The notes beneath the pieces were generated by a model. That model was given only the letters and a program-made list of their open reading frames with translations, was not told the origin of the DNA and made no database searches. A stretch of 64,000 bases of DNA from Cyanidioschyzon merolae. Lineage: Eukaryota. Positions 1 to 64,000 of the stretch are shown here, one piece after another. The stretch lies in NCBI GenBank assembly GCA_000091205.1, contig AP006496.2; one strand, given 5' to 3'. The position numbers and the translations under genes are program-made. The stretch's first letter is position 1; each line of letters starts with the position of its first letter.

Positions 1-773
1 ATGAACGCGAACACCGAGATCGTGTCCAGTCGTCTGTTGCACAGTCTGTGGCGTGGTGACTGCGGTGCGCGCGTCGGAACAGGCTGTCCGCTACGCCCAC
101 TGGTGTCTGGTCCGTAAGCGGATCGTGTCGGCCCAGGGCGAACCGAGAACGCAACCTTGCAGGGAGTCTCTTCCAGGGCGAGACTTCCGACTAGAGAGCC
201 ACCGATCCTGTCTGTTGGGATGCGTGGAGGCGTATCAGGCGTCGACGCGGAACACAAACGCTGTGGAGCGGGTACCACGTCCCGTGATGGCTGTGTTGGA
301 CCTGAGCTCTGCCTCTGCCGCTGGTGAATCGCTACGCAACCGTGCCGCGCAATCGGCACTCTCCGACGGGCATCCTCTTTGCACCTAGACGCCTAGCGGG
401 TTGTGTCCCAGTGACTACCAGATTCAAGAAGCCGTACCCGCTGCGGCGACACGTCCCGGACGAAATCAAGCGCAGTTTCGGCTGCAAGACGCGCCTAGTC
501 CCTGGTTATCGCACACTCCGCGTGCAAACCTGTGCGTTGTTGTTGGCAAGGCTGCATGGTTGCACGCGCCGAGCGCGATACCACCCCGTACCCGGATACC
601 AGCACAGACCTGAGGTCGCACGCTTCATTCATGGTACACGAGCACCTCGAGGACATCTCGCATAGGATCCGAACCCAGTCGTTTTTCACAGCATTTTCCT
701 CATTCAAGTCGTGATGTATTCGTCAAATGCGAAGCGATGAGAGCGTTTAAGGTGCGTGACTGGAGTATCTCGA

Positions 774-2555
774 TCAGAGCGCATCGCGTGCGGGGCAGAG
801 CGGTCCCAACGCACGACAAATCATGATGAGGAAGCGGGCATACGGATGAATTCCGCTTCTGCTGAACGTCGGTTGGGGCGGGGTTTGCGTTTGCGCATGA
901 GGCGCGATCGACCAGGCGCTCGCAGTGTACCGCTTGACCCGATGGTAGACGCGGAGAGGGAGAAACGCGAGGTGCGCCCATACCTGCGAAACGCGGCCGC
1001 TGTAGCAAGATACCAGATGATCGTTCACGAGAAGCGTCCCTGTATCGGTGAGTGGTGCCAATGCACCATGCACAGTGGTTTGATCAATCCGCACGACAAT
1101 GGCGGTGGTCAGCGCCTCCACGAGCAGCCTGGAGCCGACCTCCAACCTGCACGCTGGTACCATCTTGATCTGGCCATCGGAGGGGGATTTCACCGCCACC
1201 AAATGATCCGCAGAGAGTTCCAATGTGCCATGATCCGTAGTGATCCGGAGATAGAAGACTCCATAGTCCTCGGGTTCATAGTCTGCAAATCCGTACACTT
1301 GCGTCAGCAGACGAGCGTGCGGCTCAGTGGCGGCACGTGTCCATATCCATTCGCCGACACGCAGCTCTCGAAGGGCTCGCATCGAGCCGTTGCGCAAGCG
1401 CACCTGCATTTCTCCCGAGAGGCAGTTGCCTCGACGCGGTAGCGTCGCCCGTTCGCGCACGACCACAGCCGGCAAAATGAGGTCACCCGCCGAGGGCCAG
1501 AACGCACCCTCCAGGGATCCGTCGATCGGGGCATACACGGGAAACGTGTTCAGGTAGGGATCCGGCGGGCAGCGCGTCGTTCCCGCAAAATCGTGGCACT
1601 GGAACGCCACGTTGTACGTGATCTGGTATGCGCTGTTTTGTATGAAGTTCACATCGACGAGCTCGTGGCAGTACGGCTCGGAGCCCGCATAGCCGCCTTC
1701 GTCGACGGTGATTGTTGCGCCCCCGCGAATCGGGAACACGAAGGCAACGCCCGGATGGCGGATGCCGACGAGCGCCAGCGGCAAGTTCTGCACGGGGCCT
1801 TCAATTGGGGCGTACGGCCCAGTGCCAATGTGTGTCAGGCCGGTTTCCAGGTACGCTGGCCAGAAGGCGTTCCCGAATGCGTACCAGCCGCTGCCGAGAA
1901 CACCGCGGGTGAGCACCACGACGCCTTGTGATTCAGTAGGGTTCTGGAACGTCCAGCGTACCAAGCCCGCTGCTTGATCCACCCAAGTCCAGTGGACCTG
2001 GATTCCACGCCCACTCTGACAGAAGAAGCCGGTGCTGGTCGGGCTCGAAATCGGCGATGGAGGCGCGCTGACTGTTCTCGACTGTGACGAAGGTGTCGAT
2101 GGCGTGTCCGATTGCCGCTGAGATGGAGTCTGAACCAGCGTGGGTGTCGGTACCGTCGAGCAGCCACAGCAACAGCAATCGCGAGTACAGCACGACATAC
2201 AGCACGGGTAGCCAATGGTGGGTATGCTCGGGATCTGCGCATTGAGCGAGGGAATCTGCCCAAAAGAAACCGGAGGCAGAGACGGAAACGTGAATTTGAG
2301 CATGCCCACGGATCGTTCTCCATGCTCCAATGCGGATAACCAAGTTGAGCTTGTTCCGTTTGGCGTCTCTGTGCGAAACGATGCGTTCACCACGCGTGCG
2401 GATTCTGCGTTACGTGTCCATCCCGACCCGGTACTGCACTCTGTTTGCCTCACGGAGAAAGAGCGTGATTGAGCCGCTGCCAAGTGCTGAACAAATGCAC
2501 TGCTCGAGAGCCACCAGAGCATCAAAAGCGAGCGAAACCTTCTCGTTGAAATCAT
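774..2555 (-). CDS. Secreted Hint (Hedgehog/intein-type autoprocessing, Hog) domain protein with Cys-rich and S/T/P-rich N-terminal region
   Basis: Single 593-aa ORF starting at a true ATG (plus 2553-2555 = cat). N-terminal hydrophobic signal-like segment MISTRRFRSLLMLWWLSSSAFV. A Cys cluster (CCMSCCTRDCCCCGC) and an S/T/P-rich linker follow. The C-terminal half matches the Hint module: GNC-LSGEMQVRLRNGSMRALRELRVGEWIW (Cys-initiated N-extein junction), TTDHGTLELSADHLVAV and HGALAPLTDTGTLLVNDHLVSCYS, which parallels the hedgehog Hog motif ...APLT..GT..V..VLASCYA. Confidence 0.6.
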   Translation of the reverse strand: MISTRRFRSLLMLWWLSSSAFVQHLAAAQSRSFSVRQTECSTGSGWTRNAESARVVNASFRTETPNGTSSTWLSALEHGERSVGMLKFTFPSLPPVSFGQIPSLNAQIPSIPTIGYPCCMSCCTRDCCCCGCSTVPTPTLVQTPSQRQSDTPSTPSSQSRTVSAPPSPISSPTSTGFFCQSGRGIQVHWTWVDQAAGLVRWTFQNPTESQGVVVLTRGVLGSGWYAFGNAFWPAYLETGLTHIGTGPYAPIEGPVQNLPLALVGIRHPGVAFVFPIRGGATITVDEGGYAGSEPYCHELVDVNFIQNSAYQITYNVAFQCHDFAGTTRCPPDPYLNTFPVYAPIDGSLEGAFWPSAGDLILPAVVVRERATLPRRGNCLSGEMQVRLRNGSMRALRELRVGEWIWTRAATEPHARLLTQVYGFADYEPEDYGVFYLRITTDHGTLELSADHLVAVKSPSDGQIKMVPACRLEVGSRLLVEALTTAIVVRIDQTTVHGALAPLTDTGTLLVNDHLVSCYSGRVSQVWAHLAFLPLRVYHRVKRYTASAWSIAPHAQTQTPPQPTFSRSGIHPYARFLIMICRALGPLCPARDAL

Positions 2556-5299
2556 GGGGACTGCTCTAGTTGGTAAAGCACTTCACAGAGGCGAAAATTC
2601 CATGTTGCGTTGTCGGTGAAGTTGTACATGCGTTTCACGCATGTTTCCCGCCATGCCCACGGACGGATGTTCGAGCGTTCACGCATGGATGCGCGTGCGT
2701 GTCTGCAGAATCTCGAACGTGTCTGGACACGTGTCCGTCGTGCATGCATGCGTTTTCGCGATTTTCCTGGACGATTGTACGGACGGGGGTGCTTCGTAGC
2801 GGGGTGCTTGCGTTCCCGTACCCGCAGCCTCTTTGAACTGCGTCGCTCGAACGAAGGCGACGCCCCGAACACGAGCATAAGCGACCATCTGCCGAGGTAT
2901 CGAGTTCAGCGTTGACAGACCAGCTGGTCTCGCTCCTTGCCCAGACTCTACGAGATGCCGCCAAAGCCTTTCCTGATCAGGATGACGATGAAAAGCTGTA
3001 AAAAGGGAGCTCTTCGCGCTGCTGTGAGCAGACGCGAGCATCACTGTTCATGCTGAGCTCGGGGTGCGCTCGTAGCGATTCAGGTCGCGGAATCGGGCGC
3101 GAGCCATGGCGAGCGCCGAGGAACGGCGCTTCTGGACGCAAGCGGAGACGCATTGGCACCGATTTCAAATCCTGCCAGCACAATCCTCCTGCATCGTGGA
3201 CAATCTCTCGCAACCGGGAGCTGTGAATGTGCTTCCATACGCGCACCACATTCACTGCAGGCGCAACACCGACGTCTAAGATGCCCAGCGCTGGGTTCAA
3301 AGAACCGAACTTGGTGCACATCGATTGAAAACTAGGCTGTTGAAGCTGCCAGATATGCTGCTCTCCTTCCGCGATGCACACATGCCACGAATGCCAGAGT
3401 CATTTTCGAGCGTCTGCGGCATCAGAATCTACAGTGAAACTCCCGCCTGTGAAAAAACCTGTGCGCCAGCGGGCAAGCGAGAGTCGCTCGGTTCAATCAC
3501 TTGGCCATGCTCGAATGCGCATGCAAAGCTCCCGGATCTGCAGGGGCGCTGCGGGCGGCATTCCTTTGGCAAATGTCATGGTTCATCGGGCTCGCTTCAC
3601 AGGAGGTCGAGCATTGGCGCCATGGAGTCGCATGGCGCGGAATGGCACTCCACGTGTCAGCGGACGATGTGCATGCCGCAACCGCGCCTGCATGCCGTGA
3701 ATCCTCGACATCCGGGTCTGCGCAGCGGAATGTCAAGAACCCGCCACCAACAACACCCGCTGATTCTCGACGAGCTCCGTCTAGACCAGTCGTGGGATCG
3801 TCAATGCGTACACAAAGCAAAGGCTTTTGCTCTGTCTTTCACAGAACGCGTCGCGAGCGCCCTATTTTAGAATTCGTATCCGCTATTCCTCAGCAAGGAA
3901 TGTGCACTGCGTTTACATCGATTTCGGGAAGAATTTCTCGTGAAAATACCAGAGACTGTTTGTTGTAGAACGCTGCGCACATGCACCTGATGCCTGCTTC
4001 AACCAATGAGGTGCGAGGCACCGAGTAGCGCAGTGCCTTCACAGCATCTTTTCGTTGCATTGACTTTGATTTCTCTGTGGCGGCGCCAGTGAGGGCATGA
4101 TATTGGTTGGTTCTGCTTCTCAGGCCGTTCGTCGCCGATGAATCCTGGCAACAGCAACGTACAGTATGTCGCTTACAGCTCGCGAGCAACGACTCTTCTC
4201 TTGGAAAACGTCTTCGGCATGTGAGGTTCGCATCAACCTACAATCCGCACACTCCATCGTCGACCGGCCTCTCGTGAGTCCCATATTAAAAAGCTTGTAA
4301 AGACAAAGCGTCTCTGCTACTCGGAAGTACGTTTGGCTTCTTTGCACGAACTTGCTGCGAAACGCGTTTCTCAGAAACGTCAAGGCGCCGAGGCTTTTTC
4401 ATCGTATGCCTTCAGAAGAGCAAGCACACGCTGCATCGTGGTAGGCCGGCTCTCTGTTACAGCACCAGTCGCGCCACGTATACCTCGTGACGACTGTGTG
4501 GTTCCCAGACTCCCCGCCGTTCTCTCCGTCGGTCTGCCGAGCTCCATAGCAAGTGTGATACCCTTGGACGCTTCCATTACATAACTTTCTAGCTTTCGCT
4601 CCCGTTCCTCGGGATCTTCCATCAAACGAGAAATCCAGTACTTTATAAGGTTCATATGGGGGCTCCTACTGCTGCGACTGCGCTAACTCGCGCCCGTTGC
4701 AACCTCTGCGGCTTTGGGCGCTAGACTAGACACTTGGCGTGTCACGCGATGCGTTCGATTCCGTCACACGAACGGTGAAGGCCCGGCCCGCGGCCCTGCA
4801 GGGATGGCGCTGCGGCATCGCATTACCCAGCGGCCACAGATGACGCGTTGGCTGGTAGCGTTTACCCGAGCGCTTCATCATTGCCGGGTACCAGGTGCGG
4901 TAGACAAGTCGTTGCACCAGCGGAAACGTACGGTGAATCTATTTTGCTTTGTGGAGTTGTTTGGGACGCCCGGCGGACGAAGGGTAGTAACGCAAACGAG
5001 CGAAAGGCCCACTTAAACGGGATTTGGAACAGAGTTCCGCTCCGTTACCGCGTTTGGAGCGACCCGCAAGCACTCGAACGAACAACGCGGTCGCTTGGAG
5101 GCCGTTGCACCGCAGCTGCCGTTTTCCCGCAAATTGGTTGCGGTTCCTCTAGTATTCATCCATTGTAGTTGACGTGGAAAGCCTGTGGGTGAAGTTTGAA
5201 ACTTCGGGCTAGTGTACGATCCTGTGCAAGGGCTTTCGTGCCAACGACGGCGGCTGGTGACTACCAACAACTACTCCAGCCGCCGCGCCGTGAGGCACC

Positions 5300-7264
5300 A
5301 TGAGCTTCGTGGGGCCCAAACCGACACCGACCTCCCGCATACGGAAGGACGACTCGCCGGAAACACGCAGCAACGGCAGTAGTGTGTCGCCAGTGGATAC
5401 CTCACCGCGAACCGCGCCACAAGAGGCGCAGCTTCAGCTCCCGAAGCGACGTGACTGGTACCGGATTCCGAATGCGGCAAGCGCCGGCGGAGTCGGGTTC
5501 TCTGATCGAGCAGAGCTCGAGCGACAGCGCCACGTTGTCCGGGATATGCTTCGGCAGGTTGGTTCTAGCTTCATTGAAGGCAAAGACCTCGTGAACGTAA
5601 GTTTACCGATTCGTCTGTTTGAGCCGCGCTCGTTCCTTCAGCGCCTAACCGATGATTGGGCGTATTGCTCAACGCTATTGAAAGCAGCTGCGCACGCGAC
5701 CGACACACTCGATCGCTTCAAGTTAACGATTGCGTTTGCCATTGCGGGTCTACACAAGTCGGCAACCATGTTCAAACCGTTCAATCCTTTGCTTGGGGAG
5801 ACCTTTCAAGCGTGTATGCCTAGTGATGGAACCCGGATTTATCTGGAGCAAACTTGTCATCACCCGCCGGTGACGCACTGGCGCATCCGTGCCGCAGACC
5901 GATCCTATGAGTTCACCGGTTTCGGCGCGTACAGCGCTCGCGTGCAGCTATTTGAGAACGCGATTCGCGCACAACGCCTCGGCGTCAACGTTGTCCATTT
6001 TCGCGATGGATCGCGCATTATTTTCTGGCTACCCTACATGAAAATACATGGCATTGTGTTTGGCGAGCGGCGCTTGGAATATCTAGGAAAGGCGGTGTTC
6101 TTGTACGAACCGCCACGCAATTTCACGACATCCGGTATACCGAGCCGAGCCTCGCTCTCAGACGGTGAAAACACCGAACAACGGCGAAGCAGCGAGACTT
6201 TTGCGGAGCCGGATCGAGCGCTCGTTGCGGTCATGCTTCTGAACAGCGAAAAAACTGGATTCGTTGGCACGCTTCGTGGCGTTGCACGCGGCATCGGTCG
6301 CATGTTTGGCGGTCGTAACAACAACAACAGCAGCAGCAATAACGCTAACGCTAACACCAATGCCAATGTCAGCAAGAGAACCCCAGTCGCAGGTGGCCGT
6401 CCCGTTAGCTACCCGACAGGGCGAGCTTCGAATGGCGCCATATCGGGGTTGGATACGAGCCGTCCGATACCAACAGATGTGTTTCGTGGCATCATCGCTA
6501 GTGTGGATGCACCACAGACACCGAACGCTGGCTATCTTGCCGGTGACGACTCGAGCACGACTCCAAGTCAGCCAGGCAGGCCCGGGCAACCCATACTGAA
6601 CGCACAGCGACGCAAAAGAATTACCCGCCGGCAGGTCAAGCAGCTTCTGGCAGAGTTTGCTACGCGTAATGGTCCGCTTGCCTCCAGTCCATGGTCGTCC
6701 ATGGACTGGCGAGCGAGCCAAGACGTGGACCAGGTTGCCGTTCGAGAGCAAGCGCCGAGTCTGTCGGTCACCGATGGCGTCTCCGATGCAAACCTGCAGC
6801 GTTCGTCGTTGTCGTCGTCCTCATTGGCTTCATCGGCACGCAACGATCCGTACCGGGGCGCCGGCAGACGCCAGCGTTCCCACAGCGCCCTCGATCCCGT
6901 TGTATTATGTAGTTTCGAGGGCACATACCTCGGATTCGTTGATTTTGATGGGCAACGATACTGGGATATTCGTGATATGCCAGGTGAGGCGCCGCTTCCG
7001 GTGCCGCTCGAGGAGGCGCTGCCCAGCGATAGCCGTTTCCGCGAAGATGCGCGGGCGCTTGCAGGCGCACTGCAGCCTGGGTTAAGTGAGCGAGAGCAAA
7101 GCGATCGCATGATGAAGGCGCAAGCAGCAAAAGAACGCGTGGAGAATCAACAGCGTGCAGATCGGGTCCTTCGCGAACGAGGTCGCCGCGAGCGTGGCAT
7201 CAAAGAATCCAACGCATTTGTTCCTGAGCGCATTCTCCGCGAAGATACGTGTTACTGGCCTTGA
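5300..7264 (+). CDS. Oxysterol-binding protein (OSBP/ORP family)
   Basis: 654-aa ORF from ATG at 5300. Contains the OSBP fingerprint region KPFNPLLGETFQ...EQTCHHPPVTHW (family signature EQVSHHPP). An N/S-rich low-complexity insert and a C-terminal K/E/R-rich coiled-coil-like tail are present. Confidence 0.8.
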   Translation: MSFVGPKPTPTSRIRKDDSPETRSNGSSVSPVDTSPRTAPQEAQLQLPKRRDWYRIPNAASAGGVGFSDRAELERQRHVVRDMLRQVGSSFIEGKDLVNVSLPIRLFEPRSFLQRLTDDWAYCSTLLKAAAHATDTLDRFKLTIAFAIAGLHKSATMFKPFNPLLGETFQACMPSDGTRIYLEQTCHHPPVTHWRIRAADRSYEFTGFGAYSARVQLFENAIRAQRLGVNVVHFRDGSRIIFWLPYMKIHGIVFGERRLEYLGKAVFLYEPPRNFTTSGIPSRASLSDGENTEQRRSSETFAEPDRALVAVMLLNSEKTGFVGTLRGVARGIGRMFGGRNNNNSSSNNANANTNANVSKRTPVAGGRPVSYPTGRASNGAISGLDTSRPIPTDVFRGIIASVDAPQTPNAGYLAGDDSSTTPSQPGRPGQPILNAQRRKRITRRQVKQLLAEFATRNGPLASSPWSSMDWRASQDVDQVAVREQAPSLSVTDGVSDANLQRSSLSSSSLASSARNDPYRGAGRRQRSHSALDPVVLCSFEGTYLGFVDFDGQRYWDIRDMPGEAPLPVPLEEALPSDSRFREDARALAGALQPGLSEREQSDRMMKAQAAKERVENQQRADRVLRERGRRERGIKESNAFVPERILREDTCYWP

Positions 7265-7461
7265 AGAGGTTGTATGCAAAGTGCCACATGTTCGACGCTC
7301 CAGGGCTTGCACGAGCACGCATCGATCGGCTTTTCGGACGCACGCATCCATGCATTCATGCGTGCATCCATGCGCTGCATGCATCGAGGCGCTGCGACGC
7401 TACCAGCACCAGCCATTGGCAGGCGTGCGGCACCGCCCGATTGATGCCGGCTGCTGCAGCG

Positions 7462-8460
7462 TTACGGCTGTGCGCGCGCTGTACTCGTTGCAGATACGCA
7501 GGGTCGAACGATAAAAATCACGCCGTCACCGCGCACAAACAGGCGCGAGATGAATCGCTCGCGCAAGTCTGGAGGCCGATCGGGTTGTGACTCCTGCCAG
7601 ATTTCCCGTACATGCTCCATAATGAGGTTAAAGTGCTTATCATAGGCGCGCAGCGTGCCGTAGAGCTTTTTATTATGACGACAGCTCACGAGACACGGCA
7701 CTCGATCGGTGATGCACCGGTCGAGCAGCGTGAACGGTGTTCGCGGCGAGCCGTTTGCGGCATGCACTGCTGGCTTCAGAGCTGACGCAGCGCTTTCGCT
7801 GCTATTCGGAATGCTCTGCGTCGTTGCTGGGGTCGTCGCTGCGATTAGCGTTTGGTAGGATGTCGAAGCTTCTGCTGCAGCGCTGAGCTCTGATGCGGCA
7901 GGCGTTGCCCCAGCTTGATCCAAGTGCGTGTCGTGTGCATCAAGGGGTCTTCGTTTCCGGGGCGCGGTAGGCGGGGCGCTGGCCGGCTCCGCCCAGCGTC
8001 GTTTTCGTCGTTGCGTGGTGGTCGTGCTCTGTGGATACGCGCTAGACTGGATCGGTGACGGCGATAGAGCAGCAGGGTCCAGGGTTTGAGCCAACTTCTG
8101 CTCCTGCTGCTGCTCCTGCTGCTGCTCCTGCTGCTGCTCCTGCTGCTGCTCCTGCTGCTGCTCCTGCTGCTGCTCCTGCTGCTGCTCCTGCTGCTGCGCG
8201 GACGATGTCGTCGTTGCGTCTCCAAGGTTGGTAGCCCGACCAGCTTCTCCCTGTGTGGCTCCAGGCGCGACGCTAGAGTCCTCATCGCGAGCCTCTTGTT
8301 CGAGTTTCACACCTAACAGGTCCAGCAAACGTTTTTGGAGTTCAGCCTTTCTACCGCTGGTTGGAGCTTCTCGCGCGGCAAGCTCCCGACGGAGCTGCGC
8401 CACCGTCAGTCCCGCTACAGCCCCCGCTTCTAAAGCAGTGGGCTGATCAACTGGAGGCAT
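7462..8460 (-). CDS. SAP-domain, Q/E-repeat, C-terminal Sm-like (LSm fold) protein
   Basis: 332-aa ORF with true ATG (plus 8458-8460 = cat). N-terminal SAP motif LTVAQLRRELAAREAPTSGRKAELQKRLLDLLG. Central (QQQE)n run. C-terminal Sm1/Sm2-like segments: RVPCLVSCRHNKKLYGTLRAYDKHFNLIMEHVRE and RLFVRGDGVIFIV. Confidence 0.55.
   Translation of the reverse strand: MPPVDQPTALEAGAVAGLTVAQLRRELAAREAPTSGRKAELQKRLLDLLGVKLEQEARDEDSSVAPGATQGEAGRATNLGDATTTSSAQQQEQQQEQQQEQQQEQQQEQQQEQQQEQQQEQKLAQTLDPAALSPSPIQSSAYPQSTTTTQRRKRRWAEPASAPPTAPRKRRPLDAHDTHLDQAGATPAASELSAAAEASTSYQTLIAATTPATTQSIPNSSESAASALKPAVHAANGSPRTPFTLLDRCITDRVPCLVSCRHNKKLYGTLRAYDKHFNLIMEHVREIWQESQPDRPPDLRERFISRLFVRGDGVIFIVRPCVSATSTARAQP
8096..8200. 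repeat. Imperfect (CTG/CTC)n trinucleotide microsatellite inside the SAP-Sm CDS, encoding the (QQQE)n tract
   Basis: Visible run ctgctcctgctgctgctcctgctg... across about 100 bp. Confidence 0.85.
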
Positions 8461-9093
8461 TCCTGCTCGCCAAGAGTGCTTATTTGGGCGTCATTAAACG
8501 ACCAGCGTTGACGATTGCACCAGCTTTACAACGAACGTCACGGAATGCGATCCATTCGCAGGGCGTTCGCAGAAACGCGTGTTCCGACGCCGCGCCCAGG
8601 TGGCATTGCAGCAGCTAGGATCAAGCGTTGTTGGTGCGGGGCTTTCACGCCTCTGTAGAACAGTTGCTCCTGGTGTTGTCATTGTTTTGTTTTTGGGCAG
8701 ACGAGACGCTTACAGGTAAGCACTGGGTAGGTCGTGTTGTTCTCCACAATGAGAACTCTGAGTTAGCCACGAGAGGGGGCGCCGCTGCTTCACGGGCTCG
8801 AAGCCTTGTCGCTGGGCACCAGTCTGGCGGGATGGGTTCGGATCTAGTACTGGGTGCTGGTTTGAACCTGAAAACGCGTCTGAATCCGAGGTATGCACCA
8901 CGCTAAGGTGTAGTGTTTACGCTGTCGGCGCGTTGAAGCGGACTTGCTGTTTCAGGAGTGCACACGTGAAAGGCCCCTTGGCCGTGACAAGCAGCGCACA
9001 CTGCGTGCCGCAGCTCAACAGACGTACTGCTTTCGCCTGGAGGCGCCGAAAGGGCGGCGGTGGTGGTGCTTTGGCGACGACCTAAGCCGGAGA

Positions 9094-10662
9094 TCATAAC
9101 CGGGTATCGTCGCTGACCTGCGGCGTTGCAACTTGGTTCTCCAACTGAGCGTAGACGTCGCAAAGCTGTTGAGCGGTTTCCCTCGCGAGATCAAACTCGT
9201 CCAAGTTCGACGCAAAGGGCGGTTCTCGGCAGTAGTTGTCCAGAAAAGCGTTGCGTCTGCGAAGCTTGTCGTAGGCAGCGATGGTGCGTCCCAACAACGT
9301 CGAGATGCCAGTGTGGTTTGCGAGCATAAGGCCGCGGACGCGGTGGGTGCATTTCAAGTAGGGGGACTTGCGAGCGAGCGTCACCTGTACGTTTGCTGAT
9401 GTAAGTGGTGTGAAACCGAGGTTTTCACGCTCCATCAGTCGCTGCAAGCTCCTCTGCACTTCGGAGGGGTCCTCGATTTCACCCTGTAGAACACCCAGCA
9501 GGGAAAGGTAGGAGCCACGACGAAGCGGGCAGCTCGCCATCAAGCTTTTTGGCTGGACTAGGCGTCGCATCACATCGTATACAGAGGTTTTTCGAATACG
9601 GCTTTCAGCGACCGGGAGCACTTGCGGCAGGCAGTCGACACCGGACGCGATCTGGTTAGTGTCCACATGTTTGGCGTTCATCTGGTTGGCGCCAGCGCCT
9701 GTGTAAATCGTGAGCGGTGTACAACTTGCCACCAGAAAGTGACAAGGCGGGAGCGGCACCAATGTAGACATCAGCTCCCGCAGATCTTGGTGGCTGTACG
9801 CTGGGAATCGCATCGTCGTGGTCGACGCTGCCATGACCATCGACACGAGGGCGTTCGTCTGGTCGAAGGTAGGGTTGTCCACGTACAAACGCTCACTCGC
9901 GATGCGGTTTAGTGCTGCATTATCGAGCACCGTGACCATATCCGCAAATTCAACGAGTCGTCGCAAGGTCAGTAGCGAGTTGTACGGCTGCACAACAACA
10001 TCGCTGAACATGGCGTTCGCATCGTCTTCTTCAGCGCCGCTGCCGCCACCGCTGGCTAGCCCCGTGGCGGCGCTGCCGCTGTTCGCATAATCCCTTGCGT
10101 CTGCATGGCGTTCGCCCGAGGCCACTGCGTACGACTGGTTCGGAAGGATAGAATAGGTCTGCACGACCTGCTTCGGGTAGCGATCGTGAAGCTGTTCCAT
10201 AACGTAGGAGCCGAGACCGCTTCCGGTCCCGCCAGCAACCGAGTGGCAAATTTGAAAGCCTGCTAAGCACTCGGCGTTCTCCGCCTCACGGTCGATCATA
10301 TCGAAGAGGAGCTCGTCGAGCATCTGTCCCTGGGTATAGCCGCTCGCCCAGTTGTTGCCCGCGCCACCTCGATCCCGAATGTCAAGAAAATAGTTTTCAG
10401 GGTTGAACAGTGACCCGTAGGCGGAGTTCTTAATCGATTGAATCACGCGAGGCTCCAGGTCAATAAGCAGTGCTCGTGGAACGTGCCTGCGATCGTCCGC
10501 TTCATAAAAGAAGGCGTCCTTGCGGTCCACGTTCGGGGCTGCGTAAGGTTCTAGCCGCCCATCCGGCCCTATGGCGTGCTCCAAACATAGCTGCTTCCAA
10601 AACTCGAGACCAATCTGATTCCCACACTGTCCTACTTGCAGCGTAAGCACCTCGCGCGGCAT
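9094..10662 (-). CDS. TUBG: gamma-tubulin
   Basis: 522-aa single ORF, true ATG at 10660-10662 (plus cat). N-terminus [25 protein letters not shown] matches the canonical gamma-tubulin [21 protein letters not shown]. Tubulin GGTGSG nucleotide-binding loop present ([13 protein letters not shown]). Contains a G/S/A/E/D-rich insertion of about 45 aa ([38 protein letters not shown]) between conserved blocks. Confidence 0.9.
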
Positions 10663-11194
10663 CGAGGTTTCAGGTACGAAGCCGCTGCCGCCTCACTGCG
10701 GAAGCGCAGCGCTTGTGTACCCGCGCGCGTCAGCGCTGCGTGCCGGCGTGCGTCGAGCGGATCGATGCGCGCGCGCGCCCCGCCGGAAATTCAAAATTCG
10801 CTCGCGTTCCTGAATCGCCGCGTGATGATGCCAGCTGCGGTGGCGCGATAGCGGCGATAGCGTTGTCGACGCTCGGCACGTCGTGCGTGCGTCACCCGTA
10901 GGCAGTGCGCGAGGCACTGGGGCCCGGGGCGTGCGACCTGCAGCCGTACTCATGAGTGAAGGAGGAAAGAACGATTACCCGGCGCACTCGGAGTTGATTG
11001 AAGGGTACGTAGCAGGAAATCGGAAAGGGGAACCGACGCTCACGCCTCAGGCAATCGACACGAACACCAGGAATAACATGGATGCACTGTGTGTGCCGAC
11101 GTCGTCGAAAGCTGCGGAGCCTGAGGTGCTTGCTACGGTTTCCGCTCAAGCCGTAGAAACCCTGGATGACTGTGCTGATACAGCGTATCCATCC

Positions 11195-12091
11195 ATGCCG
11201 CTAGAAGAGCGCTTTTTTGGTTTCCACCCATGCAAACTCGTTGAACAAGTCGAAGACTGCGTGCGCGACCTCTTGGAAGACGCGCTGGACGGCCTCGAGA
11301 CGAGCCTATTCCGCGAGTGTGCGCTAGCGTTTGACGCTTTACAGGAGAACGCGGTTACCAGCGAGCACGAGCATGCGAAGCGCCTGCTGCTGCAGCAAGG
11401 TCTCATGCGTCTTCGAGATGCGCTCTTCACCGCATTTTACGACCAGATGGATCGCTTGCAAGTATACCTTTTGCGCAATGTTTTCCACATTCCGCCCGGT
11501 TTACGCATTCCCAATGTGAATACTTCCGAGGATCTTGTCGAGAACTGGGAGCAGGCACTCGGCATCGACCCTTCCAGTGTGCAGATCGATGCCAACGCAG
11601 AGGATGAGCATGCTGTTGATCAGGAGCTCGTCGCACTGCGCCAATCCCTTCGGGTTGCGCGGCAGCGTCTACAACGGCTGTGCAGAGAGCGATCCGTCCT
11701 GGAGGGCGCTTTTCATCGGCTGGAGGGTGCGCTGCAGTCGCGACTGGCTTCGACTTTGATACCAACGGAGCCGGAAGATCCGTCCGGTGACTGCGACGCG
11801 CTTGCAAAGCAGGTTGTAACCATCGCCCGCGCGGTCTCTGAGCTTGAGGCGGTTGTGCGCTCGTGCAGAGACCAATTCCTGGGGGATCGTTCCTCGGCGG
11901 CAAGCGGTGGCGCTCCGCCGTCCGGAACGGTACCCGCAGCTGCTGGCGGATCCGATGTTGGTGCACAGGGCGCACTGGTGCGTCCGCCGCTAGAGCTCGA
12001 GCGCATCTTCGATGCGCACACGAAAGCCACCCGAGTCGATAGTCTGGATGCAGTGGACGCGCTTCGTCGCGCCCTGCACCGCTCGTGCTGA
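11195..12091 (+). CDS. Mis12/Mtw1-like kinetochore protein (tentative)
   Basis: ORF 10883-12091. The Mis12-family N-terminal motif EERFFGFHPCKLVEQVEDCV (compare human MIS12 YEAQFFGFTPQTC) lies directly after the in-frame ATG at 11195. An alternative upstream ATG at 10952 would add about 80 aa of non-conserved sequence. Downstream is coiled-coil-like (LVALRQSLRVARQRLQRLCRERSVLEGAFHRLEGALQ). Confidence 0.4.
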   Translation: MPLEERFFGFHPCKLVEQVEDCVRDLLEDALDGLETSLFRECALAFDALQENAVTSEHEHAKRLLLQQGLMRLRDALFTAFYDQMDRLQVYLLRNVFHIPPGLRIPNVNTSEDLVENWEQALGIDPSSVQIDANAEDEHAVDQELVALRQSLRVARQRLQRLCRERSVLEGAFHRLEGALQSRLASTLIPTEPEDPSGDCDALAKQVVTIARAVSELEAVVRSCRDQFLGDRSSAASGGAPPSGTVPAAAGGSDVGAQGALVRPPLELERIFDAHTKATRVDSLDAVDALRRALHRSC

Positions 12092-12136
12092 GAACGAGAG
12101 AACGTGTTTCGAAGCCGTCGCTCGTGTGTGATGCGC

Positions 12137-15100
12137 TCAAGCCGCTGACAGGGTTTCCTCAGCGTCATCATCGCTCTGACTCGGATCGCTGTCGATGCGG
12201 AGCTGGCTACTCACTACCTCGCCATCCAGGTTCTTGTGGCGTAGTGTCCCCATCCAAAACGATGAAAGAGAGGCGTTTGCGCTTAGCATCTCCTTCACCC
12301 GGTAGAGGAAAAGCTCTAGGGCTCTTTTCAAGGGCGGCGTCAGCGCGATCAAACTCCGATCTCGTTGCTCTTTCGCAAAGACGCACACACGTTGGAGAAT
12401 TCTCGTGCTCTTTTGGAAGGCTGCACAGGCGCTCGCTATATCTGCCGCACAGACCTGAAAGTGCACGATCCACAACGGCACGAGGGAACGATTCAGGCTG
12501 TCGGCAAAGATTCGACCCAGGCGCATGCTCGCTCCGAGCGCGCGATGGTCCCTTCCACGAACAGCCTTGTCAAGCAGCGTCTTGAGCAACTGCGCAAATC
12601 GGCGAAAGAGCTTGAAATGGGCCGAGTCCAGCGGCGCCGTCACGCATACCGCTGCATTCGAGCGGGCAGCGCGCCGACCAGGTGCTTGTTGTTGTTGTTG
12701 TTGTTGTTGACACCAGATTCGAAAGCATCGCTCCAGTGCCTGGGCAACCAGTACGAATCGAGCAGGTCGAGCGTCCAAAAAGCACGAGATGCAACGCGGC
12801 CCCTGGTTCTGGCAAATGTGACGAGCCGGCATGTAGCGCTCCAAGGTGGCGAGCGCCCATTCGAACGTCGGTTCCGTTGCAGCCGTATCAACAGCTGCTT
12901 CAATGAGATGCAATGCGGCTTTGAGAACGGCTTCTGTGAAGCGTAGGTCTTCGAAAGCCTGACTGTACAAGTTTGACTCGAGCCATTGCTGCAATATTAC
13001 GGCTCTATCGAACGACACTCCTTCTAGCCTCATCATGATTGCCAGTAAAAGCAGTGAGGTCTCGTCATCACTCCAGTCCAGGGGTGATGTCTGCGTCAGG
13101 AACGCGTCACAGAAGAGCTCGGCATCAAGGCCGGACGCCGATTCGAGCACCCGCAGCACCTGGTGAAGAGTGTCGCGAGCCTTGCACGCTGGGGGCGCCT
13201 TTGCGATACGTATCAGGACTTTGAGGTTGGCGTCAATGACCGCAGCATCGCATCGGCGGACGTGTCGGAGCGTCCACAGTAGGATCTCTGGATCGGCGGC
13301 ATCAGCAGCGGTCTCGGCGAGCAGCCACGACAGCAGGGAGCCTGGTAGGCAGGGCTCCTGCGGCATCTCCAGGACGATCGGGAGAGCGTTTGCCGCAGCC
13401 TCCATCGCCAAGTGCTCTGCAGCTGTTTCCACTGCAATCAAATGCCTGATCCTCTCTACTAAATGCGATCGAGCGCCGTGCATATCCTGCTTTGCGAGCA
13501 CAGCGAAGAAATGCACTTGCGCCCCCAACCAGTTCGAAGCGATCGCGAGACTTTGCATTTGGTCTCGGAGCTGCGCACATGGAATCGAAGCGGTCGGCTT
13601 CGAGAATGGCGCCACCGGGAGTTGAACTGCTGCGCCCAGCAGCGGGCACAACTCCTTCTGAAACCAATGGCTTGTGTAGCCGTGTTGGCCAACACCAATG
13701 CACCATATCAAGCGTAGTAGAGGTACCAGAAGCACGAGATTTGCAAAGCCGTCCTTCTTCGAATGCACGAGATTTGCGACCGGAATCACGAGGTCCAGGG
13801 AGCCCTCCATGGCGAGGCCGAATCGCGCCTCTGATGGGATCGACGCTTCATGCGCTTCTGCGTCGCTCGATGGCATCCAGATGAATAGACTGGCAAACTG
13901 TTGCAATGTGTGTGTTAAAAGCCACAGAGCGGGCGCGGGTGCCCTGTGCAAATCTGACGAACTGCTGCTGGCAGCGGTACCCAGCGATGGCATCCAGGCT
14001 GCAGCGAGTTCTGCATATAGCTGCGCGGCTATCGCGGGGCGTCTCGCCGTGCACTGAAGCGCGAGTTCCAGCAAATCCTGGGCTTTGGAGTAGTCTGCCT
14101 CACGCTGGCTCCAGGTCTCGACGAGGATCGCTGTCGCCAGGCATCCGCAACGTTGATAGAGTGCGTCGGGGTGTGTCAGCAGCTTCCGAACCATCAGAGG
14201 CAAGAACGTTTCGAGGCGCTCCGGCGCTTCTATGGAAGCGCACGCATGCGTATTCACGGTGCGATGCATGAGCGCAAAGGTGCTATACATCAGGGTCAGA
14301 GGGAGCGCGCCGGGCGTCTTGAGTGCGCCTTGAATGTTGGCGCATGGCGAAGGAGCGCGCCCGAAATCATGTTGCCACGTGGACGGTGCCAGGCTCTCAC
14401 ATAGCTCTGCGAGTCCATGCACAAGCGGAGCGAATGGAGCCAGTTCTGCCGGCGTCTCCCGCGCGATACACACGAACGCATGCAGACTGAGAAGGCGGCA
14501 GTACTCTGATTCGCTGTGTGCAAGTTCCAGGAAACTCAACAGACAGTCTTGGCGGAGCGCGGGCACGGCCTTGAAGAACGCGGCTATGAGCTGAGCGAGC
14601 GTCTCAACATGACCAACAAGGGGTGCGTGCGCGGTCATTTTCGGTCCGGACCGGCAGATAAGATTCAATAGCTGAAGCAGTGCGGATCCATCGTGCGTAT
14701 GCAGAATGCTTCCCCAGCGAAGTATCGCTCTTCGACCTTGATCACCGCATAGGATGTATGCCGTCGCGGCTTCGAGAGGACACGGCATGCGATGCGTACC
14801 CGTCGCTGGCCTCGCCCGATGTGCTTTCATTTCGAAACTCTCTGGATTCGCCCGATACAAAGCCAGTAGCAGGAAAAGATCTGCCGGTTGAGGGGTAGCG
14901 TCGGCACTGGCCCCGTCGGTCCACTCTTGAAGCGCTCGACAGACAAGGCCGTAGGCGCTCTGAGAATACCAGGCAAGCATACGCTTGACGGCCTGTTGGC
15001 TGTGCTGAAGCGCGCACGCAACCGCACTGGTAACAATGACCGCATCATGCGATGTCGCTGTCTGCTGTTGATGCAGCTGCTGCCGCTCTGCTAGAAGATT

Positions 15101-16258
15101 TTCGCGAAGCGCCGCCATAATCGCATTTTCAGCGGATGTCTCAAGACAATCGACCTCGTTCCCAGTCAGCAGAGCGCTTTCCGCATCGGAGGTAGCGCCC
15201 AGGGACTCGAGCGCTCCTACCAGAAACTGCAACCCCATTGCCAGGCTCTCTGGGCTGTACAAACCAGGGACGATGCTCAGGATCTCGCTGAGCAACGATT
15301 TGCGCACAGCACGTCTGGCTGTCGCCGTTTGCAGAGCGTTTGCTGTATCTACAACCGTATTCATGAGGCGCACGTTGCATTTTTCTCCTCGAGCAGCTCC
15401 CTGCAAGAGACCTGGAAGCGAGTTGGCCAAAGCGAGCTCGTGGCGCTCTGCGTCAAACGATTGCTGCACCAGCTCTGGCAGTATCTCGAGGAGCGTCATT
15501 TGTAAATCGGGCGACACGATGCCAAGCGCGCCCAGAATACTTTCGATCAATGCGCCCAAGCCGCCAGATTCTTCCGCAGCGCTCTGGTGCGCAATGACTC
15601 TTTCGCTGCCGAGCTGCATGGGTAGGATATGCGACAGCGACAGGTCAGAGTTCAACCATCGCAACGCAGACGCACAGCTCAGCGCTAGCGTCGACTTGGC
15701 GGCTTCGCTCGGATCCACGGACGAGGAGCCCAGGTCTCGCTCCAGCGCTTCCTGCAGCAGTGCGCGAGCTGCTCCGAGACGAAGTCCTCGAATCCGCAAC
15801 AGCAGACAGCTGAAACTGACGCCAGTTGACCTGAGCTCGAGCTCGCACCGCTTCGCGTCAAGGGATACGACCGTTGATGCGCGATCATCAGACGCCGGAA
15901 ACTGCAGCTCGGCAATGGGTGTCAGCGAGCGCGTTAGTGCTGCGTCGTCCGTTTTCCATGCCTTTTCGATAGCATCAACCAGTCTGGAAGCTCGACAAGC
16001 AGTTTCCTCTTGAGCTGTTGAGGTTTGCGGGTCGGACTCACCGGGTGCTTCAATTTCGGCCGTCAGCGCGGTGCAGAGTCGCTCCAGCGCAGCCACGGAC
16101 TCCACAACATAACACGTCTCGTGTAAGCCCCCACGCCCAGGCCAGTGAAGCAGCCGAAGCCCAACCTGGTTTAACTTGACCACCAAGGTAGCCGGAAGAT
16201 AGCAGACCAGTGGGTCTTGCGACTCGTCAAGTGGTAGGATACGCGCGTTAGGTTCCAT
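12137..16258 (-). CDS. FANCD2: Fanconi anaemia group D2 protein (FANCD2) orthologue
   Basis: About 1370-aa helical-repeat protein. The C-terminal segment LELFLYRVKEMLSANASLSSFWMGTLRHKNLDGEVVSSQ...SDDDAEE aligns with human FANCD2 [39 protein letters not shown]...acidic tail (recalled sequence; alignment by eye). Start taken at the in-frame ATG at 16256-16258 (MEPNARILPLD...). The track ORF extends to 16414 through a C/R-rich palindromic non-coding-looking leader. Confidence 0.65.
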   Translation of the reverse strand: MEPNARILPLDESQDPLVCYLPATLVVKLNQVGLRLLHWPGRGGLHETCYVVESVAALERLCTALTAEIEAPGESDPQTSTAQEETACRASRLVDAIEKAWKTDDAALTRSLTPIAELQFPASDDRASTVVSLDAKRCELELRSTGVSFSCLLLRIRGLRLGAARALLQEALERDLGSSSVDPSEAAKSTLALSCASALRWLNSDLSLSHILPMQLGSERVIAHQSAAEESGGLGALIESILGALGIVSPDLQMTLLEILPELVQQSFDAERHELALANSLPGLLQGAARGEKCNVRLMNTVVDTANALQTATARRAVRKSLLSEILSIVPGLYSPESLAMGLQFLVGALESLGATSDAESALLTGNEVDCLETSAENAIMAALRENLLAERQQLHQQQTATSHDAVIVTSAVACALQHSQQAVKRMLAWYSQSAYGLVCRALQEWTDGASADATPQPADLFLLLALYRANPESFEMKAHRARPATGTHRMPCPLEAATAYILCGDQGRRAILRWGSILHTHDGSALLQLLNLICRSGPKMTAHAPLVGHVETLAQLIAAFFKAVPALRQDCLLSFLELAHSESEYCRLLSLHAFVCIARETPAELAPFAPLVHGLAELCESLAPSTWQHDFGRAPSPCANIQGALKTPGALPLTLMYSTFALMHRTVNTHACASIEAPERLETFLPLMVRKLLTHPDALYQRCGCLATAILVETWSQREADYSKAQDLLELALQCTARRPAIAAQLYAELAAAWMPSLGTAASSSSSDLHRAPAPALWLLTHTLQQFASLFIWMPSSDAEAHEASIPSEARFGLAMEGSLDLVIPVANLVHSKKDGFANLVLLVPLLRLIWCIGVGQHGYTSHWFQKELCPLLGAAVQLPVAPFSKPTASIPCAQLRDQMQSLAIASNWLGAQVHFFAVLAKQDMHGARSHLVERIRHLIAVETAAEHLAMEAAANALPIVLEMPQEPCLPGSLLSWLLAETAADAADPEILLWTLRHVRRCDAAVIDANLKVLIRIAKAPPACKARDTLHQVLRVLESASGLDAELFCDAFLTQTSPLDWSDDETSLLLLAIMMRLEGVSFDRAVILQQWLESNLYSQAFEDLRFTEAVLKAALHLIEAAVDTAATEPTFEWALATLERYMPARHICQNQGPRCISCFLDARPARFVLVAQALERCFRIWCQQQQQQQQAPGRRAARSNAAVCVTAPLDSAHFKLFRRFAQLLKTLLDKAVRGRDHRALGASMRLGRIFADSLNRSLVPLWIVHFQVCAADIASACAAFQKSTRILQRVCVFAKEQRDRSLIALTPPLKRALELFLYRVKEMLSANASLSSFWMGTLRHKNLDGEVVSSQLRIDSDPSQSDDDAEETLSAA

Positions 16259-16376
16259 GCAAGTGCTGTTGCGACGCTCCCGTACGCAACAACGGCAATT
16301 GCAATGAACGTGTTCGCGCGCCGCAGTTCGACGATCGATCGCGCTGCGGCAATGCGTGCGTGCAATGCGTGCGTGC

Positions 16377-16395
16377 ATGCGTGCATTGCACGCAT
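16377..16395. promoter_or_regulatory. Near-perfect palindrome atgcgtgca-t-tgcacgcat inside a GCATGC/GCGTGC-rich block about 120-160 bp upstream of the FANCD2 ATG
   Basis: 9-bp arms with a 1-nt spacer read directly from the sequence. Flanked by the direct repeats gcaatgcgtgcgtgcaatgcgtgcgtgcatgcgtgc. Confidence 0.3.
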
Positions 16396-17982
16396 CGAAC
16401 TGGAGAGCACGCATGCGTTCAGTTTCAGTAAGCGGCTCCCGGTAGGCTGCGGTAACTGCTCAGTTTCTTTTTGGAGTATACGGTCGGTGCAAGGAACCCG
16501 GGGATCTCCGATTGCGTGATGGTTATTGGCATGGGAGGCGGCGTCCATCACGTCGCACCAGAATTTCAAGGCGCGCCAGTGATACTGCATTCTTTCCTTT
16601 CCAGATCACGGTTCGTGCAAATGCTATTTGGTATGCCGCGCCTAGCGTGGGCGCTCGCTTCGACACCCCTACAGCTCAGTGGGTTGATGTGCTCGCTGCA
16701 CTGGCGCTGCATGCAGTGCGTACGGCGACCGCACAGCCGAACCAACTCGGGCGTCATTGACTTGCCACGCACGACCAGCGAAGCGTTTTCCAGGCGACGG
16801 TGCCCTTTGCTTCTCACGGTTGACCGATGAATCTGAACCTGATGTGCAAAGACGAGTTGGCGATGCCGCTCTCGTGCCAGACGGATTCCGTACAAGCGGA
16901 TGCTCTGGATCAGGGGGAAACGCTGCTTTAAGGTCTGGCGTTGACGTTTCTGTCGGACTGACCGGTCTGATTGCGTGCGACGTTGCGGACAGGTGAGCCA
17001 GGTCGCTGCGTTCTCTACCAGTGAGCTTCTGTGGTGGCAAAGTGGCGCCCGCCCTGCCCTGTTCCCGAACTCTCTCGACTCCCATGAACCGAGCACAACC
17101 TTCAGTCGTAGCGCATCGCTGTCCAGTGGCGCCTTGATGCCATCGCTGGCCAATGAACGCCATATCTGAAAGCACGTATGGGAGGCAGCTGGCCGAAATC
17201 GGAGGTAAGATAAAAAATGATACACGCTCCCATGGGTGTTGGTATCAGCTGCGCAATCGAGGATCTCTGGTAACTCTACATGCCCTGCGGATCGGAAGGA
17301 TCGCACGACGTTCATGGACCAGTGCGTCCGGCACGGGCACTGGTGCGCTTCCGCTCAGGGAGACAAACCACGAGCTTTTCGAGTACGTCGCACGGACGCC
17401 GCGGGTCGCTGTCTCTCCAGTTCAAGAGAGGAAACCTCAAAGGCTGCGCACTCGGAACCGTTGTTTGATCTGCTGTTCGTCGTGTGCTGGCCAAGGTTGC
17501 CTGGAACGAGCACCTTTACTCGAAAGCAGGTTCGTAACTCAAACACTGAAACTAAACCCGCGCCTCCGTCCCCTGCTCCGGAAGTTTTGGAGCCACTGGC
17601 GCAACGCTTTCCACTTCATTGTGAAGATTTTGTCAACAGGGAACGGAGGTTGCTCGTGAAAGCGATGTACTCCTGGTTACAAGCGCGCCGACAGCCGCCG
17701 CCGCCCCCTTGCGTGCACCCCAGTACACCGTGTTTCGTTGCCGCGTGGCGTCCGCTCGTGGCGGGCCTGACCACTTGTGGCGCACTAGTTCCGATATCAC
17801 GAGCTAGAACCACAGTGCGATCGCATCCGAACCGACAGCTTCGGTTAGGAGCGGTCCGGTGCGTTCGCTGTGCGAGTGACCAGGCGGATGACTCGTCGGC
17901 CCCGCTTGATCCTGCGAAACCGGATATGCAGACGAACCCGCGCTATTTCACGCGTCCCAACCGGGTTTCTACTCGACAGCGG

Positions 17983-18351
17983 ATGTTCGAGCGCAATCAG
18001 AACAATGTCTCTCGCCAGCGGAGACGAAGAGCGCTCCAAGCAATACTTTGCGGCCAAGTGATTGCCGAGACCTACGACTACGTTTTTACGGATGGTCGGT
18101 ATTATTTTCCGCCTGGTTCCGTCAATGATACTTTCCTCATCGAGACCGAGGAGACGCGAATGATGAACCCTATTGGCAGGGCCCGAATGATGGACATTCG
18201 AGTGGGCCATGTGCGAATTCGCCGAGCAGCATGGCGCTTCTTCGAGGTGCGACGTAGTGACGGCGGTGTTTGGACCACCCTCCAGAACTATACCGCCTTT
18301 TGGAAGAGCGTCCGACTTCGCTTTGCTCCACGGAACAACGCTGGTGATTAG
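17983..18351 (+). CDS. DUF427-domain protein (small, about 122 aa)
   Basis: C-terminal 120 aa of track ORF 17236-18351 match DUF427 hallmarks: ILCGQVIAETYDYVFTDGRYYFPPGSV (G.viAdS...E....YYFP..DV) and ...AAWRFFEV...TAFW. In-frame ATG at 17983. The upstream 250 aa of the ORF are R/P-rich and non-protein-like. Confidence 0.4.
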   Translation: MFERNQNNVSRQRRRRALQAILCGQVIAETYDYVFTDGRYYFPPGSVNDTFLIETEETRMMNPIGRARMMDIRVGHVRIRRAAWRFFEVRRSDGGVWTTLQNYTAFWKSVRLRFAPRNNAGD

Positions 18352-18934
18352 CTGAGTGCACGTCATCGCCCAGGACGAATCGTCTACCGTGCAATCTCGG
18401 AAGCAGAGCCGGCGCTAAAAGCGCCAGCGCGCGAACCGTGGACTCGTCACATGCTGGAAACGCGGGAAATTGTGGACCACGCTTGTCTCTATGGTGGAAC
18501 ACGTTGGATACGCGTGCATGATGGGACCATTCGCACATGCTTTCGGCGAGTGCACGGCAGGGCGCGGGTGACGTTCAATGCGATCTGAACGCCACCAACG
18601 ACAGCATCCAAAGCGCTTCCTTGAGCGAAAACGCCGACACTGACTTGAGCCTCGATCGGATGACGCGTTTGGTGAGGGATGTCGAAGCGCGAGCGAACGA
18701 GCGACTTGGACACCGCCGTGGCAACGTATGTTGCCGGTGACTGAACCCCCCAAGCTTGTGGCGAGCAGTACACGCGCTTTCTCCCCGATGAGTGTGATCT
18801 GTGAGCCAGATGGGATTTCCGGATCCCTGGTTGTCGAATAGGCATGTCGTGTGCGAGGTGGTACTCGGCGCACGCCACATGCGCTTCGACAGCAGCCTGC
18901 CTCAGACAGAGATGCTTCGCGCAATGCTTGACTT

Positions 18935-20185
18935 CACCCATGCAAGAGTACGAGTAGGGAGTTCATGGAATACGGGCGTATAGTCTAAAATTTAAATCTC
19001 TTCGAGCAGTCATCAACATCAACCTTTTGAGGGTTTTTCGCAGTGGCTGCTTCCTCTTCATCATTCTCATTTGTGGCTTTACGTACACCGGACTCTGCTT
19101 TCCCACTGGCGCCGTCATTCGCTTTCGCGGGATGTTGATGGTTGCGTTGCATTCCCGATACCGCCGATTCCGGCTGTTGTCGACGCCTCTGATACGTAGA
19201 CGGAAGTTGCGATCTACACTTCGCTTTCCATGTCGATCTTCTTTGGATACAGCCTTAGTGGGCCCTCCGCAGTGATGACACCTGGGTGTTGTCAACTGTT
19301 GCTGTAGGTGCATTGCATATCGCCCTCCGAGTGCTACCCTGTGGCGCTTGAAAGCTTGTTTGACCACTCAGTACATATCCTTGACGGGTACAGATGAGCC
19401 CATACAAATGACCTCCTTCGTTTCAGCGCCCGCTGCCGTACCCCTCGATCACGGACCTGTTCTGGGCGATCCCCTGGTCAAGTACTCTGCCGGCAGCATG
19501 CCCATGCGTATGCTGCTCCATTCGATACGGGATGTGTCATACGCGATATTGTCCATAGTGAAACAAGTACCGGGAGGAGAATCTAGTCCTGGGAGGATTT
19601 CGAGAAATTTCGATCAGTTCGCGCTCCTTTCATGCCACTCGGTGGCATACAGTTCACTGGACGCGATCGCTGCGATGACTAGAGTCCGAGTCCAAGACCC
19701 GCTTTCATGCATACAGAAGTGACGCGAGCCGCTGCGAGCGCACCCATGACAGGTACCATGGTGCTGTGGAGTGCCGTTTCGTTCATAGTTACGAAGAGAG
19801 AGAATGATTTGTCTTCCGAACGGCTTCGATTGTTTGACATGACAAGTTCAGTGAACGTTTGGCATGAGCATCCAAAGCGGCCATCAACGTAAGACGTTGA
19901 GTCTCTTTAATCGTCAATCCGGCCGATCGAAACGGTGCGCCAACGAGCTGCGTTTTAACGGAGAGATCGTGGATTTGAAGCATGCTTGCGCTATGCGTAC
20001 GCCAAACATAAGGAAATGAGAAGCATGCAGGCTTACGCGAATGAATTGGATAATGGTATTCGCTATTTCACGGGAGCTTGTTGGTCGGCATCGCGAAGCG
20101 TCATGATTCCGGTATCGTGACCACGTCCAGTGACAAGGCGTCGTTGGGGTCATTGCGGTACGATGGCCAAGCATCCTAAACCTGC
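18935..20185 (-). mobile_element. Family-2 compact TnpB-like (IS605-OrfB/Fanzor2-like) element, decayed copy E, about 1.25 kb
   Basis: Collinear nucleotide homology over the whole length, aligned by eye, to copies at 33935-35130, 40670-41950, 50878-52150 and 58390-59580. Shared 5-prime terminus (aggtttaggatgc... versus ...ttagggatgcatacg) and shared 3-prime tail (aaattttagactatacgcccg versus aaactttgcatagagtactg / aaactttagtgtataccccg). Coding remnants are split over three frames (track ORFs 19914-20174, 19789-19983, 18963-19367, all minus). Confidence 0.55.
18963..19367 (-). pseudogene. TnpB-like C-terminal remnant of copy E: zinc-ribbon plus RuvC-III-like motif, catalytic Asp lost
   Basis: The 134-aa ORF contains LTTPRCHHCGG (compare TnpB TSQxCSxCG), then SVDRNFRL-RIRG (a degenerate second CxxCG), then NRRYRECNATINIPRK. 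That last segment aligns with TnpB DRDxNAAxNI and with [12 protein letters not shown] of the family-1 Fanzor copy in this window. Confidence 0.5.
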
Positions 20186-20552
20186 TTACGTAACCTTTAG
20201 CCTTTATTGCTGTACTTCGAATCTAGATACTGTACAGCTAGAAAAACTCAAAAAAAGACCACAGGCTGGAACAGATCGTCCACTCTAGTCCTCAGTTTCA
20301 TCTGACACGGGTAGAGTGAAAATCCCATATTCACGTTCGTGCTCACGTCCTAGTCGTCTGGCTGCCGCCAGCTCCGACGCAATCCAAGAGTTGACCTCAC
20401 AAACCTTGCAGAGAAACCGCGTAAGGATCGCGGGCAGAGGAGGACGACCGCTCCCCTGCTGTCGCACGCCGTCGCGGCGTGCTCGCGCCTCGCGTCTCGT
20501 CTGTAAGCGTACTCGTTCTTACAGTGACCGACTCCGTCGAGCATCTGCCAGT

Positions 20553-20744
20553 TTAAGAGTCCGCGGAGCCACTAGTTTGCGGCCTGGAAAACACGGTCTC
20601 CGAGTCTGGCGTGCCTGCTCGAGGTCGCGGCCCCATGTTGCGGGCAAAGTTCGCGAGAAGGAAGACGGCGCCTCCGATCCCAAAGGCTGCAAGGGAGCCG
20701 CTCGTCAAGTAGAACAGCCCATCCACTATCCTGTGTGTACTCAT
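20553..20744 (-). CDS. Possible small single-pass membrane protein (63 aa)
   Basis: ORF MSTHRIVDGLFYLTSGSLAAFGIGGAVFLLANFARNMG... has one clear hydrophobic helix. No family assignment. It lies just beyond the 5-prime end of copy E. Confidence 0.2.
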   Translation of the reverse strand: MSTHRIVDGLFYLTSGSLAAFGIGGAVFLLANFARNMGPRPRAGTPDSETVFSRPQTSGSADS

Positions 20745-21425
20745 TTTCCAAAGTATGTGAAGTTTTCCGTTGGTATTTGCAAAGTTCTGGGCAGCAGCAG
20801 CAGCAGCAGCAGCAGCAGAATCACGTGCTCACATCCCGATGACCACAAGGAATCGGTCGGCAGTGCTTCCGTCGATGTATCCGGACTCTGCTGACCAGTG
20901 ATGCGCCGCTTTGGATCGTACCGAATGCATGAGACTGCTTTATGCAAATTCTACGCAAAAGATTCATGATTGTACAGATTAGTAGTGGTGCGCCTCTGCG
21001 TTCGGCGAAGGTGCTAGTCACGTCGATGGTGTCATGGTGCAGCAATGGTGCGATCTTTGATCCTATCCATCTCTATATGATAGTATTCAATGATATTCAA
21101 AATGGACCTTCGATCCATTCTACCGTCGCGTTTCCGCGGCGCCTCGTCCATGGGCTTCAACGATGCCGCGCCTGCCTCGGCGATTCGCTCGTACGAGACA
21201 TCTCCGCGAACCCGGTACTTTCTCTATTGAGCTGTGTGTGCCAGACTAGTTCTTAGTGCACTCTTTTTTGCTGTGTATTCATTGTCGTCGGAACCAAGAT
21301 CAGGAATGACCGTGCTGGCTTTCCGAAATTGCTTACCACGCACGCCCTGAGTGCTCGCCCGCGTGGAACAAGCTCGATTTTTTCTGGGGCAAGGCACTCG
21401 TGAGGCCGCTGTTCAGTTGCTTGAG

Positions 21426-23249
21426 ATGAAGCGCTCCAAGCGACAGGGCAACGGCGCGACGAGCACACAGCACGAAAAGAAACGGTCCACGCACGCTAAG
21501 GGCTCGTCGGACGCAGGCCAGGTGTCAGTCCCGTGCACACTGCTGGACCAGTCAGATCGTCTGATCAGCTTGCGCGAGAAATACACCAGCGCAGAACCTT
21601 TTTCACATATCCAGCTGCGCGAAGTTTTTGATGAGGTTTTTCTTAATGCAGTGCGTAACGAGATCATTAGCAACTGTACCGGATCTTTGAAAGAAACCGA
21701 TATTTACAAAGTCTATCAAACGGGAGAGCTCCGTAATCTCGACGCCCTCAGCACTGAAGAGCAGCGACGTCTGCGCAACCTGCGGGTCCTCCGGGATATA
21801 CTCTATTCAGAGCGCTTCCGAAAATTTTTGATGGCGCTTACCGGTTGCTGTGATGAGTCGTGTGGCGAATGCCTCGACGGGGATCTCATCGATTGCTCGA
21901 TCAACGTGTACACGAGAGGATGCCATCTGCTCTGCCACGACGACGCCATCGGGACGCGACGTCTGAGCTATATCCTGTATTTGACGGAACCGGAGCATAC
22001 ATGGACGCAGGAAGATGGCGGATCCCTGCAGTTGTTTCGGCTTCGAGATGGGAAACCGGTTCAGGGCGCGATACCAGAGCCGGAGAACTACTCGCACACT
22101 TCGCTGTTGCCGGAGTGGAACACGCTAGCAGTTTTCCAGGTATTACCGGGGCGCAGTTTTCACGCGGTAGAGGAGGTGCGCACGGACGAGATGCCACGCC
22201 TAAGCATCAGTGGTTGGTACCATGTCCGCGCGCCCGACGATAAGACTCCAGTGGACCCGGCGGCATCGTTGAGGCAGCTGCAGACGGGCGCCCATAGACC
22301 GTTTTTGCCGCTGTCGGCCGAGTTGTCAGCGTCTTGTGCTGTGCTATCTCAGGGGTCAGATCGCGCCCGGACGCTGCTAGATGCGGCGCTCTCCACTGCT
22401 GAACTGGAGTATTTGCGCACCTACATACAGCCAGTGTATTTTGAGGACGCCCACGTGCGAGCTATTCGGAAACGATTTCGCCGCGAAAGCAGCGTTCAAC
22501 TGCATGATTTTCTGAAAATTAGCGGAGAGGCCTCGGCGCTGGTGGCAGCTTTGCATGAGACCGATAGCGACGCTCGAGTCAGATGGCAACGACTTGCAGC
22601 TGGCGGCGAAAGCAGTGACGATCCGTCTGGGTGGCGAACCGTTGGCCCGCCACACCGCCAGCGATATCTGGAGTATCAGGGATATCTGGATTCTGGGCCG
22701 CCTGTTTCGATTCTAGAGGGAACCCTGAATTGTTTCCAGGCACTCTTTGCATCTCGAAGCATGGCTCGCTTCCTCATGGTCCTGACTGGCTTGGATGCCT
22801 CATACGGGCGTATTCGGGGGTATCGTTGCAACATCCGCCGATTCCGACCGGGACTCGACTACACACTAGCAACCTATGAGACGCTGGTGCCGCGGACAGA
22901 GCCCTGCCTTCTTGACGCAACGCTCTGCTTCGTCGACGACCGAGAGCAGGACAGTGCGGAAGCTTGGCGGAGCGGCGAGTGTGGCGGCTATGAATGCTAC
23001 ATGGATAGTGGCGACGGAGACGGTGACCCCAGCGTTTATCGAGATGTCGACGATGCAGATGACGCTAACGGGAACGCGAACCAACTGCTGAATCTACCAC
23101 CGGTATCGAATGCCTTGAGCCTAGTCCTTCGGGATCACGACGTTTTGCGATTCGTCAAATACGTCACTGCCGCTGCTCCGAGCAGCCGCCTCGATCTCGC
23201 ATTTGAGTATGCATTAGCGGAAGAGCACAATGGCAAGGCGTCCCAGTAA
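21426..23249 (+). CDS. OGFOD1: 2-oxoglutarate/Fe(II)-dependent prolyl hydroxylase, OGFOD1/Tpa1-like
   Basis: Track ORF 21351 (GTG)-23249. First in-frame ATG at 21426 (MKRSKRQ...). Double-stranded beta-helix with HxD...H iron ligands: CHLLCHDDAIGTRRLSYILYLT and PRLSISGWYH. A second degenerate C-terminal DSBH-like half and an acidic D/G-rich insert (GDGDGDPSVYRDVDDADDANG) are typical of OGFOD1/Tpa1. Confidence 0.75.
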   Translation: MKRSKRQGNGATSTQHEKKRSTHAKGSSDAGQVSVPCTLLDQSDRLISLREKYTSAEPFSHIQLREVFDEVFLNAVRNEIISNCTGSLKETDIYKVYQTGELRNLDALSTEEQRRLRNLRVLRDILYSERFRKFLMALTGCCDESCGECLDGDLIDCSINVYTRGCHLLCHDDAIGTRRLSYILYLTEPEHTWTQEDGGSLQLFRLRDGKPVQGAIPEPENYSHTSLLPEWNTLAVFQVLPGRSFHAVEEVRTDEMPRLSISGWYHVRAPDDKTPVDPAASLRQLQTGAHRPFLPLSAELSASCAVLSQGSDRARTLLDAALSTAELEYLRTYIQPVYFEDAHVRAIRKRFRRESSVQLHDFLKISGEASALVAALHETDSDARVRWQRLAAGGESSDDPSGWRTVGPPHRQRYLEYQGYLDSGPPVSILEGTLNCFQALFASRSMARFLMVLTGLDASYGRIRGYRCNIRRFRPGLDYTLATYETLVPRTEPCLLDATLCFVDDREQDSAEAWRSGECGGYECYMDSGDGDGDPSVYRDVDDADDANGNANQLLNLPPVSNALSLVLRDHDVLRFVKYVTAAAPSSRLDLAFEYALAEEHNGKASQ

Positions 23250-24279
23250 CACTGGTGACCGTCTCTTGTTGTAAAGGTCGACGCAAAGGCCCCGGAATGC
23301 GATGGTACACAGCTCGTGCATAGATTCTCTGTTTGATAGATCGGTTACACGGACCAAATATCCCAGGTTGAGGCTGAATATTGGCTTTCGGGAGAGCGTC
23401 CATCATGGTGCTAAATCCTACCTCCAAGTTCCATCACTCCTGCTTCCTCTCGTACGTACGAGTCATTTTATACGCTCCATCGTGCACCAAGTGCCTGCCT
23501 TGCTGCACCCGCCGTAGCGTCTATACCGCTGCAGCGGATCCAGCACAGAGACAGAACGGCTTGGTCGTACCACAAGGTTGTCGGCTCGTAGTGTCGTTTA
23601 TCCGACACGGGATCACAGGACATCATCATGCAGGGAGCCTGCAAGCTGTGCATATGGATGTACCGCCTGCTGTAGCGCGAACCGATATACTAGGCGTCCA
23701 CAGCGACCAGGGCGGCGACACGCAGACGCAGCATACCTGGCCCTAGTCCCAGCATAAGCAGCGTTTCAGACGAGTTGCTCAGATCTCACGACAGCACTAG
23801 ACGCTTGGCGCGAACACGAACCACGAGCCCGGTATTCTCGTCCGGCTTACGGGACCTTCCGTCTCTGAGATAATCTTTCGACAATACAGAGACCTTTTCC
23901 CCCTTTTAACGCGTACCGTACGCCTGGAATGAAATTTTTATCGATTGACGAGTTCGTGATTCGTTTCTGTGCTTGCCCGTCTCGTGCGTAGGTGCGTCGC
24001 GCACGCATCGGTCAAGAATCTCGATGGCAACGCTGCGAGATCGCGGCAACAGGCACGCCGTTCCAGCCACGTGGCGCTCTGTCCAGCGACGGAGGCACGT
24101 GCTGTCCGCGATCGCCGCATCCCCGGCAGATACGCGGACACGCCGCCCGCGTCCATCGTCAAATCGACGTCGAAGAAAAGCGCCCTGGACGCACGCACGA
24201 GGGGTTCTCGGATGCCGCGTATCACCCGGCCGGTGGCGCGATGCGTGACGTCGCCTCCGTCGAGCACCGGAAATTGCAA

Positions 24280-24280
<1 letters not shown>

Positions 24281-24311
<31 letters not shown>
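24281..24311. repeat. (CCTG)n tetranucleotide microsatellite, about 7-8 units
   Basis: Read directly: ctgcctgcctgcctgcctgcctgcctgcctg, about 240 bp upstream of the RWP-RK gene ATG. Confidence 0.9.
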
Positions 24312-24551
24312 GCGCTGAGCATCCGATCTCGCCGGTGCAACGCGTCTCTTCGGGGGAGGCGTTTCGTTTGCAGGCTACACTCGTGCTTGTATCTTCTGGA
24401 TGCTCAGTAGATCAAACGTTGAGCTTCTACCCGAGTCAGTGTTCTAAATCAGCTAACGAGATTTTTCCGTTGGGATAGGTGCTTGCGGTTGGCGGTCACG
24501 TTTTCTTATTTCTGTTGGATATCGTGTCGAAGATTGCGGCTTTGGGTTCCG

Positions 24552-26903
24552 ATGAGACGTTTCCCAGGGTCTGCGGGGTTATTTTTAGCGTGGAATGACT
24601 TTGACTCCTCGTTTGGTTCAGGGAACGATGCGGCTTGCGAAAGCGGCTCGGCGGAGGCGCTGCTCCCTCCGCCGGGGCCACCGCTTCGGTTGTCGGGGCT
24701 GCTTGCAGGTACCGGCACCGGTGACCCAGTCATCCAAAAGCGGCGACTGGGGGAGCGGCGGCCGCCCAAGCCCGGCGGAAGCAGCGAGCGGAGAAGCTAC
24801 GGGGCGGTCGTGGATCCGCAGTGGGCCATCGCTGCGTGCTCACATTCGCACACTGCGGAAACTGCGAGCTGTAGCACGACGTATCCGCTACACGACGGGC
24901 GCTATGTGCCCTCATCGGGTGCTGGCCTGCGAGGATCAACGATGCCAACAACGAAGGATAGATCCAATTGTTTGCATGCGATGCGGCAGTCGCGCTCCAC
25001 CGATTCGATGGAGCGCGCTTTTGTTGGATTCCATTCCGACAGACGGCAAGATGACCTGGCTCCCGTGGACGAAGCAGTCCTATCTCAAGCTTCAACCGAG
25101 AGACTTGAAGGCATCGCTGGGAAACGGAACTCGAATATGCCCGATCTCTCGCTCTGTTCGCACTCTGAAACGGCACCCGGCATCGACGCGGCGCCCGGGT
25201 ACATCAGCACCGACGAGATACCAGAGCGCCATGGCCCTGTACTGCATCGTTGCATTTGGGTTGAAGCGGTCCTCCACGGAGACTGCCCTGCGGAGATTGC
25301 ACAACACTCAATGCTGGAGATTCGGGCGAAAAACGGTACCCAGTGGCAGAGCATCTGTCCTGATCTTGATCACGACCTCGAAGGCAGCCCAGCACATGAA
25401 TGGCACACGACGCTGGCCCCAGATCGGAATACGCACCTGCGGCATACCGCCTCGCAACCAGTTCACCAAGATGCTCCGGATGCGTCATTTGCCAGGGTGA
25501 CGATTTTCGGCAGCGACGCACCAGCATCGCCACCGCTGAGACAGACGGCGGCGGTGGCGCTGACCGCACGACACAGTCGCCCAAAGCAGCCTCGCGCTGC
25601 AGAGAGCCGGCTCCACGTACTCCGTATACCCTGCGGATGCCGCCTGGCATCAAACGGCGTCTGCGAACTGGAGATCTACCTGCATATGCGCATCAAGGTG
25701 GCATCAGAGACGCGTTTCGGCTGCACGCTGTTCGCTTTCGATCAACAACGGACGCCCCTGGCAAGCCCTCACTTTGTGTATGTCACCATTTCTGGGGGAA
25801 ACGTTACAGACCGGAACAACCCAATCGGTCGTCTGCAGGTAACCTGTGAGCGCGCCAGCAACTGGAGCAGAGAGCGGATGCGTGGAATCCCCGAAGCATC
25901 CTGGCAGCGCGCAACCTGGTTGCTTCCGACATCACTTCACGATCCAGTCACCGCGGGGCTCTCGCAGGCGCCCAATGAAACGGAGCTCGCCGCACCGCTC
26001 GACATGTTCGATGTCTTCTGGAGACCTGCGGCGAACTGCGCTCTCGCAGGGTCTCCATCTCGAGCCTCTTCGCAGCCTTGCCCGAGGAGCGTCAAACACG
26101 CTCCCGATGCTCCGGTACACCCGCGCAGGGCATCCGGTGTGAACGCTGCCGCTCTCGGTATCGAGAGCGATGCTCCATTCCAGAGTTGCTGTGCGCTGGA
26201 GGGCGCCAGCGCCCGCGCAGCAGCCTCTCGAGTGAGTCCAGTTACAGACGCCTGGTCCAGCGTTGAACAAGCAGAAACGTATGCACTGTGGTCTTTTTCG
26301 CTGGACTCTTTCGAGCCAGTTGCCGCTGTGGAACCGAGGTCTTCGCTAGCGACAGAGCAGCTTGTCGCTGAACGTGAATGCTGCCCCCTGGAAAAGCCAG
26401 ATTTCCCGGGCGTAGGGGTTGCATGCAAGCCACCATCAGCCACTAGTCCGCACTCGTCGGCGAGCGGAACGCCCGGACACGCTTCCAGCGATTCACATGG
26501 CATTGATTCGCAGCCTGCAGTGGACCCGGACACAGCGCAGGCTTTTGCCCGGGTTCGTGAACGAATTCGTGGCAAATCGAAACGTTTCACGCTCTACGCA
26601 ATCACGCTCTCCGACTTGCGCTCTTTCTTTCATTTGCCCCGTGACGTGGTGGCTAGGCATCTTGGAATCTGCGTGACGCTCCTCAAAAAGATTGCTCGTC
26701 GCAACGGTATTGCACACTGGCCGTATCGTCGCCTCAAAACGCTTCGGAGCAAAATCGCGGCGCTTGAGGTTGAGCTTCAGCTCCCAAGTGTTGTTGATCG
26801 AAACGGTCGCGCACTTTGCCGTCAACTCCAGCAGCTGCGCCAGCGAATGCAGCAGATTCAGGGTAATGGTGCGGTCTCCGATGACGCGCTACCAGCATCC
26901 TAG
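24552..26903 (+). CDS. RWP-RK domain transcription factor (NIN-like / MID-like family)
   Basis: The C-terminal segment KSKRFTLYAITLSDLRSFFHLPRDVVARHLGICVTLLKKIARRNGIAHWPYRRLKTLRSKIAALEVELQ carries the diagnostic RWP(Y)RK motif and the flanking helix. The rest is P/S/A-rich low complexity typical of transcription-factor activation regions. Track ORF starts at TTG 24483. First in-frame ATG at 24552. Confidence 0.6.
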   Translation: MRRFPGSAGLFLAWNDFDSSFGSGNDAACESGSAEALLPPPGPPLRLSGLLAGTGTGDPVIQKRRLGERRPPKPGGSSERRSYGAVVDPQWAIAACSHSHTAETASCSTTYPLHDGRYVPSSGAGLRGSTMPTTKDRSNCLHAMRQSRSTDSMERAFVGFHSDRRQDDLAPVDEAVLSQASTERLEGIAGKRNSNMPDLSLCSHSETAPGIDAAPGYISTDEIPERHGPVLHRCIWVEAVLHGDCPAEIAQHSMLEIRAKNGTQWQSICPDLDHDLEGSPAHEWHTTLAPDRNTHLRHTASQPVHQDAPDASFARVTIFGSDAPASPPLRQTAAVALTARHSRPKQPRAAESRLHVLRIPCGCRLASNGVCELEIYLHMRIKVASETRFGCTLFAFDQQRTPLASPHFVYVTISGGNVTDRNNPIGRLQVTCERASNWSRERMRGIPEASWQRATWLLPTSLHDPVTAGLSQAPNETELAAPLDMFDVFWRPAANCALAGSPSRASSQPCPRSVKHAPDAPVHPRRASGVNAAALGIESDAPFQSCCALEGASARAAASRVSPVTDAWSSVEQAETYALWSFSLDSFEPVAAVEPRSSLATEQLVAERECCPLEKPDFPGVGVACKPPSATSPHSSASGTPGHASSDSHGIDSQPAVDPDTAQAFARVRERIRGKSKRFTLYAITLSDLRSFFHLPRDVVARHLGICVTLLKKIARRNGIAHWPYRRLKTLRSKIAALEVELQLPSVVDRNGRALCRQLQQLRQRMQQIQGNGAVSDDALPAS

Positions 26904-27582
26904 ACACGCGAGATAGCGTATGAGGCAGCGCAGCAGAGGCGGCAGCTCCTTGACAGCGATGCTCTCAACTATTGATAAGGAGGCAGCATGTGCCATTCGC
27001 AGAACTCGTTATCTTTGGTAGCGTACGAACAAGTCGCTCTGATTCCTGTTCGACTCGCTTTACGCGAAGGTGCACATTCTTGTGCATAGATCGGCAACGG
27101 AAGCGATGGTACGCTGGGACCTGGAAATAGGCACCAGCGGACGGGGAGCAGGACTAGTGCAGCTTCCAAGGAGCACCCGCCGCCGCTGGCGAGTTTCCTG
27201 GTACCGCAATAGCAGCGGCCGCTGCTTCGCTCGCGGATTCTCGCGGGTTACTGCCAGCCACAGCCGTTCAACGCTGCTCGACAAGCGCTTTGGCGTTGTG
27301 GTCAGTCCGAAGCAGACGATGCCCAGATTGTAACTGCATAGCGCCAAAATAATGCCAACGCGATACCACAACGCTCGGCGGTATCGCTATCATCTGGAAC
27401 CTGGCCAGCGTGCGTTGCAGCAAAGTAAAGGTCTCGGCATCGAGCGGCACTGGACGGCTCATTTCCGAACAAGTATCGCTTGCCAGGGGAGCACGCTTTC
27501 CGTAAGTATTGCCTGGGTAGCTTCGCGTACTAGCGTCCAGTGCCGGTACGTATCATTTCCTAGCAAGCCTGATCGCGCTCTC

Positions 27583-28608
27583 CTAAACCTGAGCGGCAGC
27601 CATTCGCTCGCATTCCTCCAGATACTGAGCAAGTGACCAATCCACATCGACTGGTTCAATGTTATGATACCAGACCGCACCAGAAGCTTGAGATTGCGTT
27701 CCTGCGGAAATCCGGAAACAGCTCCGACCGCCTGGGTACCATACAAACCTTTGCGCTTGTATTCCTGGGACATTTTTCGCGAGATACTCCTGCAACGCGG
27801 CTACTGGACCATACACCTGGAGCTGACCTCTCTCACCACGCTCCACGTGCAGTGTCTGCACCGACTCGCAATAGAGTTCCAGGTCGCGATCATCGGGAAC
27901 GTGTGCGCTTCTCGCGGGTCCGTTCACGAGGTGTACACGCCTCTGCTGATCTAAGAGCGTGCAACCTGCGTTCGAGATCTTCCATATGCGATGGTACGAA
28001 CGTGGCTGGCCAATAGCAGTGTTCAACAAAGCGCGAATACTCTGTTGATGCGCGATCACGACCCAGTGGTTTGCGGGCGACACTGCGGATACGCTTGCCG
28101 AGTCTCGAGTTTCCCAGAACTTTTGGGCCCTTGCATAGAGCTCCGCAAAATGTGGACAGTTCTCGGGCTCCTTGCGATGAATACGATACGCTTCAGCGTA
28201 TTTGTCGTCAATGTCGCCCCGCTGTTGACCCTGCCAGGGCACGGAAACCTCCCAGAGCAGTTCGGTGTCCCAACGTACCCAGTTCCTCCGTTTCGCTGCA
28301 AACGTGTCGAAGTACTTGGCAGTTTCCTGTGCTCGACTGAGCGTTGACACCGCCAGGGTGTGAATTCTCTCCGCAGCACTCGCGGTAACCCACTTGGCCG
28401 TCTGTGCCGCCTGCTCGTGCCCAGTGCTCGTCAGGCGTGGTTCGTTGCTCTGACCCTGGGCCCGACCACTTCGGTTCCAGTCAGTTTCACCGTGTCGAAT
28501 GAGAAGTGTTGCACCGGATAGCACAAGAATGAACATGAAGCACTGGCAAGGAACGCTCCGAGTCCACGCGTGTATCGCGGTAATCGCAGCTCGCTCGCCC
28601 ACGAGCAT
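27583..28608 (-). CDS. Histidine phosphatase superfamily protein (phosphoglycerate mutase-like branch)
   Basis: True ATG at 28606-28608. RHG catalytic motif LLIRHGETDWN, ...LTSTGHEQA, and the downstream block VVIAHQQSIRALL. The N-terminal hydrophobic stretch (MFILVLSGATLL) may be a signal peptide. Confidence 0.65.
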   Translation of the reverse strand: MLVGERAAITAIHAWTRSVPCQCFMFILVLSGATLLIRHGETDWNRSGRAQGQSNEPRLTSTGHEQAAQTAKWVTASAAERIHTLAVSTLSRAQETAKYFDTFAAKRRNWVRWDTELLWEVSVPWQGQQRGDIDDKYAEAYRIHRKEPENCPHFAELYARAQKFWETRDSASVSAVSPANHWVVIAHQQSIRALLNTAIGQPRSYHRIWKISNAGCTLLDQQRRVHLVNGPARSAHVPDDRDLELYCESVQTLHVERGERGQLQVYGPVAALQEYLAKNVPGIQAQRFVWYPGGRSCFRISAGTQSQASGAVWYHNIEPVDVDWSLAQYLEECERMAAAQV

Positions 28609-29512
28609 ATGGTCGCTTCAGCGATGGTCGAGCGGTAGCAGCTGAAGCCTGCGTTGCATCCTGCACCTGTAGTGTCGAACGAACGAACGAACGATTATTC
28701 GATAGTTTAAATATGGATCCGGTGTTGTGGAATCTCACGGTATGTCTTGAGCAGCTGGCTTGTCTGGTGTGTATCTCGGACGGGCGTACGCGACTATACT
28801 CTATGGGGAATACAAACGTTTCACGGTAAGCTGAGGTCATTTGCCAGCTCACCGGAGACGTTCGCGCACCTTCGCATGCGCTTGTTTTACCTTCTGATCT
28901 TATACGATAAAAACGAGGACTGCAGAGGGTATCTCTAAACGGGGCCTCGTTCAGAGCGCTCCGCAACGCCCTGGGGTGCAAGGGAGCGCCCATGAAGGAA
29001 TCGTCTCAAAGCTGCATCGACGCTCCACTGCCGTATCTCCTGAGCAGAGCGCTCTCCCAGAGAGAGATACTCAGTATACGCAAATGGGTCTGTCTGAATT
29101 CTCAGAGCACAACTTGGACGTGCCGTTCCTCTACCGCGTTCAACAAAGCTCGTAAGCCGTGTGCGCACTTGCCACTCTGAGGTGTCGGCGAACATTCGCA
29201 TCCGTCGCTCACCCGGCAGTCAATCGCCTGTGTGCCTAGGCCGTCTTGGGTCCTGCAAGCCAACAGGCACAGTGGCGTCGCGTCTCACGGCACTGGGACA
29301 CTGAACGCGCTCAAGCGGGCCCGTCGAGGATCACAGCACACACATACACACACACACCGCTACCGCAACGGGGTTGTGTTGACGCTCGCCTGCTCTCGAC
29401 GGAAGCGTCTGCACACACAGAGAACGCCTTCACGACCTTCCTGAATACGGTCGCTTTACAGAACGCAAGCAGGCGGGGCACACGTTTCCCAGCGCTTGAC
29501 CAGCGCCCAGTA

Positions 29513-32500
29513 TCAACGATGCTCCTGTCCACAGCTTGCGTCGCTCGCGTAGCCGTCGAGAACACCTCGATACGTGCTCGTTTCAAAACGGAACATGCCA
29601 TAAGCGGAGCCCTGTTGTTGTAGCGTTTGCAGAGATGTCTCCAGCGGCACCGAACTCGCGTGAACCGCTGAACGTGCCCACTGTGCGCTGGGGTCGTGCT
29701 GTACCGGCCTTCCCGCGGCGTCTTTCGGATGTATGGTCGAGCACATGTTTCGTCCCTGAAACATTTGACCTGCAGCTTGCTTCTGCTCAGTGATTCCGTT
29801 CGATGCAATGCGACCGATCGACGGCAGACGAGGAATACCTGCTTTCGAAGCAGGGCAGTCTCGCCGCTTATGGCCGATTTTGCCGCAAGCAAAACAAGTG
29901 ATCCTCGCGGAACGATGTGATACACCGGCAACGACTCCCTCCGGAGCGCTTTTTTCGATGATACTGGTGCCCGCGGGCGCAGCCGCTTGTTCTGTCGCAG
30001 ACTCGCGACCCGAGTGCTTATCAGCACCGTTCCTGTCGGGAAGCGCGGCATGCTGTTGCATTGCTGCACGTTCTTCCGACGACGACGACGACGACGCGAC
30101 GTTTCCCTCGGAGCGCTGCGTCCTTTTCGCGTCCGTGGTGTCGTCCTGGGGAAACGCTCGTTTCCGCCGCGGAATATACGGCACAGCGGATACATCCACC
30201 AGCATAGCGGATGTCACCGATGCAGAAGCCGGCACCTGCTGACCCCCTGCTGCTGGTGTCTCGCGATTCATGTCGTCGTCGCCGTCGTCCCAGGCGGTGA
30301 GGAGAAGCTTGGCGGCGGCGTCGACGGCCGCCCCGGTATCCTCTTCCGCTGAAACTGATCGTCGACGAGGCCCTAGGGCTTTTCTGATCCCCGCAATCTG
30401 CTCGGTAATGTGTTGCAACGAGGCAGCACGGCGATGCTCAACCGCCTCCATCGCCTGTTGTTCGTCGAGCGCGCTGGCGAAGGGTCCCCCGCTGATCCAA
30501 CCGCTGCACGAGGCTGCTTGACAGAGGCATCGAATCGGAACAGAAGCGTCGCTCTCATTAAGATCCAGGTCGCGACGCGGTGATACCCGCTGCAACAGCG
30601 ACGTCTCCTCGGCGGCAGCAGCAGCAGCAGCGCGTCTCTCCATTCGGTAGTCGAAGGTGAGCTCCTCGCCAGCCGCGATATCACGACTGGCAAAGATACC
30701 GACGCGAACTTTGCCAAGCACGAGCCATTTCTGCGTGTGGCAGTTCGGCTCGCACGAGTGGTTCAGAAACCGACCCCAGGTTCCTTTGCGACTTGCATCG
30801 AGAAACGTGCTCTGGTCAAGCGTCATGAAATAGACATGTCGTTCGAGGGCGTGATCGCGCTTCCGGCGAGCAAGTTCCGTCGGGCCAATCACTTCACCCA
30901 TGTACTCCACGATAAAGTCACCTTTCTTGAGCGGCGCTCGGCTGCGGATACCACAACCACGGCCGTTTGGACTGAAGAAGAGCTCCACGGGAGCATAGGC
31001 TTGTCGCTGGAATCGCATGTTGCCACATTGCGGATCCGTACTGCTCCGCGACCGAGCAACTGGGCATGTCGCCGGATTGCATTCCACGCACACAGTGCTG
31101 TTCAGGCAGACTCCGGGTACGCATGCTCCAATGCACTGACACACATCGGCATGTGCTGGTGCAACGGACGGTGGAACCAGATACTCGTTCGCCGTTAAAT
31201 GGATAAACGGTGACGGTTTCCCGTCATCCGTATCCAGCATCCGCTGCTTCCTGTCCTCGAGAATGGCCAGTCGGTAGGAGAGCAGCGTATACCAGCTACG
31301 CTCGCCAAAGTCTCCAGCGGACAAACGGGACCAGTCCCAGTCTGGCAGTCGGAGACAAGTGGAAGGCTCAGCGGCGTCAGGTGCTGTCGACGGCCTTTCC
31401 TGCGACACGTCTACTGCTTCTACACTGGTGTGGAGAGGGTGCAAGCCCGCTGCAACCGACGCCTCCCGTCGCCGATTCTCCAATCCGTGGAGGAGCACCA
31501 TGTAGGCAGCGCGATCGTCGGTATTGGTCAGGCGTCCAGCGACAAGCGGCAGTCGCCGGAGAACCGCCAGTAGTCGATCGAGTCCGCGGCGACTGGAGAA
31601 GCCCAAGGCATTGCAGACTCGTTGCAGAAACAGCTCGGACGATTCGCGCAAACAGGCTACGTGGCAGCTGGCCAGAAAGCGCATCACCGCTGGGAAGAAG
31701 GCATCTCGAACGACGCGCATCGTCTGTTGTGCAAGGGCGTCTTCGGTGAGAGTCTCGTCGCTGGACGAATCCTCGATGTCGTCTTCGCGCAGGCCCTCTG
31801 TCAGCAGTTCCCAGAGACGCCTCAGCAGGTCTGCCCAGGTCGATACTGCACTCGCTTCGCTGAGCGCTCGAAGCAGGAGCTTGGAATCCGCACAACACAG
31901 ACGGGTGAAGGTCTCCAAAAGTTGATGCCTGAGGGTGCTTGCGCCGTAGCGCTCCAGCTGCCGGGCCGAACTGGTGCCCCAGGCCTCCTTGCAGATCTTC
32001 TGGCAGTGCAGAAGCAGCGTGTACCCGCTGTTGGGCAACCAACACAGCTCCTGGGCAGCTACAAGATCAGGCCAGATGCGCACCATCGCCCAGAGCGCCG
32101 GATCGACCTCATCAGTCTCACCTCGGAGTCGTTCTTGATCGCTGCGGCTCAGCGAGTCAAGTAATCTCTCCACTGAGTAGAGACGGAAGAAGTGTTGCGC
32201 AATCCGCAGATCCGAGACCACAACCGAAAGCGCCGCCAGGTCGGAGTCGGTCATGAGCATCCAGCCACCCAGCAATAGCCGCAGATGCTCGTCGAGTTCC
32301 TCCGCGAGTCGCTCTCCCATGACGCTTTTCGGACTCGTGGAGGACTCCTGCTGGAGCAGGTCAACCCAATCGAGTACGGTCACGAGATGCTTTTGCATGA
32401 ACGCAGGCGACGGGAGGAGCGCCTCCAGAACGCCACGAGCCAGGGAAGCGTTCCGCTCTTGCCCAGAGGTCGCAGGTGGAAGCGCTCGTTGCTCCTTCGC

Positions 32501-33577
32501 CAGGTCACGGATTGCAGTATCGAGAAGATTTGATGCAGTAATGAACAAATTCAAAGCGATGAAAGAGGGATCGCCCAGGGTCTGCGGTACTTTCAGATGC
32601 TCCGCAGCGCCACTGGATGCATCGGTTACCAGCCTCGACGATTTCTCTGGGCTCGTCATCCGTTCCTCTTGCGGTGCGCGTGCGGCTTTTCGGGCAGCAC
32701 CAACCAAGTCATGCAAGCGCTCGCAGATGTATGCCTGCAGCGTCGGAAGCAGTTCGCCGCGCCTCTGCAGGCAGGCAAGCAAGTGCTTTGTCTCTGGGTG
32801 CTCGCCATCACAGAGAAAAGTGACTGTCGAGAGCAGCTCTGCGAATACAGCTTCTGGCAATGCGGGCTGTTGCACAGTTACCCCAGCGGACGGCAATGAT
32901 ATCGCGTTGAGGCGCTGTGAGCGCTGCGCCCGACACTCGTGGACAATGAGTTCCAGCAAGTCAACGCGGTCGAGACACGGTGATACTTGAAAGCAGACCG
33001 CATCTGTTGTCAAGTCGATCTTCAGCAGTGAGGCATAGAGCGTGAAGTCATTGAGCGCGAACAACTCCACTAGTTTTTTTGCAGCTTCTTGCCAGTCCGA
33101 GCGCTGCAGCAGCACCTCGTCGAGGCTTTGGGTATTCGGTGCGAGCACGGGGACGCTTTCAGCGTTAGGGCCAGGAGAGCGCCTCTGGGACAAAAGTTCA
33201 GCTGCAAAACAAGGACGTGTCGGTTGCTGTGGCGAACTCGACACCGAGCCCGTACACTCTGGAGCGTGACCATTGGTTACCGAAACCGTGCCGTTTTTGC
33301 ACCCTAGGGTTTCAGTCTTTTTCCGTTCGTCCGCGATAGCTGTGGGAAACTCCTGGGAACCACAGCGCAAGTGAACGTTACGAAGCGGATAACTTGCTTC
33401 TTTCCCAAAAAGCCGCAGCTTAATCCAGATCTCACCGTCACGTTCTCGAATGGATTGGACGGTGCCGCTCTCCCAGAGTCCTTCTGCGGTGCGTACCTCG
33501 ACGCAGCGACCTCGCTTCAGCCAAACTGGAAGCGCTACGGCAGCGTCAGTCGGGGTTGACGTTTTGCGCCCCAGCAT
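29513..33577 (-). CDS. SET-domain histone-lysine N-methyltransferase (SET2/NSD/ASH1-like: AWS-SET-postSET) with N-terminal Tudor/chromo-barrel-like domain and C-terminal CCHC zinc knuckle
   Basis: About 1355 aa. SET core GRGCGIRSRAPLKKGDFIVEYMGEVI...RFLNHSCEPNCHTQKW...ELTFDY. Preceding AWS Cys cluster (CQCIGACVPGVCLNSTVCVECNPATC). Post-SET RCLCQAASCSGW. N-terminal PVWLKRGRCVEVRTAEGLWESGTVQSIRERDGEIWIKLRLFGKEASYPLRNVHL resembles a Tudor-knot/chromo-barrel. CFACGKIGHKRRDCP is a CCHC knuckle. Track ORF starts at GTG 33622. First in-frame ATG at 33577. Confidence 0.75.
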   Translation of the reverse strand: MLGRKTSTPTDAAVALPVWLKRGRCVEVRTAEGLWESGTVQSIRERDGEIWIKLRLFGKEASYPLRNVHLRCGSQEFPTAIADERKKTETLGCKNGTVSVTNGHAPECTGSVSSSPQQPTRPCFAAELLSQRRSPGPNAESVPVLAPNTQSLDEVLLQRSDWQEAAKKLVELFALNDFTLYASLLKIDLTTDAVCFQVSPCLDRVDLLELIVHECRAQRSQRLNAISLPSAGVTVQQPALPEAVFAELLSTVTFLCDGEHPETKHLLACLQRRGELLPTLQAYICERLHDLVGAARKAARAPQEERMTSPEKSSRLVTDASSGAAEHLKVPQTLGDPSFIALNLFITASNLLDTAIRDLAKEQRALPPATSGQERNASLARGVLEALLPSPAFMQKHLVTVLDWVDLLQQESSTSPKSVMGERLAEELDEHLRLLLGGWMLMTDSDLAALSVVVSDLRIAQHFFRLYSVERLLDSLSRSDQERLRGETDEVDPALWAMVRIWPDLVAAQELCWLPNSGYTLLLHCQKICKEAWGTSSARQLERYGASTLRHQLLETFTRLCCADSKLLLRALSEASAVSTWADLLRRLWELLTEGLREDDIEDSSSDETLTEDALAQQTMRVVRDAFFPAVMRFLASCHVACLRESSELFLQRVCNALGFSSRRGLDRLLAVLRRLPLVAGRLTNTDDRAAYMVLLHGLENRRREASVAAGLHPLHTSVEAVDVSQERPSTAPDAAEPSTCLRLPDWDWSRLSAGDFGERSWYTLLSYRLAILEDRKQRMLDTDDGKPSPFIHLTANEYLVPPSVAPAHADVCQCIGACVPGVCLNSTVCVECNPATCPVARSRSSTDPQCGNMRFQRQAYAPVELFFSPNGRGCGIRSRAPLKKGDFIVEYMGEVIGPTELARRKRDHALERHVYFMTLDQSTFLDASRKGTWGRFLNHSCEPNCHTQKWLVLGKVRVGIFASRDIAAGEELTFDYRMERRAAAAAAAEETSLLQRVSPRRDLDLNESDASVPIRCLCQAASCSGWISGGPFASALDEQQAMEAVEHRRAASLQHITEQIAGIRKALGPRRRSVSAEEDTGAAVDAAAKLLLTAWDDGDDDMNRETPAAGGQQVPASASVTSAMLVDVSAVPYIPRRKRAFPQDDTTDAKRTQRSEGNVASSSSSSEERAAMQQHAALPDRNGADKHSGRESATEQAAAPAGTSIIEKSAPEGVVAGVSHRSARITCFACGKIGHKRRDCPASKAGIPRLPSIGRIASNGITEQKQAAGQMFQGRNMCSTIHPKDAAGRPVQHDPSAQWARSAVHASSVPLETSLQTLQQQGSAYGMFRFETSTYRGVLDGYASDASCGQEHR

Positions 33578-33934
33578 CAGGTGGGCCCGCGAGCATGAAG
33601 CAACCCACGAATACGTATACACAAACCGCTACTCTGGAGAGCGTCTCGTTAATCAGGACGCTGCAAAGGCACCCCAGGGATCTGCCGAGTCGATGTTCGA
33701 AAAGCCAAGGATAGAGTGGATTCCTGCGAGGCCGACGTACGCCTCAGCGTGTCGGGGCGTGGCGGAGCATAGCCACGTTTGGCGCCACTACCATGGAATG
33801 AAGCCAAAATCCAGCTCCTCCATGTGTCTCAGATTCGAGGAGATCATTGAACTGTTCGTTCTGTTTCCGATTTTGTATTTTTCAGCTCTTGTTTTAGTTG
33901 TACAGCCTTGACATTCAAAGCGTGGCGATGAGAG

Positions 33935-35130
33935 GTTAGGGATGCATACGTCGTTCTAGGATTCGTGGTTGAATTTGTTTTTCGGAATGGCACAGATGAC
34001 CCTCGATCACTGGAATCGGTTACGTCATGCGAATCGTGGTGATTCGCGGAAGCTCGCAAAGAATGGTTCGTAAAATGAGCGACAAAATTAATGGATTCAT
34101 CAATACGGGCCTCTATGAGTCTTTTCTTCTTACGTGTAGCATGTTCAAATCACGCATTCTTCAAGTTTTTTACGGTCTTCCTGGTCCACGGCAACTCGCG
34201 GGTGCAGCTGCTCGCGCGTCGCTCCGGATTACCGCGGATCAAATCGTACAGTCTTGCATTGACGACCGCTGTTCAAGCCTATCCCGAAAGTTGATGGAAC
34301 TTGGCAGGTCGAATAATCGATGCTGTCGAAAAACAAATTCTCCAGTCTTTCTGAATACCCACGAAACTGCATTCCATAGCAGTAGGATACCAGTCGCGGG
34401 ATCTGCTCGCAGCGGCTTCTGTCACTTCTCTTTGCACGGTAAAGCGCCCTGGACTCGCGCTTGCGTCATCGGGGCGATCGCTTCTGGCGGAGAATGCGTC
34501 AGCGCTTTGCGTGAAGGCAGCGCTGTCGGATCGGAGTTTCTCGACTTGATTTCCATCCCGGATTTTCGTCCCGTTCATTGTTTCATCATGAACAACATCG
34601 CGTTCCGACAATCCTCCATGGAATGGAACAGCGTGCGCTTGCGTGCGCAGCTGACGGAAGACTCTCCGAGGATATCTCGCAGATAGAGCTTGTGATCCTG
34701 GGGTACAGCACCGAGCGCGGAAACGGAGTAAAGCATGTAGGGAAACCTTCTCTACCCGTCCAGGGCACGTACCGTGCAGTGAAACATGCGCTCATGTGCC
34801 AGAGAACGGCCGTTGGTAGAGAAAGTATTGCGGATACATTTGGGCACTTGACCTCCACCGAGTGTCACTGCTGCGCAGGACACACCGAGGGTACCATGCA
34901 AAGAAGAAGGCGATGGGAAAAGGATCGCAGATCTCAGCTTCCGTCCGCGCAAGCGATGCATTCCTACCAACCGAACGTGGCGAAACTGGGGCTTGATCGC
35001 TGCGATCAAGCCTCAGTTTCTGCTGCTCTGCAAGGATGAAAAAATAGCTTGAACGTTGCGGTCGTCTACAAAGTGCCAAGTTGCTTCCTGCAGGCACAGC
35101 ATCTAAAACTTTGCATAGAGTACTGACCAG
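33935..35130 (+). mobile_element. Family-2 compact TnpB-like element, decayed copy A, about 1.2 kb, in the SET-gene promoter region
   Basis: 5-prime terminus ...agaggttagggatgcatacgtcgttctaggattcg nearly identical to copy C (aggggcttaggaatgcatacgtagtttccggattctcg). Frame-b remnants ISQIELVILGYSTERGNGVK (RuvC-II-like, Glu retained), TYRAVKHAL and GHLTSTECHCCAGH (TS..C..C zinc finger). The track ORFs 34027-34686 and 34578-35039 are in different frames, so a frameshift is present. Confidence 0.55.
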
Positions 35131-37046
35131 CGCGCTGAACCCGGCAAATGTTCCTGCAGCAGCGCTCCGCGCGGAATCGATACACAGCCGCACGCCATTC
35201 GCCTGCTACTGCGCCTAACCTTCGACCAGAGCAGTGTGTCTATTGTTCGCATGCGAATCACTGCTCGCAGACGGAGAACCTGGTGCAGCATCCCGACTGG
35301 AATCGACGGTCGGACTGCGCGGTGCTGAACCTGCGGGTACAATTTTGTCCGTACATACAGTCCATGGACAAAGCGCGTGTCGTGGAGCGTGCGAGCGCCT
35401 TGACGCCGTCGCGCGCTGGCGAATCAACGTATCCGTTCGTAGGGCTCGGTTGGCCCAGTTCGAGAGTGTTCACTACACGAGGCGAATCGCAGTCTCGGAC
35501 CAGTCGCTGCGTTCGCCAACGCTCGGCCTGGGAATCCGCAGCGACACTGCGACGCCATGCTGTCGCTGGAACGGAGGATCGTGTGGGCGGACCACTATCC
35601 CCGAATCAATGCTTGGATAACGGTAAAGAGGACTGGGAGGATTTGGTGCGCCATGTAGGCTTGCTTCCCGGATGCCGATAACCATCACATCATTGGGGAT
35701 CAGAGGTTAGATTCCAAAATCCTACACCATTAGGAATCACACTCGCGGTCCTGAGCACTTGGTAACCATCCGACACTCGGGGATTCCTCGTTAGATTCAA
35801 CAATGCTCTACCATGACGTCTTCCTATTGCTGGGTTCCGCCTGCGTTCGCCCGGGCGCCTCGCCGTGCTCCAGATGATCGATCATGGCGGAGCGTGCCAG
35901 CTGGAATCATCGCGAGGTATCGTGCCAGGCCCCAATATTACCTTGTGTGTCAAAGGCGGCACCGCGACGCGCACCAGCGACAGAGCCTGCAGCAAGAGAT
36001 TACTCTACGTGAGCTTCCGAGCTACGACACCTGATTTTCGCTGCAGTGCGATGCGAACACGCACGTGCGAGTGCGGGGTGTCGGACACGTGTCCTTCATC
36101 GATCGGTGAGGCGTCTCGCGCGGTGCACGCAGTGCGCTAAGTGAGCGTTCCTGGGAGATCAGGCAGGCATAAGACACGACGCGCGTGCCGCCGCTGAAGG
36201 GAAACGCGATCCTGATCTCTGGTGTGTTGTTCAGCTGTAAAAGTTGTATTCGCGCTGGAGTCGAACAAAAATATAGTTTTCAGTTCGTTTTTGTTTCAAA
36301 CTTCAAACAAGTCTAGTCAAATGTTTTTTCGCAGTATATAACAGAAGGGTTTAAAGAGCGTTCAAGAAATATAAAAATAAAAAAACGGAAAAAGGAACGC
36401 TATGAAAAAGCAAATGCACGATCCTGGAGGCCCAGGTTCGCCGGCTGCCAGAAAAAAATAGTGCCGAGTCCAGAAGAAAAGGAAGAGAAGAAGGACCGAA
36501 AGGCGGAGGTCCTACGTCGAAGGCGGCAAGAAAGACGACTGTACGACGAGATGGTGGTGAAAACCTTTCTTCTTGGACATATCAAGGATCCGTACAGGGA
36601 AAAGTTGCGAGACGCTATCGAAAAACGTGTTGCGTCATACTCCAAGAATATTATAAAGGCGTCGTCAGGACTGATGCATTTAGCAAGGGAGATGTACGAA
36701 GACGTCGCGAACATGGAAACGGTCGAGATTCCAGACGAGTTTTTCGACAAACCTTTATTCGTCAGCTGATGCTTGGCACAGGGGAAGTGCGGAGGGAAAA
36801 TGAGCGGGTGCGCGCCCTCCACGAAAAATATCCCTTTTACAGCTTCAATGGTACTCGATACAAGGGTGACCGGGGTATTTACGGCTACGGGGCGATGAAG
36901 TACCCCACGAACCTGAAGAACCATTTGACAGAGAACTTCGAACGTTTCATGGTACGCGCCGTGTTTGCGCTGTATCCGGACATCTCTCGCAATGGAAAAT
37001 GGGCGATGATCAACGGCATCACGAGCGATCGCAAGCATGAAGATGA

Positions 37047-38618
37047 GGTCGAATTTGTCGACAAGAAAGCGCCAAACGAGAACACGAATGAAGCTTCTGT
37101 AATCCGTGCGGTTATACAAGAGCATCGTGCGGTACTGGGGCTGGCGTATCCAACAGACAAGATATCAGCGTTGAAAAAGATAAGGAAAGATACTATCGCC
37201 TCATCCTGCGATATTTCGTGTTTCTGGACCGAGAGCTCGAACGCAAGGCAGAAACGAAGCTAAGTGAAGGAAAAAATGAAGAGTGGGAGAGACGGAAGGC
37301 TGCCCTAATGGGGAAGCGCTTCGATGTGGTTCCAGTGTGCAAGATCAAGTCACATTTTGTGACTATCGACTCCGGCGTCCTCTACGGCATCATGAGGGAC
37401 ATCAGTCCGGAGTTCAGTGTCAGCAGGGAGAACTTCACCGGCGAAAACCGGGAGACGTACTTGAAGAACATCTCCAATTTCAAACGTCTGAGAGTGAACA
37501 AGCAAAAGTTGTTCACTGGGATGATCGAAACCGATGGAGTAGCCTTGTGTGTACACTATCGGCGGTTGAAGAAAGATCGGCCAGTTCCGCCCTCGGCTGC
37601 GCCCGTGACGAAGGGTGCAGAAAAGAAAGAGGCGGATCCTGAGACGCAGGAGGTGGAGGATAACGACTTTGTCGTTGAAGTGACGAAGGATGAAGATGAG
37701 AAGGAGGCGGATCCTGCGACACAGAAGGTGCAAGATAACGACCTTGTCGTTGATGCGGCGAAGGATGAAGATGAGAAGGAGGCGGATCCTGAGACGCAGG
37801 AGGTGGAGGATAACGACTTTGTCGTTTGCGCGGACCCTGGGAACACGAATATCATCACCATCGCAGCACCGAAGCGTGCGGAAGATGGTACTGATGGTAA
37901 CGTACGTCAGAAAGACATGCGAGTTTTGAGGATCTCGAGAGCGAGATACTATCGAGAATCGGGAATAATGAATGCGAGGAAGAAAATTGCTACATGGAAT
38001 GCAGGAATGAAGGATCACCTGGAAGCTTTGAGTGAGGTGACTAGCCGAAGAGCGGACTTTCAAGCTTTTCGGAAATTCATGGAAGTTTGCATTGTCCATT
38101 GGGATGCACTGTGGGAGGAGTATACCAAGGCCCGGTGGGCTCGTTTGCGTATGAATTTGTATTGTGGGAAGCAGCGGGGGTTCGCGAATTTATTCAATAA
38201 CTTGAGCGCCTTGAAGGAGGATGAAAATCAGAGGCTCGTCGTAGCATACGGAGCAGGGCGCTGGAAGACCCAAAAAGGGACTACTCCAGCTCCAACGACA
38301 AGAACATACAGGGAGTGCGCACGGCGTTTCGTTACGATACCTGTAGATGAGTTCCGAACGTCCTATGCACACCATGAACTGGGTTGTACACTTCAGAGAG
38401 TCGAGATGGAAAAGTGCCAGAGGAGCGCTGAGGAAATAGCAAAGTACGGACCGCTGACGGAGGCGCAAACGGAAAGGAGTGCGAAAGTTCGTGGACTACT
38501 CGCTTTAGTGAGTATAACTCCGGACGGGAAGAAACGTATGGAGTTTGTGAACCGAGATTTTAATGCCGCAATCAATCTACGGAAATGTGCGGTACTGGAC
38601 AAGAGACCTCCAGAGTAG
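37047..38618 (+). CDS. Intact C-terminal about 520-aa portion of the Fanzor/TnpB-like protein containing the split RuvC-like nuclease and zinc-ribbon motifs
   Basis: RuvC-I-like [17 protein letters not shown] (Asp in ADPG, about nt 37824-37845). RuvC-II region [17 protein letters not shown]...TRTYREC lacks the canonical Glu, as reported for Fanzor1 proteins with a relocated glutamate (from memory). RTS zinc-ribbon region [13 protein letters not shown]...EMEKC at about 38355. Ruv[18 protein letters not shown] at about 38550 (TnpB DRDxNAAxNI). Stop at 38616-38618. Confidence 0.7.
37626..37826 (+). repeat. 75-bp (25-aa) tandem repeat x2.7 inside the Fanzor ORF, immediately N-terminal to the RuvC-I motif
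   Basis: Protein repeat [25 protein letters not shown] / [25 protein letters not shown] / [22 protein letters not shown]. The nucleotide unit ggcggatcctgagacgcaggaggtggaggataacgactttgtcgtt... recurs with a 75-nt period. Confidence 0.8.
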
Positions 38619-38750
38619 ACAAGAGAGAACTTTATTGGACAACCTCTCAAAGTCGAACTATATGAGAAAATGTTGGAAGCAGTAGTGGGTGGCCGGTCCA
38701 AAAAGACGGGCAGGCGTCTGCACATCAGTCAGAGACGATTTGTCTAAGGC
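38560..38750 (+). ncRNA. Candidate omega-RNA / right-end region of the Fanzor element (3-prime end of ORF plus about 130-nt conserved tail)
   Basis: By analogy with TnpB/Fanzor systems, the guide-RNA scaffold overlaps the ORF 3-prime end and the transposon right end. This tail (ggacaacctctcaaagtcgaactatatgagaaaatgttggaagcag...ggtggccggtccaaaaagacgggcaggcgtctgcacatcag) is conserved in the second family-1 fragment at 54860-54990, although that copy's coding sequence is destroyed. Confidence 0.3.
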
Positions 38751-38843
38751 GCGTTCGCCGCCATTACTGTACGCCGCCGACGTCGTTCGACTCTCGAAAG
38801 GCGTTTAGTCGTGGCGACAAGTCTGCAGTTCCAGTTGCAAGCA

Positions 38844-39122
38844 ATGGGCAAACGCACACGGAAAGTGGGCATCTGCGGCAAGTACGGTACGAGGTATGGA
38901 GCGTCACTGCGAAAAACCGTGAAGAAGATGGAAATCACCCAGCACGCCAAGTACACGTGTCCGTTTTGCGCGAAGGATGCAGTGAAGCGGAAGGCAGTCG
39001 GCGTATGGGAGTGCAAGCGCTGTCGGAAGCGGATAGCTGGTGGCGCCTGGGTCCTGAACACCACCGCAGCGGCAACAGTGCGCACGACGATTCGTCGTCT
39101 GCGCGAGACCGTGGAGCAGTGA
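38844..39122 (+). CDS. RPL37A: 60S ribosomal protein L37a (eL43)
   Basis: [88 protein letters not shown] matches eL43 almost residue for residue, including the C4 zinc ribbon. ATG at 38844. The track ORF starts at an upstream GTG at 38811. Confidence 0.9.
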
Positions 39123-40669
39123 GGCTGTTCGGAGAAGGACAACGAGCACTGGGTGGCGTCTTGGATGAAAGTCGGCGAGGATGTGTCTAGTTCAAGGCGA
39201 ATGCGGCCTGTGCTGGGAGCACTAGCTAATTCGTATCGCCTACGCGCGGTTCGCTTGGTAATGAACGCCACGAGATAGCAGCGTGAGGTATGCAGCGCGT
39301 TCGACACCCAACGAGAGTGCTCCGAGTGAGCGCGCGCGACCTCTCGAGCTTGTACTGTGGGCACTTGTCGAATTGATATTCGGAGTGGCACGCCGCCACG
39401 CGCATCACTTGGAGATTACTGGTCCTGTGTGGTGATACGTTTCGCATGCCGCTTTGAGTGTAGCGTGCGCCTGTCGAGCGTCCACCGTTCGTAAGGTGTT
39501 GCGCGAGATAAGAGTCCCGCGCATTCCGCCCGCTAGAGCTTGATTATCCGATGATACATGAACGACTAGCTTGTCGAAACGTTAGCGGTAAAGAAGCGAG
39601 TATCTAGCGTACAAGACGCGTGTAGCTTTTCGCTCCTAAACACTGTACGCAGTAAAGAGCGCACGGCTTGGTGTCAGTCTCGAGCGCATGAACGACCACA
39701 GTGTTCTTCGATGGTTTGTGTAAAACTGGGCCCGCCTGAAAGGACAGCGATCTACGACACGATTAGCATCCGCGGACGCCTGGTCAGAGCGATCGGGATG
39801 CCTGTGGAAACGCGTACTTGCCGACGTTTGCAGGCGCTCACGGGCGGCCTCGGTGGCAGGGGCGAAGATCGAGCCCCTGCATCGATGATGCGTCATGCTT
39901 CTCTGCAGACGATTTAGATGCAGTCAAATGGGACTCGGCATCGAAACTGTCGTTACCTGCTGACTAGGTTGCCACAGCACGTAAGCAAACCTGCCGGCAA
40001 CCCCGGTGTGCGCCTTGCCGCGAGTGCTCACTTTTGAATGACTGCTGCGAGCCTGTGTTCGCTACAGGGCGCGACTACCCAGAGTCGCCCGGCACCAGTG
40101 CGTGTGCTCGTGACGACAGCAGCGCTGAACGCAGGTGATTGAGATTTGCTTACCTACCGGCTCGCTGAGCACATCGATTCACTGGACATGCGCGAACGAA
40201 GAGCTTTTCACGTGAAGCTACCATATCTCCCTGAGCGGATATGGCTTTCTGTCTGGACTGTGCAGAGGCAGCGGCGCCAAGTACGTTGCACTCGGATGCT
40301 CGCACGCTGCTGTTGCAACGCTGCAGGCACGCCAGAACTGCCACTACGGAGATACAGCATGCGATGCGCGGTTCTCGATACGTCCGATGATGACGCAGTT
40401 GTAGGTATCGCCCAGAACACGTGGTGGCTTTCCGAGCTCAGTCCATCGTCATGCTCCAGTGCGCATGGATTATCATGCAGCCGGGAGCCATAAAATGGAG
40501 CGCGAGACTGCGATGAACGCTTGCTACAGTGCTGAATGTGTTGCCACTGTCGCCGCACGGAAACAGCGCAAGTCGTCGTGTCGATGCTGGGGCCCACACG
40601 AAAGGCCGGATCGTAATGCGAGCGAGCGCAGCCCCGCGTTAGATGGTTAAACACATGTCAGACTAGAAT

Positions 40670-41950
40670 GGAACAGGTACACTATCTCGGCTGCGCACTC
40701 TCAAGCCTGGACATGTCGTCAAGGTCATCAATATTAGCCGTCGTGGGCTTTTTCAGCAACAGCTTCCTCTTACCCTCCATAAACTCCGGCATTCAATTCG
40801 CTGGCCTCTTGCGTCCTTCCCGTTTCGTTGTTTGCTGTCGATTGATGCTGATGCCAGCCATACTGTGCCGATATCGCTGCTTCCGTCTGGTGTCAACGTA
40901 TTTCGTGCACAGACGCAAGTTGCGATCCAAATTCGTTTGTCTGTTGCACCCACTATGTCTAGTGCACCGGTGCACCCTGCGCAGCGATGTCCATTGACTG
41001 CAGTCAGATACGCAGATATGTCCACAGCGCCTACTTCTCCAAGTGCCACGCTGGGGCGCGTGAACGCTCGCTTCGTCCATTGGTGCTCGTCGGCGACGTG
41101 TAGAGAGGGCCTAACTGTTTGCGCTTATCTGTTTTCATGCCCAATACCGTACCCTGCGCTCACGGGCCTCTTCGGGGTGTTACCCAAAGCGAACTTGGTG
41201 CACGTCGCACACGCAAGCGATCGCTCTTCCATTCTTTTGAGGATTTGTGGAAATCGATTTTGTTCATAGTAGAGAGAGTTTCGGAAGGAAATGCACGCTG
41301 ATCAACAAGATATGAAATTTTGATCCGTCTTCACTTCCTTCGTGCAGAGCGCCGATGCATGATCCACGGGAAGCGATCCCAGCGATGACTAGAGTCCCAG
41401 GCCAAGACCTTTTTCCACGCAAAAAGAAGAAACGGGAGCCACTGGGAAGTTTCCTCCTGAGAGGGATCATATTGGTGCTGTCGAATCCGGCCTCGTCGAT
41501 AGACATGAGCGGAGGCGAATTTGCCTTTGTAACGAAATCGAGTATTGCACTCGAGCAGTTCAGTGAACATTCAGCAGGAGCGCGTGAACAGAACATCAAC
41601 GGACAATGTCGAGCTTTTCCCTTTCGTATTGCTGGCCCCACACCTTGCCTCGAAACGGAAAGATCAGAACCATGAAGAATATGTGATTTGAGAATGCAAA
41701 CTGTAGGAAAACGAGAAGACTCGAAACCTATAGATATGCACTGGATTCAAAAGTCGGTCAGCGGGGGAACCCATGTTCGAGGGCGTCGCGAATCATCTCG
41801 ATTCCGGTGCCATATCGAAATCCAGCGGCAAAATCCTTGGAGGAGCCATTCCGAATAACCAAAATCCACGAAAATCCTCGAACTCCATAGGAATTCGTAA
41901 CCTCTTTTCGCCGCTCTTTTCCATCTAGAGGCTATGCATCGAAAAATCCT
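40670..41950 (-). mobile_element. Family-2 compact TnpB-like element, decayed copy B, inverted orientation, about 1.28 kb
   Basis: The reverse complement is collinear with copy A: ...gtcatcgctgggatcgcttcccgtggatcatgcatcggcgctctgcacgaagg versus A gtcatcggggcgatcgcttctggcggagaatgcgtcagcgctttgcgtgaagg; tactatgaacaaaatcgatttccacaaatcctcaaaagaatggaagagcg versus A catcatgaacaacatcgcgttccgacaatcctccatggaatggaacagcg. The 3-prime tail aatattgatgaccttgacgacatg matches E gatgttgatgactgctcgaagag. A small insertion lies near the 5-prime end (about 41900). Confidence 0.5.
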
Positions 41951-42199
41951 TCGAAACGAAATCACAAGGCGGAAACAGCGCGAGCACTACGGTATTCCCT
42001 TTTCGTTCGACGCGCCCTTAGGGAAATACCCTACCGAGCGCGCAGCGCTGCGCTGCGCACGAGCACCAACGCACCAGAAAGCCTAGAGACGCACGGCGCG
42101 TCAAAGCGCCGTATACGATGCTATGCGCATCGCTGCACCACTCGTGGCGCTTTTCTGGTCTGGAGCCGAGGCACGAGGTGCACACTTCCGACCTCGAAG

Positions 42200-43096
42200 A
42201 TGACTCTGCTTGGATTCACGTATAATTTGTTGAGTGATGTTGCACTCTATAAAGGGCGCGCTTTGGCATCCACGTCCAGAGGGTGCAAAGCACGCAGTTC
42301 ACGTAGCCGCCGCTGGGCGCAGCTGCGTCGACGTTCGTCGCGGAGCACTGGAGCGCTTTTCCTACGTGCCGTTGAGGACGAGTCTGCGGAATCCGAGCTG
42401 CCGCCTGTCAAAGAGCCATATCCTGGATACTTTCGGGACCTGGAGCGCATGGGCGTGTCACGTGAGCAGGCAGTTGCACAGCTGCGTGAGAAGCTTGAGA
42501 GCAAACGGCCACCCAAGGACAAGAAAATTGGCGGCAAGGCGTCGCTGTATCGGCCAGACGGAACGCCCTACGCACCCTGGATGATTGGATTAGTGGAGGA
42601 GGAACCCTCAAAGGAGAAGGGTCTCGCTTCACGCACAGATGCACGAGGGCGACTCGCTGGTGACCCTCAAGCACAGGAAATTGCGGGTATCGGCTTGCGC
42701 GCCAGGATTGTGGACGACCGGGACGTCGAGCTACTGTGGCGCACCGAGGGTGAGACCAATAACGCGGGATTTCAGGTTTCACGGCGGCGTGGCAAGTCCA
42801 CGGACTGGGAAGTGATCGCAGACTACAAAAGCGCCCCCGACACGCTGCGAAGCAAGGGCGCACAAGGTGGAGCCTATCGCTTCATCGATACACCGCCAGA
42901 GGCTACGGGAACCTGGGTTTATCGCGTAAGCGACATTGATAATAGTGGCGAGGTGAGTGACCTATCGCAGATTCTAGTAGAATTCGAATCAGAAGCGGAG
43001 CGCAAACGACAGCTGTTGGTGTTAGCGGCACTCATCGGGACGCTTTTGCTCATAGGCACAGTGACCTCGATGCTGGATCCGCTTAGCGGCCCGTGA
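42200..43096 (+). CDS. Hypothetical protein with R/S-rich presequence-like N-terminus and C-terminal transmembrane helix
   Basis: 298-aa ORF from true ATG at 42200. N-terminal MTLLGFTYNLLSDVALYKGRALASTSRGCKARSSRSRRW... resembles an organellar targeting peptide. C-terminal LLVLAALIGTLLLIGTV is a hydrophobic anchor. No family recognised. Confidence 0.35.
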   Translation: MTLLGFTYNLLSDVALYKGRALASTSRGCKARSSRSRRWAQLRRRSSRSTGALFLRAVEDESAESELPPVKEPYPGYFRDLERMGVSREQAVAQLREKLESKRPPKDKKIGGKASLYRPDGTPYAPWMIGLVEEEPSKEKGLASRTDARGRLAGDPQAQEIAGIGLRARIVDDRDVELLWRTEGETNNAGFQVSRRRGKSTDWEVIADYKSAPDTLRSKGAQGGAYRFIDTPPEATGTWVYRVSDIDNSGEVSDLSQILVEFESEAERKRQLLVLAALIGTLLLIGTVTSMLDPLSGP

Positions 43097-44348
43097 AGGC
43101 GCAGCAGCAGCAGCAGCAGCAGCAACCCGCCTTGCGCATTTGGCGACGATTCACGAAACGAGATGATTGGGGCCGACGGCCTCTGCGTTCACGAAAAGGC
43201 AGCGGAAAGGCTTTGCAAGGTCATGCAAAAGCACAAACCAACCCGGCATCGGTCGGAATCTCTTGGACCGAGACACTGCCAAAAGATGATAGCATACGTG
43301 CGTCCCACAGGTTGCGTTCCGTGCGCAAAATGGGCGTCACAGCGGCGTGACGTGTCTAGGATACCGCAGCGCTGTAAACCAGATCAACGCTGAGTCAATA
43401 GATGCGAGCGCGGCTCTCACGAGTGGACATGTCTCGGCGCTCGCTCGAGACAGACACCATGATACGACAAATTGCGCAGGGACAGGAAAGCGATGCGCTC
43501 GTGCTCGTTGTGTTTCGAGCACTGGCTTTGAATCAACATAGTGGAAGGAAGCTCGAACGAGAGGTTTCGTGCTAACACATTCGGGTCCGAATGGAAACAC
43601 ACAGCGCTTCATCCGTGCGCCGGCGCCTCCACAGGTACAAACTTGCATCAACAACCTTTTCGAGTCTCGCCTCTGCAAGGCGCGATGCATCGATGAGCGT
43701 TTCGTATGGATCATGCGCACCGTTACCCAGTTTCGCGCCTCTTTTTCGCTGTCGAGTCCGGCTCAGATAGCGTTTTGATGAGACAATCAAGTGCTTCCCG
43801 TGAACATTCCCAAGGCAACGGATATAATGTAACAGCACTTGAAGACCACGGGTTTCATCTGGCGGGACGACGCGTTGCTGAGGCGCGTTCGTGTCGACTG
43901 GGACCATGGGCAGCGTTCCCAAGGCGCCGGCGAAAGGTCCCGGTATTGCATTGGTGCAAGCCTTGCCGCCCGCAGAGGGGTCAGAACGGACGAGACTTGT
44001 TCACAAAACGTTTCAGTCATCGCCGGGACAACCACTGCGATATGATAACTCTTGGTTGCCGTCGGAATCTCGGGCCGCACGCAATTAAGCTACAACAGCA
44101 GGAACGCAAACTGCCACGTGCGTCGCTGATGGCAATCTGGGACTTGCGCATTTTTCGCAAGCCGTGCCCTTGCGTACCGTCTGCATGTACTGCAGGCATG
44201 CAGGTTTCGCGGTCTTCGCCGCACCACCACCAGCAATACACAGTCATCATGTGCCGGGTCGGAGACGCAAACAAGGTCACGTTATGACGCAAGCAGCGCT
44301 CTGGAGCTTCCTGCTGCGATCCGCAGCGGGAACAAGACCAGACCCATC

Positions 44349-46409
44349 CTAGGCGTGGTAAATATCAGATCTAGCTGGCCCGCTCTCGCCATCATCGTCT
44401 CTGTCACTTTCGGTGTCCGACTCAGGATCGGCTGGGGAGTCTCGCTGACGTATTCCGCTACCGGCCCCGTCGAGAAAACTTGGCTCTAGAGTCGCAGACT
44501 CCGTTGCCTGCTCGAATGGATCGCTCTCGACGAGCTCAACCAGTGGACGTTGGTCCGGTGGCGGGGGCGGCGCGCGAATACGTTTGGTCAACGCTCGTGC
44601 CTCCTCTTCGGAAACCTGAAGCCATTCCCAGCGCGGTTTGAAAAGCGAGTCTATCGGGCGGCCCGCCTGCTCATAAGCTCTCTTCTCGGCGTCTAGAAGA
44701 CGATTCACGTAGGAGTTGGGTTGCAGCGCGTCCAGAGCACGTAGAAGCTCATCGTCATCATCGAGAATGATCGGATCAGACGCCAGTCGACAGAGGGCAG
44801 ACCGATTGCTTGGCCGTTCAACAAGCCCCTCTCCGAACGGGCTGTATTCTTTCTCGGGGCTATCGTCATCAATGAGCCGCAATCGCACGAGCAGTGCCCG
44901 AATCGGCGAGAAGCGTTGCCTTGCGCCCGGCGGCGAGCACTCTGCCAGGACCCTGTTCAGCGGATCCATCGAAAGCAGATCGTCTGGATCGTCGATTTTG
45001 GGGTGGTCCAGATCCGGCATTTTGGGAACCACAAAATTCAAGTAATAGAGGGCGTAGCAGAGATAAGCGACAATGGTACATGCCGCTACCACCAAGACGA
45101 TCTGGTGAAGCCCCTGTTCCAGCCATGCACCCAACCACAATGGGCGATGCCTTGCCAGCAGTGTGAGGCCCCAGCAACACGGATACTGCATGGCTACGAG
45201 TCCTGTACGAGGGCGCACAAGAGCACTGCAACGCAAGAGTATTGCCCACAGACATGATGCCGTGACGAGCCAGCGCCAGAGACAGAACGCGTGCACTAGT
45301 CGATTCTGGCGACCGCTGGCCATGATGCGTACCTCCTGATTCAGGTCTGGCCATTGCCACAGCGCCGGAATGGCCGCTGCCCGCGCCGAAATACCCACAA
45401 GCAGCCAAAAGATACCGATTTCGGTTAAGCCTCCTTGTATCCACGATGAGGTGAGAATGACGGGGTCGTGCACGAATGTGCATGCATTACCGATTGCGGC
45501 TGCTGAACCGAGCAGTGGCCAGACCATGAAAGCATACATCAAGAGGAGTCGCCGCACTGCATCGCTTGCGCGGTATCCTGGTAGACGCCGCGGATCAAAG
45601 CGCCGCGCCACTGGGGCGCTCAGAAAATCCCACGCGAGCAACACGACCGGTATCGCTACCATGATACACCCCGTCACCAGAAATGCGTCCAGTGTGGCAC
45701 CAATCGTCAGGGCTATAGCGTATCCGCCGGGTGTGCGGCTCGCAGCCCGCAGCAGGCTTCCCGCATGCCCTGTCACGGCGAGTAGCATTAGCACGAAGCC
45801 GAGCCGCCGTTTGAACCGGCGGACGCGTTTTCGATACAGACGGCGTTCGTCCATGTATGCAACCGCCTCGTCTCTGTCCCGAAAGCCGAGCCAGTTCAAA
45901 AAGAGGTTGTAGTCGAATTTTCTTTCCGCGGGTGCTGCTGATGGGTCTCTCGCGCCCAGCGTATCACTGAGATCCACGTCTTCCGGAATCGGCATACCAG
46001 GGAATATGCAGTGTTCCCGTAAACGATCTCGAAGCGACTGTCCTCGACGCCAGACGCGAGGCTCAATGTCCAAGAAATGTCGAACAAGCTCCGGCAGGAG
46101 CGGAGGGCCCGCAGTATCCAAGCCGAGTTCCTCTGCTTGCTCGAGCAGTGCGCTAAGCTTGGTTTGAGGTGGCAGCTTTTGATCACTGCCGGATTCGGGC
46201 CCAGATGAAGCGCAGGAACATAGTGCGTTTCTGTATGTGTGCCGCTGGCCGTTAGCGAGCCGCAGCTTCGCCAACCCGGGACCTGTTCGGTTCTTCGTGC
46301 GGCACGGCGACGCGGTTGCCGAACAAGCTAGCTGTGCGTGGCGTGACGGCAACGCCCTGGTAGCTCCAAAGCCGCTCGCTGGGCGTGCTACCCAGTTCGT
46401 CTGCCACAT
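44349..46409 (-). CDS. Hypothetical multi-pass membrane protein (686 aa) with acidic C-terminal tail
   Basis: True ATG (plus 46407-46409 = cat). At least six hydrophobic helices, for example FVLMLLAVTGHAGSLL, AIALTIGATLDAFLVTGCIMVAIPVVLLAW, LLLMYAFMVWPLLGSAAAIG, IGIFWLLVGISARAAAIPALW and IVLVVAACTIVAYLCYALYYL. D/E/S-rich C-terminus. No family assignment made. Confidence 0.45.
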   Translation of the reverse strand: MWQTNWVARPASGFGATRALPSRHAQLACSATASPCRTKNRTGPGLAKLRLANGQRHTYRNALCSCASSGPESGSDQKLPPQTKLSALLEQAEELGLDTAGPPLLPELVRHFLDIEPRVWRRGQSLRDRLREHCIFPGMPIPEDVDLSDTLGARDPSAAPAERKFDYNLFLNWLGFRDRDEAVAYMDERRLYRKRVRRFKRRLGFVLMLLAVTGHAGSLLRAASRTPGGYAIALTIGATLDAFLVTGCIMVAIPVVLLAWDFLSAPVARRFDPRRLPGYRASDAVRRLLLMYAFMVWPLLGSAAAIGNACTFVHDPVILTSSWIQGGLTEIGIFWLLVGISARAAAIPALWQWPDLNQEVRIMASGRQNRLVHAFCLWRWLVTASCLWAILLRCSALVRPRTGLVAMQYPCCWGLTLLARHRPLWLGAWLEQGLHQIVLVVAACTIVAYLCYALYYLNFVVPKMPDLDHPKIDDPDDLLSMDPLNRVLAECSPPGARQRFSPIRALLVRLRLIDDDSPEKEYSPFGEGLVERPSNRSALCRLASDPIILDDDDELLRALDALQPNSYVNRLLDAEKRAYEQAGRPIDSLFKPRWEWLQVSEEEARALTKRIRAPPPPPDQRPLVELVESDPFEQATESATLEPSFLDGAGSGIRQRDSPADPESDTESDRDDDGESGPARSDIYHA

Positions 46410-46569
46410 AAACCAACACTAGCAACCGCAGCGACAAACGCTTCCCCTAAAAGATGCTCTCGTTTTGGGAAACGCTCAGTGCTTGCCCGTGCGCAGGGCA
46501 AGCATTTATCTCGCGAACAGAGAAAGGAATAGCAAGCTGTCCCAGCACGCGCAGAGCAAGAGACTTGAG

Positions 46570-47215
46570 AGCACTGCGATGCAGCACTCTGGAAGATTCC
46601 ATGCGACATGTACTCGTGCACGCATCCGCGGGTGCACGCATTCTAGGACACGTGTATGTATGTGCATAGGCCTGCATGCACTTGATCCGTGCATCAAGAG
46701 CACTGCGATGCAGCACTCTGGAAGATTCCATGCGACATGTACTCGTGCACGCATCCGCAGGTGCACGCATTCTAGGACACGTGTATGTATGTGCATAGGC
46801 CTGCATGCACTTGATCCGTGCATCAAGAGCACTGCGATGCAGCACTCTGGAAGATTCCATGCGACATGTACTCGTGCACGCATCCGCGGGTGCACGCATT
46901 CTAGGACACGTGTATGTATGTGCATAGGCCTGCATGCACTTGATCCGTGCATCAAGAGCACTGCGATGCAGCACTCTGGAAGATTCCATGCGACATGTAC
47001 TCGTGCACGCATCCGCGGGTGCACGCATTCTAGGACACGTGTATGTATGTGCATAGGCCTGCATGCACTTGATCCGTGCATCAAGAGCACTGCGATGCAG
47101 CACTCTGGAAGATTCCATGCGACATGTACTCGTGCACGCATCCGCAGGTGCACGCATTCTAGGACACGTGTATGTATGTGCATAGGCCTGCATGCACTTG
47201 ATCCGTGCATCAAGA
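46570..47215. repeat. Minisatellite: 129-bp unit x5 tandem array
   Basis: The unit agcactgcgatgcagcactctggaagattccatgcgacatgtactcgtgcacgcatccgc(g/a)ggtgcacgcattctaggacacgtgtatgtatgtgcataggcctgcatgcacttgatccgtgcatcaag restarts at 46570, 46699, 46828, 46957 and 47086. Because 129 = 43 codons, the long repetitive ORFs on both strands here (46447-47430, 46465-47391, 46506-47213) are artefacts. Confidence 0.9.
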
Positions 47216-47765
47216 GCGTCCTCTATCGACCGCTCGCCTTCATGTACCGATGCTTTCTCTTGCGTACATCCTCGGGATCGCATCAACGCCACAATGGCAA
47301 CCGTACCAACAGATTGCCGTCCAACGTCATCTGCGGATTGACACACCAGAAACAATGCGGTTTGGAGTTGGTTGACACACTTCAACGATAACGGTTCTGA
47401 GACTTTGGCGTAATGCCCATTGTGCGGCAAGTTTAGCAGCCTGGACTTGTCTCAATATCGAATAGGTCTCGGTGAGGCGGCGTCAAACACGAAATACAAA
47501 CGGACGCGGCTTCGTGACGGTGCGCACGGGGAGTTGGCCTTCTGCTTCCGTCGGTCGGACACGAGGCTGAGCCTCGGGAGTCTCAGTTAGACTCTGCACG
47601 CTACACGAGCTAGCAGAAACACTGGACCAATTTTTAGCGTGCTATCGGACGCTTACTGAACAAGTGCACGTTGCGGACGAGTGAGACGCTGGGCTTGTCG
47701 TCGGCCGCGGGCGGAGGCCATACTCTTTGGTTCAGAGTCGACTGGGAAAGGCCCTGCCAACGTGA

Positions 47766-49601
47766 ATGCATGCACGGGCTAAGGGCCCGGTTGCGCCGCA
47801 AGTTTACCGACTCGCGTTCAGCACAGCTGCTGCTCCCTGGCGAGCACGGTCACAGCAGCAGGCGTGCGGAGTGCAGACGCGCAGCGCACCGCCTGAAGCA
47901 GCGCAAGAGACCTTGTCTCTGGACACCTTCACACCGGGAAACCTGCACATCTCAAAGCCTGCTCCTTGCATTCGACGCATGCGTTGGCCTGCGTGGCGCC
48001 ATGGGCGGTTTCGGCTATTGATGAAGCGTGAGCGACCTGTTCTCGCTTCCCGTCGTTCTGTGCGGTTTGTGGCTGCAAGCCGCAGAAAGCTGGCCAAACT
48101 CCGAACTCTCCTTCTCGAGCGACTGCTTCAAGGTTATGAACCAACGCCTGAGCTCGCGTCTATCTTGCTCGTGTATCTAGTACAAGGCGTCCTTGGTTTG
48201 GCTCGACTAGCCACCGTATTTTACTTCAAGGATGAGCTGAAGCTGTCACCTTCACAACTCGCAATGCTGAGTGGTGTCCAGACGTTGCCGTGGACCATCA
48301 AACCCCTCTATGGTTTTCTCTCTGATGCGGTGCCGCTCTTCGGCTATCATCGACGATCCTATCTTAGCCTCGCAGGGGCGTTAGGAGCCGCGTCCTGGTT
48401 GGGCCTTGCAACCTGGGCCCATACGCCGGCTCAGGCGCTGCTCTGCTCTACACTAGCATCGCTCGCCGTAGCCATCAGTGATGTTGTTGCCGACGGTCTC
48501 GTTGTTGAGCGGGTCCGCGAGAACTCACAGGAACGTGCCGGTTCACTGCAGAGTCTCTGCTGGGGCATATCGGCGTTCGGAGGTCTCGTGACCTCGTATT
48601 TCTCGGGATCATTACTGGAACGCTTCACGCCTCGTCAGATTTTTCTTATGACGGCAACGTTTCCCCTCATGATTAGCACCGTGTCCTTCTTCATCGATGA
48701 GCGACCGTCTTATAGCGAGCAAGCGCTCGTCCAAGAGCGGTCGACCGGCAGCGCTGCGAGTCAAGATGGAAGCCGCGTCCACCAGGCGACAAAATGGTCC
48801 CGGTATAGTGAGCAGGTCGCGCGAGACGCCAGGGAACTGCTGAGCAAGCTTTGGAATGCTATTCGACAGCCATCCATCCTCTATCCAACGGCGTTTGTCT
48901 TCCTGTGGCAAGCAACCCCTTCCGCAGAGACCGCGTTCTTTTACTACATGACAAATGAGCTTCACTTTGGACCAGAATTCCTCGGCCGCATTCGCATCAT
49001 CTCAAGTGCGGCAATGCTCGTCGGCGTTTTCGTTTATAATCGTTTCCTGCAACGCGTGCCGATCAAATCGATGCTTCGTTGGAGCACCATCCTCAGCGTA
49101 CCGCTGGGTCTCTCGCAGCTCATTCTCGTAACAGGTCTGAACACCCGATGGGGAATCCCGAATTCCTGGTTCGTGCTTGGGGATGCTGCGGTACTGACCG
49201 CTTTGGGTCAGGTCGCCTTCATGCCTACTTTGGTGCTGGCGGCTCGATTGTGTCCCCCAGGTGCAGAATCTGTCGTCTTCGCGACGCTCATGTCCCTGTA
49301 CAACGCGAGCGGGGTCTTGGGCACCGAAATGGGCGCGCTGCTGACGCAGGTGCTCGGGGTGACAGAGCAAAACTTTACGAACCTTTGGGCGCTCATCACG
49401 ATCTGTAATCTATCGTCTTTGCTACCGCTGCTGTTTATCGATTTCCTTGATCGTGCACCCATCGATCGGAACGCTGCAATGTCTTCCACAGATACGGCCG
49501 CTGCAGCGTCCGAAGAGTTTACCGATCTGGATGGCCTCGAGCGGGGCCACTCTTCGGTAACCGAGTCGACAAAGAATGCGAACGCTCGTTCTCGGCGATG
49601 A
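47766..49601 (+). CDS. Folate-biopterin transporter (BT1/FBT family, MFS)
   Basis: Conserved FBT N-terminal block PELASILLVYLVQGVLGLARLATVFYFKDELKLSPSQLAMLSGVQTLPWTIKPLYGFLSDAVPLFGYHRRSYL and 12 predicted transmembrane segments. About 100 aa of basic/Ala-rich presequence-like N-terminus. Alternative ATGs at 47979 and 48021. Confidence 0.75.
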   Translation: MHARAKGPVAPQVYRLAFSTAAAPWRARSQQQACGVQTRSAPPEAAQETLSLDTFTPGNLHISKPAPCIRRMRWPAWRHGRFRLLMKRERPVLASRRSVRFVAASRRKLAKLRTLLLERLLQGYEPTPELASILLVYLVQGVLGLARLATVFYFKDELKLSPSQLAMLSGVQTLPWTIKPLYGFLSDAVPLFGYHRRSYLSLAGALGAASWLGLATWAHTPAQALLCSTLASLAVAISDVVADGLVVERVRENSQERAGSLQSLCWGISAFGGLVTSYFSGSLLERFTPRQIFLMTATFPLMISTVSFFIDERPSYSEQALVQERSTGSAASQDGSRVHQATKWSRYSEQVARDARELLSKLWNAIRQPSILYPTAFVFLWQATPSAETAFFYYMTNELHFGPEFLGRIRIISSAAMLVGVFVYNRFLQRVPIKSMLRWSTILSVPLGLSQLILVTGLNTRWGIPNSWFVLGDAAVLTALGQVAFMPTLVLAARLCPPGAESVVFATLMSLYNASGVLGTEMGALLTQVLGVTEQNFTNLWALITICNLSSLLPLLFIDFLDRAPIDRNAAMSSTDTAAAASEEFTDLDGLERGHSSVTESTKNANARSRR

Positions 49602-50877
49602 AGGTCGCTCTGTATTGCTAAAATAGCCGTCCGGAGATTGTGAACCCAATGCGCTTGCACGGGAATTCAGGCCGTGTACTGGAGGACAGTGCGTGGCATC
49701 GCTTGCAAGAGTACATTGCCTCGGCTAGGGCGTCGCTAGCGCCTTGCTGGTGCATGGTACGCACGATCGGTGCAAGTGACGTACATCGGCCGACAGCAAC
49801 GTAGCCCTGAAAGTGCAGTAGTTCGCGCGTCCTGCATATAGAGCGCTAGTCGGGAACCTCTCCTGTTATCGTATCTGGGTAGCGGATCGCTCCATACGCG
49901 TGTTCGTGGAAAGCACCTCTTCGAGATTCAGCGCTTCTTTCTGACAAAGGAGATGAGTCCGTTGCTTGCAATGGATGCCCAATGCTCTATGCGAAAAATT
50001 TGCAGGGATTTGCGTATGCGCGCGCTGGCGACCCATGTCCAGCACACTCCTATGCAAGACGACTTGCGTTCGTGTTTCAGACTAGTCCTGTATCAGGTAC
50101 AAAGGAGCAGCAGCGACAGCACTGCAACGTACTTGCCTCAGCGAACGGTTGTGGTCAGCGCAGAGCCTCAGTAACGACGCAACGAGTAACGATGACGCTA
50201 GTTTCTCGCGGTGGTGATTCGTTTGCTTCAGTACGGGCATACCGTAGCGAGCGGTTCAGTCGTAGTATCTGGTGATCTTCTCGCCAAGGCCCGAACAACT
50301 TCAGTCAAAGCACGTTGACTGTAATCTCTCTGAGCAGCTGCGCTTGCGGCATTCCTCGCGTCCATGGTAGTCTCTCAGTGCGTGCAACGCTTCTGGATTG
50401 CCTGCAACCGATATAACGTAGACGCTCGCGTCCTATCACCCGCCATGACCCAGACGTCTTCATACAAACGGAATCCTATCCTCATCATTGCGCTGCTTGT
50501 GCGGTTCCCGAACGCGGGGTCGTGTATTTTCCAAGTGCTGTTTCCGATGCCACGCTTTGCATGAGCTTGAGTGCCGACGCATTACTGTGTTGCTTCTTCC
50601 TGTCCCGTTAAGCATCGCTCGGGTGAATGCGAGCAGGTGGCTTTTGACCGACGCGTGTGCATATATGCGACGTTTCATGGTATAACGCGGGTCCGTCAGG
50701 TGCGCTGCCTATGCGTCAGCGCGCGTGACAAGTCAGCGCGTACCCGATAGACGATCCAGCTTCACCTGTGCGACATAAAAATGGAACACTGAACTGCTCG
50801 CTCTGTTCAAGCACCTTGATCATTTTTCCGAACTTGCTAAGATATGCGTACGCGGGATGCAAAGCCCAGCAATAGGG

Positions 50878-52150
50878 GCTTAGGAATGCATACGTAGTTT
50901 CCGGATTCTCGATCAGGGTTTCAAAGTTGAGTCTTCGACGCTTTGCCTTTGGCATTCGATGCGTCATCAGAATGATGATGATTCTCGAAGCACGTGAACA
51001 GGGCTTTGTAAAGTAATCGACATTATTGTCCACTGCATACGTACAAGTATTCAATCTTCTCATGCCCTGATGTGGAACATGCGCAAATCACGATTGCTTC
51101 GAGTTTTCGATTTTTCTGGTTCGAGGCAAGTCGTGGGCGCAGCCATGCGTATCGTTGCATTGACGACGAAAGAAGAAACGTGATGTTGTCCCGTAATGAC
51201 TTGTTCATACGCTCATGTCGAAATTTCATGAAACATGTCACTTCATTCGATGATAGACTTTGTTAGAAATACGAATACTCTAGTCTCTGTGGTCATCGAC
51301 GAAACTGCATTCGATACCTGCACAATACTTCTCATGGGATATGCTCCCAGAGGCTCCTATGTCTTCAGAGTGCGCCGAAAATCCGCTTGGGATCGGACTT
51401 ATCCTAGTGACCGCTTCCAGTCGAGAGGGCGTCACCGGTTTGCACGAAGAAAGCCCAGACGGTTCGCCAACCCTCGACTTGATCTCTAGCCCGGATTTTC
51501 ATTCTGGTACATGTTTCACTGTCGATAAAATCTGGTTCCGTCAATGCCTTATGGAATGGGAAAGCACGGGCTCGCGCGTGCGACGGACAGGGTACTCCTC
51601 CGGGGGATCACGCAGACGACGACTATATTCGCAGTACATTGCATCGGGTGCTTCGAGCGAGCAGGGCAAAGATGGAAGACGTCTGTGCCCGTCGAGTGCA
51701 GGTACCGAGCCGTGAAGCAAGTATTGGCGTACCATAGGCCGGACCTTGCAGGAGTCATTGTGATGAACATACGTGAAAACCTGACAACAATCAAGTGTCA
51801 CCTGAACAAGAGGCACACCGAGCTGTTTACAACGACAATGAGCATCGCAAGTGAGGTGTAGATCGAAACGGCCCCCGCAATGCATAGAGTGATTTGATAA
51901 CAGATAGAATCAGGGGAATCGGGTCTTCAATGCCGTCATCGACATCCTTTGACTGCTGGCAACGGAGCTGGAGGCAAATGCAGAGACCGATGTATTCAAG
52001 GCGGAAGCGAAGCGCGACGAGAAGGAAGCATTCACGGAACCAGCCCACTTACGTTGGTATCGATGATACTGGGAGGAGGTCAGAGCTTTGGGGTGAACGC
52101 CCGAGTCAGACGACCCTTTCCATGTTACCCTACCATGGACTCAGGAAAAC
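50878..52150 (+). mobile_element. Family-2 compact TnpB-like element, decayed copy C, about 1.25 kb
   Basis: 5-prime terminus cttaggaatgcatacgtagtttccggattctcg (compare copy A). Remnants in several frames: SCIDDERRNV / RNTNTLVSVVIDETAF (N-terminal region, versus A SCIDDRCSS / KTNSPVFLNTHETAF), PVECRYRAVKQVLAYH, ENLTTIKCHLNKRHTE (zinc-finger remnant) and NRVFNAVIDIL-stop (RuvC-III-like, at about 51917-51950). Confidence 0.5.
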
Positions 52151-52589
52151 CTTCCAGTGACACGAATTCGAGGCAGGATCCCATTTCACGGATACTGTGT
52201 TCGCGAAGCAACGACGTACCGATTCGGGTCACATTCGAGTTTCTGCAAAGCCGAGAAAACGGCACCGATTGTATATAGGGTAACTAGAGATGCCATTGGT
52301 AGGTGCAGGCGTGCTCCAGAATCCAGGACACCAACGCTGGAGATAGATCACCATCTGGGCCTCCGATAAACCCGGCCGTAGGCCACAAAATTTTACCTTC
52401 CTCCAATTGTTCGCAATTCAGCTGCGTCTCGAAAGCGAGCACACATTGCATACAAACCTGCAATACTTGAACGGCGATATTGTATTCGCATCGCGAAGCG
52501 CGCGAGCACCAAGTCACTCGTTTCTGGCTGCGTACGTGTTTGTGTGCAGGTCTTCGGGGCACCAACCGAGCACGTACAAGCATTATACC

Positions 52590-54149
52590 CTAGCAGCATT
52601 CTGCAGCATCAATCGCTGCACTCGTACTCCCAGAAGTGACCGTTTCATCGCCTCGCTCACACAACGAGCATCTGGGCTGCTGCTGCTGCTGCTGCGGCGG
52701 CGGCGGCGGCGGCGGCGGCGAGCTCTTTGCGAACAGAATCGACATCATCCCTTTCCGCTTCCAATAAAGAATCCCCATCATCAAAAATCCAGCACCGAGG
52801 ACCAGCGAGACGGCAACGACGACAAACCACGGCCAGGAGGGAGCCGTTTCCTCATAGGCTGGAATCGCAATGTTCATTCCGAAAAAATCCGCCGGAATCA
52901 GCATTATCAGGATCGTACAGAACCACAGATGACAGCTGATGTTCACTGTCCATAGCCGAGTCTGTTTCGCTGCGAGCGCAATCACTGTCAGTTCTTCAAT
53001 GTTGTGCAGCTGCTTCCGCAAGGCAGCTGCAGACATTTCATGATCATGGCACTGCCATAGCGCCCATTCAATCAGCGTGTAGACGCTCTCTTGAGTCGAG
53101 GCAAATGATGCCCGCATCCCAGCGTCATCGCCGGGGATGCACTCTCCGACCCAGGCTGCGACGGTTTCCGCAATACCGTCGTCGAGGCTCTCCTCCAGGC
53201 AGACACGGAGGTTCCGGGCTCGCAGCGCTACGAGTGCCACTTGTCGTGCTGCGCCTTGTAAAAGCCGCGGAGCCGCGGACTTTTCCACGGTATTGATGTG
53301 CAGTTGGCCGTGCTGCAGCTGCTGTTTGATCCACTGCAGCTTGCGCTCATTCGACTGAACGCAGGTATGGAGCATCGCTGCAAGGGCACGAAATCCAAAC
53401 GCCTCTCCTGGATCTGTTTCTGGCCCCGTGAGCCGACCAGACACCATTCGATGCAGGATGCGAGCATGCTCGCAGTCGAAATCCTGTATCAGCAGGCGTT
53501 CGGGTTCCAGAACAGCGCAGAGATGACGATGAAGCGCTGCGATGATCATACGGGGTCGAACTCGAATGGTCGGCTGCATCTGGTACACCGGCATGAAAAG
53601 TCGACGATCCACCGAATGGATGAAGATGTTTCGAATCTCTGCGCCTGATGCGCTCGAGTTTGAGTGGGGTATCCGCGTCGTCGTCCTCTTCGTCTTTGCC
53701 GTCGCTGAAGCTATACAGCATTCGTCATTGCGACATGGATCTTTTGAGCTGTACGCTGAGCACGAAAGCGTTTCGTAATGTTCGCGCGCGCCTTGCTTGC
53801 TTTCGACTCGACCGGCTCGAGGAACGCGATGCTCCGCGAACATACACAGACCGGCGCACGGCTGCGTCTCGCAGTAACATGTTCGCGACCAGATGACCTG
53901 TCCCTGATAGCCCGACGCTCTGTATTCGTGAAATCGATAGTTGAGCACGAGCAGTGCCTCCTGGCCGACGGCAGAGAGCCCCGAAACTCCGCCAGGGAAA
54001 GCGCCGGCACTCGCGAGCGTCTCGACGGAGCTGGCGAGTCGACTCGCTGGATTCTGCGCTATGCTCCGCAGAGGCCCAGACTCGAGACCATCGAAGATCG
54101 TTTTCCGCGGCTTGTTCTCTGACGCTGCAGTGAACCGCCGCTGAGGCAT
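52590..54149 (-). CDS. CorA/MRS2-family Mg2+ transporter
   Basis: C-terminal two-TM core with the diagnostic GMN motif: LWFCTILIMLIPADFFGMNIAIPAYEE...WPWFVVVAVSLVLGAGFLMMGILYWKRK, followed by a P/Q-rich tail. Full ORF from true ATG at 54149. The first about 185 aa are Cys/Ser-rich and could be a presequence or non-coding, with an alternative in-frame ATG at 53594. Confidence 0.65.
   Translation of the reverse strand: MPQRRFTAASENKPRKTIFDGLESGPLRSIAQNPASRLASSVETLASAGAFPGGVSGLSAVGQEALLVLNYRFHEYRASGYQGQVIWSRTCYCETQPCAGLCMFAEHRVPRAGRVESKQGAREHYETLSCSAYSSKDPCRNDECCIASATAKTKRTTTRIPHSNSSASGAEIRNIFIHSVDRRLFMPVYQMQPTIRVRPRMIIAALHRHLCAVLEPERLLIQDFDCEHARILHRMVSGRLTGPETDPGEAFGFRALAAMLHTCVQSNERKLQWIKQQLQHGQLHINTVEKSAAPRLLQGAARQVALVALRARNLRVCLEESLDDGIAETVAAWVGECIPGDDAGMRASFASTQESVYTLIEWALWQCHDHEMSAAALRKQLHNIEELTVIALAAKQTRLWTVNISCHLWFCTILIMLIPADFFGMNIAIPAYEETAPSWPWFVVVAVSLVLGAGFLMMGILYWKRKGMMSILFAKSSPPPPPPPPQQQQQQPRCSLCERGDETVTSGSTSAAIDAAECC
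52675..52721. repeat. (GCT)n(GCG)n compound trinucleotide repeat encoding the poly-P/poly-Q tail of the CorA-like protein
   Basis: gctgctgctgctgctgcggcggcggcggcggcggcggcg read directly. Confidence 0.85.
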
Positions 54150-54534
54150 ACTGTGGCGAAAGTCTTCAGCGAGCCTGCTTTCTACGGCGACTCACACTTG
54201 CAGTCCTTGACTCGTGCAACAACTGGTGCGTATCAAAGTGCCAAAATGATGAGTCAAAGAAAAAGACCTTCAAACACCAGGAAACGCCTTATTGGTAAAC
54301 AGAAAAGTCTTTTACCAAGAAAGGAACGAGTGTCGAGTGGATGGACGGATTGCAGCCCCACATTGTTGCCCGAGCATGCGCCGGTGCTGCAGGCGACAGC
54401 GCCGTACCTCGGGTCGCCTCTCAGGTTCTTAGAGTCTTTCATTTGAATCGTGTTTCAATCCTCAAGTAAGTGTAATCAAGTGATTTTTCAGGGTTTGTAG
54501 CTGGAGCATTCAGAGTGTGTTCTTTTTAAAAAAT

Positions 54535-54990
54535 AAACTTACGGGAATGGAAGTGAAGGATCCTGGAGGCCGTCATCGCCGGATGCCAGAGAAAAAGGAC
54601 GAAAATTTCGATCTTCTCGCCGACCATCGAGGGAGAAGTGCAAGTGACGAAGAAGAAGAAGAACAGGGTAGGTAGATGACAAAAGATGTTTGTCCGACAG
54701 GATGATGACGAGACTGTAGTCGAATAGAGGCCACGAGTTCTGGCAATCCTTGCGATGGTGAGTTCAACCAGAGGCAATGCACGCATGGAGATCGTGAACT
54801 TTGACTTTAACGCCACCATCAATACCAGACGATGTGTGGTGCTGAAGACGACTGCTGACGATATGAGGCCATCTATGTTTGTTGGGAAACCTCTCAGATG
54901 CGAAGTGTGCTAGGAGAAACTGAAAACGGCTGCAGGCGGCCAGTCAAAAAAGGCCGGGAGGCGTCTGAGAGGGAGTATATTTCTTTACAC
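54535..54990 (+). mobile_element. Family-1 (Fanzor1-like) 3-prime-terminal fragment, degraded: C-terminal coding remnant plus conserved 3-prime tail
   Basis: The frame containing ...AILAMVSSTRGNARMEIVNFDFNATINTRRCVVL...stop (54911-54913) aligns with the intact copy [34 protein letters not shown]. An upstream in-frame stop and frame changes are present (VIAGCQRKR versus ELGCTLQRV; RMPEKKDEN versus [10 protein letters not shown]). The tail ggaaacctctcagatgcgaagtgtgctaggagaaactgaaaacgg...ggcggccagtcaaaaaaggccgggaggcgtctgagagggag matches 38640-38745 of the intact element. AT-richer than the flanks. Confidence 0.55.
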
Positions 54991-56223
54991 TCTATGGATC
55001 TACAGTTTTTTCGTTTCATTGAACACAAGGGTGCTTTTCCTTTTGATGGACAGAACGCTCAACATGACCAGGGACGCTGTATTGCGGTATGGATTCGGGT
55101 AACCGGTAATGCATCTGTCGGTCCATACCCTTGGTTCAAGTTCTGGAAGCCACTCTTCGTACTTCCCCACGACGATACTGGTCATTCCGTACGTTCCATC
55201 GTGCGACGTTTCTCCTATGAGTTTTCGCAATAGTGCTTTTACAGTGCTGTTGCCAGCGCTGAATGTCCTCTGGCTGCCGGGGTGCTCGGATCACCGTCCA
55301 GGGTGTTGTCGGTCGCACCGCGATGCCACTTGGGGAGCCACTCGGCATGCGCTTGGCGCGCTTCTGTTGTCCCTGCTTCTAAGGTCTTCGGTGACCTCGG
55401 CATCCAACGAGCGCCTTGACTACACCACGCTCTAGTCGTCGGGATGTAACCTGAAGCAGCATCGTACGCGGAAGAGGTGAGGTTTACGTCCAGTGAACCG
55501 CGAGCATTTGCATATGCCCAGGGTGGGTGCCTCGACGCATCGACCCAGCGCCATCGACACGTGTGTGCTGTGTGTGTGTGTGTAGCACACGAGGATCTAA
55601 AGCGTTAAACGAATGCCGCAGTTCTTCGCTGAAGAAGCACCACATACGCGACGTATTAAGCATGAGGCTCCCATCGACACGGGTGCTTTTGCGTTACGGT
55701 GGCACCCAGCCCGGCATAGCGTTAGCGCAACGACACTGTCGCTCCGTTTCGAAAATACGTATGGTTTGTGGCAGTGGGTGGGCCCTGAAGATATGGTGCG
55801 GGAACCGCGGACGCTCTCCCGAAGGTCGATGACAACTGCGCAGTCGGGGATCCGCGGACTCGGGCAAACCTTCCGTCCATGAAGAGAAACAGGCGCAACG
55901 CCCAATCGGGCCGCATCGTGTCTCAACCGCAAGCTTCTGGTGCACTTCAGCTGCGCCCAGTTCGCATTTGCTGGGACTCGATAGGTGTTGGTATTCGACG
56001 GGTCGTACTGAGCAACGACATCGAGTCGCCATACAGGGCACTGCCAGCGTTTTCGTAGTTGCTGTCCCATTCAGGAGTTTATACGCGGCAAAACGCGCGC
56101 TTCGGACTCGGCACCGGCAAGTCGTCGCTACCACCGGGCGTCTTGCCGAGAAACTGGGCTTGGCATCGATTTCGCTGCAGTGAGTGGCCTTTATAAAAGT
56201 ATTCTTACATAGTACTGGTGCAC

Positions 56224-56682
56224 ATGTGGCGAACTGTACTGGTGCGTGGAAGCACAGGCGCGCTGGTGTGGCGCGCCGTCACCCCGTCGTTGCCCGGGCT
56301 CGTGCCGAGCACCCCGCACTTGACCACGCCTTTGCCGCTGTTGGGGCGAAGCTTTGCAACCGACGCCCTCGCACTCAAAGACGGGTTGATTCGGTATCGA
56401 ATGCACTATCCCGACGGACAGGTACCGCCCAAGGTTGACCGGAACCTTGTGAGGTCCAAGTGGCACTCCGACGCCATGGAGCTCATCGAGCAGGTTCCGC
56501 CGCTTGTCGTCGAACGCGAGGTCATCGCATGCAACGGTGGACCCAACGTTGCCATGGGTCATCCCATCGAATACATTCGTGTGGATGCTGCGGATCCAGC
56601 ACCCAGCGTGTGCAAGTACTGCGGTTTGCGCTACATCCATCGGCACGCTGCCACCGCAGAGGCTGGATCCGAGCATCCCTAA
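56224..56682 (+). CDS. NDUFS6: NADH dehydrogenase [ubiquinone] iron-sulfur protein 6 (complex I 13-kDa zinc-binding subunit)
   Basis: C-terminal ELIEQVPPLVVEREVIACNGGPNVAMGHPIEYIRVDAADPAPSVCKYCGLRYIHRH matches the NDUFS6 zinc-finger domain (IAEQPPIEV.GR.VACDGG...GHPKVYINLDK....CGYCGLQF..HHH). N-terminal MWRTVLVRGSTGALVWRAV... looks like a mitochondrial presequence. The track ORF starts at GTG 56218. First ATG at 56224. Confidence 0.75.
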   Translation: MWRTVLVRGSTGALVWRAVTPSLPGLVPSTPHLTTPLPLLGRSFATDALALKDGLIRYRMHYPDGQVPPKVDRNLVRSKWHSDAMELIEQVPPLVVEREVIACNGGPNVAMGHPIEYIRVDAADPAPSVCKYCGLRYIHRHAATAEAGSEHP

Positions 56683-56906
56683 AGTCTGCTTCCGGTAGCG
56701 GGAAAGCAGACCGGGAATCCTGTACTGGCTGGCACCGGTTTTTCACATACGATGGGTGCGTACTGCTCATGAACCTGCGTGGAAGCTCCAACTCGGACGG
56801 TTCACTCGGCAACGCCTATCGCAAACGCTCGACTGGAAAATTCGGCACGCTCTTGTCCGTTGCTGCGGTTGCTCCCTGAAACACACAGGCATCTCAATGA
56901 TAGCTT

Positions 56907-57608
56907 TTACGTTTGTCTGGGCTCGCTCGCTACAGTCTCTGAATCCGGAGCGGATGAGGAGTGCATGCGAACAGTGAACACCGCACTCGGTGGTGCCGGC
57001 TCGCAGACGCCCTGCACCGTACACGGGTGTCCAAGCTGGGCGAGAAAGCCCCGAATAAGGCCGGCTGGAAACACACAGTACCAGGATGGTGCTCCTACGC
57101 TCTCGGGAAGTTCCTGCACATGGCGAAGCCAGCGAAAGCTCGCATCGAAAATCACGTAAACGCCACGGTGGTTTGTTTTCAGGCTGTCCACTTGTTTGCC
57201 GAAAACAGTTCGCCACAGGTCACGACAAAGTACTTTCAAGGCATCGAGCTCTGAGACGGGGTTTCCAGCGAGGGCCCCGACCCTTGGCACTCGGGGGCCA
57301 AGTCGCTCGCCGACGTAGAAGCCGGCCTCCTCGACTCGAGCGAGCGCCAGGGTCTCGGTTGTGAGTGCTTCAGTGCCCTGGTCGTTCTCGCTTGTCGTGT
57401 GGAGGTGCTGAGGTTTTCGTGGTCGCTGCCACAGCGGTGCTGGTACCGACCCGTGGCGCACTGGTGCGTCCGGTTTTCCAAAACCCGCTGCTGAAGCAGG
57501 CAACAGCGATGCGGTATTTTCGGCAACCAGTTCCATAAGAAGAAAGTCTAGCACGGCCGAGTCGAGCAGCACTACTGGTGCGCCCTCACTCGTGGCCTGA
57601 GCGTTCAT
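56907..57608 (-). CDS. TRAPPC6: TRAPP complex Bet3-family subunit, TRAPPC6/Trs33-like
   Basis: SELDALKVLCRDLWRTVFGKQVDSLKTNHRGVYVIFDASFRWL aligns closely with human TRAPPC6A EELDVLKFLCKDLWVAVFQKQMDSLRTNHQGTYVLQDNSFPLL. Downstream GLIRGFLAQLG versus GLLRGALYTLG. N-terminal LDFLLMELV versus FEFLHTEMV. Contains a lineage-specific insertion after the first helix. Confidence 0.75.
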   Translation of the reverse strand: MNAQATSEGAPVVLLDSAVLDFLLMELVAENTASLLPASAAGFGKPDAPVRHGSVPAPLWQRPRKPQHLHTTSENDQGTEALTTETLALARVEEAGFYVGERLGPRVPRVGALAGNPVSELDALKVLCRDLWRTVFGKQVDSLKTNHRGVYVIFDASFRWLRHVQELPESVGAPSWYCVFPAGLIRGFLAQLGHPCTVQGVCEPAPPSAVFTVRMHSSSAPDSETVASEPRQT

Positions 57609-58389
57609 CCTCGCTCTTGTCGAAGAACGCAGCAGACGCGCTGGTACACACCGGGTGCCCCTGAGAGCACCTACGCCTTCAAGCGGTTACACGAAGTAAG
57701 CCAGGAGTGTGTTCGTCGGGAAAAACGCACAGACATCTGCACTGCACCCAGGTTGTCTGAGAGGTACCTGGTTGCTGCGTAGCGCCCTTTCCACAGTCAC
57801 AAGAGCGGCTTGCCGCCTGCCGTCGCGACCAGCCATAGCGGGATAGGTGGCTGCTCAGATGCATCGGTGCCGTTTCCCTGCTCGAAACAGGATCGATAAC
57901 CAGAGAAGCGACTAGCGTTCGTTCGTGATCCCTTTCGCATTCCAATAGCTCCAGACCGGTTTTAGGCCTTGCGATAGAGCTTTGATCGATCCGGCGACTT
58001 TTTCTTGTTGCCAGTCTTCTGAGGATGCTCGTGGCGGTGCTGGATGTATCGTTGCCCAAGTTGCTGTAGAGAGCGCGCACGCGCGGGTACGTGGTACCTC
58101 TAGGGGCATCGATTCGAGATGCGCTGGTGATGCCCTCGATCAGCTGTGTTTCCCTCTTGGGAAGTGCATTTGTAAAGTTGGCCGGATTCCAACGCGTTCC
58201 ACGGGCTCCTGCGTCGCGATCAAAGTGCCGTAGATACGTTGAACCTCAGCAGTAGCAATGATAACAACACGCTGCATTCGAAGAGGTGAGCAACGCACCC
58301 AGGTTTTGGATGCGCAGCACAAGTGCTCGTTCCGATTCCATGGTATCGGGGCTTTGACGAAAGCTATCCCTTGGAACAAAGAGTCTTGA

Positions 58390-59580
58390 CCCGGCGATGC
58401 CGAGATACATCCTCATTTGTCTGTGACGCAGTCCTGAAACCTTACTGGTATTCGCTGCCACCGGTTACCTACAGGCAGCGTTTGGCACTAGCAGACGCAG
58501 CCGCGGATGCACCCACCCTGCAAATATGATCTTTTTTTGACTGGCAGAACGTTTATAGGAACTGGGTGTCCGATTGTGCGATGTGGATCGGCAGCACAGA
58601 TGCAAACATCGTAGAGAGCGGCGACTTGGACGAGGCGCACTCTTCGACGAACGGTGAACAGGTGCGTGCAACAGCCATCTCACTACACTGTAAGAAAGAA
58701 ACGCACCAGGTGGAGTAACTTGGATGTAAAGAATAATGTATGGGTCTCTTTCCAAAGTCGTGAACAGCAGCCTGTTCGGAATTTTCGTGCGACTGTTTCG
58801 CTTTCCGGTCTGCGATATCCGATTTTTACTACGGGGTCTCTCCTTTCCTTCCAGCTCTGTTGCTCGCAGTCAAAGAATACTGATTTCAGCGTTAGGGTCC
58901 CGACTTCACTGCTTCGAGGTGTGGTCGACGCATATTGTCCCCAGTCGGAAGCTTCAATCTAAGCTTCAGCTGCCGTTTCGGTCCTCTGCCGTAGACAGCG
59001 ACGGTGCGCTCTTCGCATCGATAACCCTTGACTGTGCTTAGGGGTTGTTGTTCGTGCACCGCAACCACTCTTTCGACGGGGTCACCCTGGAGAATCCCGT
59101 GATCGTGGAATACTGTACCATGTGCGAAACGAAGCATGGCATCGAGACGAGCCTTGTGTACCCATCAACCGCATGCACCGAGCGATGCAGCAAGCGTTCA
59201 GGCGTCATAGACCGGACCTCGGACGCCGAGAAGCGGTGAACATACCCGACAATCTGACCATAGTCAAGTGTCACCGAGGCAAAATGCGCACCGATCAGTC
59301 TACAAATAAGATAAGAATGGCAAGCGAAGCGCACATTCCAACGACCACCTATGCATACCCTGTGTTGACAACAGCCAGAATTAGGGAAATCGCGACTTTC
59401 ATGCTATCATCAGCATCTTTTTCTGCGTATAACAATGCTGGGGCCAAGGAGAAACCTGCGAAATGAAAGCCGGAGTTAAGACAAAGGACAAGGGAGCATT
59501 CGCAGAACTTGCCCACAAATGCTTGTGCTGGTTACACGTAGAAAAGACCCAAACTTTAGTGTATACCCCGAGTTAGCCAG
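58390..59580 (+). mobile_element. Family-2 compact TnpB-like element, decayed copy D, about 1.2 kb
   Basis: Collinear with copies A, C and E. Examples: ggagtaacttggatgtaaagaataatgtatgggtctctttccaaagtcg versus A ggaacttggcaggtcgaataatcgatgctgtcgaaaaacaaattctcc; zinc-finger remnant DNLTIVKCHRGKMRTDQ; RuvC-III-like NRDFHAIISI with Asp retained (about 59385-59415). 3-prime tail aaagacccaaactttagtgtataccccgag versus E aagagatttaaattttagactatacgcccg. Confidence 0.5.
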
Positions 59581-59890
59581 GCATCCCTGTTTCGGTCTTG
59601 TCTGACATGGATGTAGTATTCTGGAGTATCTACGCTCTGAATCCGAGCAGAGCGTTGCAAACTGTCAAACGAAAAAAATGTCGCCGTGTCAGAGCGCAAC
59701 CCCTGCCGGGGCGCGTGTCTCGCAGAGAGGGCGGCGCGAGCGCACTGCTTCCATTGGCGTGGCGTTTTCTCTACCACGTGTCTGAGCGCTTGCACGCACT
59801 GCATCCACCCTGCACTTTGCTGCACTTGTAGTGCTCGTTTTTCTTCGAATTGCAATGCGCTTTCTTTGTCCAAATAAGCTCTCGTTGCAA

Positions 59891-60637
59891 ATGCGCGATT
59901 GGACGGTACTATTACTGGTGTCGGTGACGCTCACACTGCTCCACTACGGTGCCGTCGCGCCGGCTACCGCAGCTGCAGTTGACCTCCGCTTTCTGCCCGC
60001 TGGAGACTTGGAAATAGCTGCGGCAAAGGAGCTCCTTTTTCCAGTGGATCGCGTTTCTCTAAACATAACGAGTTTCGACTCTGCCTTGCTACAAGAGGTC
60101 AATAAAACCTGGGTGAACACCACGCGGCACTTGAGCGAGAGCGGGGGAGCGAACGCCAGCCACCCCATCGACCACGTTGCGCAGGGGTTGTGTTTCACGC
60201 GTATTCTTCAAGAGGCCGCCGATCGTGTCGTATTGGCCGTGGAAGCGCAGTGCACACCGGTAGACGTTCAGGACGGAAACTGCAGCGATGTGGTGCAGGG
60301 AGCTGCTGATCGAGCTCTCCTTGATCGCGGCTGGACAAGTCCGGCTATCGAAGTGCTGTCTGAGGCGTCGCAGCTCCCGTTCCATTTGGACTCTCTGAAC
60401 TCGACTGGATCCGGTGGGGTTGGTCCTGGCGACTACGACATTCTGATTGGCATCGCCAAGCTAGTTGCTGAGCGCATCAAACCAGAAGTAGAGCGCGCGG
60501 CCGCGCTGTTTCATAGCGATGGCCTGGCAGGCATCAGCAGCGCGCTGCAGCCAGTTGCAGGGAACTCTTCCGCAACGAACCTTTACATAATCATATTCTT
60601 TGGGAAGGATAGCACCCAGCACTGCCTTGGAACCTAA
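59891..60637 (+). CDS. Hypothetical secreted protein (signal peptide, N-glycosylation-type sequons)
   Basis: The in-frame ATG at 59891 gives MRDWTVLLLVSVTLTLLHYGAVAPATAAA, a classic signal peptide. Several N-x-S/T sites follow (NITS, NKTW, NTTR, NAS, NCS, NSTG). No family recognised. Confidence 0.35.
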   Translation: MRDWTVLLLVSVTLTLLHYGAVAPATAAAVDLRFLPAGDLEIAAAKELLFPVDRVSLNITSFDSALLQEVNKTWVNTTRHLSESGGANASHPIDHVAQGLCFTRILQEAADRVVLAVEAQCTPVDVQDGNCSDVVQGAADRALLDRGWTSPAIEVLSEASQLPFHLDSLNSTGSGGVGPGDYDILIGIAKLVAERIKPEVERAAALFHSDGLAGISSALQPVAGNSSATNLYIIIFFGKDSTQHCLGT

Positions 60638-61109
60638 TCTGCGGCGCGTTCAGGTCTTGGAACAGGACGACGACTGCACACGGCGTGCGCCTGCAGAGCG
60701 AAAGCTGTCAGGCTGCAGGCAGCAAGGGCCATGCGGCTGCATGAATCGTGGCGCCAGCGGGGACCAGGTTACGATGTTCCGCGACACCGAGGCGCAGCAG
60801 CGAAGCATAATCGTGTGACAGGCGGTGATGCATACATGACGCTGCTCGAGCATTGCTTTCAGCGATAGCATGAAGGTGGCCCCATCGTGACTGGATATGC
60901 GCGCGCTCGCCGATGCGTACACAGTGGGCAAATAGGCAATGTAAAGGTGAACCGGAAAGACTCTTCTTGAAGTTAGCCAACAAGGAACGCGCCGATTTCC
61001 CATCGAGCATCCGCCACGTGCTGGCCTACGCGCTCCAGGAAAGTTCAAAAGGCATCCCTGGTGCCGATCGCATCATCGATCCCAAGGAGGCTCCGGTTGC
61101 GAGCGTTTC

Positions 61110-61628
61110 TCATGAGTGTTCTTCCTCGGGGGGCAGGTGGACAGTCGTGAAAGCCTCACCGTCAAAGTCCTCGCGGGTCGTGGCGGTGGCGGTGCGTTCC
61201 ACGTGTTTCAGCTCGACGGGATACGGCACGATCGACGGGATTCCTCGGGTCACCTCCGCATCGGGACGCGGAATATGGACCGGTATACCAATATCCGCGT
61301 CACACTCTTGAATATAGACGCGAACCAGCCCGATGCCGCTAGAGCAACGCAGATGGATCGGCAGATGCGTCTCTGTCTCGGTATCTGCGGGAACACTGGG
61401 GAACTGCGCGTCCGCCACGGGGTCGTAGGGCGGAAGCCCCCGGATTTCTCGGAACCAGTTACCTTGTTCTGTCGCTGGTACGATGACTGGACCAGGGCCC
61501 AGCGGTCCCGATAAGCGAACTCGAACGGTGAGCTCTCTCACGATCCCCCGAGGTTCGTGGCGCAGGATCAAGTCTATCGTTCGCTTGCCTGGAGCCAGGA
61601 GCAGCCGGGGCAACCTCAGCATAAGCAC
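61110..61628 (-). CDS. Hypothetical protein (172 aa)
   Basis: Unassigned ORF MLMLRLPRLLLAPGKRTIDLILRHEPRGIVRELTVRVRLSG...VRVYIQECDADIGIPVHIP...; no family recognised. Coding status uncertain. Confidence 0.25.
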   Translation of the reverse strand: MLMLRLPRLLLAPGKRTIDLILRHEPRGIVRELTVRVRLSGPLGPGPVIVPATEQGNWFREIRGLPPYDPVADAQFPSVPADTETETHLPIHLRCSSGIGLVRVYIQECDADIGIPVHIPRPDAEVTRGIPSIVPYPVELKHVERTATATTREDFDGEAFTTVHLPPEEEHS

Positions 61629-62149
61629 TTGTGCAATCGGTTGCGTCGCTCAGTCTACGCCCCTTATGCGTAGCTGAAGAACGGGTAGCGCAGACAGCCC
61701 AGCGTCTGTACGTAGCCGGATACTGGAGCGTGCACGAGGCAGCGGCAACGACCTCGCCGGGTCACCGGTTGAGGTTACGGCCTTGCGTGGACCGCTGACT
61801 CAGTGCAGGCAACTCTAAGAGAGCCGTGAATAGAGTTCCCCGAAGCAAACTATAGTCCAAGGCAAGTCAACGTCAATGCGAACACAAGAGCGGGACACTT
61901 GACGCGCGTTCACGGGATAACGCTTTCAGCACAGAGAGCAGTGCAAGTTCTGTCGCGGAAGCGCCGTGCGTCGAGTAGCTCGCACCAGCCGCACTGGAAA
62001 CGTCGCTCGAGTGTACTGTATCCAGTCGCTGCCGCTTCTTCGAGTTGTCCTATTCAGATGCGCCTTTTCCAAATGTCTAAAGTCTGGGATGCGTAGGTAC
62101 CAATGGCTGTGAGCGCTTCAGCACACGGGACAAGTGCAGTGCCATTCAC

Positions 62150-62565
62150 TGATCTCAGACCGGAGAAGAATATCTTATCATCCAGGATCGAGCATTGAGT
62201 GCACTTTTGATTACACAAGGAGCAATCGTGTAGCATTCACGGATTACATACCGCAATGCGTCTCCTTGCATATATCGTTCATCGGTAGAAGAATATCTTA
62301 TCATCCAGGATCGATCATTGAGTGCACTTTTGATTACACAAGGAGCAATCGTGTAGCATTCACGGATCACATATCGCAATGCGTCTCCTTGCATACATCG
62401 TTCATCGGTAGAAGAATATCTTATGATCCAGGATCGATCATTGAGTGCACTTTTGATTACACAAGGAGCAATCGTGTAGCATTCACGGATCACATACCGC
62501 AATGCGTCTCCTTGCATACATCGTTCATCGGTAGAAGAATATCTTATCATCCAGGATCGAGCATT
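62150..62565. repeat. Tandem repeat: 123-bp unit x about 3.4, about 350 bp upstream of the LL-DAP aminotransferase gene
   Basis: The unit gaagaatatcttatcatccaggatcgagcattgagtgcacttttgattacacaaggagcaatcgtgtagcattcacggattacataccgcaatgcgtctccttgcatatatcgttcatcggta restarts at 62165, 62288, 62411 and 62534. Because 123 = 41 codons, the track ORFs on both strands here (62134-62688, 62155-62550) are artefacts. Confidence 0.85.
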
Positions 62566-62910
62566 CCGTACTCAAGCGCCGTGTTCCCATGCCGCAGCGC
62601 GAAATGGCGTCGCTGCAGCGATCCGTCGGCGGGGCGCCCTTATAGCTGGATGAGCGCGCGCGGCCCGTCGTCGCGGACGTCTTGGTAATGCGGAGCGTTT
62701 CTCAGCGTTCTGTTGTGGAACAAGCAGGCACCTGTATCGGAACTTGTCATGTACGTAAACTCCTTATGTGGAAGCGGTTGGCTCCAGAAAGCATCGTTCT
62801 TAGGTAATAGGTCTCAAGATGCTGGAGCGAGCTTCCACCAAGTGGGTGTGTGCCGGGTAGCGCGACACGCCAACTGCCGCGCTTCGTCGCCGCTGCGGCG
62901 TTTCCTCGCC

Positions 62911-64000
62911 ATGCATACCCGGGTGCCGCGCAACGAAAACTTTTCGAAGCTCCAGGGTGGGTACCTGTTTCCACAAATAGCTCAAAGACGACGAGAGTAC
63001 CTGGAGAAGCACCCAGATGCAGCGCTTATCTCGTTAGGTATTGGCGATACGACGCAGCCTATACCTCCGCATATCTGCGCGGGATTGACGCAAGGCGCTA
63101 AGAAACTTGCCACGAAAGAAGGCTATAGCGGTTACGGCGATGGCGAGGGTCTGTATGCGCTCCGAAAAAGCATCGCTTCACGTCTCTATGGCGATCGCAT
63201 CAGGCCGGAGGAGGTGTTTGTTTCCGACGGTGCCAAGTGCGACATCGCCCGTCTCCAGATGGTCTTCGGTAGCGAGGTCACTGTGGCGGTGCAGGACCCC
63301 AGTTATCCTGTGTACGTGGACACTGCGGTTATGACGGGCCAGACTGGTCGTATCAATGCCGATACCCGCCAGTATGCCGGCATCGTGTACATGCGCTGCG
63401 ACGCTGCCAATGACTTTTTCCCGGACTTGTCTAAGACACCGCGCACGGATCTCATTTTCTTTTGTTCGCCGAACAATCCAACTGGAGCTGCCGCAACGAG
63501 AGAGCAACTGGCAGAGTTGGTGGCCTTCGCGCGACACAACGGCAGCATCATTGTGTACGATGCAGCATATGCGCCGTTTATTCGTGATCCCGCCGTCCCG
63601 CGCTCTATTCTGGAAATCGATGGAGCACTTGAATGCGCTATTGAAGTGAACTCATTCAGCAAGTACGCGGGTTTCACGGGTGTACGCCTCGGCTGGACAG
63701 TTGTGCCTTCAGCGCTTCGTTTTGCTGACGGAACACCAGTCGCGAAGGACTTTGGGCGAGTCATGAACACGGCTTTTAACGGTGCGAGTAATATCGCACA
63801 GCAAGGAGGCATGGCGTGCCTAGATGATGAAGGTCTCGCGGAGATCGAGCAACTCATATCCTACTACCTGGAGAACACCCGCATCCTGCGAGAGGGTATG
63901 GAATCGCTTGGGTTCTCGGTCTACGGCGGCCGCAATGCACCCTATATTTGGGTCCGCTTTCCCGGTCGCTCGAGCTGGGACGTGTTCACCGAGTTTTTGG
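62911..64000 (+). CDS. dapL: LL-diaminopimelate aminotransferase (DapL/AGD2-type, PLP-dependent), 3-prime-truncated by the window edge
   Basis: [52 protein letters not shown]...[20 protein letters not shown]...[45 protein letters not shown]... matches plant and Chlamydia LL-DAP-AT nearly block for block ([20 protein letters not shown]...[13 protein letters not shown]...EGYSGYG...[15 protein letters not shown]...[15 protein letters not shown]). The PLP-lysine region [15 protein letters not shown] is present. Absent from the ORF track because it runs off the end of the window. Confidence 0.8.

What the first reader, a model, noticed from the sequence alone, without database searches (positions are those of the whole stretch)
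36230..38750. Near-complete Fanzor (eukaryotic TnpB-like RNA-guided nuclease) element in an AT-rich island just upstream of RPL37A
An abrupt AT-rich island of about 2.5 kb sits in otherwise GC-rich DNA. It carries one long plus-strand reading frame of about 720 aa. The C-terminal 520 aa show, in the order expected for TnpB/Fanzor: RuvC-I-like [15 protein letters not shown], a RuvC-II region [10 protein letters not shown] without the canonical Glu (the Fanzor1-type rearrangement, as I recall it), an RTS zinc ribbon ([13 protein letters not shown]...EMEKC), and Ruv[18 protein letters not shown] (TnpB DRDxNAAxNI). The N-terminal half is broken into three frames by two 1-nt shifts, one of them at a poly-A run. 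This is either a recently inactivated copy or an intact gene with homopolymer assembly errors. The element ends only about 95 bp upstream of the eL43 start codon.
Basis: partly seen in the sequence, partly recalled or inferred. Interest (0 to 1): 0.85.

Follow-up and report, generated by a model that had tools for sequence, protein, structure and literature searches.

The report
Dead Fanzor1 transposon copy, red alga

Summary
The + strand of window 36402-38618 does carry a Fanzor1 reading frame. A profile built from its homologues matches the solved Fanzor1 proteins PpFz (E=1e-17), SpuFz (3e-13) and GtFz (4e-3). An AlphaFold model of the 466-aa ORF (pLDDT 79) finds the same three as its best structural matches (E down to 6e-13). 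The RuvC-I Asp (37833), the relocated Glu in DEFRTS (38349) and the RuvC-III Asp (38556) are invariant across 71 homologues.

The eL43 protein is identical to that of C. merolae 10D. Bao and Jurka (2013) already described this family there: CMe-1A, about 150 copies, about 3 kb, no TIRs or TSDs.

This copy is dead. It has three frameshifts, not two, and an in-frame TAG that cuts off a conserved 42-codon tail. Its 5' module is also shortened by about 330 bp. Independent metagenome contigs of the same locus share the A5 frameshift and the TAG, so at least these two defects are not assembly errors.

Comparison with paralogues puts the element at 35904-38806, ending 38 bp before the eL43 ATG. I found no evidence for a structured omega RNA.

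The parts
35904..38806 (+). Whole repeat-defined element copy (CMe-1-type Fanzor1 element), about 2.9 kb and 5'-truncated.
   Evidence: BLASTN against 80 paralogous loci that have unrelated flanks. The right end is sharp at 38803-38806. The left end is at 35900-35904 for 8-9 loci of the same subfamily and at 36134-36158 for the rest.
35904..36157 (+). Subfamily-specific 5' module, GC-rich (0.60), truncated. Full-length relatives (L070, L011, L025, L007) run about 330 bp further left.
36158..36401 (+). 5' leader shared by nearly all copies. It includes the AT-rich stretch (GC 0.36 for 36230-36460). A promoter or 5' UTR role is presumed but untested.
   Evidence: Mean identity between copies is 0.74, the same as third codon positions.
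36402..38618 (+). Fanzor1 pseudogene. It gives a 739-codon reading frame once the three frame breaks are repaired.
   Evidence: The reconstruction aligns without interruption across all three repaired sites with the near-intact paralogue P0001 (76% identity over 97% of its length) and with 600-700-aa homologues.
36451..36458 (+). Frame break 1, in a hypervariable A-rich tract. The copy is 7-8 nt shorter than the family consensus AG-A7/8-C-A6-CAG.
   Evidence: The tract length varies among copies, and some copies are in frame (L070, L003, L023, L022).
36749..36752 (+). Frame break 2: loss of G from the consensus GACAAGACC (codons D-K-T).
   Evidence: It is unique to this copy among the 30 copies aligned.
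37174..37178 (+). Frame break 3: A5, where the family consensus has A6.
   Evidence: It is shared by the independent same-locus contigs L001 (99.56% identity, no gaps) and L016.
37605..37826 (+). 75-bp x 3 tandem repeat inside the ORF. The unit encodes 25 acidic residues and lies just before RuvC-I.
   Evidence: TRF. These residues, 127-189 of the model, are disordered with pLDDT below 50. Copy number is 2-4 in paralogues, and distant homologues lack the repeat.
37833..37835 (+). RuvC-I catalytic Asp (in the DPG motif).
   Evidence: Invariant in the 71-sequence alignment (D206 of the ORF). It aligns with the DPGRRD and DPNKRD motifs of PpFz and SpuFz.
38244..38252 (+). Canonical RuvC-II position (A-Y-G), with no Glu.
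   Evidence: Replacement of this Glu by Gly or Pro is the Fanzor hallmark (PMC10530073).
38349..38351 (+). Relocated catalytic Glu (in DEFRTS).
   Evidence: Invariant E378. It aligns with DEFRTS of PpFz and DEYKTS of SpuFz.
38556..38558 (+). RuvC-III catalytic Asp (in [10 protein letters not shown]).
   Evidence: Invariant D447. It aligns with NRDQAAVLN of PpFz and NRDMLSTCN of SpuFz.
38616..38618 (+). In-frame TAG, premature relative to the family.
   Evidence: Paralogues carry TGG, TCG or TTG here, and 9 of 30 copies also carry TAG. It is present in the independent contig L001.
38619..38747 (+). Conserved C-terminal tail (TRENFIGQPL...GRRLHISQRRFV, then TAA), cut off from the ORF by the TAG.
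   Evidence: It aligns with the tail of distant intact homologues (RPxxLTRxNFxG...GRxIKR).
38748..38806 (+). 3' non-coding end with a terminal hairpin (GTTCGA 38785-38790, loop CTC, TCGAA 38794-38798), followed by GGCGTTT. By analogy with other Fanzors this is where the omega RNA scaffold would end. That is not shown here.
   Evidence: The end sequence is conserved across copies. There is no covariation, no stability signal and no extra conservation.
38845..39123 (+). Neighbouring gene RPL37A (eL43). It is not part of the element.
   Evidence: Pfam E=7e-40. The protein is identical to C. merolae 10D XP_005537420.1.

Best explanation
Window 35904-38806 is one decayed, 5'-truncated copy of the CMe-1 repeat family of the Cyanidioschyzon merolae nuclear genome. 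The family is a non-TIR DNA element of about 3 kb whose only gene is a Fanzor1.

Fanzor1 proteins are TnpB-like RuvC nucleases. In the characterised members (SpuFz, PpFz, GtFz) the protein binds an omega RNA transcribed from the 3' end of the element and cuts DNA that matches the guide.

In this family the protein was under purifying selection while the family diversified. This particular copy can no longer make it. The frame is broken three times, an in-frame TAG removes the conserved C-terminal tail, and the 5' module is shortened. It is therefore a transposon fossil lodged 38 bp upstream of the eL43 start codon.

Shown here: Fanzor1 homology and fold, conservation of the catalytic triad, multi-copy status, the boundaries, the defects, and the fact that at least two defects are real rather than assembly errors.

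Inferred only: RNA guidance by an omega RNA from the 3' end, and how the family moved.
For: - Fanzor1 identity. The profile of the homologues matches PDB chains PpFz 9cf0 (E=1.1e-17), SpuFz 8gkh (3.2e-13) and GtFz 9cer (4e-3), with the DPG, DEFRTS and NRDxNAAxN motifs aligned. The AlphaFold2 model has pLDDT 79 and pTM 0.70, with the RuvC region above 90. Its top Foldseek matches are SpuFz, PpFz and GtFz (E from 6e-13 to 3e-8), followed by Cas12o and Cas12f. D206, E378 and D447 are invariant in 71 homologues.
- Host genome. The eL43 protein is identical to that of C. merolae 10D.
- Prior description. Bao and Jurka 2013 list one Fanzor1 family in C. merolae: CMe-1A, about 150 copies, about 80% identical to the consensus, about 3 kb, with no TIRs and with TSDs they could not determine. 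Its 5' 635 bp equals TE-N2_CMe. This agrees with what I see: 265 related stretches and 80 loci, a 5' module of about 700 bp in the major subfamily, and no TIRs.
- Defects. The A5 frameshift and the TAG are also present in independent metagenome contigs of the same locus (L001 at 99.56% identity without gaps, and L016).
- Past selection on the protein. dN/dS between paralogues is 0.24-0.56. Identity between copies is 0.85, 0.88 and 0.77 at codon positions 1, 2 and 3, against 0.74-0.78 in the non-coding parts.
- Lineage-specific insertion. The syntenic SET-gene-to-eL43 spacer is 1.55 kb and lacks the element in Cyanidiococcus yangmingshanensis, against 5.2 kb here.
Against: - Neither Pfam-A nor NCBIfam recognises the window ORFs. 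Single-sequence phmmer against the PDB also finds no Fanzor. Homology is visible only with profiles or structure.
- The Cys4 zinc ribbon typical of TnpB and Fanzor is degenerate in this clade.
- There is no evidence for an omega RNA. Rfam gives nothing. The fold z-score is -1.2. RNAalifold gives -10 kcal/mol with no covariation. The 3' end is no more conserved than synonymous sites.
- Frame breaks 1 and 2 are not covered by any independent contig.
- I could not align the copy to the Repbase CMe-1A consensus itself, so identity with that named family rests on genome, copy number, length and architecture.
Confidence: 0.93

Rival explanations
1. The gene is intact and functional, and the frame breaks are homopolymer errors in the assembly.
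For: All three breaks lie in or next to A-rich runs, and each is repaired by adding one base.
Against: The A5 break and the TAG recur in independently assembled metagenome contigs of the same locus (L001 with no gaps, and L016). Break 2 is loss of a G, not a change in run length. Break 1 is a 7-8-nt difference from the consensus. A nonsense codon is not a homopolymer artefact. From my own knowledge, not tested here, the C. merolae 10D reference is a finished Sanger assembly. Nearly all of the 80 paralogous loci are similarly broken.
Confidence: 0.03
2. The locus still makes a useful product. Candidates are a truncated protein starting at Met 37308 (436 aa), a full-length protein made by transcriptional slippage or ribosomal frameshifting at the A runs, or only the omega RNA or a promoter for eL43.
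For: The 466-aa ORF retains all three catalytic residues. A7 and A5 tracts can be slippery. The element ends 38 bp from the eL43 ATG, so eL43 upstream control sequence must overlap it.
Against: Break 2 is not at a slippery run. The A-tract length varies freely among copies, as expected for neutral decay. A protein starting at 37308 would lack the whole N-terminal half, which is conserved in all homologues. There is no conserved RNA structure. No expression data are available.
Confidence: 0.04
3. It is a bacterial or archaeal IS200/IS605 TnpB, present through contamination or recent horizontal transfer, rather than a eukaryotic Fanzor.
For: The RuvC motifs are shared with TnpB. The ends carry subterminal hairpins and lack TIRs and TSDs, as in IS200/IS605.
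Against: The only sequence-profile matches in the PDB are eukaryotic Fanzor1 proteins, with no TnpB at E<=10. NCBIfam, which models prokaryotic families, gives nothing. The element sits between conserved eukaryotic genes whose order is preserved in another red alga. It is present in dozens of diverged copies in the same genomes. The repaired N-terminus carries a basic, NLS-like stretch. No TnpA-like ORF is present.
Confidence: 0.01

Closest known systems
Fanzor1 family CMe-1 / element CMe-1A of Cyanidioschyzon merolae (Bao and Jurka 2013, Mobile DNA 4:12, PMC3627910)
   Same: It is in the same genome (eL43 identical to strain 10D). It is a Fanzor1-type protein. It is multi-copy with about 80% identity between copies, is about 3 kb long, and has no TIRs and no recognisable TSDs. 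The 5' part is a separate module that also occurs alone (TE-N2_CMe). A solo copy of that module lies at window 23343-23974.
   Different: Nothing essential differs. This copy belongs to a minor subfamily whose 5' module differs from the TE-N2-like one, and that module is truncated by about 330 bp. I could not align it to the Repbase consensus directly.
Structurally and biochemically characterised Fanzor1 nucleases: SpuFz1 (8gkh), PpFz1 (9cf0), GtFz1 (9cer)
   Same: They share the same fold (Foldseek E from 6e-13 to 3e-8). They share the same catalytic layout: Asp in DPG, no Glu at the canonical RuvC-II site, a relocated Glu in D-E-x-x-T-S, and Asp in N-R-D. The C-terminal RPxxFSR-like tail is also shared.
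   Different: Sequence identity is only 12-18%. The Cys4 zinc ribbon is lost here. An acidic 25-aa x 3 repeat is inserted before RuvC-I. No omega RNA has been shown. This copy is a pseudogene.
Bacterial TnpB of IS200/IS605 (e.g. ISDra2) and Cas12f
   Same: They share the RNase-H-like RuvC core. The element has no TIRs or TSDs and has hairpins near both ends.
   Different: There is no TnpA. The glutamate is relocated. The protein is much larger (about 740-780 aa against about 400). It has an NLS-like N-terminus and sits in a eukaryotic nuclear, multi-copy context. TnpB is not detected by sequence profile, and only Cas12f/Cas12o are found by fold, at much weaker scores.
DDE_3 (Tc1/mariner/IS630-type) transposase plus Fanzor1 gene pairs in contigs that look like giant viruses
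   Same: These Fanzor proteins are the nearest intact relatives outside the red-algal copies: about 35% identity over the full length, with the same invariant residues. One divergent red-algal copy (L047) keeps a decayed DDE_3 remnant in the same upstream position.
   Different: The window copy and most CMe-1 copies have no transposase remnant and no TIRs.

Membership tests
Fanzor1 (eukaryotic TnpB-like RNA-guided nucleases) | Significant sequence homology to established Fanzor1 proteins | tested here: met
   The profile of alignment A1 matches PpFz1 at E=1.1e-17, SpuFz1 at 3.2e-13 and GtFz1 at 4e-3, and these are the only PDB matches. Single-sequence and Pfam/NCBIfam searches were negative.
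Fanzor1 (eukaryotic TnpB-like RNA-guided nucleases) | RuvC (RNase-H-like) fold resembling the solved Fanzor structures | tested here: met
   The AlphaFold2 model has pLDDT 79, with the RuvC part above 90. The top seven Foldseek PDB matches are all Fanzor chains, with TM (query) 0.43-0.53. I could not measure the geometry of the three catalytic residues.
Fanzor1 (eukaryotic TnpB-like RNA-guided nucleases) | Catalytic triad with Asp (RuvC-I), a non-acidic residue at the canonical RuvC-II site plus a relocated Glu, and Asp (RuvC-III) | tested here: met
   D206, E378 and D447 of the ORF are invariant in 71 homologues. The canonical site reads A-Y-G. The criterion is taken from PMC10530073.
Fanzor1 (eukaryotic TnpB-like RNA-guided nucleases) | Zinc-ribbon / TNB domain (CxxC...CxxC; Pfam PF07282) | tested here: not met
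   The window ORF gives no PF07282 hit. The ligand positions read HHELGC ... LALVS. Only distant members score: P0045 at 1e-6 and P0041 at 0.0085. The domain fold is probably kept, but the metal ligands are lost in this clade.
Fanzor1 (eukaryotic TnpB-like RNA-guided nucleases) | Associated structured omega RNA overlapping the 3' end of the gene and the element end, with the guide taken from the flank | tested here: inconclusive
   There is no Rfam match, the z-score is -1.2, there is no covariation, and the 3' end is not conserved beyond the neutral level. Small-RNA data are needed.
Fanzor1 (eukaryotic TnpB-like RNA-guided nucleases) | RNA-guided DNA cleavage activity | not testable with these tools
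   This needs biochemistry with a repaired or consensus protein.
Fanzor1 (eukaryotic TnpB-like RNA-guided nucleases) | An intact, expressible gene at this locus | tested here: not met
   There are three frame breaks and a premature TAG. Two of these defects are confirmed in independent contigs.
CMe-1A repeat family of C. merolae (Bao and Jurka 2013) | Located in the C. merolae genome, multi-copy, about 80% identity, about 3 kb, encoding a Fanzor1 | tested here: met
   eL43 is identical to strain 10D. There are 265 related stretches and 80 loci at 59-98% amino-acid identity. Full-length copies are 3.2-3.35 kb.
CMe-1A repeat family of C. merolae (Bao and Jurka 2013) | No TIRs; the 5' ~635 bp is identical to the separate repeat TE-N2_CMe | tested here: inconclusive
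   The absence of TIRs is confirmed. The TE-N2-like module heads the major subfamily and occurs alone at window 23343-23974. The window copy carries a different 5' module, so it may be a sister subfamily. I had no access to the Repbase consensus.
IS200/IS605 (TnpA + TnpB) | Y1 HUH transposase TnpA, or its trace, with subterminal LE/RE hairpins and a defined target motif 5' of the LE | tested here: not met
   No TnpA-like ORF is present and NCBIfam gives nothing. Hairpins exist near both ends, but no conserved left-flank motif is seen.
Tc1/mariner/IS630 (DDE_3) elements carrying Fanzor1 | DDE_3 transposase gene, TIRs and a TA target-site duplication | tested here: not met
   There is no DDE_3 similarity in the window element and there are no TIRs. 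Only L047 and the virus-like relatives have DDE_3 next to the Fanzor gene.

The most novel reading that the evidence does not exclude
CMe-1 may be a distinct way of carrying a Fanzor. In this reading, a DDE_3 (Tc1/mariner-like) plus Fanzor1 unit of the kind still intact in giant-virus-like genomes lost its transposase and TIRs in Cyanidiales. It kept spreading with interchangeable 5' modules, a fixed 3' end carrying a hairpin, and recurrent right-flank motifs (GTTTCCAGGGGT, GTTGTCGCTGCC). That pattern would point to single-strand, rolling-circle or Fanzor-guided homing mobility. It would also suggest that near-intact masters, such as the P0001 locus, are still active. A lesser variant is that the fossil's 3' end now supplies the eL43 promoter.
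Probability: 0.12. Interest if true: 0.45.

Novelty: already known. Interest (0 to 1): 0.15.

Why it matters
It matters little. The result confirms that a Fanzor1 can be recognised from raw sequence by its RuvC motifs even where Pfam and NCBIfam fail. It also adds some detail to a family described in 2013: exact ends for this copy, two kinds of 5' module, evidence of past purifying selection on the protein, and a link to DDE_3-plus-Fanzor pairs in virus-like contigs. It does not reveal a new kind of system, and this copy is not a usable nuclease gene. The family might interest people looking for thermo- and acid-tolerant Fanzors, but only through a consensus or a near-intact paralogue.

Tried and rejected
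- Direct family searches. Pfam-A and NCBIfam scans of the three window ORFs found no TnpB, OrfB or Fanzor family. Single-sequence phmmer against the PDB gave only noise.
I used the native 466-aa ORF instead.
- Omega RNA. Rfam returned only a chance MIR156 match. The single-sequence fold was not significant. RNAalifold on 24 non-redundant 3' ends gave a weak structure with no covariation. The apparent 'compensatory' variant of the terminal hairpin (GTTTTTC...GAAAGAC) is better explained by CpG-to-TpG decay and a shift in register, so I do not count it as covariation.
- Empty site. The orthologous spacer in Cyanidiococcus is too diverged to align, so the insertion point cannot be confirmed at base resolution.
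- Independent confirmation of frame breaks 1 and 2.
- TIR search in the window copy and in two full-length paralogues found none.
- A conserved motif on the left flank (TAM-like) was not seen.
- DDE_3 similarity inside the window element was not found.
- RIP-like or CpG depletion as the cause of the lower GC is not supported. CpG observed/expected is 1.27 in the element against 1.16 elsewhere.


Full report
**What is in the sequence**

The + strand between 36402 and 38618 carries one long coding region, split over three frames: ORFs 36461-36769, 36769-37263 and 37218-38618.

The composition change is modest. GC is 0.49 for 36230-38750 against 0.57 for the rest of the window. Only 36230-36460 is truly AT-rich, at 0.36.

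Adding one base at each of three places gives a continuous 739-codon frame from an ATG at 36402 to the TAG at 38616-38618. The places are after 36458, after 36751 and after 37178. The third joins the start codon to the first ORF.

**Homologues confirm the repairs**

P0001 (752 aa) is 76% identical over 97% of the query. More distant proteins of 600-700 aa are 22-38% identical over more than 90% of it. The alignment runs straight through all three repaired sites, for example FFDKTFIRQLMLGT and [23 protein letters not shown].

The alignment also shows that the TAG is not the ancestral end. Paralogues have Ser, Trp or Leu codons at that position, and a conserved tail continues in frame to TAA at 38745-38747.

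**Is it a Fanzor?**

Direct tests were negative. Pfam-A and NCBIfam find no TnpB, OrfB or Fanzor family in the window ORFs. Single-sequence phmmer against PDB sequences finds only noise. The precomputed Pfam label on the homologues is a domain of unknown function, PF26935/DUF8286.

Deeper tests are decisive:
- A profile of nine family members matches exactly three PDB sequences, all Fanzor1: Parasitella parasitica (9cf0, E=1.1e-17), Spizellomyces punctatus (8gkh, 3.2e-13) and Guillardia theta (9cer, 4e-3). The DPG, D-E-F-R-T-S and N-R-D-x-N-A-A-x-N motifs fall in register.
- Two distant members reach Pfam PF07282, Cas12f1-like TNB.
- An AlphaFold2 model of the native 466-aa ORF, built with a 71-sequence alignment, has mean pLDDT 79 and pTM 0.70. 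The RuvC half is above 90. Only the internal tandem repeat is disordered.
- The best Foldseek matches of the model in the PDB are seven Fanzor chains (E from 5.8e-13 to 2.8e-8, TM 0.43-0.53), followed by Cas12o and Cas12f.
- D206, E378 and D447 of the ORF (37833, 38349 and 38556) are invariant across the 71 sequences. The canonical RuvC-II position reads A-Y-G. This is the relocated-glutamate arrangement that Jiang et al. 2023 describe for Fanzors (PMC10530073).
- The one defining feature that fails is the Cys4 zinc ribbon. Its ligands are lost in this clade.

**Whose genome, and is this known?**

The neighbouring eL43 protein is residue-for-residue identical to RPL37A of C. merolae 10D, XP_005537420.1.

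Bao and Jurka (2013), the paper that named Fanzors, list one Fanzor1 family in C. merolae. They describe CMe-1A as having about 150 copies, each about 80% identical to a consensus of about 3 kb. It has no TIRs, its TSDs could not be determined, and its classification is unknown. Its first 635 bp equal another repeat, TE-N2_CMe.

Everything I see fits that description:
- A scan of metagenome contigs found 265 related stretches. The best 80 loci come from a handful of JGI metagenomes.
- Full-length copies are 3.2-3.35 kb.
- The major subfamily begins with a module of about 700 bp. That module also occurs alone at window 23343-23974.
- No TIRs are found.

**Boundaries of this copy**

Paralogues with unrelated flanks stop matching the window sharply at 38803-38806 (...CGTTCGACTCTCGAAAGGCGTTT). 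This is 38 bp before the eL43 ATG at 38845.

On the left, most copies match only from 36134-36158. Eight or nine loci of one subfamily match from 35900-35904, and among themselves they continue about 330 bp further. The window copy therefore belongs to a minor subfamily with a different 5' module, and that module is truncated.

In Cyanidiococcus yangmingshanensis the same SET-gene-to-eL43 arrangement has a 1.55-kb spacer without the element, against 5.2 kb here. The spacers are too diverged to show an empty site at base resolution.

**Are the defects real?**

- Three independent contigs of the same locus exist: L001 (99.56% identical, no gaps), L016 and L031. L001 and L016 cover the A5 frame break and carry it, and L001 also shows the TAG.
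- Against the family consensus, break 3 is A6 to A5. Break 2 is loss of a G from GACAAGACC. Break 1 is a 7-8-nt shortening of an A-rich tract whose length varies freely among copies.
- Breaks 1 and 2 are not covered by an independent contig, but neither looks like a run-length error.
- Almost all the other loci are broken too. The best is the P0001 locus, which has its own premature TAA and is out of frame with the conserved ATG.

**History of the family**

dN/dS between the surviving ORF parts of paralogues is 0.24-0.56. Identity between copies is 0.85, 0.88 and 0.77 at codon positions 1, 2 and 3, against 0.74 in the 5' leader and 0.78 in the 3' non-coding end.

Most of the divergence therefore arose while the protein was under selection. 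The nuclease mattered to the element when it was spreading, and the copies died afterwards. 'Recently inactivated' is true only in that relative sense.

**How it would work**

By homology with SpuFz, PpFz and GtFz, the intact protein would be a RuvC nuclease guided by an omega RNA made from the 3' end of the element. This step is inferred. I found no Rfam match, no unusual stability, no covariation and no conservation above the neutral level in the last 200 nt.

How the family moves remains unknown, as it was in 2013. The ends are asymmetric, with a hairpin at each terminus and no TIRs.

The nearest intact relatives, at about 35% identity, lie directly downstream of a DDE_3 transposase gene. 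Those contigs also carry D5 primase-helicase and RNA polymerase subunit genes, which is typical of giant viruses. One divergent red-algal copy keeps a decayed DDE_3 remnant in the same position. This hints at a Tc1/mariner-like ancestry, an association already reported for Fanzor1 in general.

**Verdict**

Several details need correcting:
- there are three breaks, not two;
- the zinc ribbon is degenerate;
- the boundaries are 35904-38806;
- the GC dip is modest.

The element is a fossil copy of a family already described in this genome. Novelty: already known. Interest: low.

Noticed in passing
window 23343-23974 (+): A solo copy, about 70% identical, of the ~635-700-bp module that forms the 5' end of the major Fanzor subfamily. 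This is probably the TE-N2_CMe repeat of Bao and Jurka 2013.
   Followed up: partly
window ~54584-54990 (+): A second, heavily decayed 3' fragment of a Fanzor ORF (...MEIVNFDFNATINTRRC...GRRLRGS). tblastn gives 33% identity at E=4e-7, and the family HMM gives E=6.5e-5.
   Followed up: partly
L087 4075-6869, L088 2161-4955, L090 4395-6863: Intact Fanzor1 genes of about 620 aa, about 35% identical to the window protein, lie directly downstream of a DDE_3 (PF13358) transposase gene. The contigs also carry D5_N, Herpes_ori_bp and RNA polymerase subunit genes, so they look like giant viruses.
   Followed up: partly
L047 3214-3771: The most divergent red-algal copy has a decayed DDE_3-like transposase remnant immediately upstream of its Fanzor ORF (tblastn E about 1e-8 in a small database). 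No other locus shares this upstream DNA.
   Followed up: partly
right flanks of L012/L032, L049, L073/L080, L045/L064, L024, L025; and of L039, L056, L026, L035, L077: Just past the conserved GGCGTTT end, unrelated loci share short motifs and then diverge: GTTTCCAGGGGT in about 6 loci and GTTGTCGCTGCC in about 5. This could reflect target preference, or a variable extension of the terminus that differs between subfamilies.
   Followed up: no
L065 3014-3086 and the equivalent left ends of L024, L029, L018: The left terminus of the major subfamily can form a hairpin (TTTTTCGATGACAAA / 43 nt / TTGGTTATCGAAAAA). Its first ~24 nt resemble the last ~21 nt of the right end in direct, not inverted, orientation.
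   Followed up: no
window 37605-37826: The 75-bp x 3 tandem repeat inside the ORF encodes an acidic, disordered 25-aa unit just before RuvC-I. Copy number is 2-4 among paralogues, and distant homologues lack the repeat.
   Followed up: partly
window 38616-38618 and the equivalent codon in paralogues: The same codon is TAG in 9 of 30 aligned copies and TGG, TCG or TTG in the rest. A source copy with the shortened C-terminus may therefore still have propagated.
   Followed up: no
window 34124-34783 (overlaps ORF 34027-34686, no Pfam hit): This stretch is weakly similar (about 65-68%) to DNA flanking several other Fanzor loci (L028, L006, L003, L019). It may be another dispersed repeat or a gene family.
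   Followed up: no
window 29513-33622 (-) and L083-L086: A 1369-aa SET-domain / zinc-knuckle gene lies upstream. The gene order SET - eL43 - next genes is conserved with Cyanidiococcus yangmingshanensis, while the intergenic DNA is not alignable.
   Followed up: partly

What the first reader, a model, noticed from the sequence alone, without database searches (positions are those of the whole stretch)
54535..54990. Second, degraded family-1 Fanzor fragment upstream of the CorA-like gene
In a locally AT-rich patch the frame ...AILAMVSSTRGNARMEIVNFDFNATINTRRCVVL-stop aligns with the intact copy [34 protein letters not shown]. Further upstream, frame-shifted stretches (VIAGCQRKR; RMPEKKDEN) match the zinc-ribbon region. 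Together with the conserved tail this is a 3-prime-terminal relic of the same family, so the family has been mobile in this genome more than once. It lies in the divergent intergenic region between the CorA-like gene (start 54149) and NDUFS6 (start 56224).
Basis: seen in the sequence. Interest (0 to 1): 0.55.

Follow-up and report, generated by a model that had tools for sequence, protein, structure and literature searches.

The report
Dead, internally deleted Fanzor1 transposon copy
This is an ordinary decayed fossil of the already published CMe-1A (Fanzor1) transposon of the red alga Cyanidioschyzon merolae: a copy that lost its whole middle, keeps only its head and tail, and shows no sign of doing anything.

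Summary
The similarity is real. The window is Cyanidioschyzon merolae 10D: its CorA-like protein is 100% identical to CYME_CMN319C. The repeat is CMe-1A, the Fanzor1 element published by Bao & Jurka in 2013 (3169-bp consensus, 734-aa ORF, about 150 copies).

Against that consensus the relic forms two abutting, collinear blocks on the + strand:
- 54428-54719 matches consensus 784-1068 (5' UTR plus codons 1-55), E 8e-32.
- 54721-54971 matches consensus 2834-3087 (codons 643-728), E 2e-27.

It is therefore a copy with a roughly 1.77-kb internal deletion, not just a 3' relic. The deletion removed RuvC-I, RuvC-II and the zinc-finger region.

- There is no stop after "VVL".
- "VIAGCQRKR" and "RMPEKKDEN" are two frames of one stretch that matches the element's 5' end, not the zinc ribbon.

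The relic is dead. Its start codon is ATG>ACG, it has frameshifts and two TAG stops, and the RD motif reads FD. It is 26-31% diverged from the consensus. Between strains it varies at least as fast as its flanks. No second copy with the same junction was found.

This is an already known family and the finding is of low interest.

The parts
54428..54719 (+). 5' block of the relic. It matches CMe-1A consensus 784-1068: about 120 bp of 5' UTR plus codons 1-55 of the 734-aa Fanzor1 ORF. The ancestral start codon is ATG>ACG at 54541-54543. There is a 1-nt deletion just after the DPGG codons (about 54572), further indels, and the conserved 'DE(M/T)VV(K/E)' motif at 54707-54724.
   Evidence: nhmmer E 7.6e-32 and the alignment. 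blastn to L002 gives 74% identity, E 8e-28. Identity to the consensus is 74%, K2P 0.32.
54720..54727 (+). Deletion junction, where consensus position about 1068 meets about 2834 (codon 55/56 fused to codon 643/644). The frame is kept across the join, but TAG sits at 54725-54727. In the consensus both breakpoints carry GAAAG (…GGTGAAAGCC… and …ATGGAAAGGAG…).
   Evidence: The two nhmmer blocks abut at 54719/54721. The translation reads DDDETVVE*RPRVLAILAMVS. The microhomology was read from the consensus text; the deletion mechanism is inference.
54721..54971 (+). 3' block of the relic. It matches CMe-1A consensus 2834-3087, codons 643-728, which includes the RuvC-III 'NRDFNAAIN' motif. Here the motif reads NFDFNATIN, with R>F at 54800-54802. 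There is a 3-nt deletion and a TAG at 54911-54913.
   Evidence: nhmmer E 1.7e-27. tblastn against CMe-1 gives 49% identity over 90 aa. Identity to the consensus is 69%, K2P 0.41.
54972..55048 (+). Possibly the eroded last about 82 bp of the element (consensus 3088-3169). The length fits and 'TTTTCCTTTTGA' sits where the consensus has 'TTTTTCTTTTGA', but the similarity is not significant.
   Evidence: Global alignment. The local score was reached by 134 of 1000 shuffles.
55049..55238 (+). Separate fragment matching the first about 190 bp of CMe-1A/TE-N2_CMe (consensus 5-188). It lies head-to-tail directly after the relic.
   Evidence: nhmmer E 1.1e-11 in the window, E 3.6e-13 in the intergenic region.
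55696..55861 (-). Weak, inverted fragment of the same 5'-terminal segment (consensus 20-167).
   Evidence: nhmmer E 0.0069 in the window, E 2e-4 in the intergenic region.
36133..38802 (+). Reference long copy of CMe-1A (consensus 648-3168). It lacks the 5' TE-N2_CMe part and is a pseudogene: 7-nt, 1-nt and 1-nt deletions, TAG at 38616-38618, and a 150-nt repeat expansion.

Best explanation
The locus is a dead fossil of a CMe-1A (Fanzor1) transposon copy in the CMN319C (CorA/MRS2-like) to NDUFS6 intergenic region of Cyanidioschyzon merolae 10D.

Shown:
- It is homologous to the published CMe-1A consensus in two collinear, same-strand, abutting blocks: consensus 784-1068 and 2834-3087.
- It therefore carries only the 5' UTR, codons 1-55 and codons 643-728 of a 734-codon gene.
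- Everything that makes a Fanzor nuclease is gone: the REC/WED part, the RuvC-I Asp, the RuvC-II Glu and the zinc-finger region.
- What is left is riddled with disabling changes.

Inferred history:
1. A CMe-1A copy inserted here in the Cyanidioschyzon lineage.
2. About 1.77 kb was lost in a single deletion between two GAAAG microhomologies, by replication slippage or microhomology-mediated end joining.
3. The remnant has since drifted neutrally to 26-31% divergence from the consensus.

It encodes no protein. It most likely gives no usable omega-RNA, because the last about 80 bp of the element, which in TnpB/Fanzor systems adjoins the guide, is unrecognisable. It has no detectable function today.
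For: - Host identity: the window's CorA-like protein is 100% identical to CYME_CMN319C.
- Family identity: the consensus DNA and protein were taken from the supplement of PMC3627910. nhmmer hits are E 7.6e-32 and 1.7e-27, abutting at 54719/54721. Shuffle z-scores are 57-65. The protein mapping is codons 1-55 plus 643-728.
- Lesions: ATG>ACG, a frameshift after DPGG, TAG at 54725-54727 and at 54911-54913, and RD>FD.
- Divergence: 74% and 69% identity to the consensus, against 81% and 90% for the long copy over the same segments.
- No constraint: against strains that are 98.5-99.3% identical overall, the relic shows 1.5-2.6% differences and its neighbours 0-1.3%.
- One-off deletion: no other copy with this junction was found in the window, in 64 kb of related contigs other than the orthologous locus, in a two-motif pattern scan of JGI metagenome contigs, or as a fused ORF among 204 protein hits.
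- Sister genus: the syntenic intergenic region of Cyanidiococcus yangmingshanensis (1345 bp) has no CMe-1A trace.
Against: - The complete C. merolae genome could not be searched, so further copies with the same junction cannot be excluded.
- The order of events (insertion first, then deletion) is inferred, not shown.
- Strain polymorphism counts are small, 8-14 differences.
- Absence of the relic in Cyanidiococcus is weak evidence, because intergenic DNA is unalignable at that distance.
- No expression data were available.
Confidence: 0.87

Rival explanations
1. A non-autonomous mini-element. On this reading the internal deletion happened first, and the roughly 0.55-0.6-kb head-plus-tail derivative was then mobilised in trans to this site, as happens with MITE-like deletion derivatives of DNA transposons.
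For: - Both sub-terminal regions of the element are retained in the correct order and orientation.
- The join keeps the reading frame.
- CMe-1A already has a short relative, TE-N2_CMe, with about 70 copies.
Against: - The relic lacks consensus 1-783 entirely. It also lacks about 135 bp of the 5' end seen in the 5'-shorter long copy, which starts at consensus 648.
- Its 3' terminal 82 bp is not significantly recognisable.
- No second copy with the junction was found in the window, in held loci, in the metagenome pattern scan or among the protein hits.
Confidence: 0.07
2. Two independent fragments. On this reading a 5' fragment and a 3' fragment from separate CMe-1A insertions or truncations simply lie next to each other.
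For: The intergenic region holds other CMe-1A/TE-N2 fragments at 55049-55238 and 55696-55861, so it has been hit more than once.
Against: The two blocks are on the same strand, in element order, separated by 1-6 bp and joined in frame. Their divergence is similar, K2P 0.32 and 0.41. A single deletion is far more economical.
Confidence: 0.03
3. An exapted sequence. On this reading the remnant now serves the host, for example as part of the CMN319C or NDUFS6 promoter or as an omega-RNA-like non-coding RNA.
For: - It lies 279 bp upstream of the CMN319C start codon in a divergent promoter region.
- The 3' block corresponds to the part of the element where TnpB/Fanzor omega-RNAs are encoded. This rests on general knowledge and on PMC11423790.
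Against: - It varies between strains at least as fast as its surroundings.
- Rfam gives nothing.
- The predicted stem formed by GGCGTCTG with downstream sequence in full copies is broken, because the relic's downstream arm is missing or eroded.
- No catalytically competent partner is encoded here.
Confidence: 0.03
4. Chance similarity in an AT-rich patch.
For: None after testing.
Against: E-values range from 1e-27 to 1e-32, and scores lie 57-65 SD above dinucleotide shuffles.
Confidence: 0

Closest known systems
CMe-1A, the Fanzor1-encoding element of Cyanidioschyzon merolae (Bao & Jurka 2013, Mob DNA 4:12; PMC3627910)
   Same: Direct nucleotide homology to its consensus, in the same host genome. 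The remaining codons match the CMe-1 protein at residues 1-55 and 643-728.
   Different: The relic lacks consensus 1-783 and 1069-2833. Its last about 82 bp is unrecognisable. It is 26-31% diverged, against about 20% typical of the family.
TE-N2_CMe, the 635-bp non-autonomous relative that equals the 5' 635 bp of CMe-1A
   Same: It belongs to the same element complex. A fragment of its first about 190 bp lies directly downstream of the relic at 55049-55238.
   Different: The relic itself contains none of consensus 1-635, so it is not a TE-N2_CMe copy.
Internally deleted copies of DNA transposons, for example the CRe-1/2/3 Fanzor1 loci with internal deletions shown by Bao & Jurka (Figure 4 legend)
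   Same: Head and tail are retained and the middle is lost.
   Different: Here there is no evidence that the deleted form was ever mobilised. Both extreme termini are missing or eroded.
Characterised Fanzor1 RNA-guided nucleases (SpuFz1, GtFz1, PpFz1; PMC11423790)
   Same: The parent family shares the RuvC D...E...D layout. A distant family member, P0044, aligns to SpuFz1 (8GKH) across RuvC-I and RuvC-II with E 0.001.
   Different: The relic keeps only the RuvC-III segment, and that is mutated (RD>FD). No omega-RNA has been defined for CMe-1A.

Membership tests
CMe-1A transposon family (C. merolae) | Significant nucleotide homology to the published 3169-bp consensus | tested here: met
   nhmmer E 7.6e-32 (consensus 784-1068) and 1.7e-27 (consensus 2834-3087). 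Shuffle z-scores are 57-65.
CMe-1A transposon family (C. merolae) | Host genome is C. merolae | tested here: met
   The window's CorA-like ORF is 100% identical to CYME_CMN319C of strain 10D.
CMe-1A transposon family (C. merolae) | Complete element with both termini (consensus 1 and 3169) | tested here: not met
   Homology starts at consensus 784. It ends significantly at 3087, and the last 82 bp is not significant.
Functional Fanzor1 gene (TnpB-like RNA-guided nuclease) | The motif D-X(125,275)-[TS][TS]-X-X-[zinc finger]-X(5,50)-RD (Bao & Jurka 2013), that is RuvC-I Asp, RuvC-II Glu region, zinc finger and RuvC-III Asp | tested here: not met
   Codons 56-642 are deleted. They carry GADPGNTN, VDEFRTS and the HH..C..C region. 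Only the last motif remains, and it reads FD instead of RD.
Functional Fanzor1 gene (TnpB-like RNA-guided nuclease) | Open reading frame | tested here: not met
   Start ATG>ACG, a frameshift after DPGG, and TAG at 54725-54727 and 54911-54913.
Fanzor1 (the parent family as a whole) | Sequence homology to experimentally characterised Fanzor1 or TnpB | tested here: inconclusive
   - A family profile against PDB sequences gave no Fanzor hit.
- The distant member P0044 hits SpuFz1 8GKH at E 0.001, and Pfam Cas12f1-like_TNB at E 6.7e-5, below the cut-off.
- The AlphaFold model was unusable, pLDDT 40.
- The classification as Fanzor1 rests mainly on PMC3627910.
Fanzor1 (the parent family as a whole) | Omega-RNA encoded at the 3' end of the element, with the guide beyond the right end | not testable with these tools
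   - Rfam gave no match.
- RNAalifold on five similar sequences gave no meaningful covariation.
- RNA data are needed.
Mobilised non-autonomous deletion derivative (MITE-like) | Several copies sharing the same internal junction at different genomic sites | tested here: not met
   - The junction was found only at this locus and its orthologues in other strains.
- The metagenome pattern scan gave two unrelated bacterial hits.
- No fused ORF appeared among 204 protein hits.
- The full C. merolae genome was not searchable.
TE-N2_CMe | Homology to consensus 1-635 of CMe-1A | tested here: not met
   The relic covers only consensus 784-1068 and 2834-3087. The neighbouring fragment 55049-55238 does match consensus 5-188.

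The most novel reading that the evidence does not exclude
The head-to-tail arrangement could be a preserved right-end/left-end junction. The relic's presumed 3' terminus lies at about 55040-55048, followed at once by the 5' terminus of a TE-N2_CMe/CMe-1A fragment at 55049 (consensus position 5). Such a junction could come from a tandem insertion or an integrated circle junction. If it recurs genome-wide, it would give a first clue to the still unknown transposition mechanism and target choice of CMe-1A, an element with no TIRs, no TSDs and no transposase. Alternatively, the head-plus-tail remnant could be one member of a mobilised Fanzor mini-element family.
Probability: 0.06. Interest if true: 0.4.

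Novelty: already known. Interest (0 to 1): 0.07.

Why it matters
It matters little. The locus is one of the roughly 150 decayed CMe-1A copies already reported for this fully sequenced genome.

The practical value is for annotation:
- The relic should be masked as 54428-54971, perhaps to 55048, on the + strand.
- It should be described as an internal-deletion derivative.
- The 111-aa ORF 54898-55233, which gene callers pick up across the TE fragments, is most likely spurious.
- The 'intact' copy at 36.1-38.8 kb should not be treated as a working Fanzor gene.

Tried and rejected
- Pfam on the window's long-copy protein and the relic translation: no hit.
- Profile of seven family members against PDB sequences: no Fanzor hit.
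- AlphaFold2 on P0001 with a 44-sequence alignment: mean pLDDT 40, too poor for a fold search, so none was run.
- Rfam on 54200-55300: only a sub-threshold snoRNA match, E 0.71.
- RNAalifold of the 3' 340 nt of four full copies plus the relic: the sequences are too alike for covariation, so nothing was claimed.
- Metagenome pattern GATCCTGGAGGCC-N{216,246}-GAYTTTAAYGCC, meant to find copies with the same deletion: two hits, both unrelated bacterial sequence.
- Exact-protein look-ups of RPL37a, of the window's CorA-like protein and of P0053: not on record.
- Alignment of 54972-55048 to the last 82 bp of the consensus: not significant.
- Search with a reconstructed fusion protein (codons 1-55 plus 644-734): 204 hits. 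All 120 listed hits had a best local alignment covering at most 82% of the query, and the eight highest-coverage ones plus one more that I inspected were C-terminal fragments. None was a fusion.
- TAG reassignment as an explanation for the in-frame TAGs: set aside without a test of stop-codon usage. The consensus has sense codons at those sites, the copies also carry frameshifts, and homologues have TCG/TTG there.

Full report
**Observation.** I read 54000-56400 and the proposed reference copy.

The tail similarity holds. tblastx aligns relic 54773-54967 with 38526-38720 over 65 codons without gaps, at 48% identity and E 9e-17. Gapped tblastn extends this to 87 residues at 45% identity.

Two details in the finding are wrong:
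- The relic frame does not stop after 'RRCVVL'. It reads ...CVVLKTTADDMRPSMFVGKPLRCEVC and first stops at TAG 54911-54913. Similarity continues past that stop, and past the TAG at 38616-38618 in the long copy.
- 'VIAGCQRKR' and 'RMPEKKDEN' are two frames of the same roughly 35 nt. At nucleotide level that stretch matches the very beginning of the element: 54551-54596 against 36412-36458 at 80% identity, not the zinc-ribbon region.

**Source of the window.** Homologues of the long-copy protein are numerous in JGI hot-spring metagenomes. The CorA-like protein next to the relic belongs to a 90% cluster that contains CYME_CMN319C of Cyanidioschyzon merolae 10D, and it is 100% identical to that protein. 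The window is therefore C. merolae chromosome DNA.

Bao & Jurka (2013, PMC3627910) described one Fanzor1 family in this genome, CMe-1A. It has a 3169-bp consensus, a single-exon 734-aa ORF, about 150 copies each about 80% identical to the consensus, no TIRs and undetermined TSDs. Its 5' 635 bp equals a separate short element, TE-N2_CMe, with about 70 copies. I took the consensus DNA from their Additional file 2 and used it as the reference.

**Anatomy of the relic.** nhmmer with the consensus against the whole window (alignments) gives two blocks on the + strand:

| Window | Consensus | E-value |
|---|---|---|
| 54428-54719 | 784-1068 | 7.6e-32 |
| 54721-54971 | 2834-3087 | 1.7e-27 |

An independent profile built from four long copies gave the same picture.

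The consensus ORF starts at nucleotide 906. The relic therefore holds about 120 bp of 5' UTR, codons 1-55 and codons 643-728. The blocks abut and the join keeps the frame...DDDETVVE*RPRVLAILAMVS....

The missing 1.77 kb carried the N-terminal two-thirds of the protein. That includes the RuvC-I Asp (GADPGNTN), the RuvC-II region (VDEFRTS) and the degenerate zinc-finger segment.

In the consensus both breakpoints contain GAAAG. A single microhomology-mediated deletion is therefore the simplest origin. This is inference.

**State of decay.**
- The ancestral ATG is ACG (54541-54543).
- One nucleotide is lost right after the DPGG codons.
- There are further indels.
- TAG sits at the junction (54725-54727) and at 54911-54913.
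- The conserved RD of RuvC-III reads FD.

Identity to the consensus is 74% for the 5' block and 69% for the 3' block (K2P 0.32 and 0.41). The long copy scores 81% and 90% over the same segments. The relic is thus older or more eroded than the typical family member.

The last 77 bp before the next repeat (54972-55048) has the right length to be the final 82 bp of the element, and it ends in TTTTCCTTTTGA where the consensus has TTTTTCTTTTGA. The similarity is not significant: 134 of 1000 shuffles reach the observed score.

**Surroundings.**
- Directly after that stretch, 55049-55238 matches consensus 5-188 on the same strand (E 1e-11).
- 55696-55861 matches consensus 20-167 weakly on the other strand.
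- The 2.07-kb intergenic region is therefore largely a graveyard of CMe-1A/TE-N2_CMe fragments.
- No tRNA and no Rfam family is present.

**Is it constrained or used?** An exact look-up of the chance 111-aa ORF 54898-55233 recovered the same locus in four contigs. P0057 gave two more. All are 98.4-99.3% identical to the window and all contain the relic.

Per-region differences between strains:

| Region | Differences |
|---|---|
| Relic | 1.5-2.6% |
| Remaining spacer | 0.3-1.0% |
| CorA-like CDS | 0.7-1.3% |
| NDUFS6 CDS | 0% |

The counts are small, but there is no sign of purifying selection on the relic.

In Cyanidiococcus yangmingshanensis the gene order TRAPP - NDUFS6 - CorA/MRS2 - MFS is conserved. 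The intergenic region there is 1345 bp and has no CMe-1A trace.

**Was the deleted form ever mobile?** No second copy with the same junction turned up in any of these searches:
- the window;
- 64 kb of related contigs;
- a JGI metagenome scan with a two-motif pattern spanning the deletion, which gave two unrelated bacterial hits;
- the protein database, queried with a reconstructed fusion ORF. Of 204 hits, the 120 listed had best alignments covering at most 82% of the query, and the nine inspected were C-terminal fragments of ordinary degraded copies.

The complete C. merolae genome could not be searched, so this remains the main open point.

**Family membership.**
- The relic is a member of the CMe-1A repeat family by direct homology.
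- It is not a Fanzor gene in any functional sense.
- For the parent family, my own tests of relatedness to characterised Fanzors were weak. There was no Pfam hit for the window protein and no PDB hit for a family profile. The AlphaFold model was unusable.
- The distant member P0044 gave E 0.001 to SpuFz1 (8GKH) across RuvC-I and RuvC-II, and a sub-threshold Cas12f1-like TNB hit.
- The Fanzor1 label therefore rests mainly on the published classification.
- Fanzor1 proteins are omega-RNA-guided nucleases, with the scaffold followed by the guide at the RNA's 3' end (PMC11423790). No omega-RNA is defined for CMe-1A, and RNAalifold on the few near-identical copies available was uninformative.

**Verdict.** This is a dead, internally deleted copy of a published transposon family in a published genome. 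It is already known in kind and of low interest.

Noticed in passing
window 36133-38802: The 'intact' reference copy is itself a pseudogene relative to the published consensus. It has a 7-nt deletion near 36453 and 1-nt deletions near 36750 and 37173. It has an in-frame TAG at 38616-38618 (codon 692) and a 150-nt expansion of a 75-bp acidic repeat (three units at 37605-37826 against one in the consensus). It also lacks consensus 1-647, the TE-N2_CMe part.
   Followed up: yes
window 23334-24004: A solo TE-N2_CMe-like copy: consensus 4-665, about 77% identity, E 1.5e-110, with no Fanzor part attached.
   Followed up: partly
window 16498-16676 (+), 35570-35709 (-), 55049-55238 (+), 55696-55861 (-): Four short fragments all correspond to just the first about 190 bp of the CMe-1A/TE-N2_CMe consensus. 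Two lie near the relic and one lies about 420 bp upstream of the long copy. They may be a separate short repeat or a preferred truncation point.
   Followed up: no
window 54972-55049: The relic's presumed 3' end is followed at once by the 5' end (consensus position 5) of another CMe-1A/TE-N2 fragment, a head-to-tail arrangement. The terminal alignment is not significant.
   Followed up: partly
window 19339-19895 / 34251-34804 (inverted) / 41365-41581 / 51266-51616, and 51684-52048 / 59157-59516: These are two further dispersed repeat families at 66-69% identity, unrelated to CMe-1A by nhmmer. One lies just downstream of the CorA-like gene.
   Followed up: no
window 46568-47217 and 62164-62565: Near-perfect tandem repeats with periods of about 129 bp and about 123 bp, at 97-100% identity.
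   Followed up: no
window 54898-55233 (+): A 111-aa ORF spans the relic's tail and the next TE fragment. Gene callers call it as a gene in four metagenome or Logan contigs. It has no Pfam hit on record in those contigs and is most likely spurious.
   Followed up: partly
window about 55283 (L007, L008 and L009 contig ends): Three independent metagenome contigs all break at the position equivalent to 55283, just past the TE-N2-like fragment. This is presumably an assembly break caused by the repeat.
   Followed up: no
window 55560-55585: A (GT)n microsatellite lies in the same intergenic region.
   Followed up: no
L013 (Cyanidiococcus yangmingshanensis JANCYV010000008.1): Synteny TRAPP - NDUFS6 - CorA/MRS2 - MFS/BT1 is conserved with C. 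merolae. The CorA-like proteins are nevertheless only 39% identical.
   Followed up: partly
protein hits P0063-P0182: The best 120 hits listed, of 204, are all short ORFs (85-251 aa), and many are exactly 92 or 113 aa. Those sizes fit starts at internal Met643 or Met622 of the CMe-1 ORF, which suggests many degraded copies keep an open 3' end. One hit, P0107, reads through into a Tim10/DDP zinc-finger host gene.
   Followed up: no
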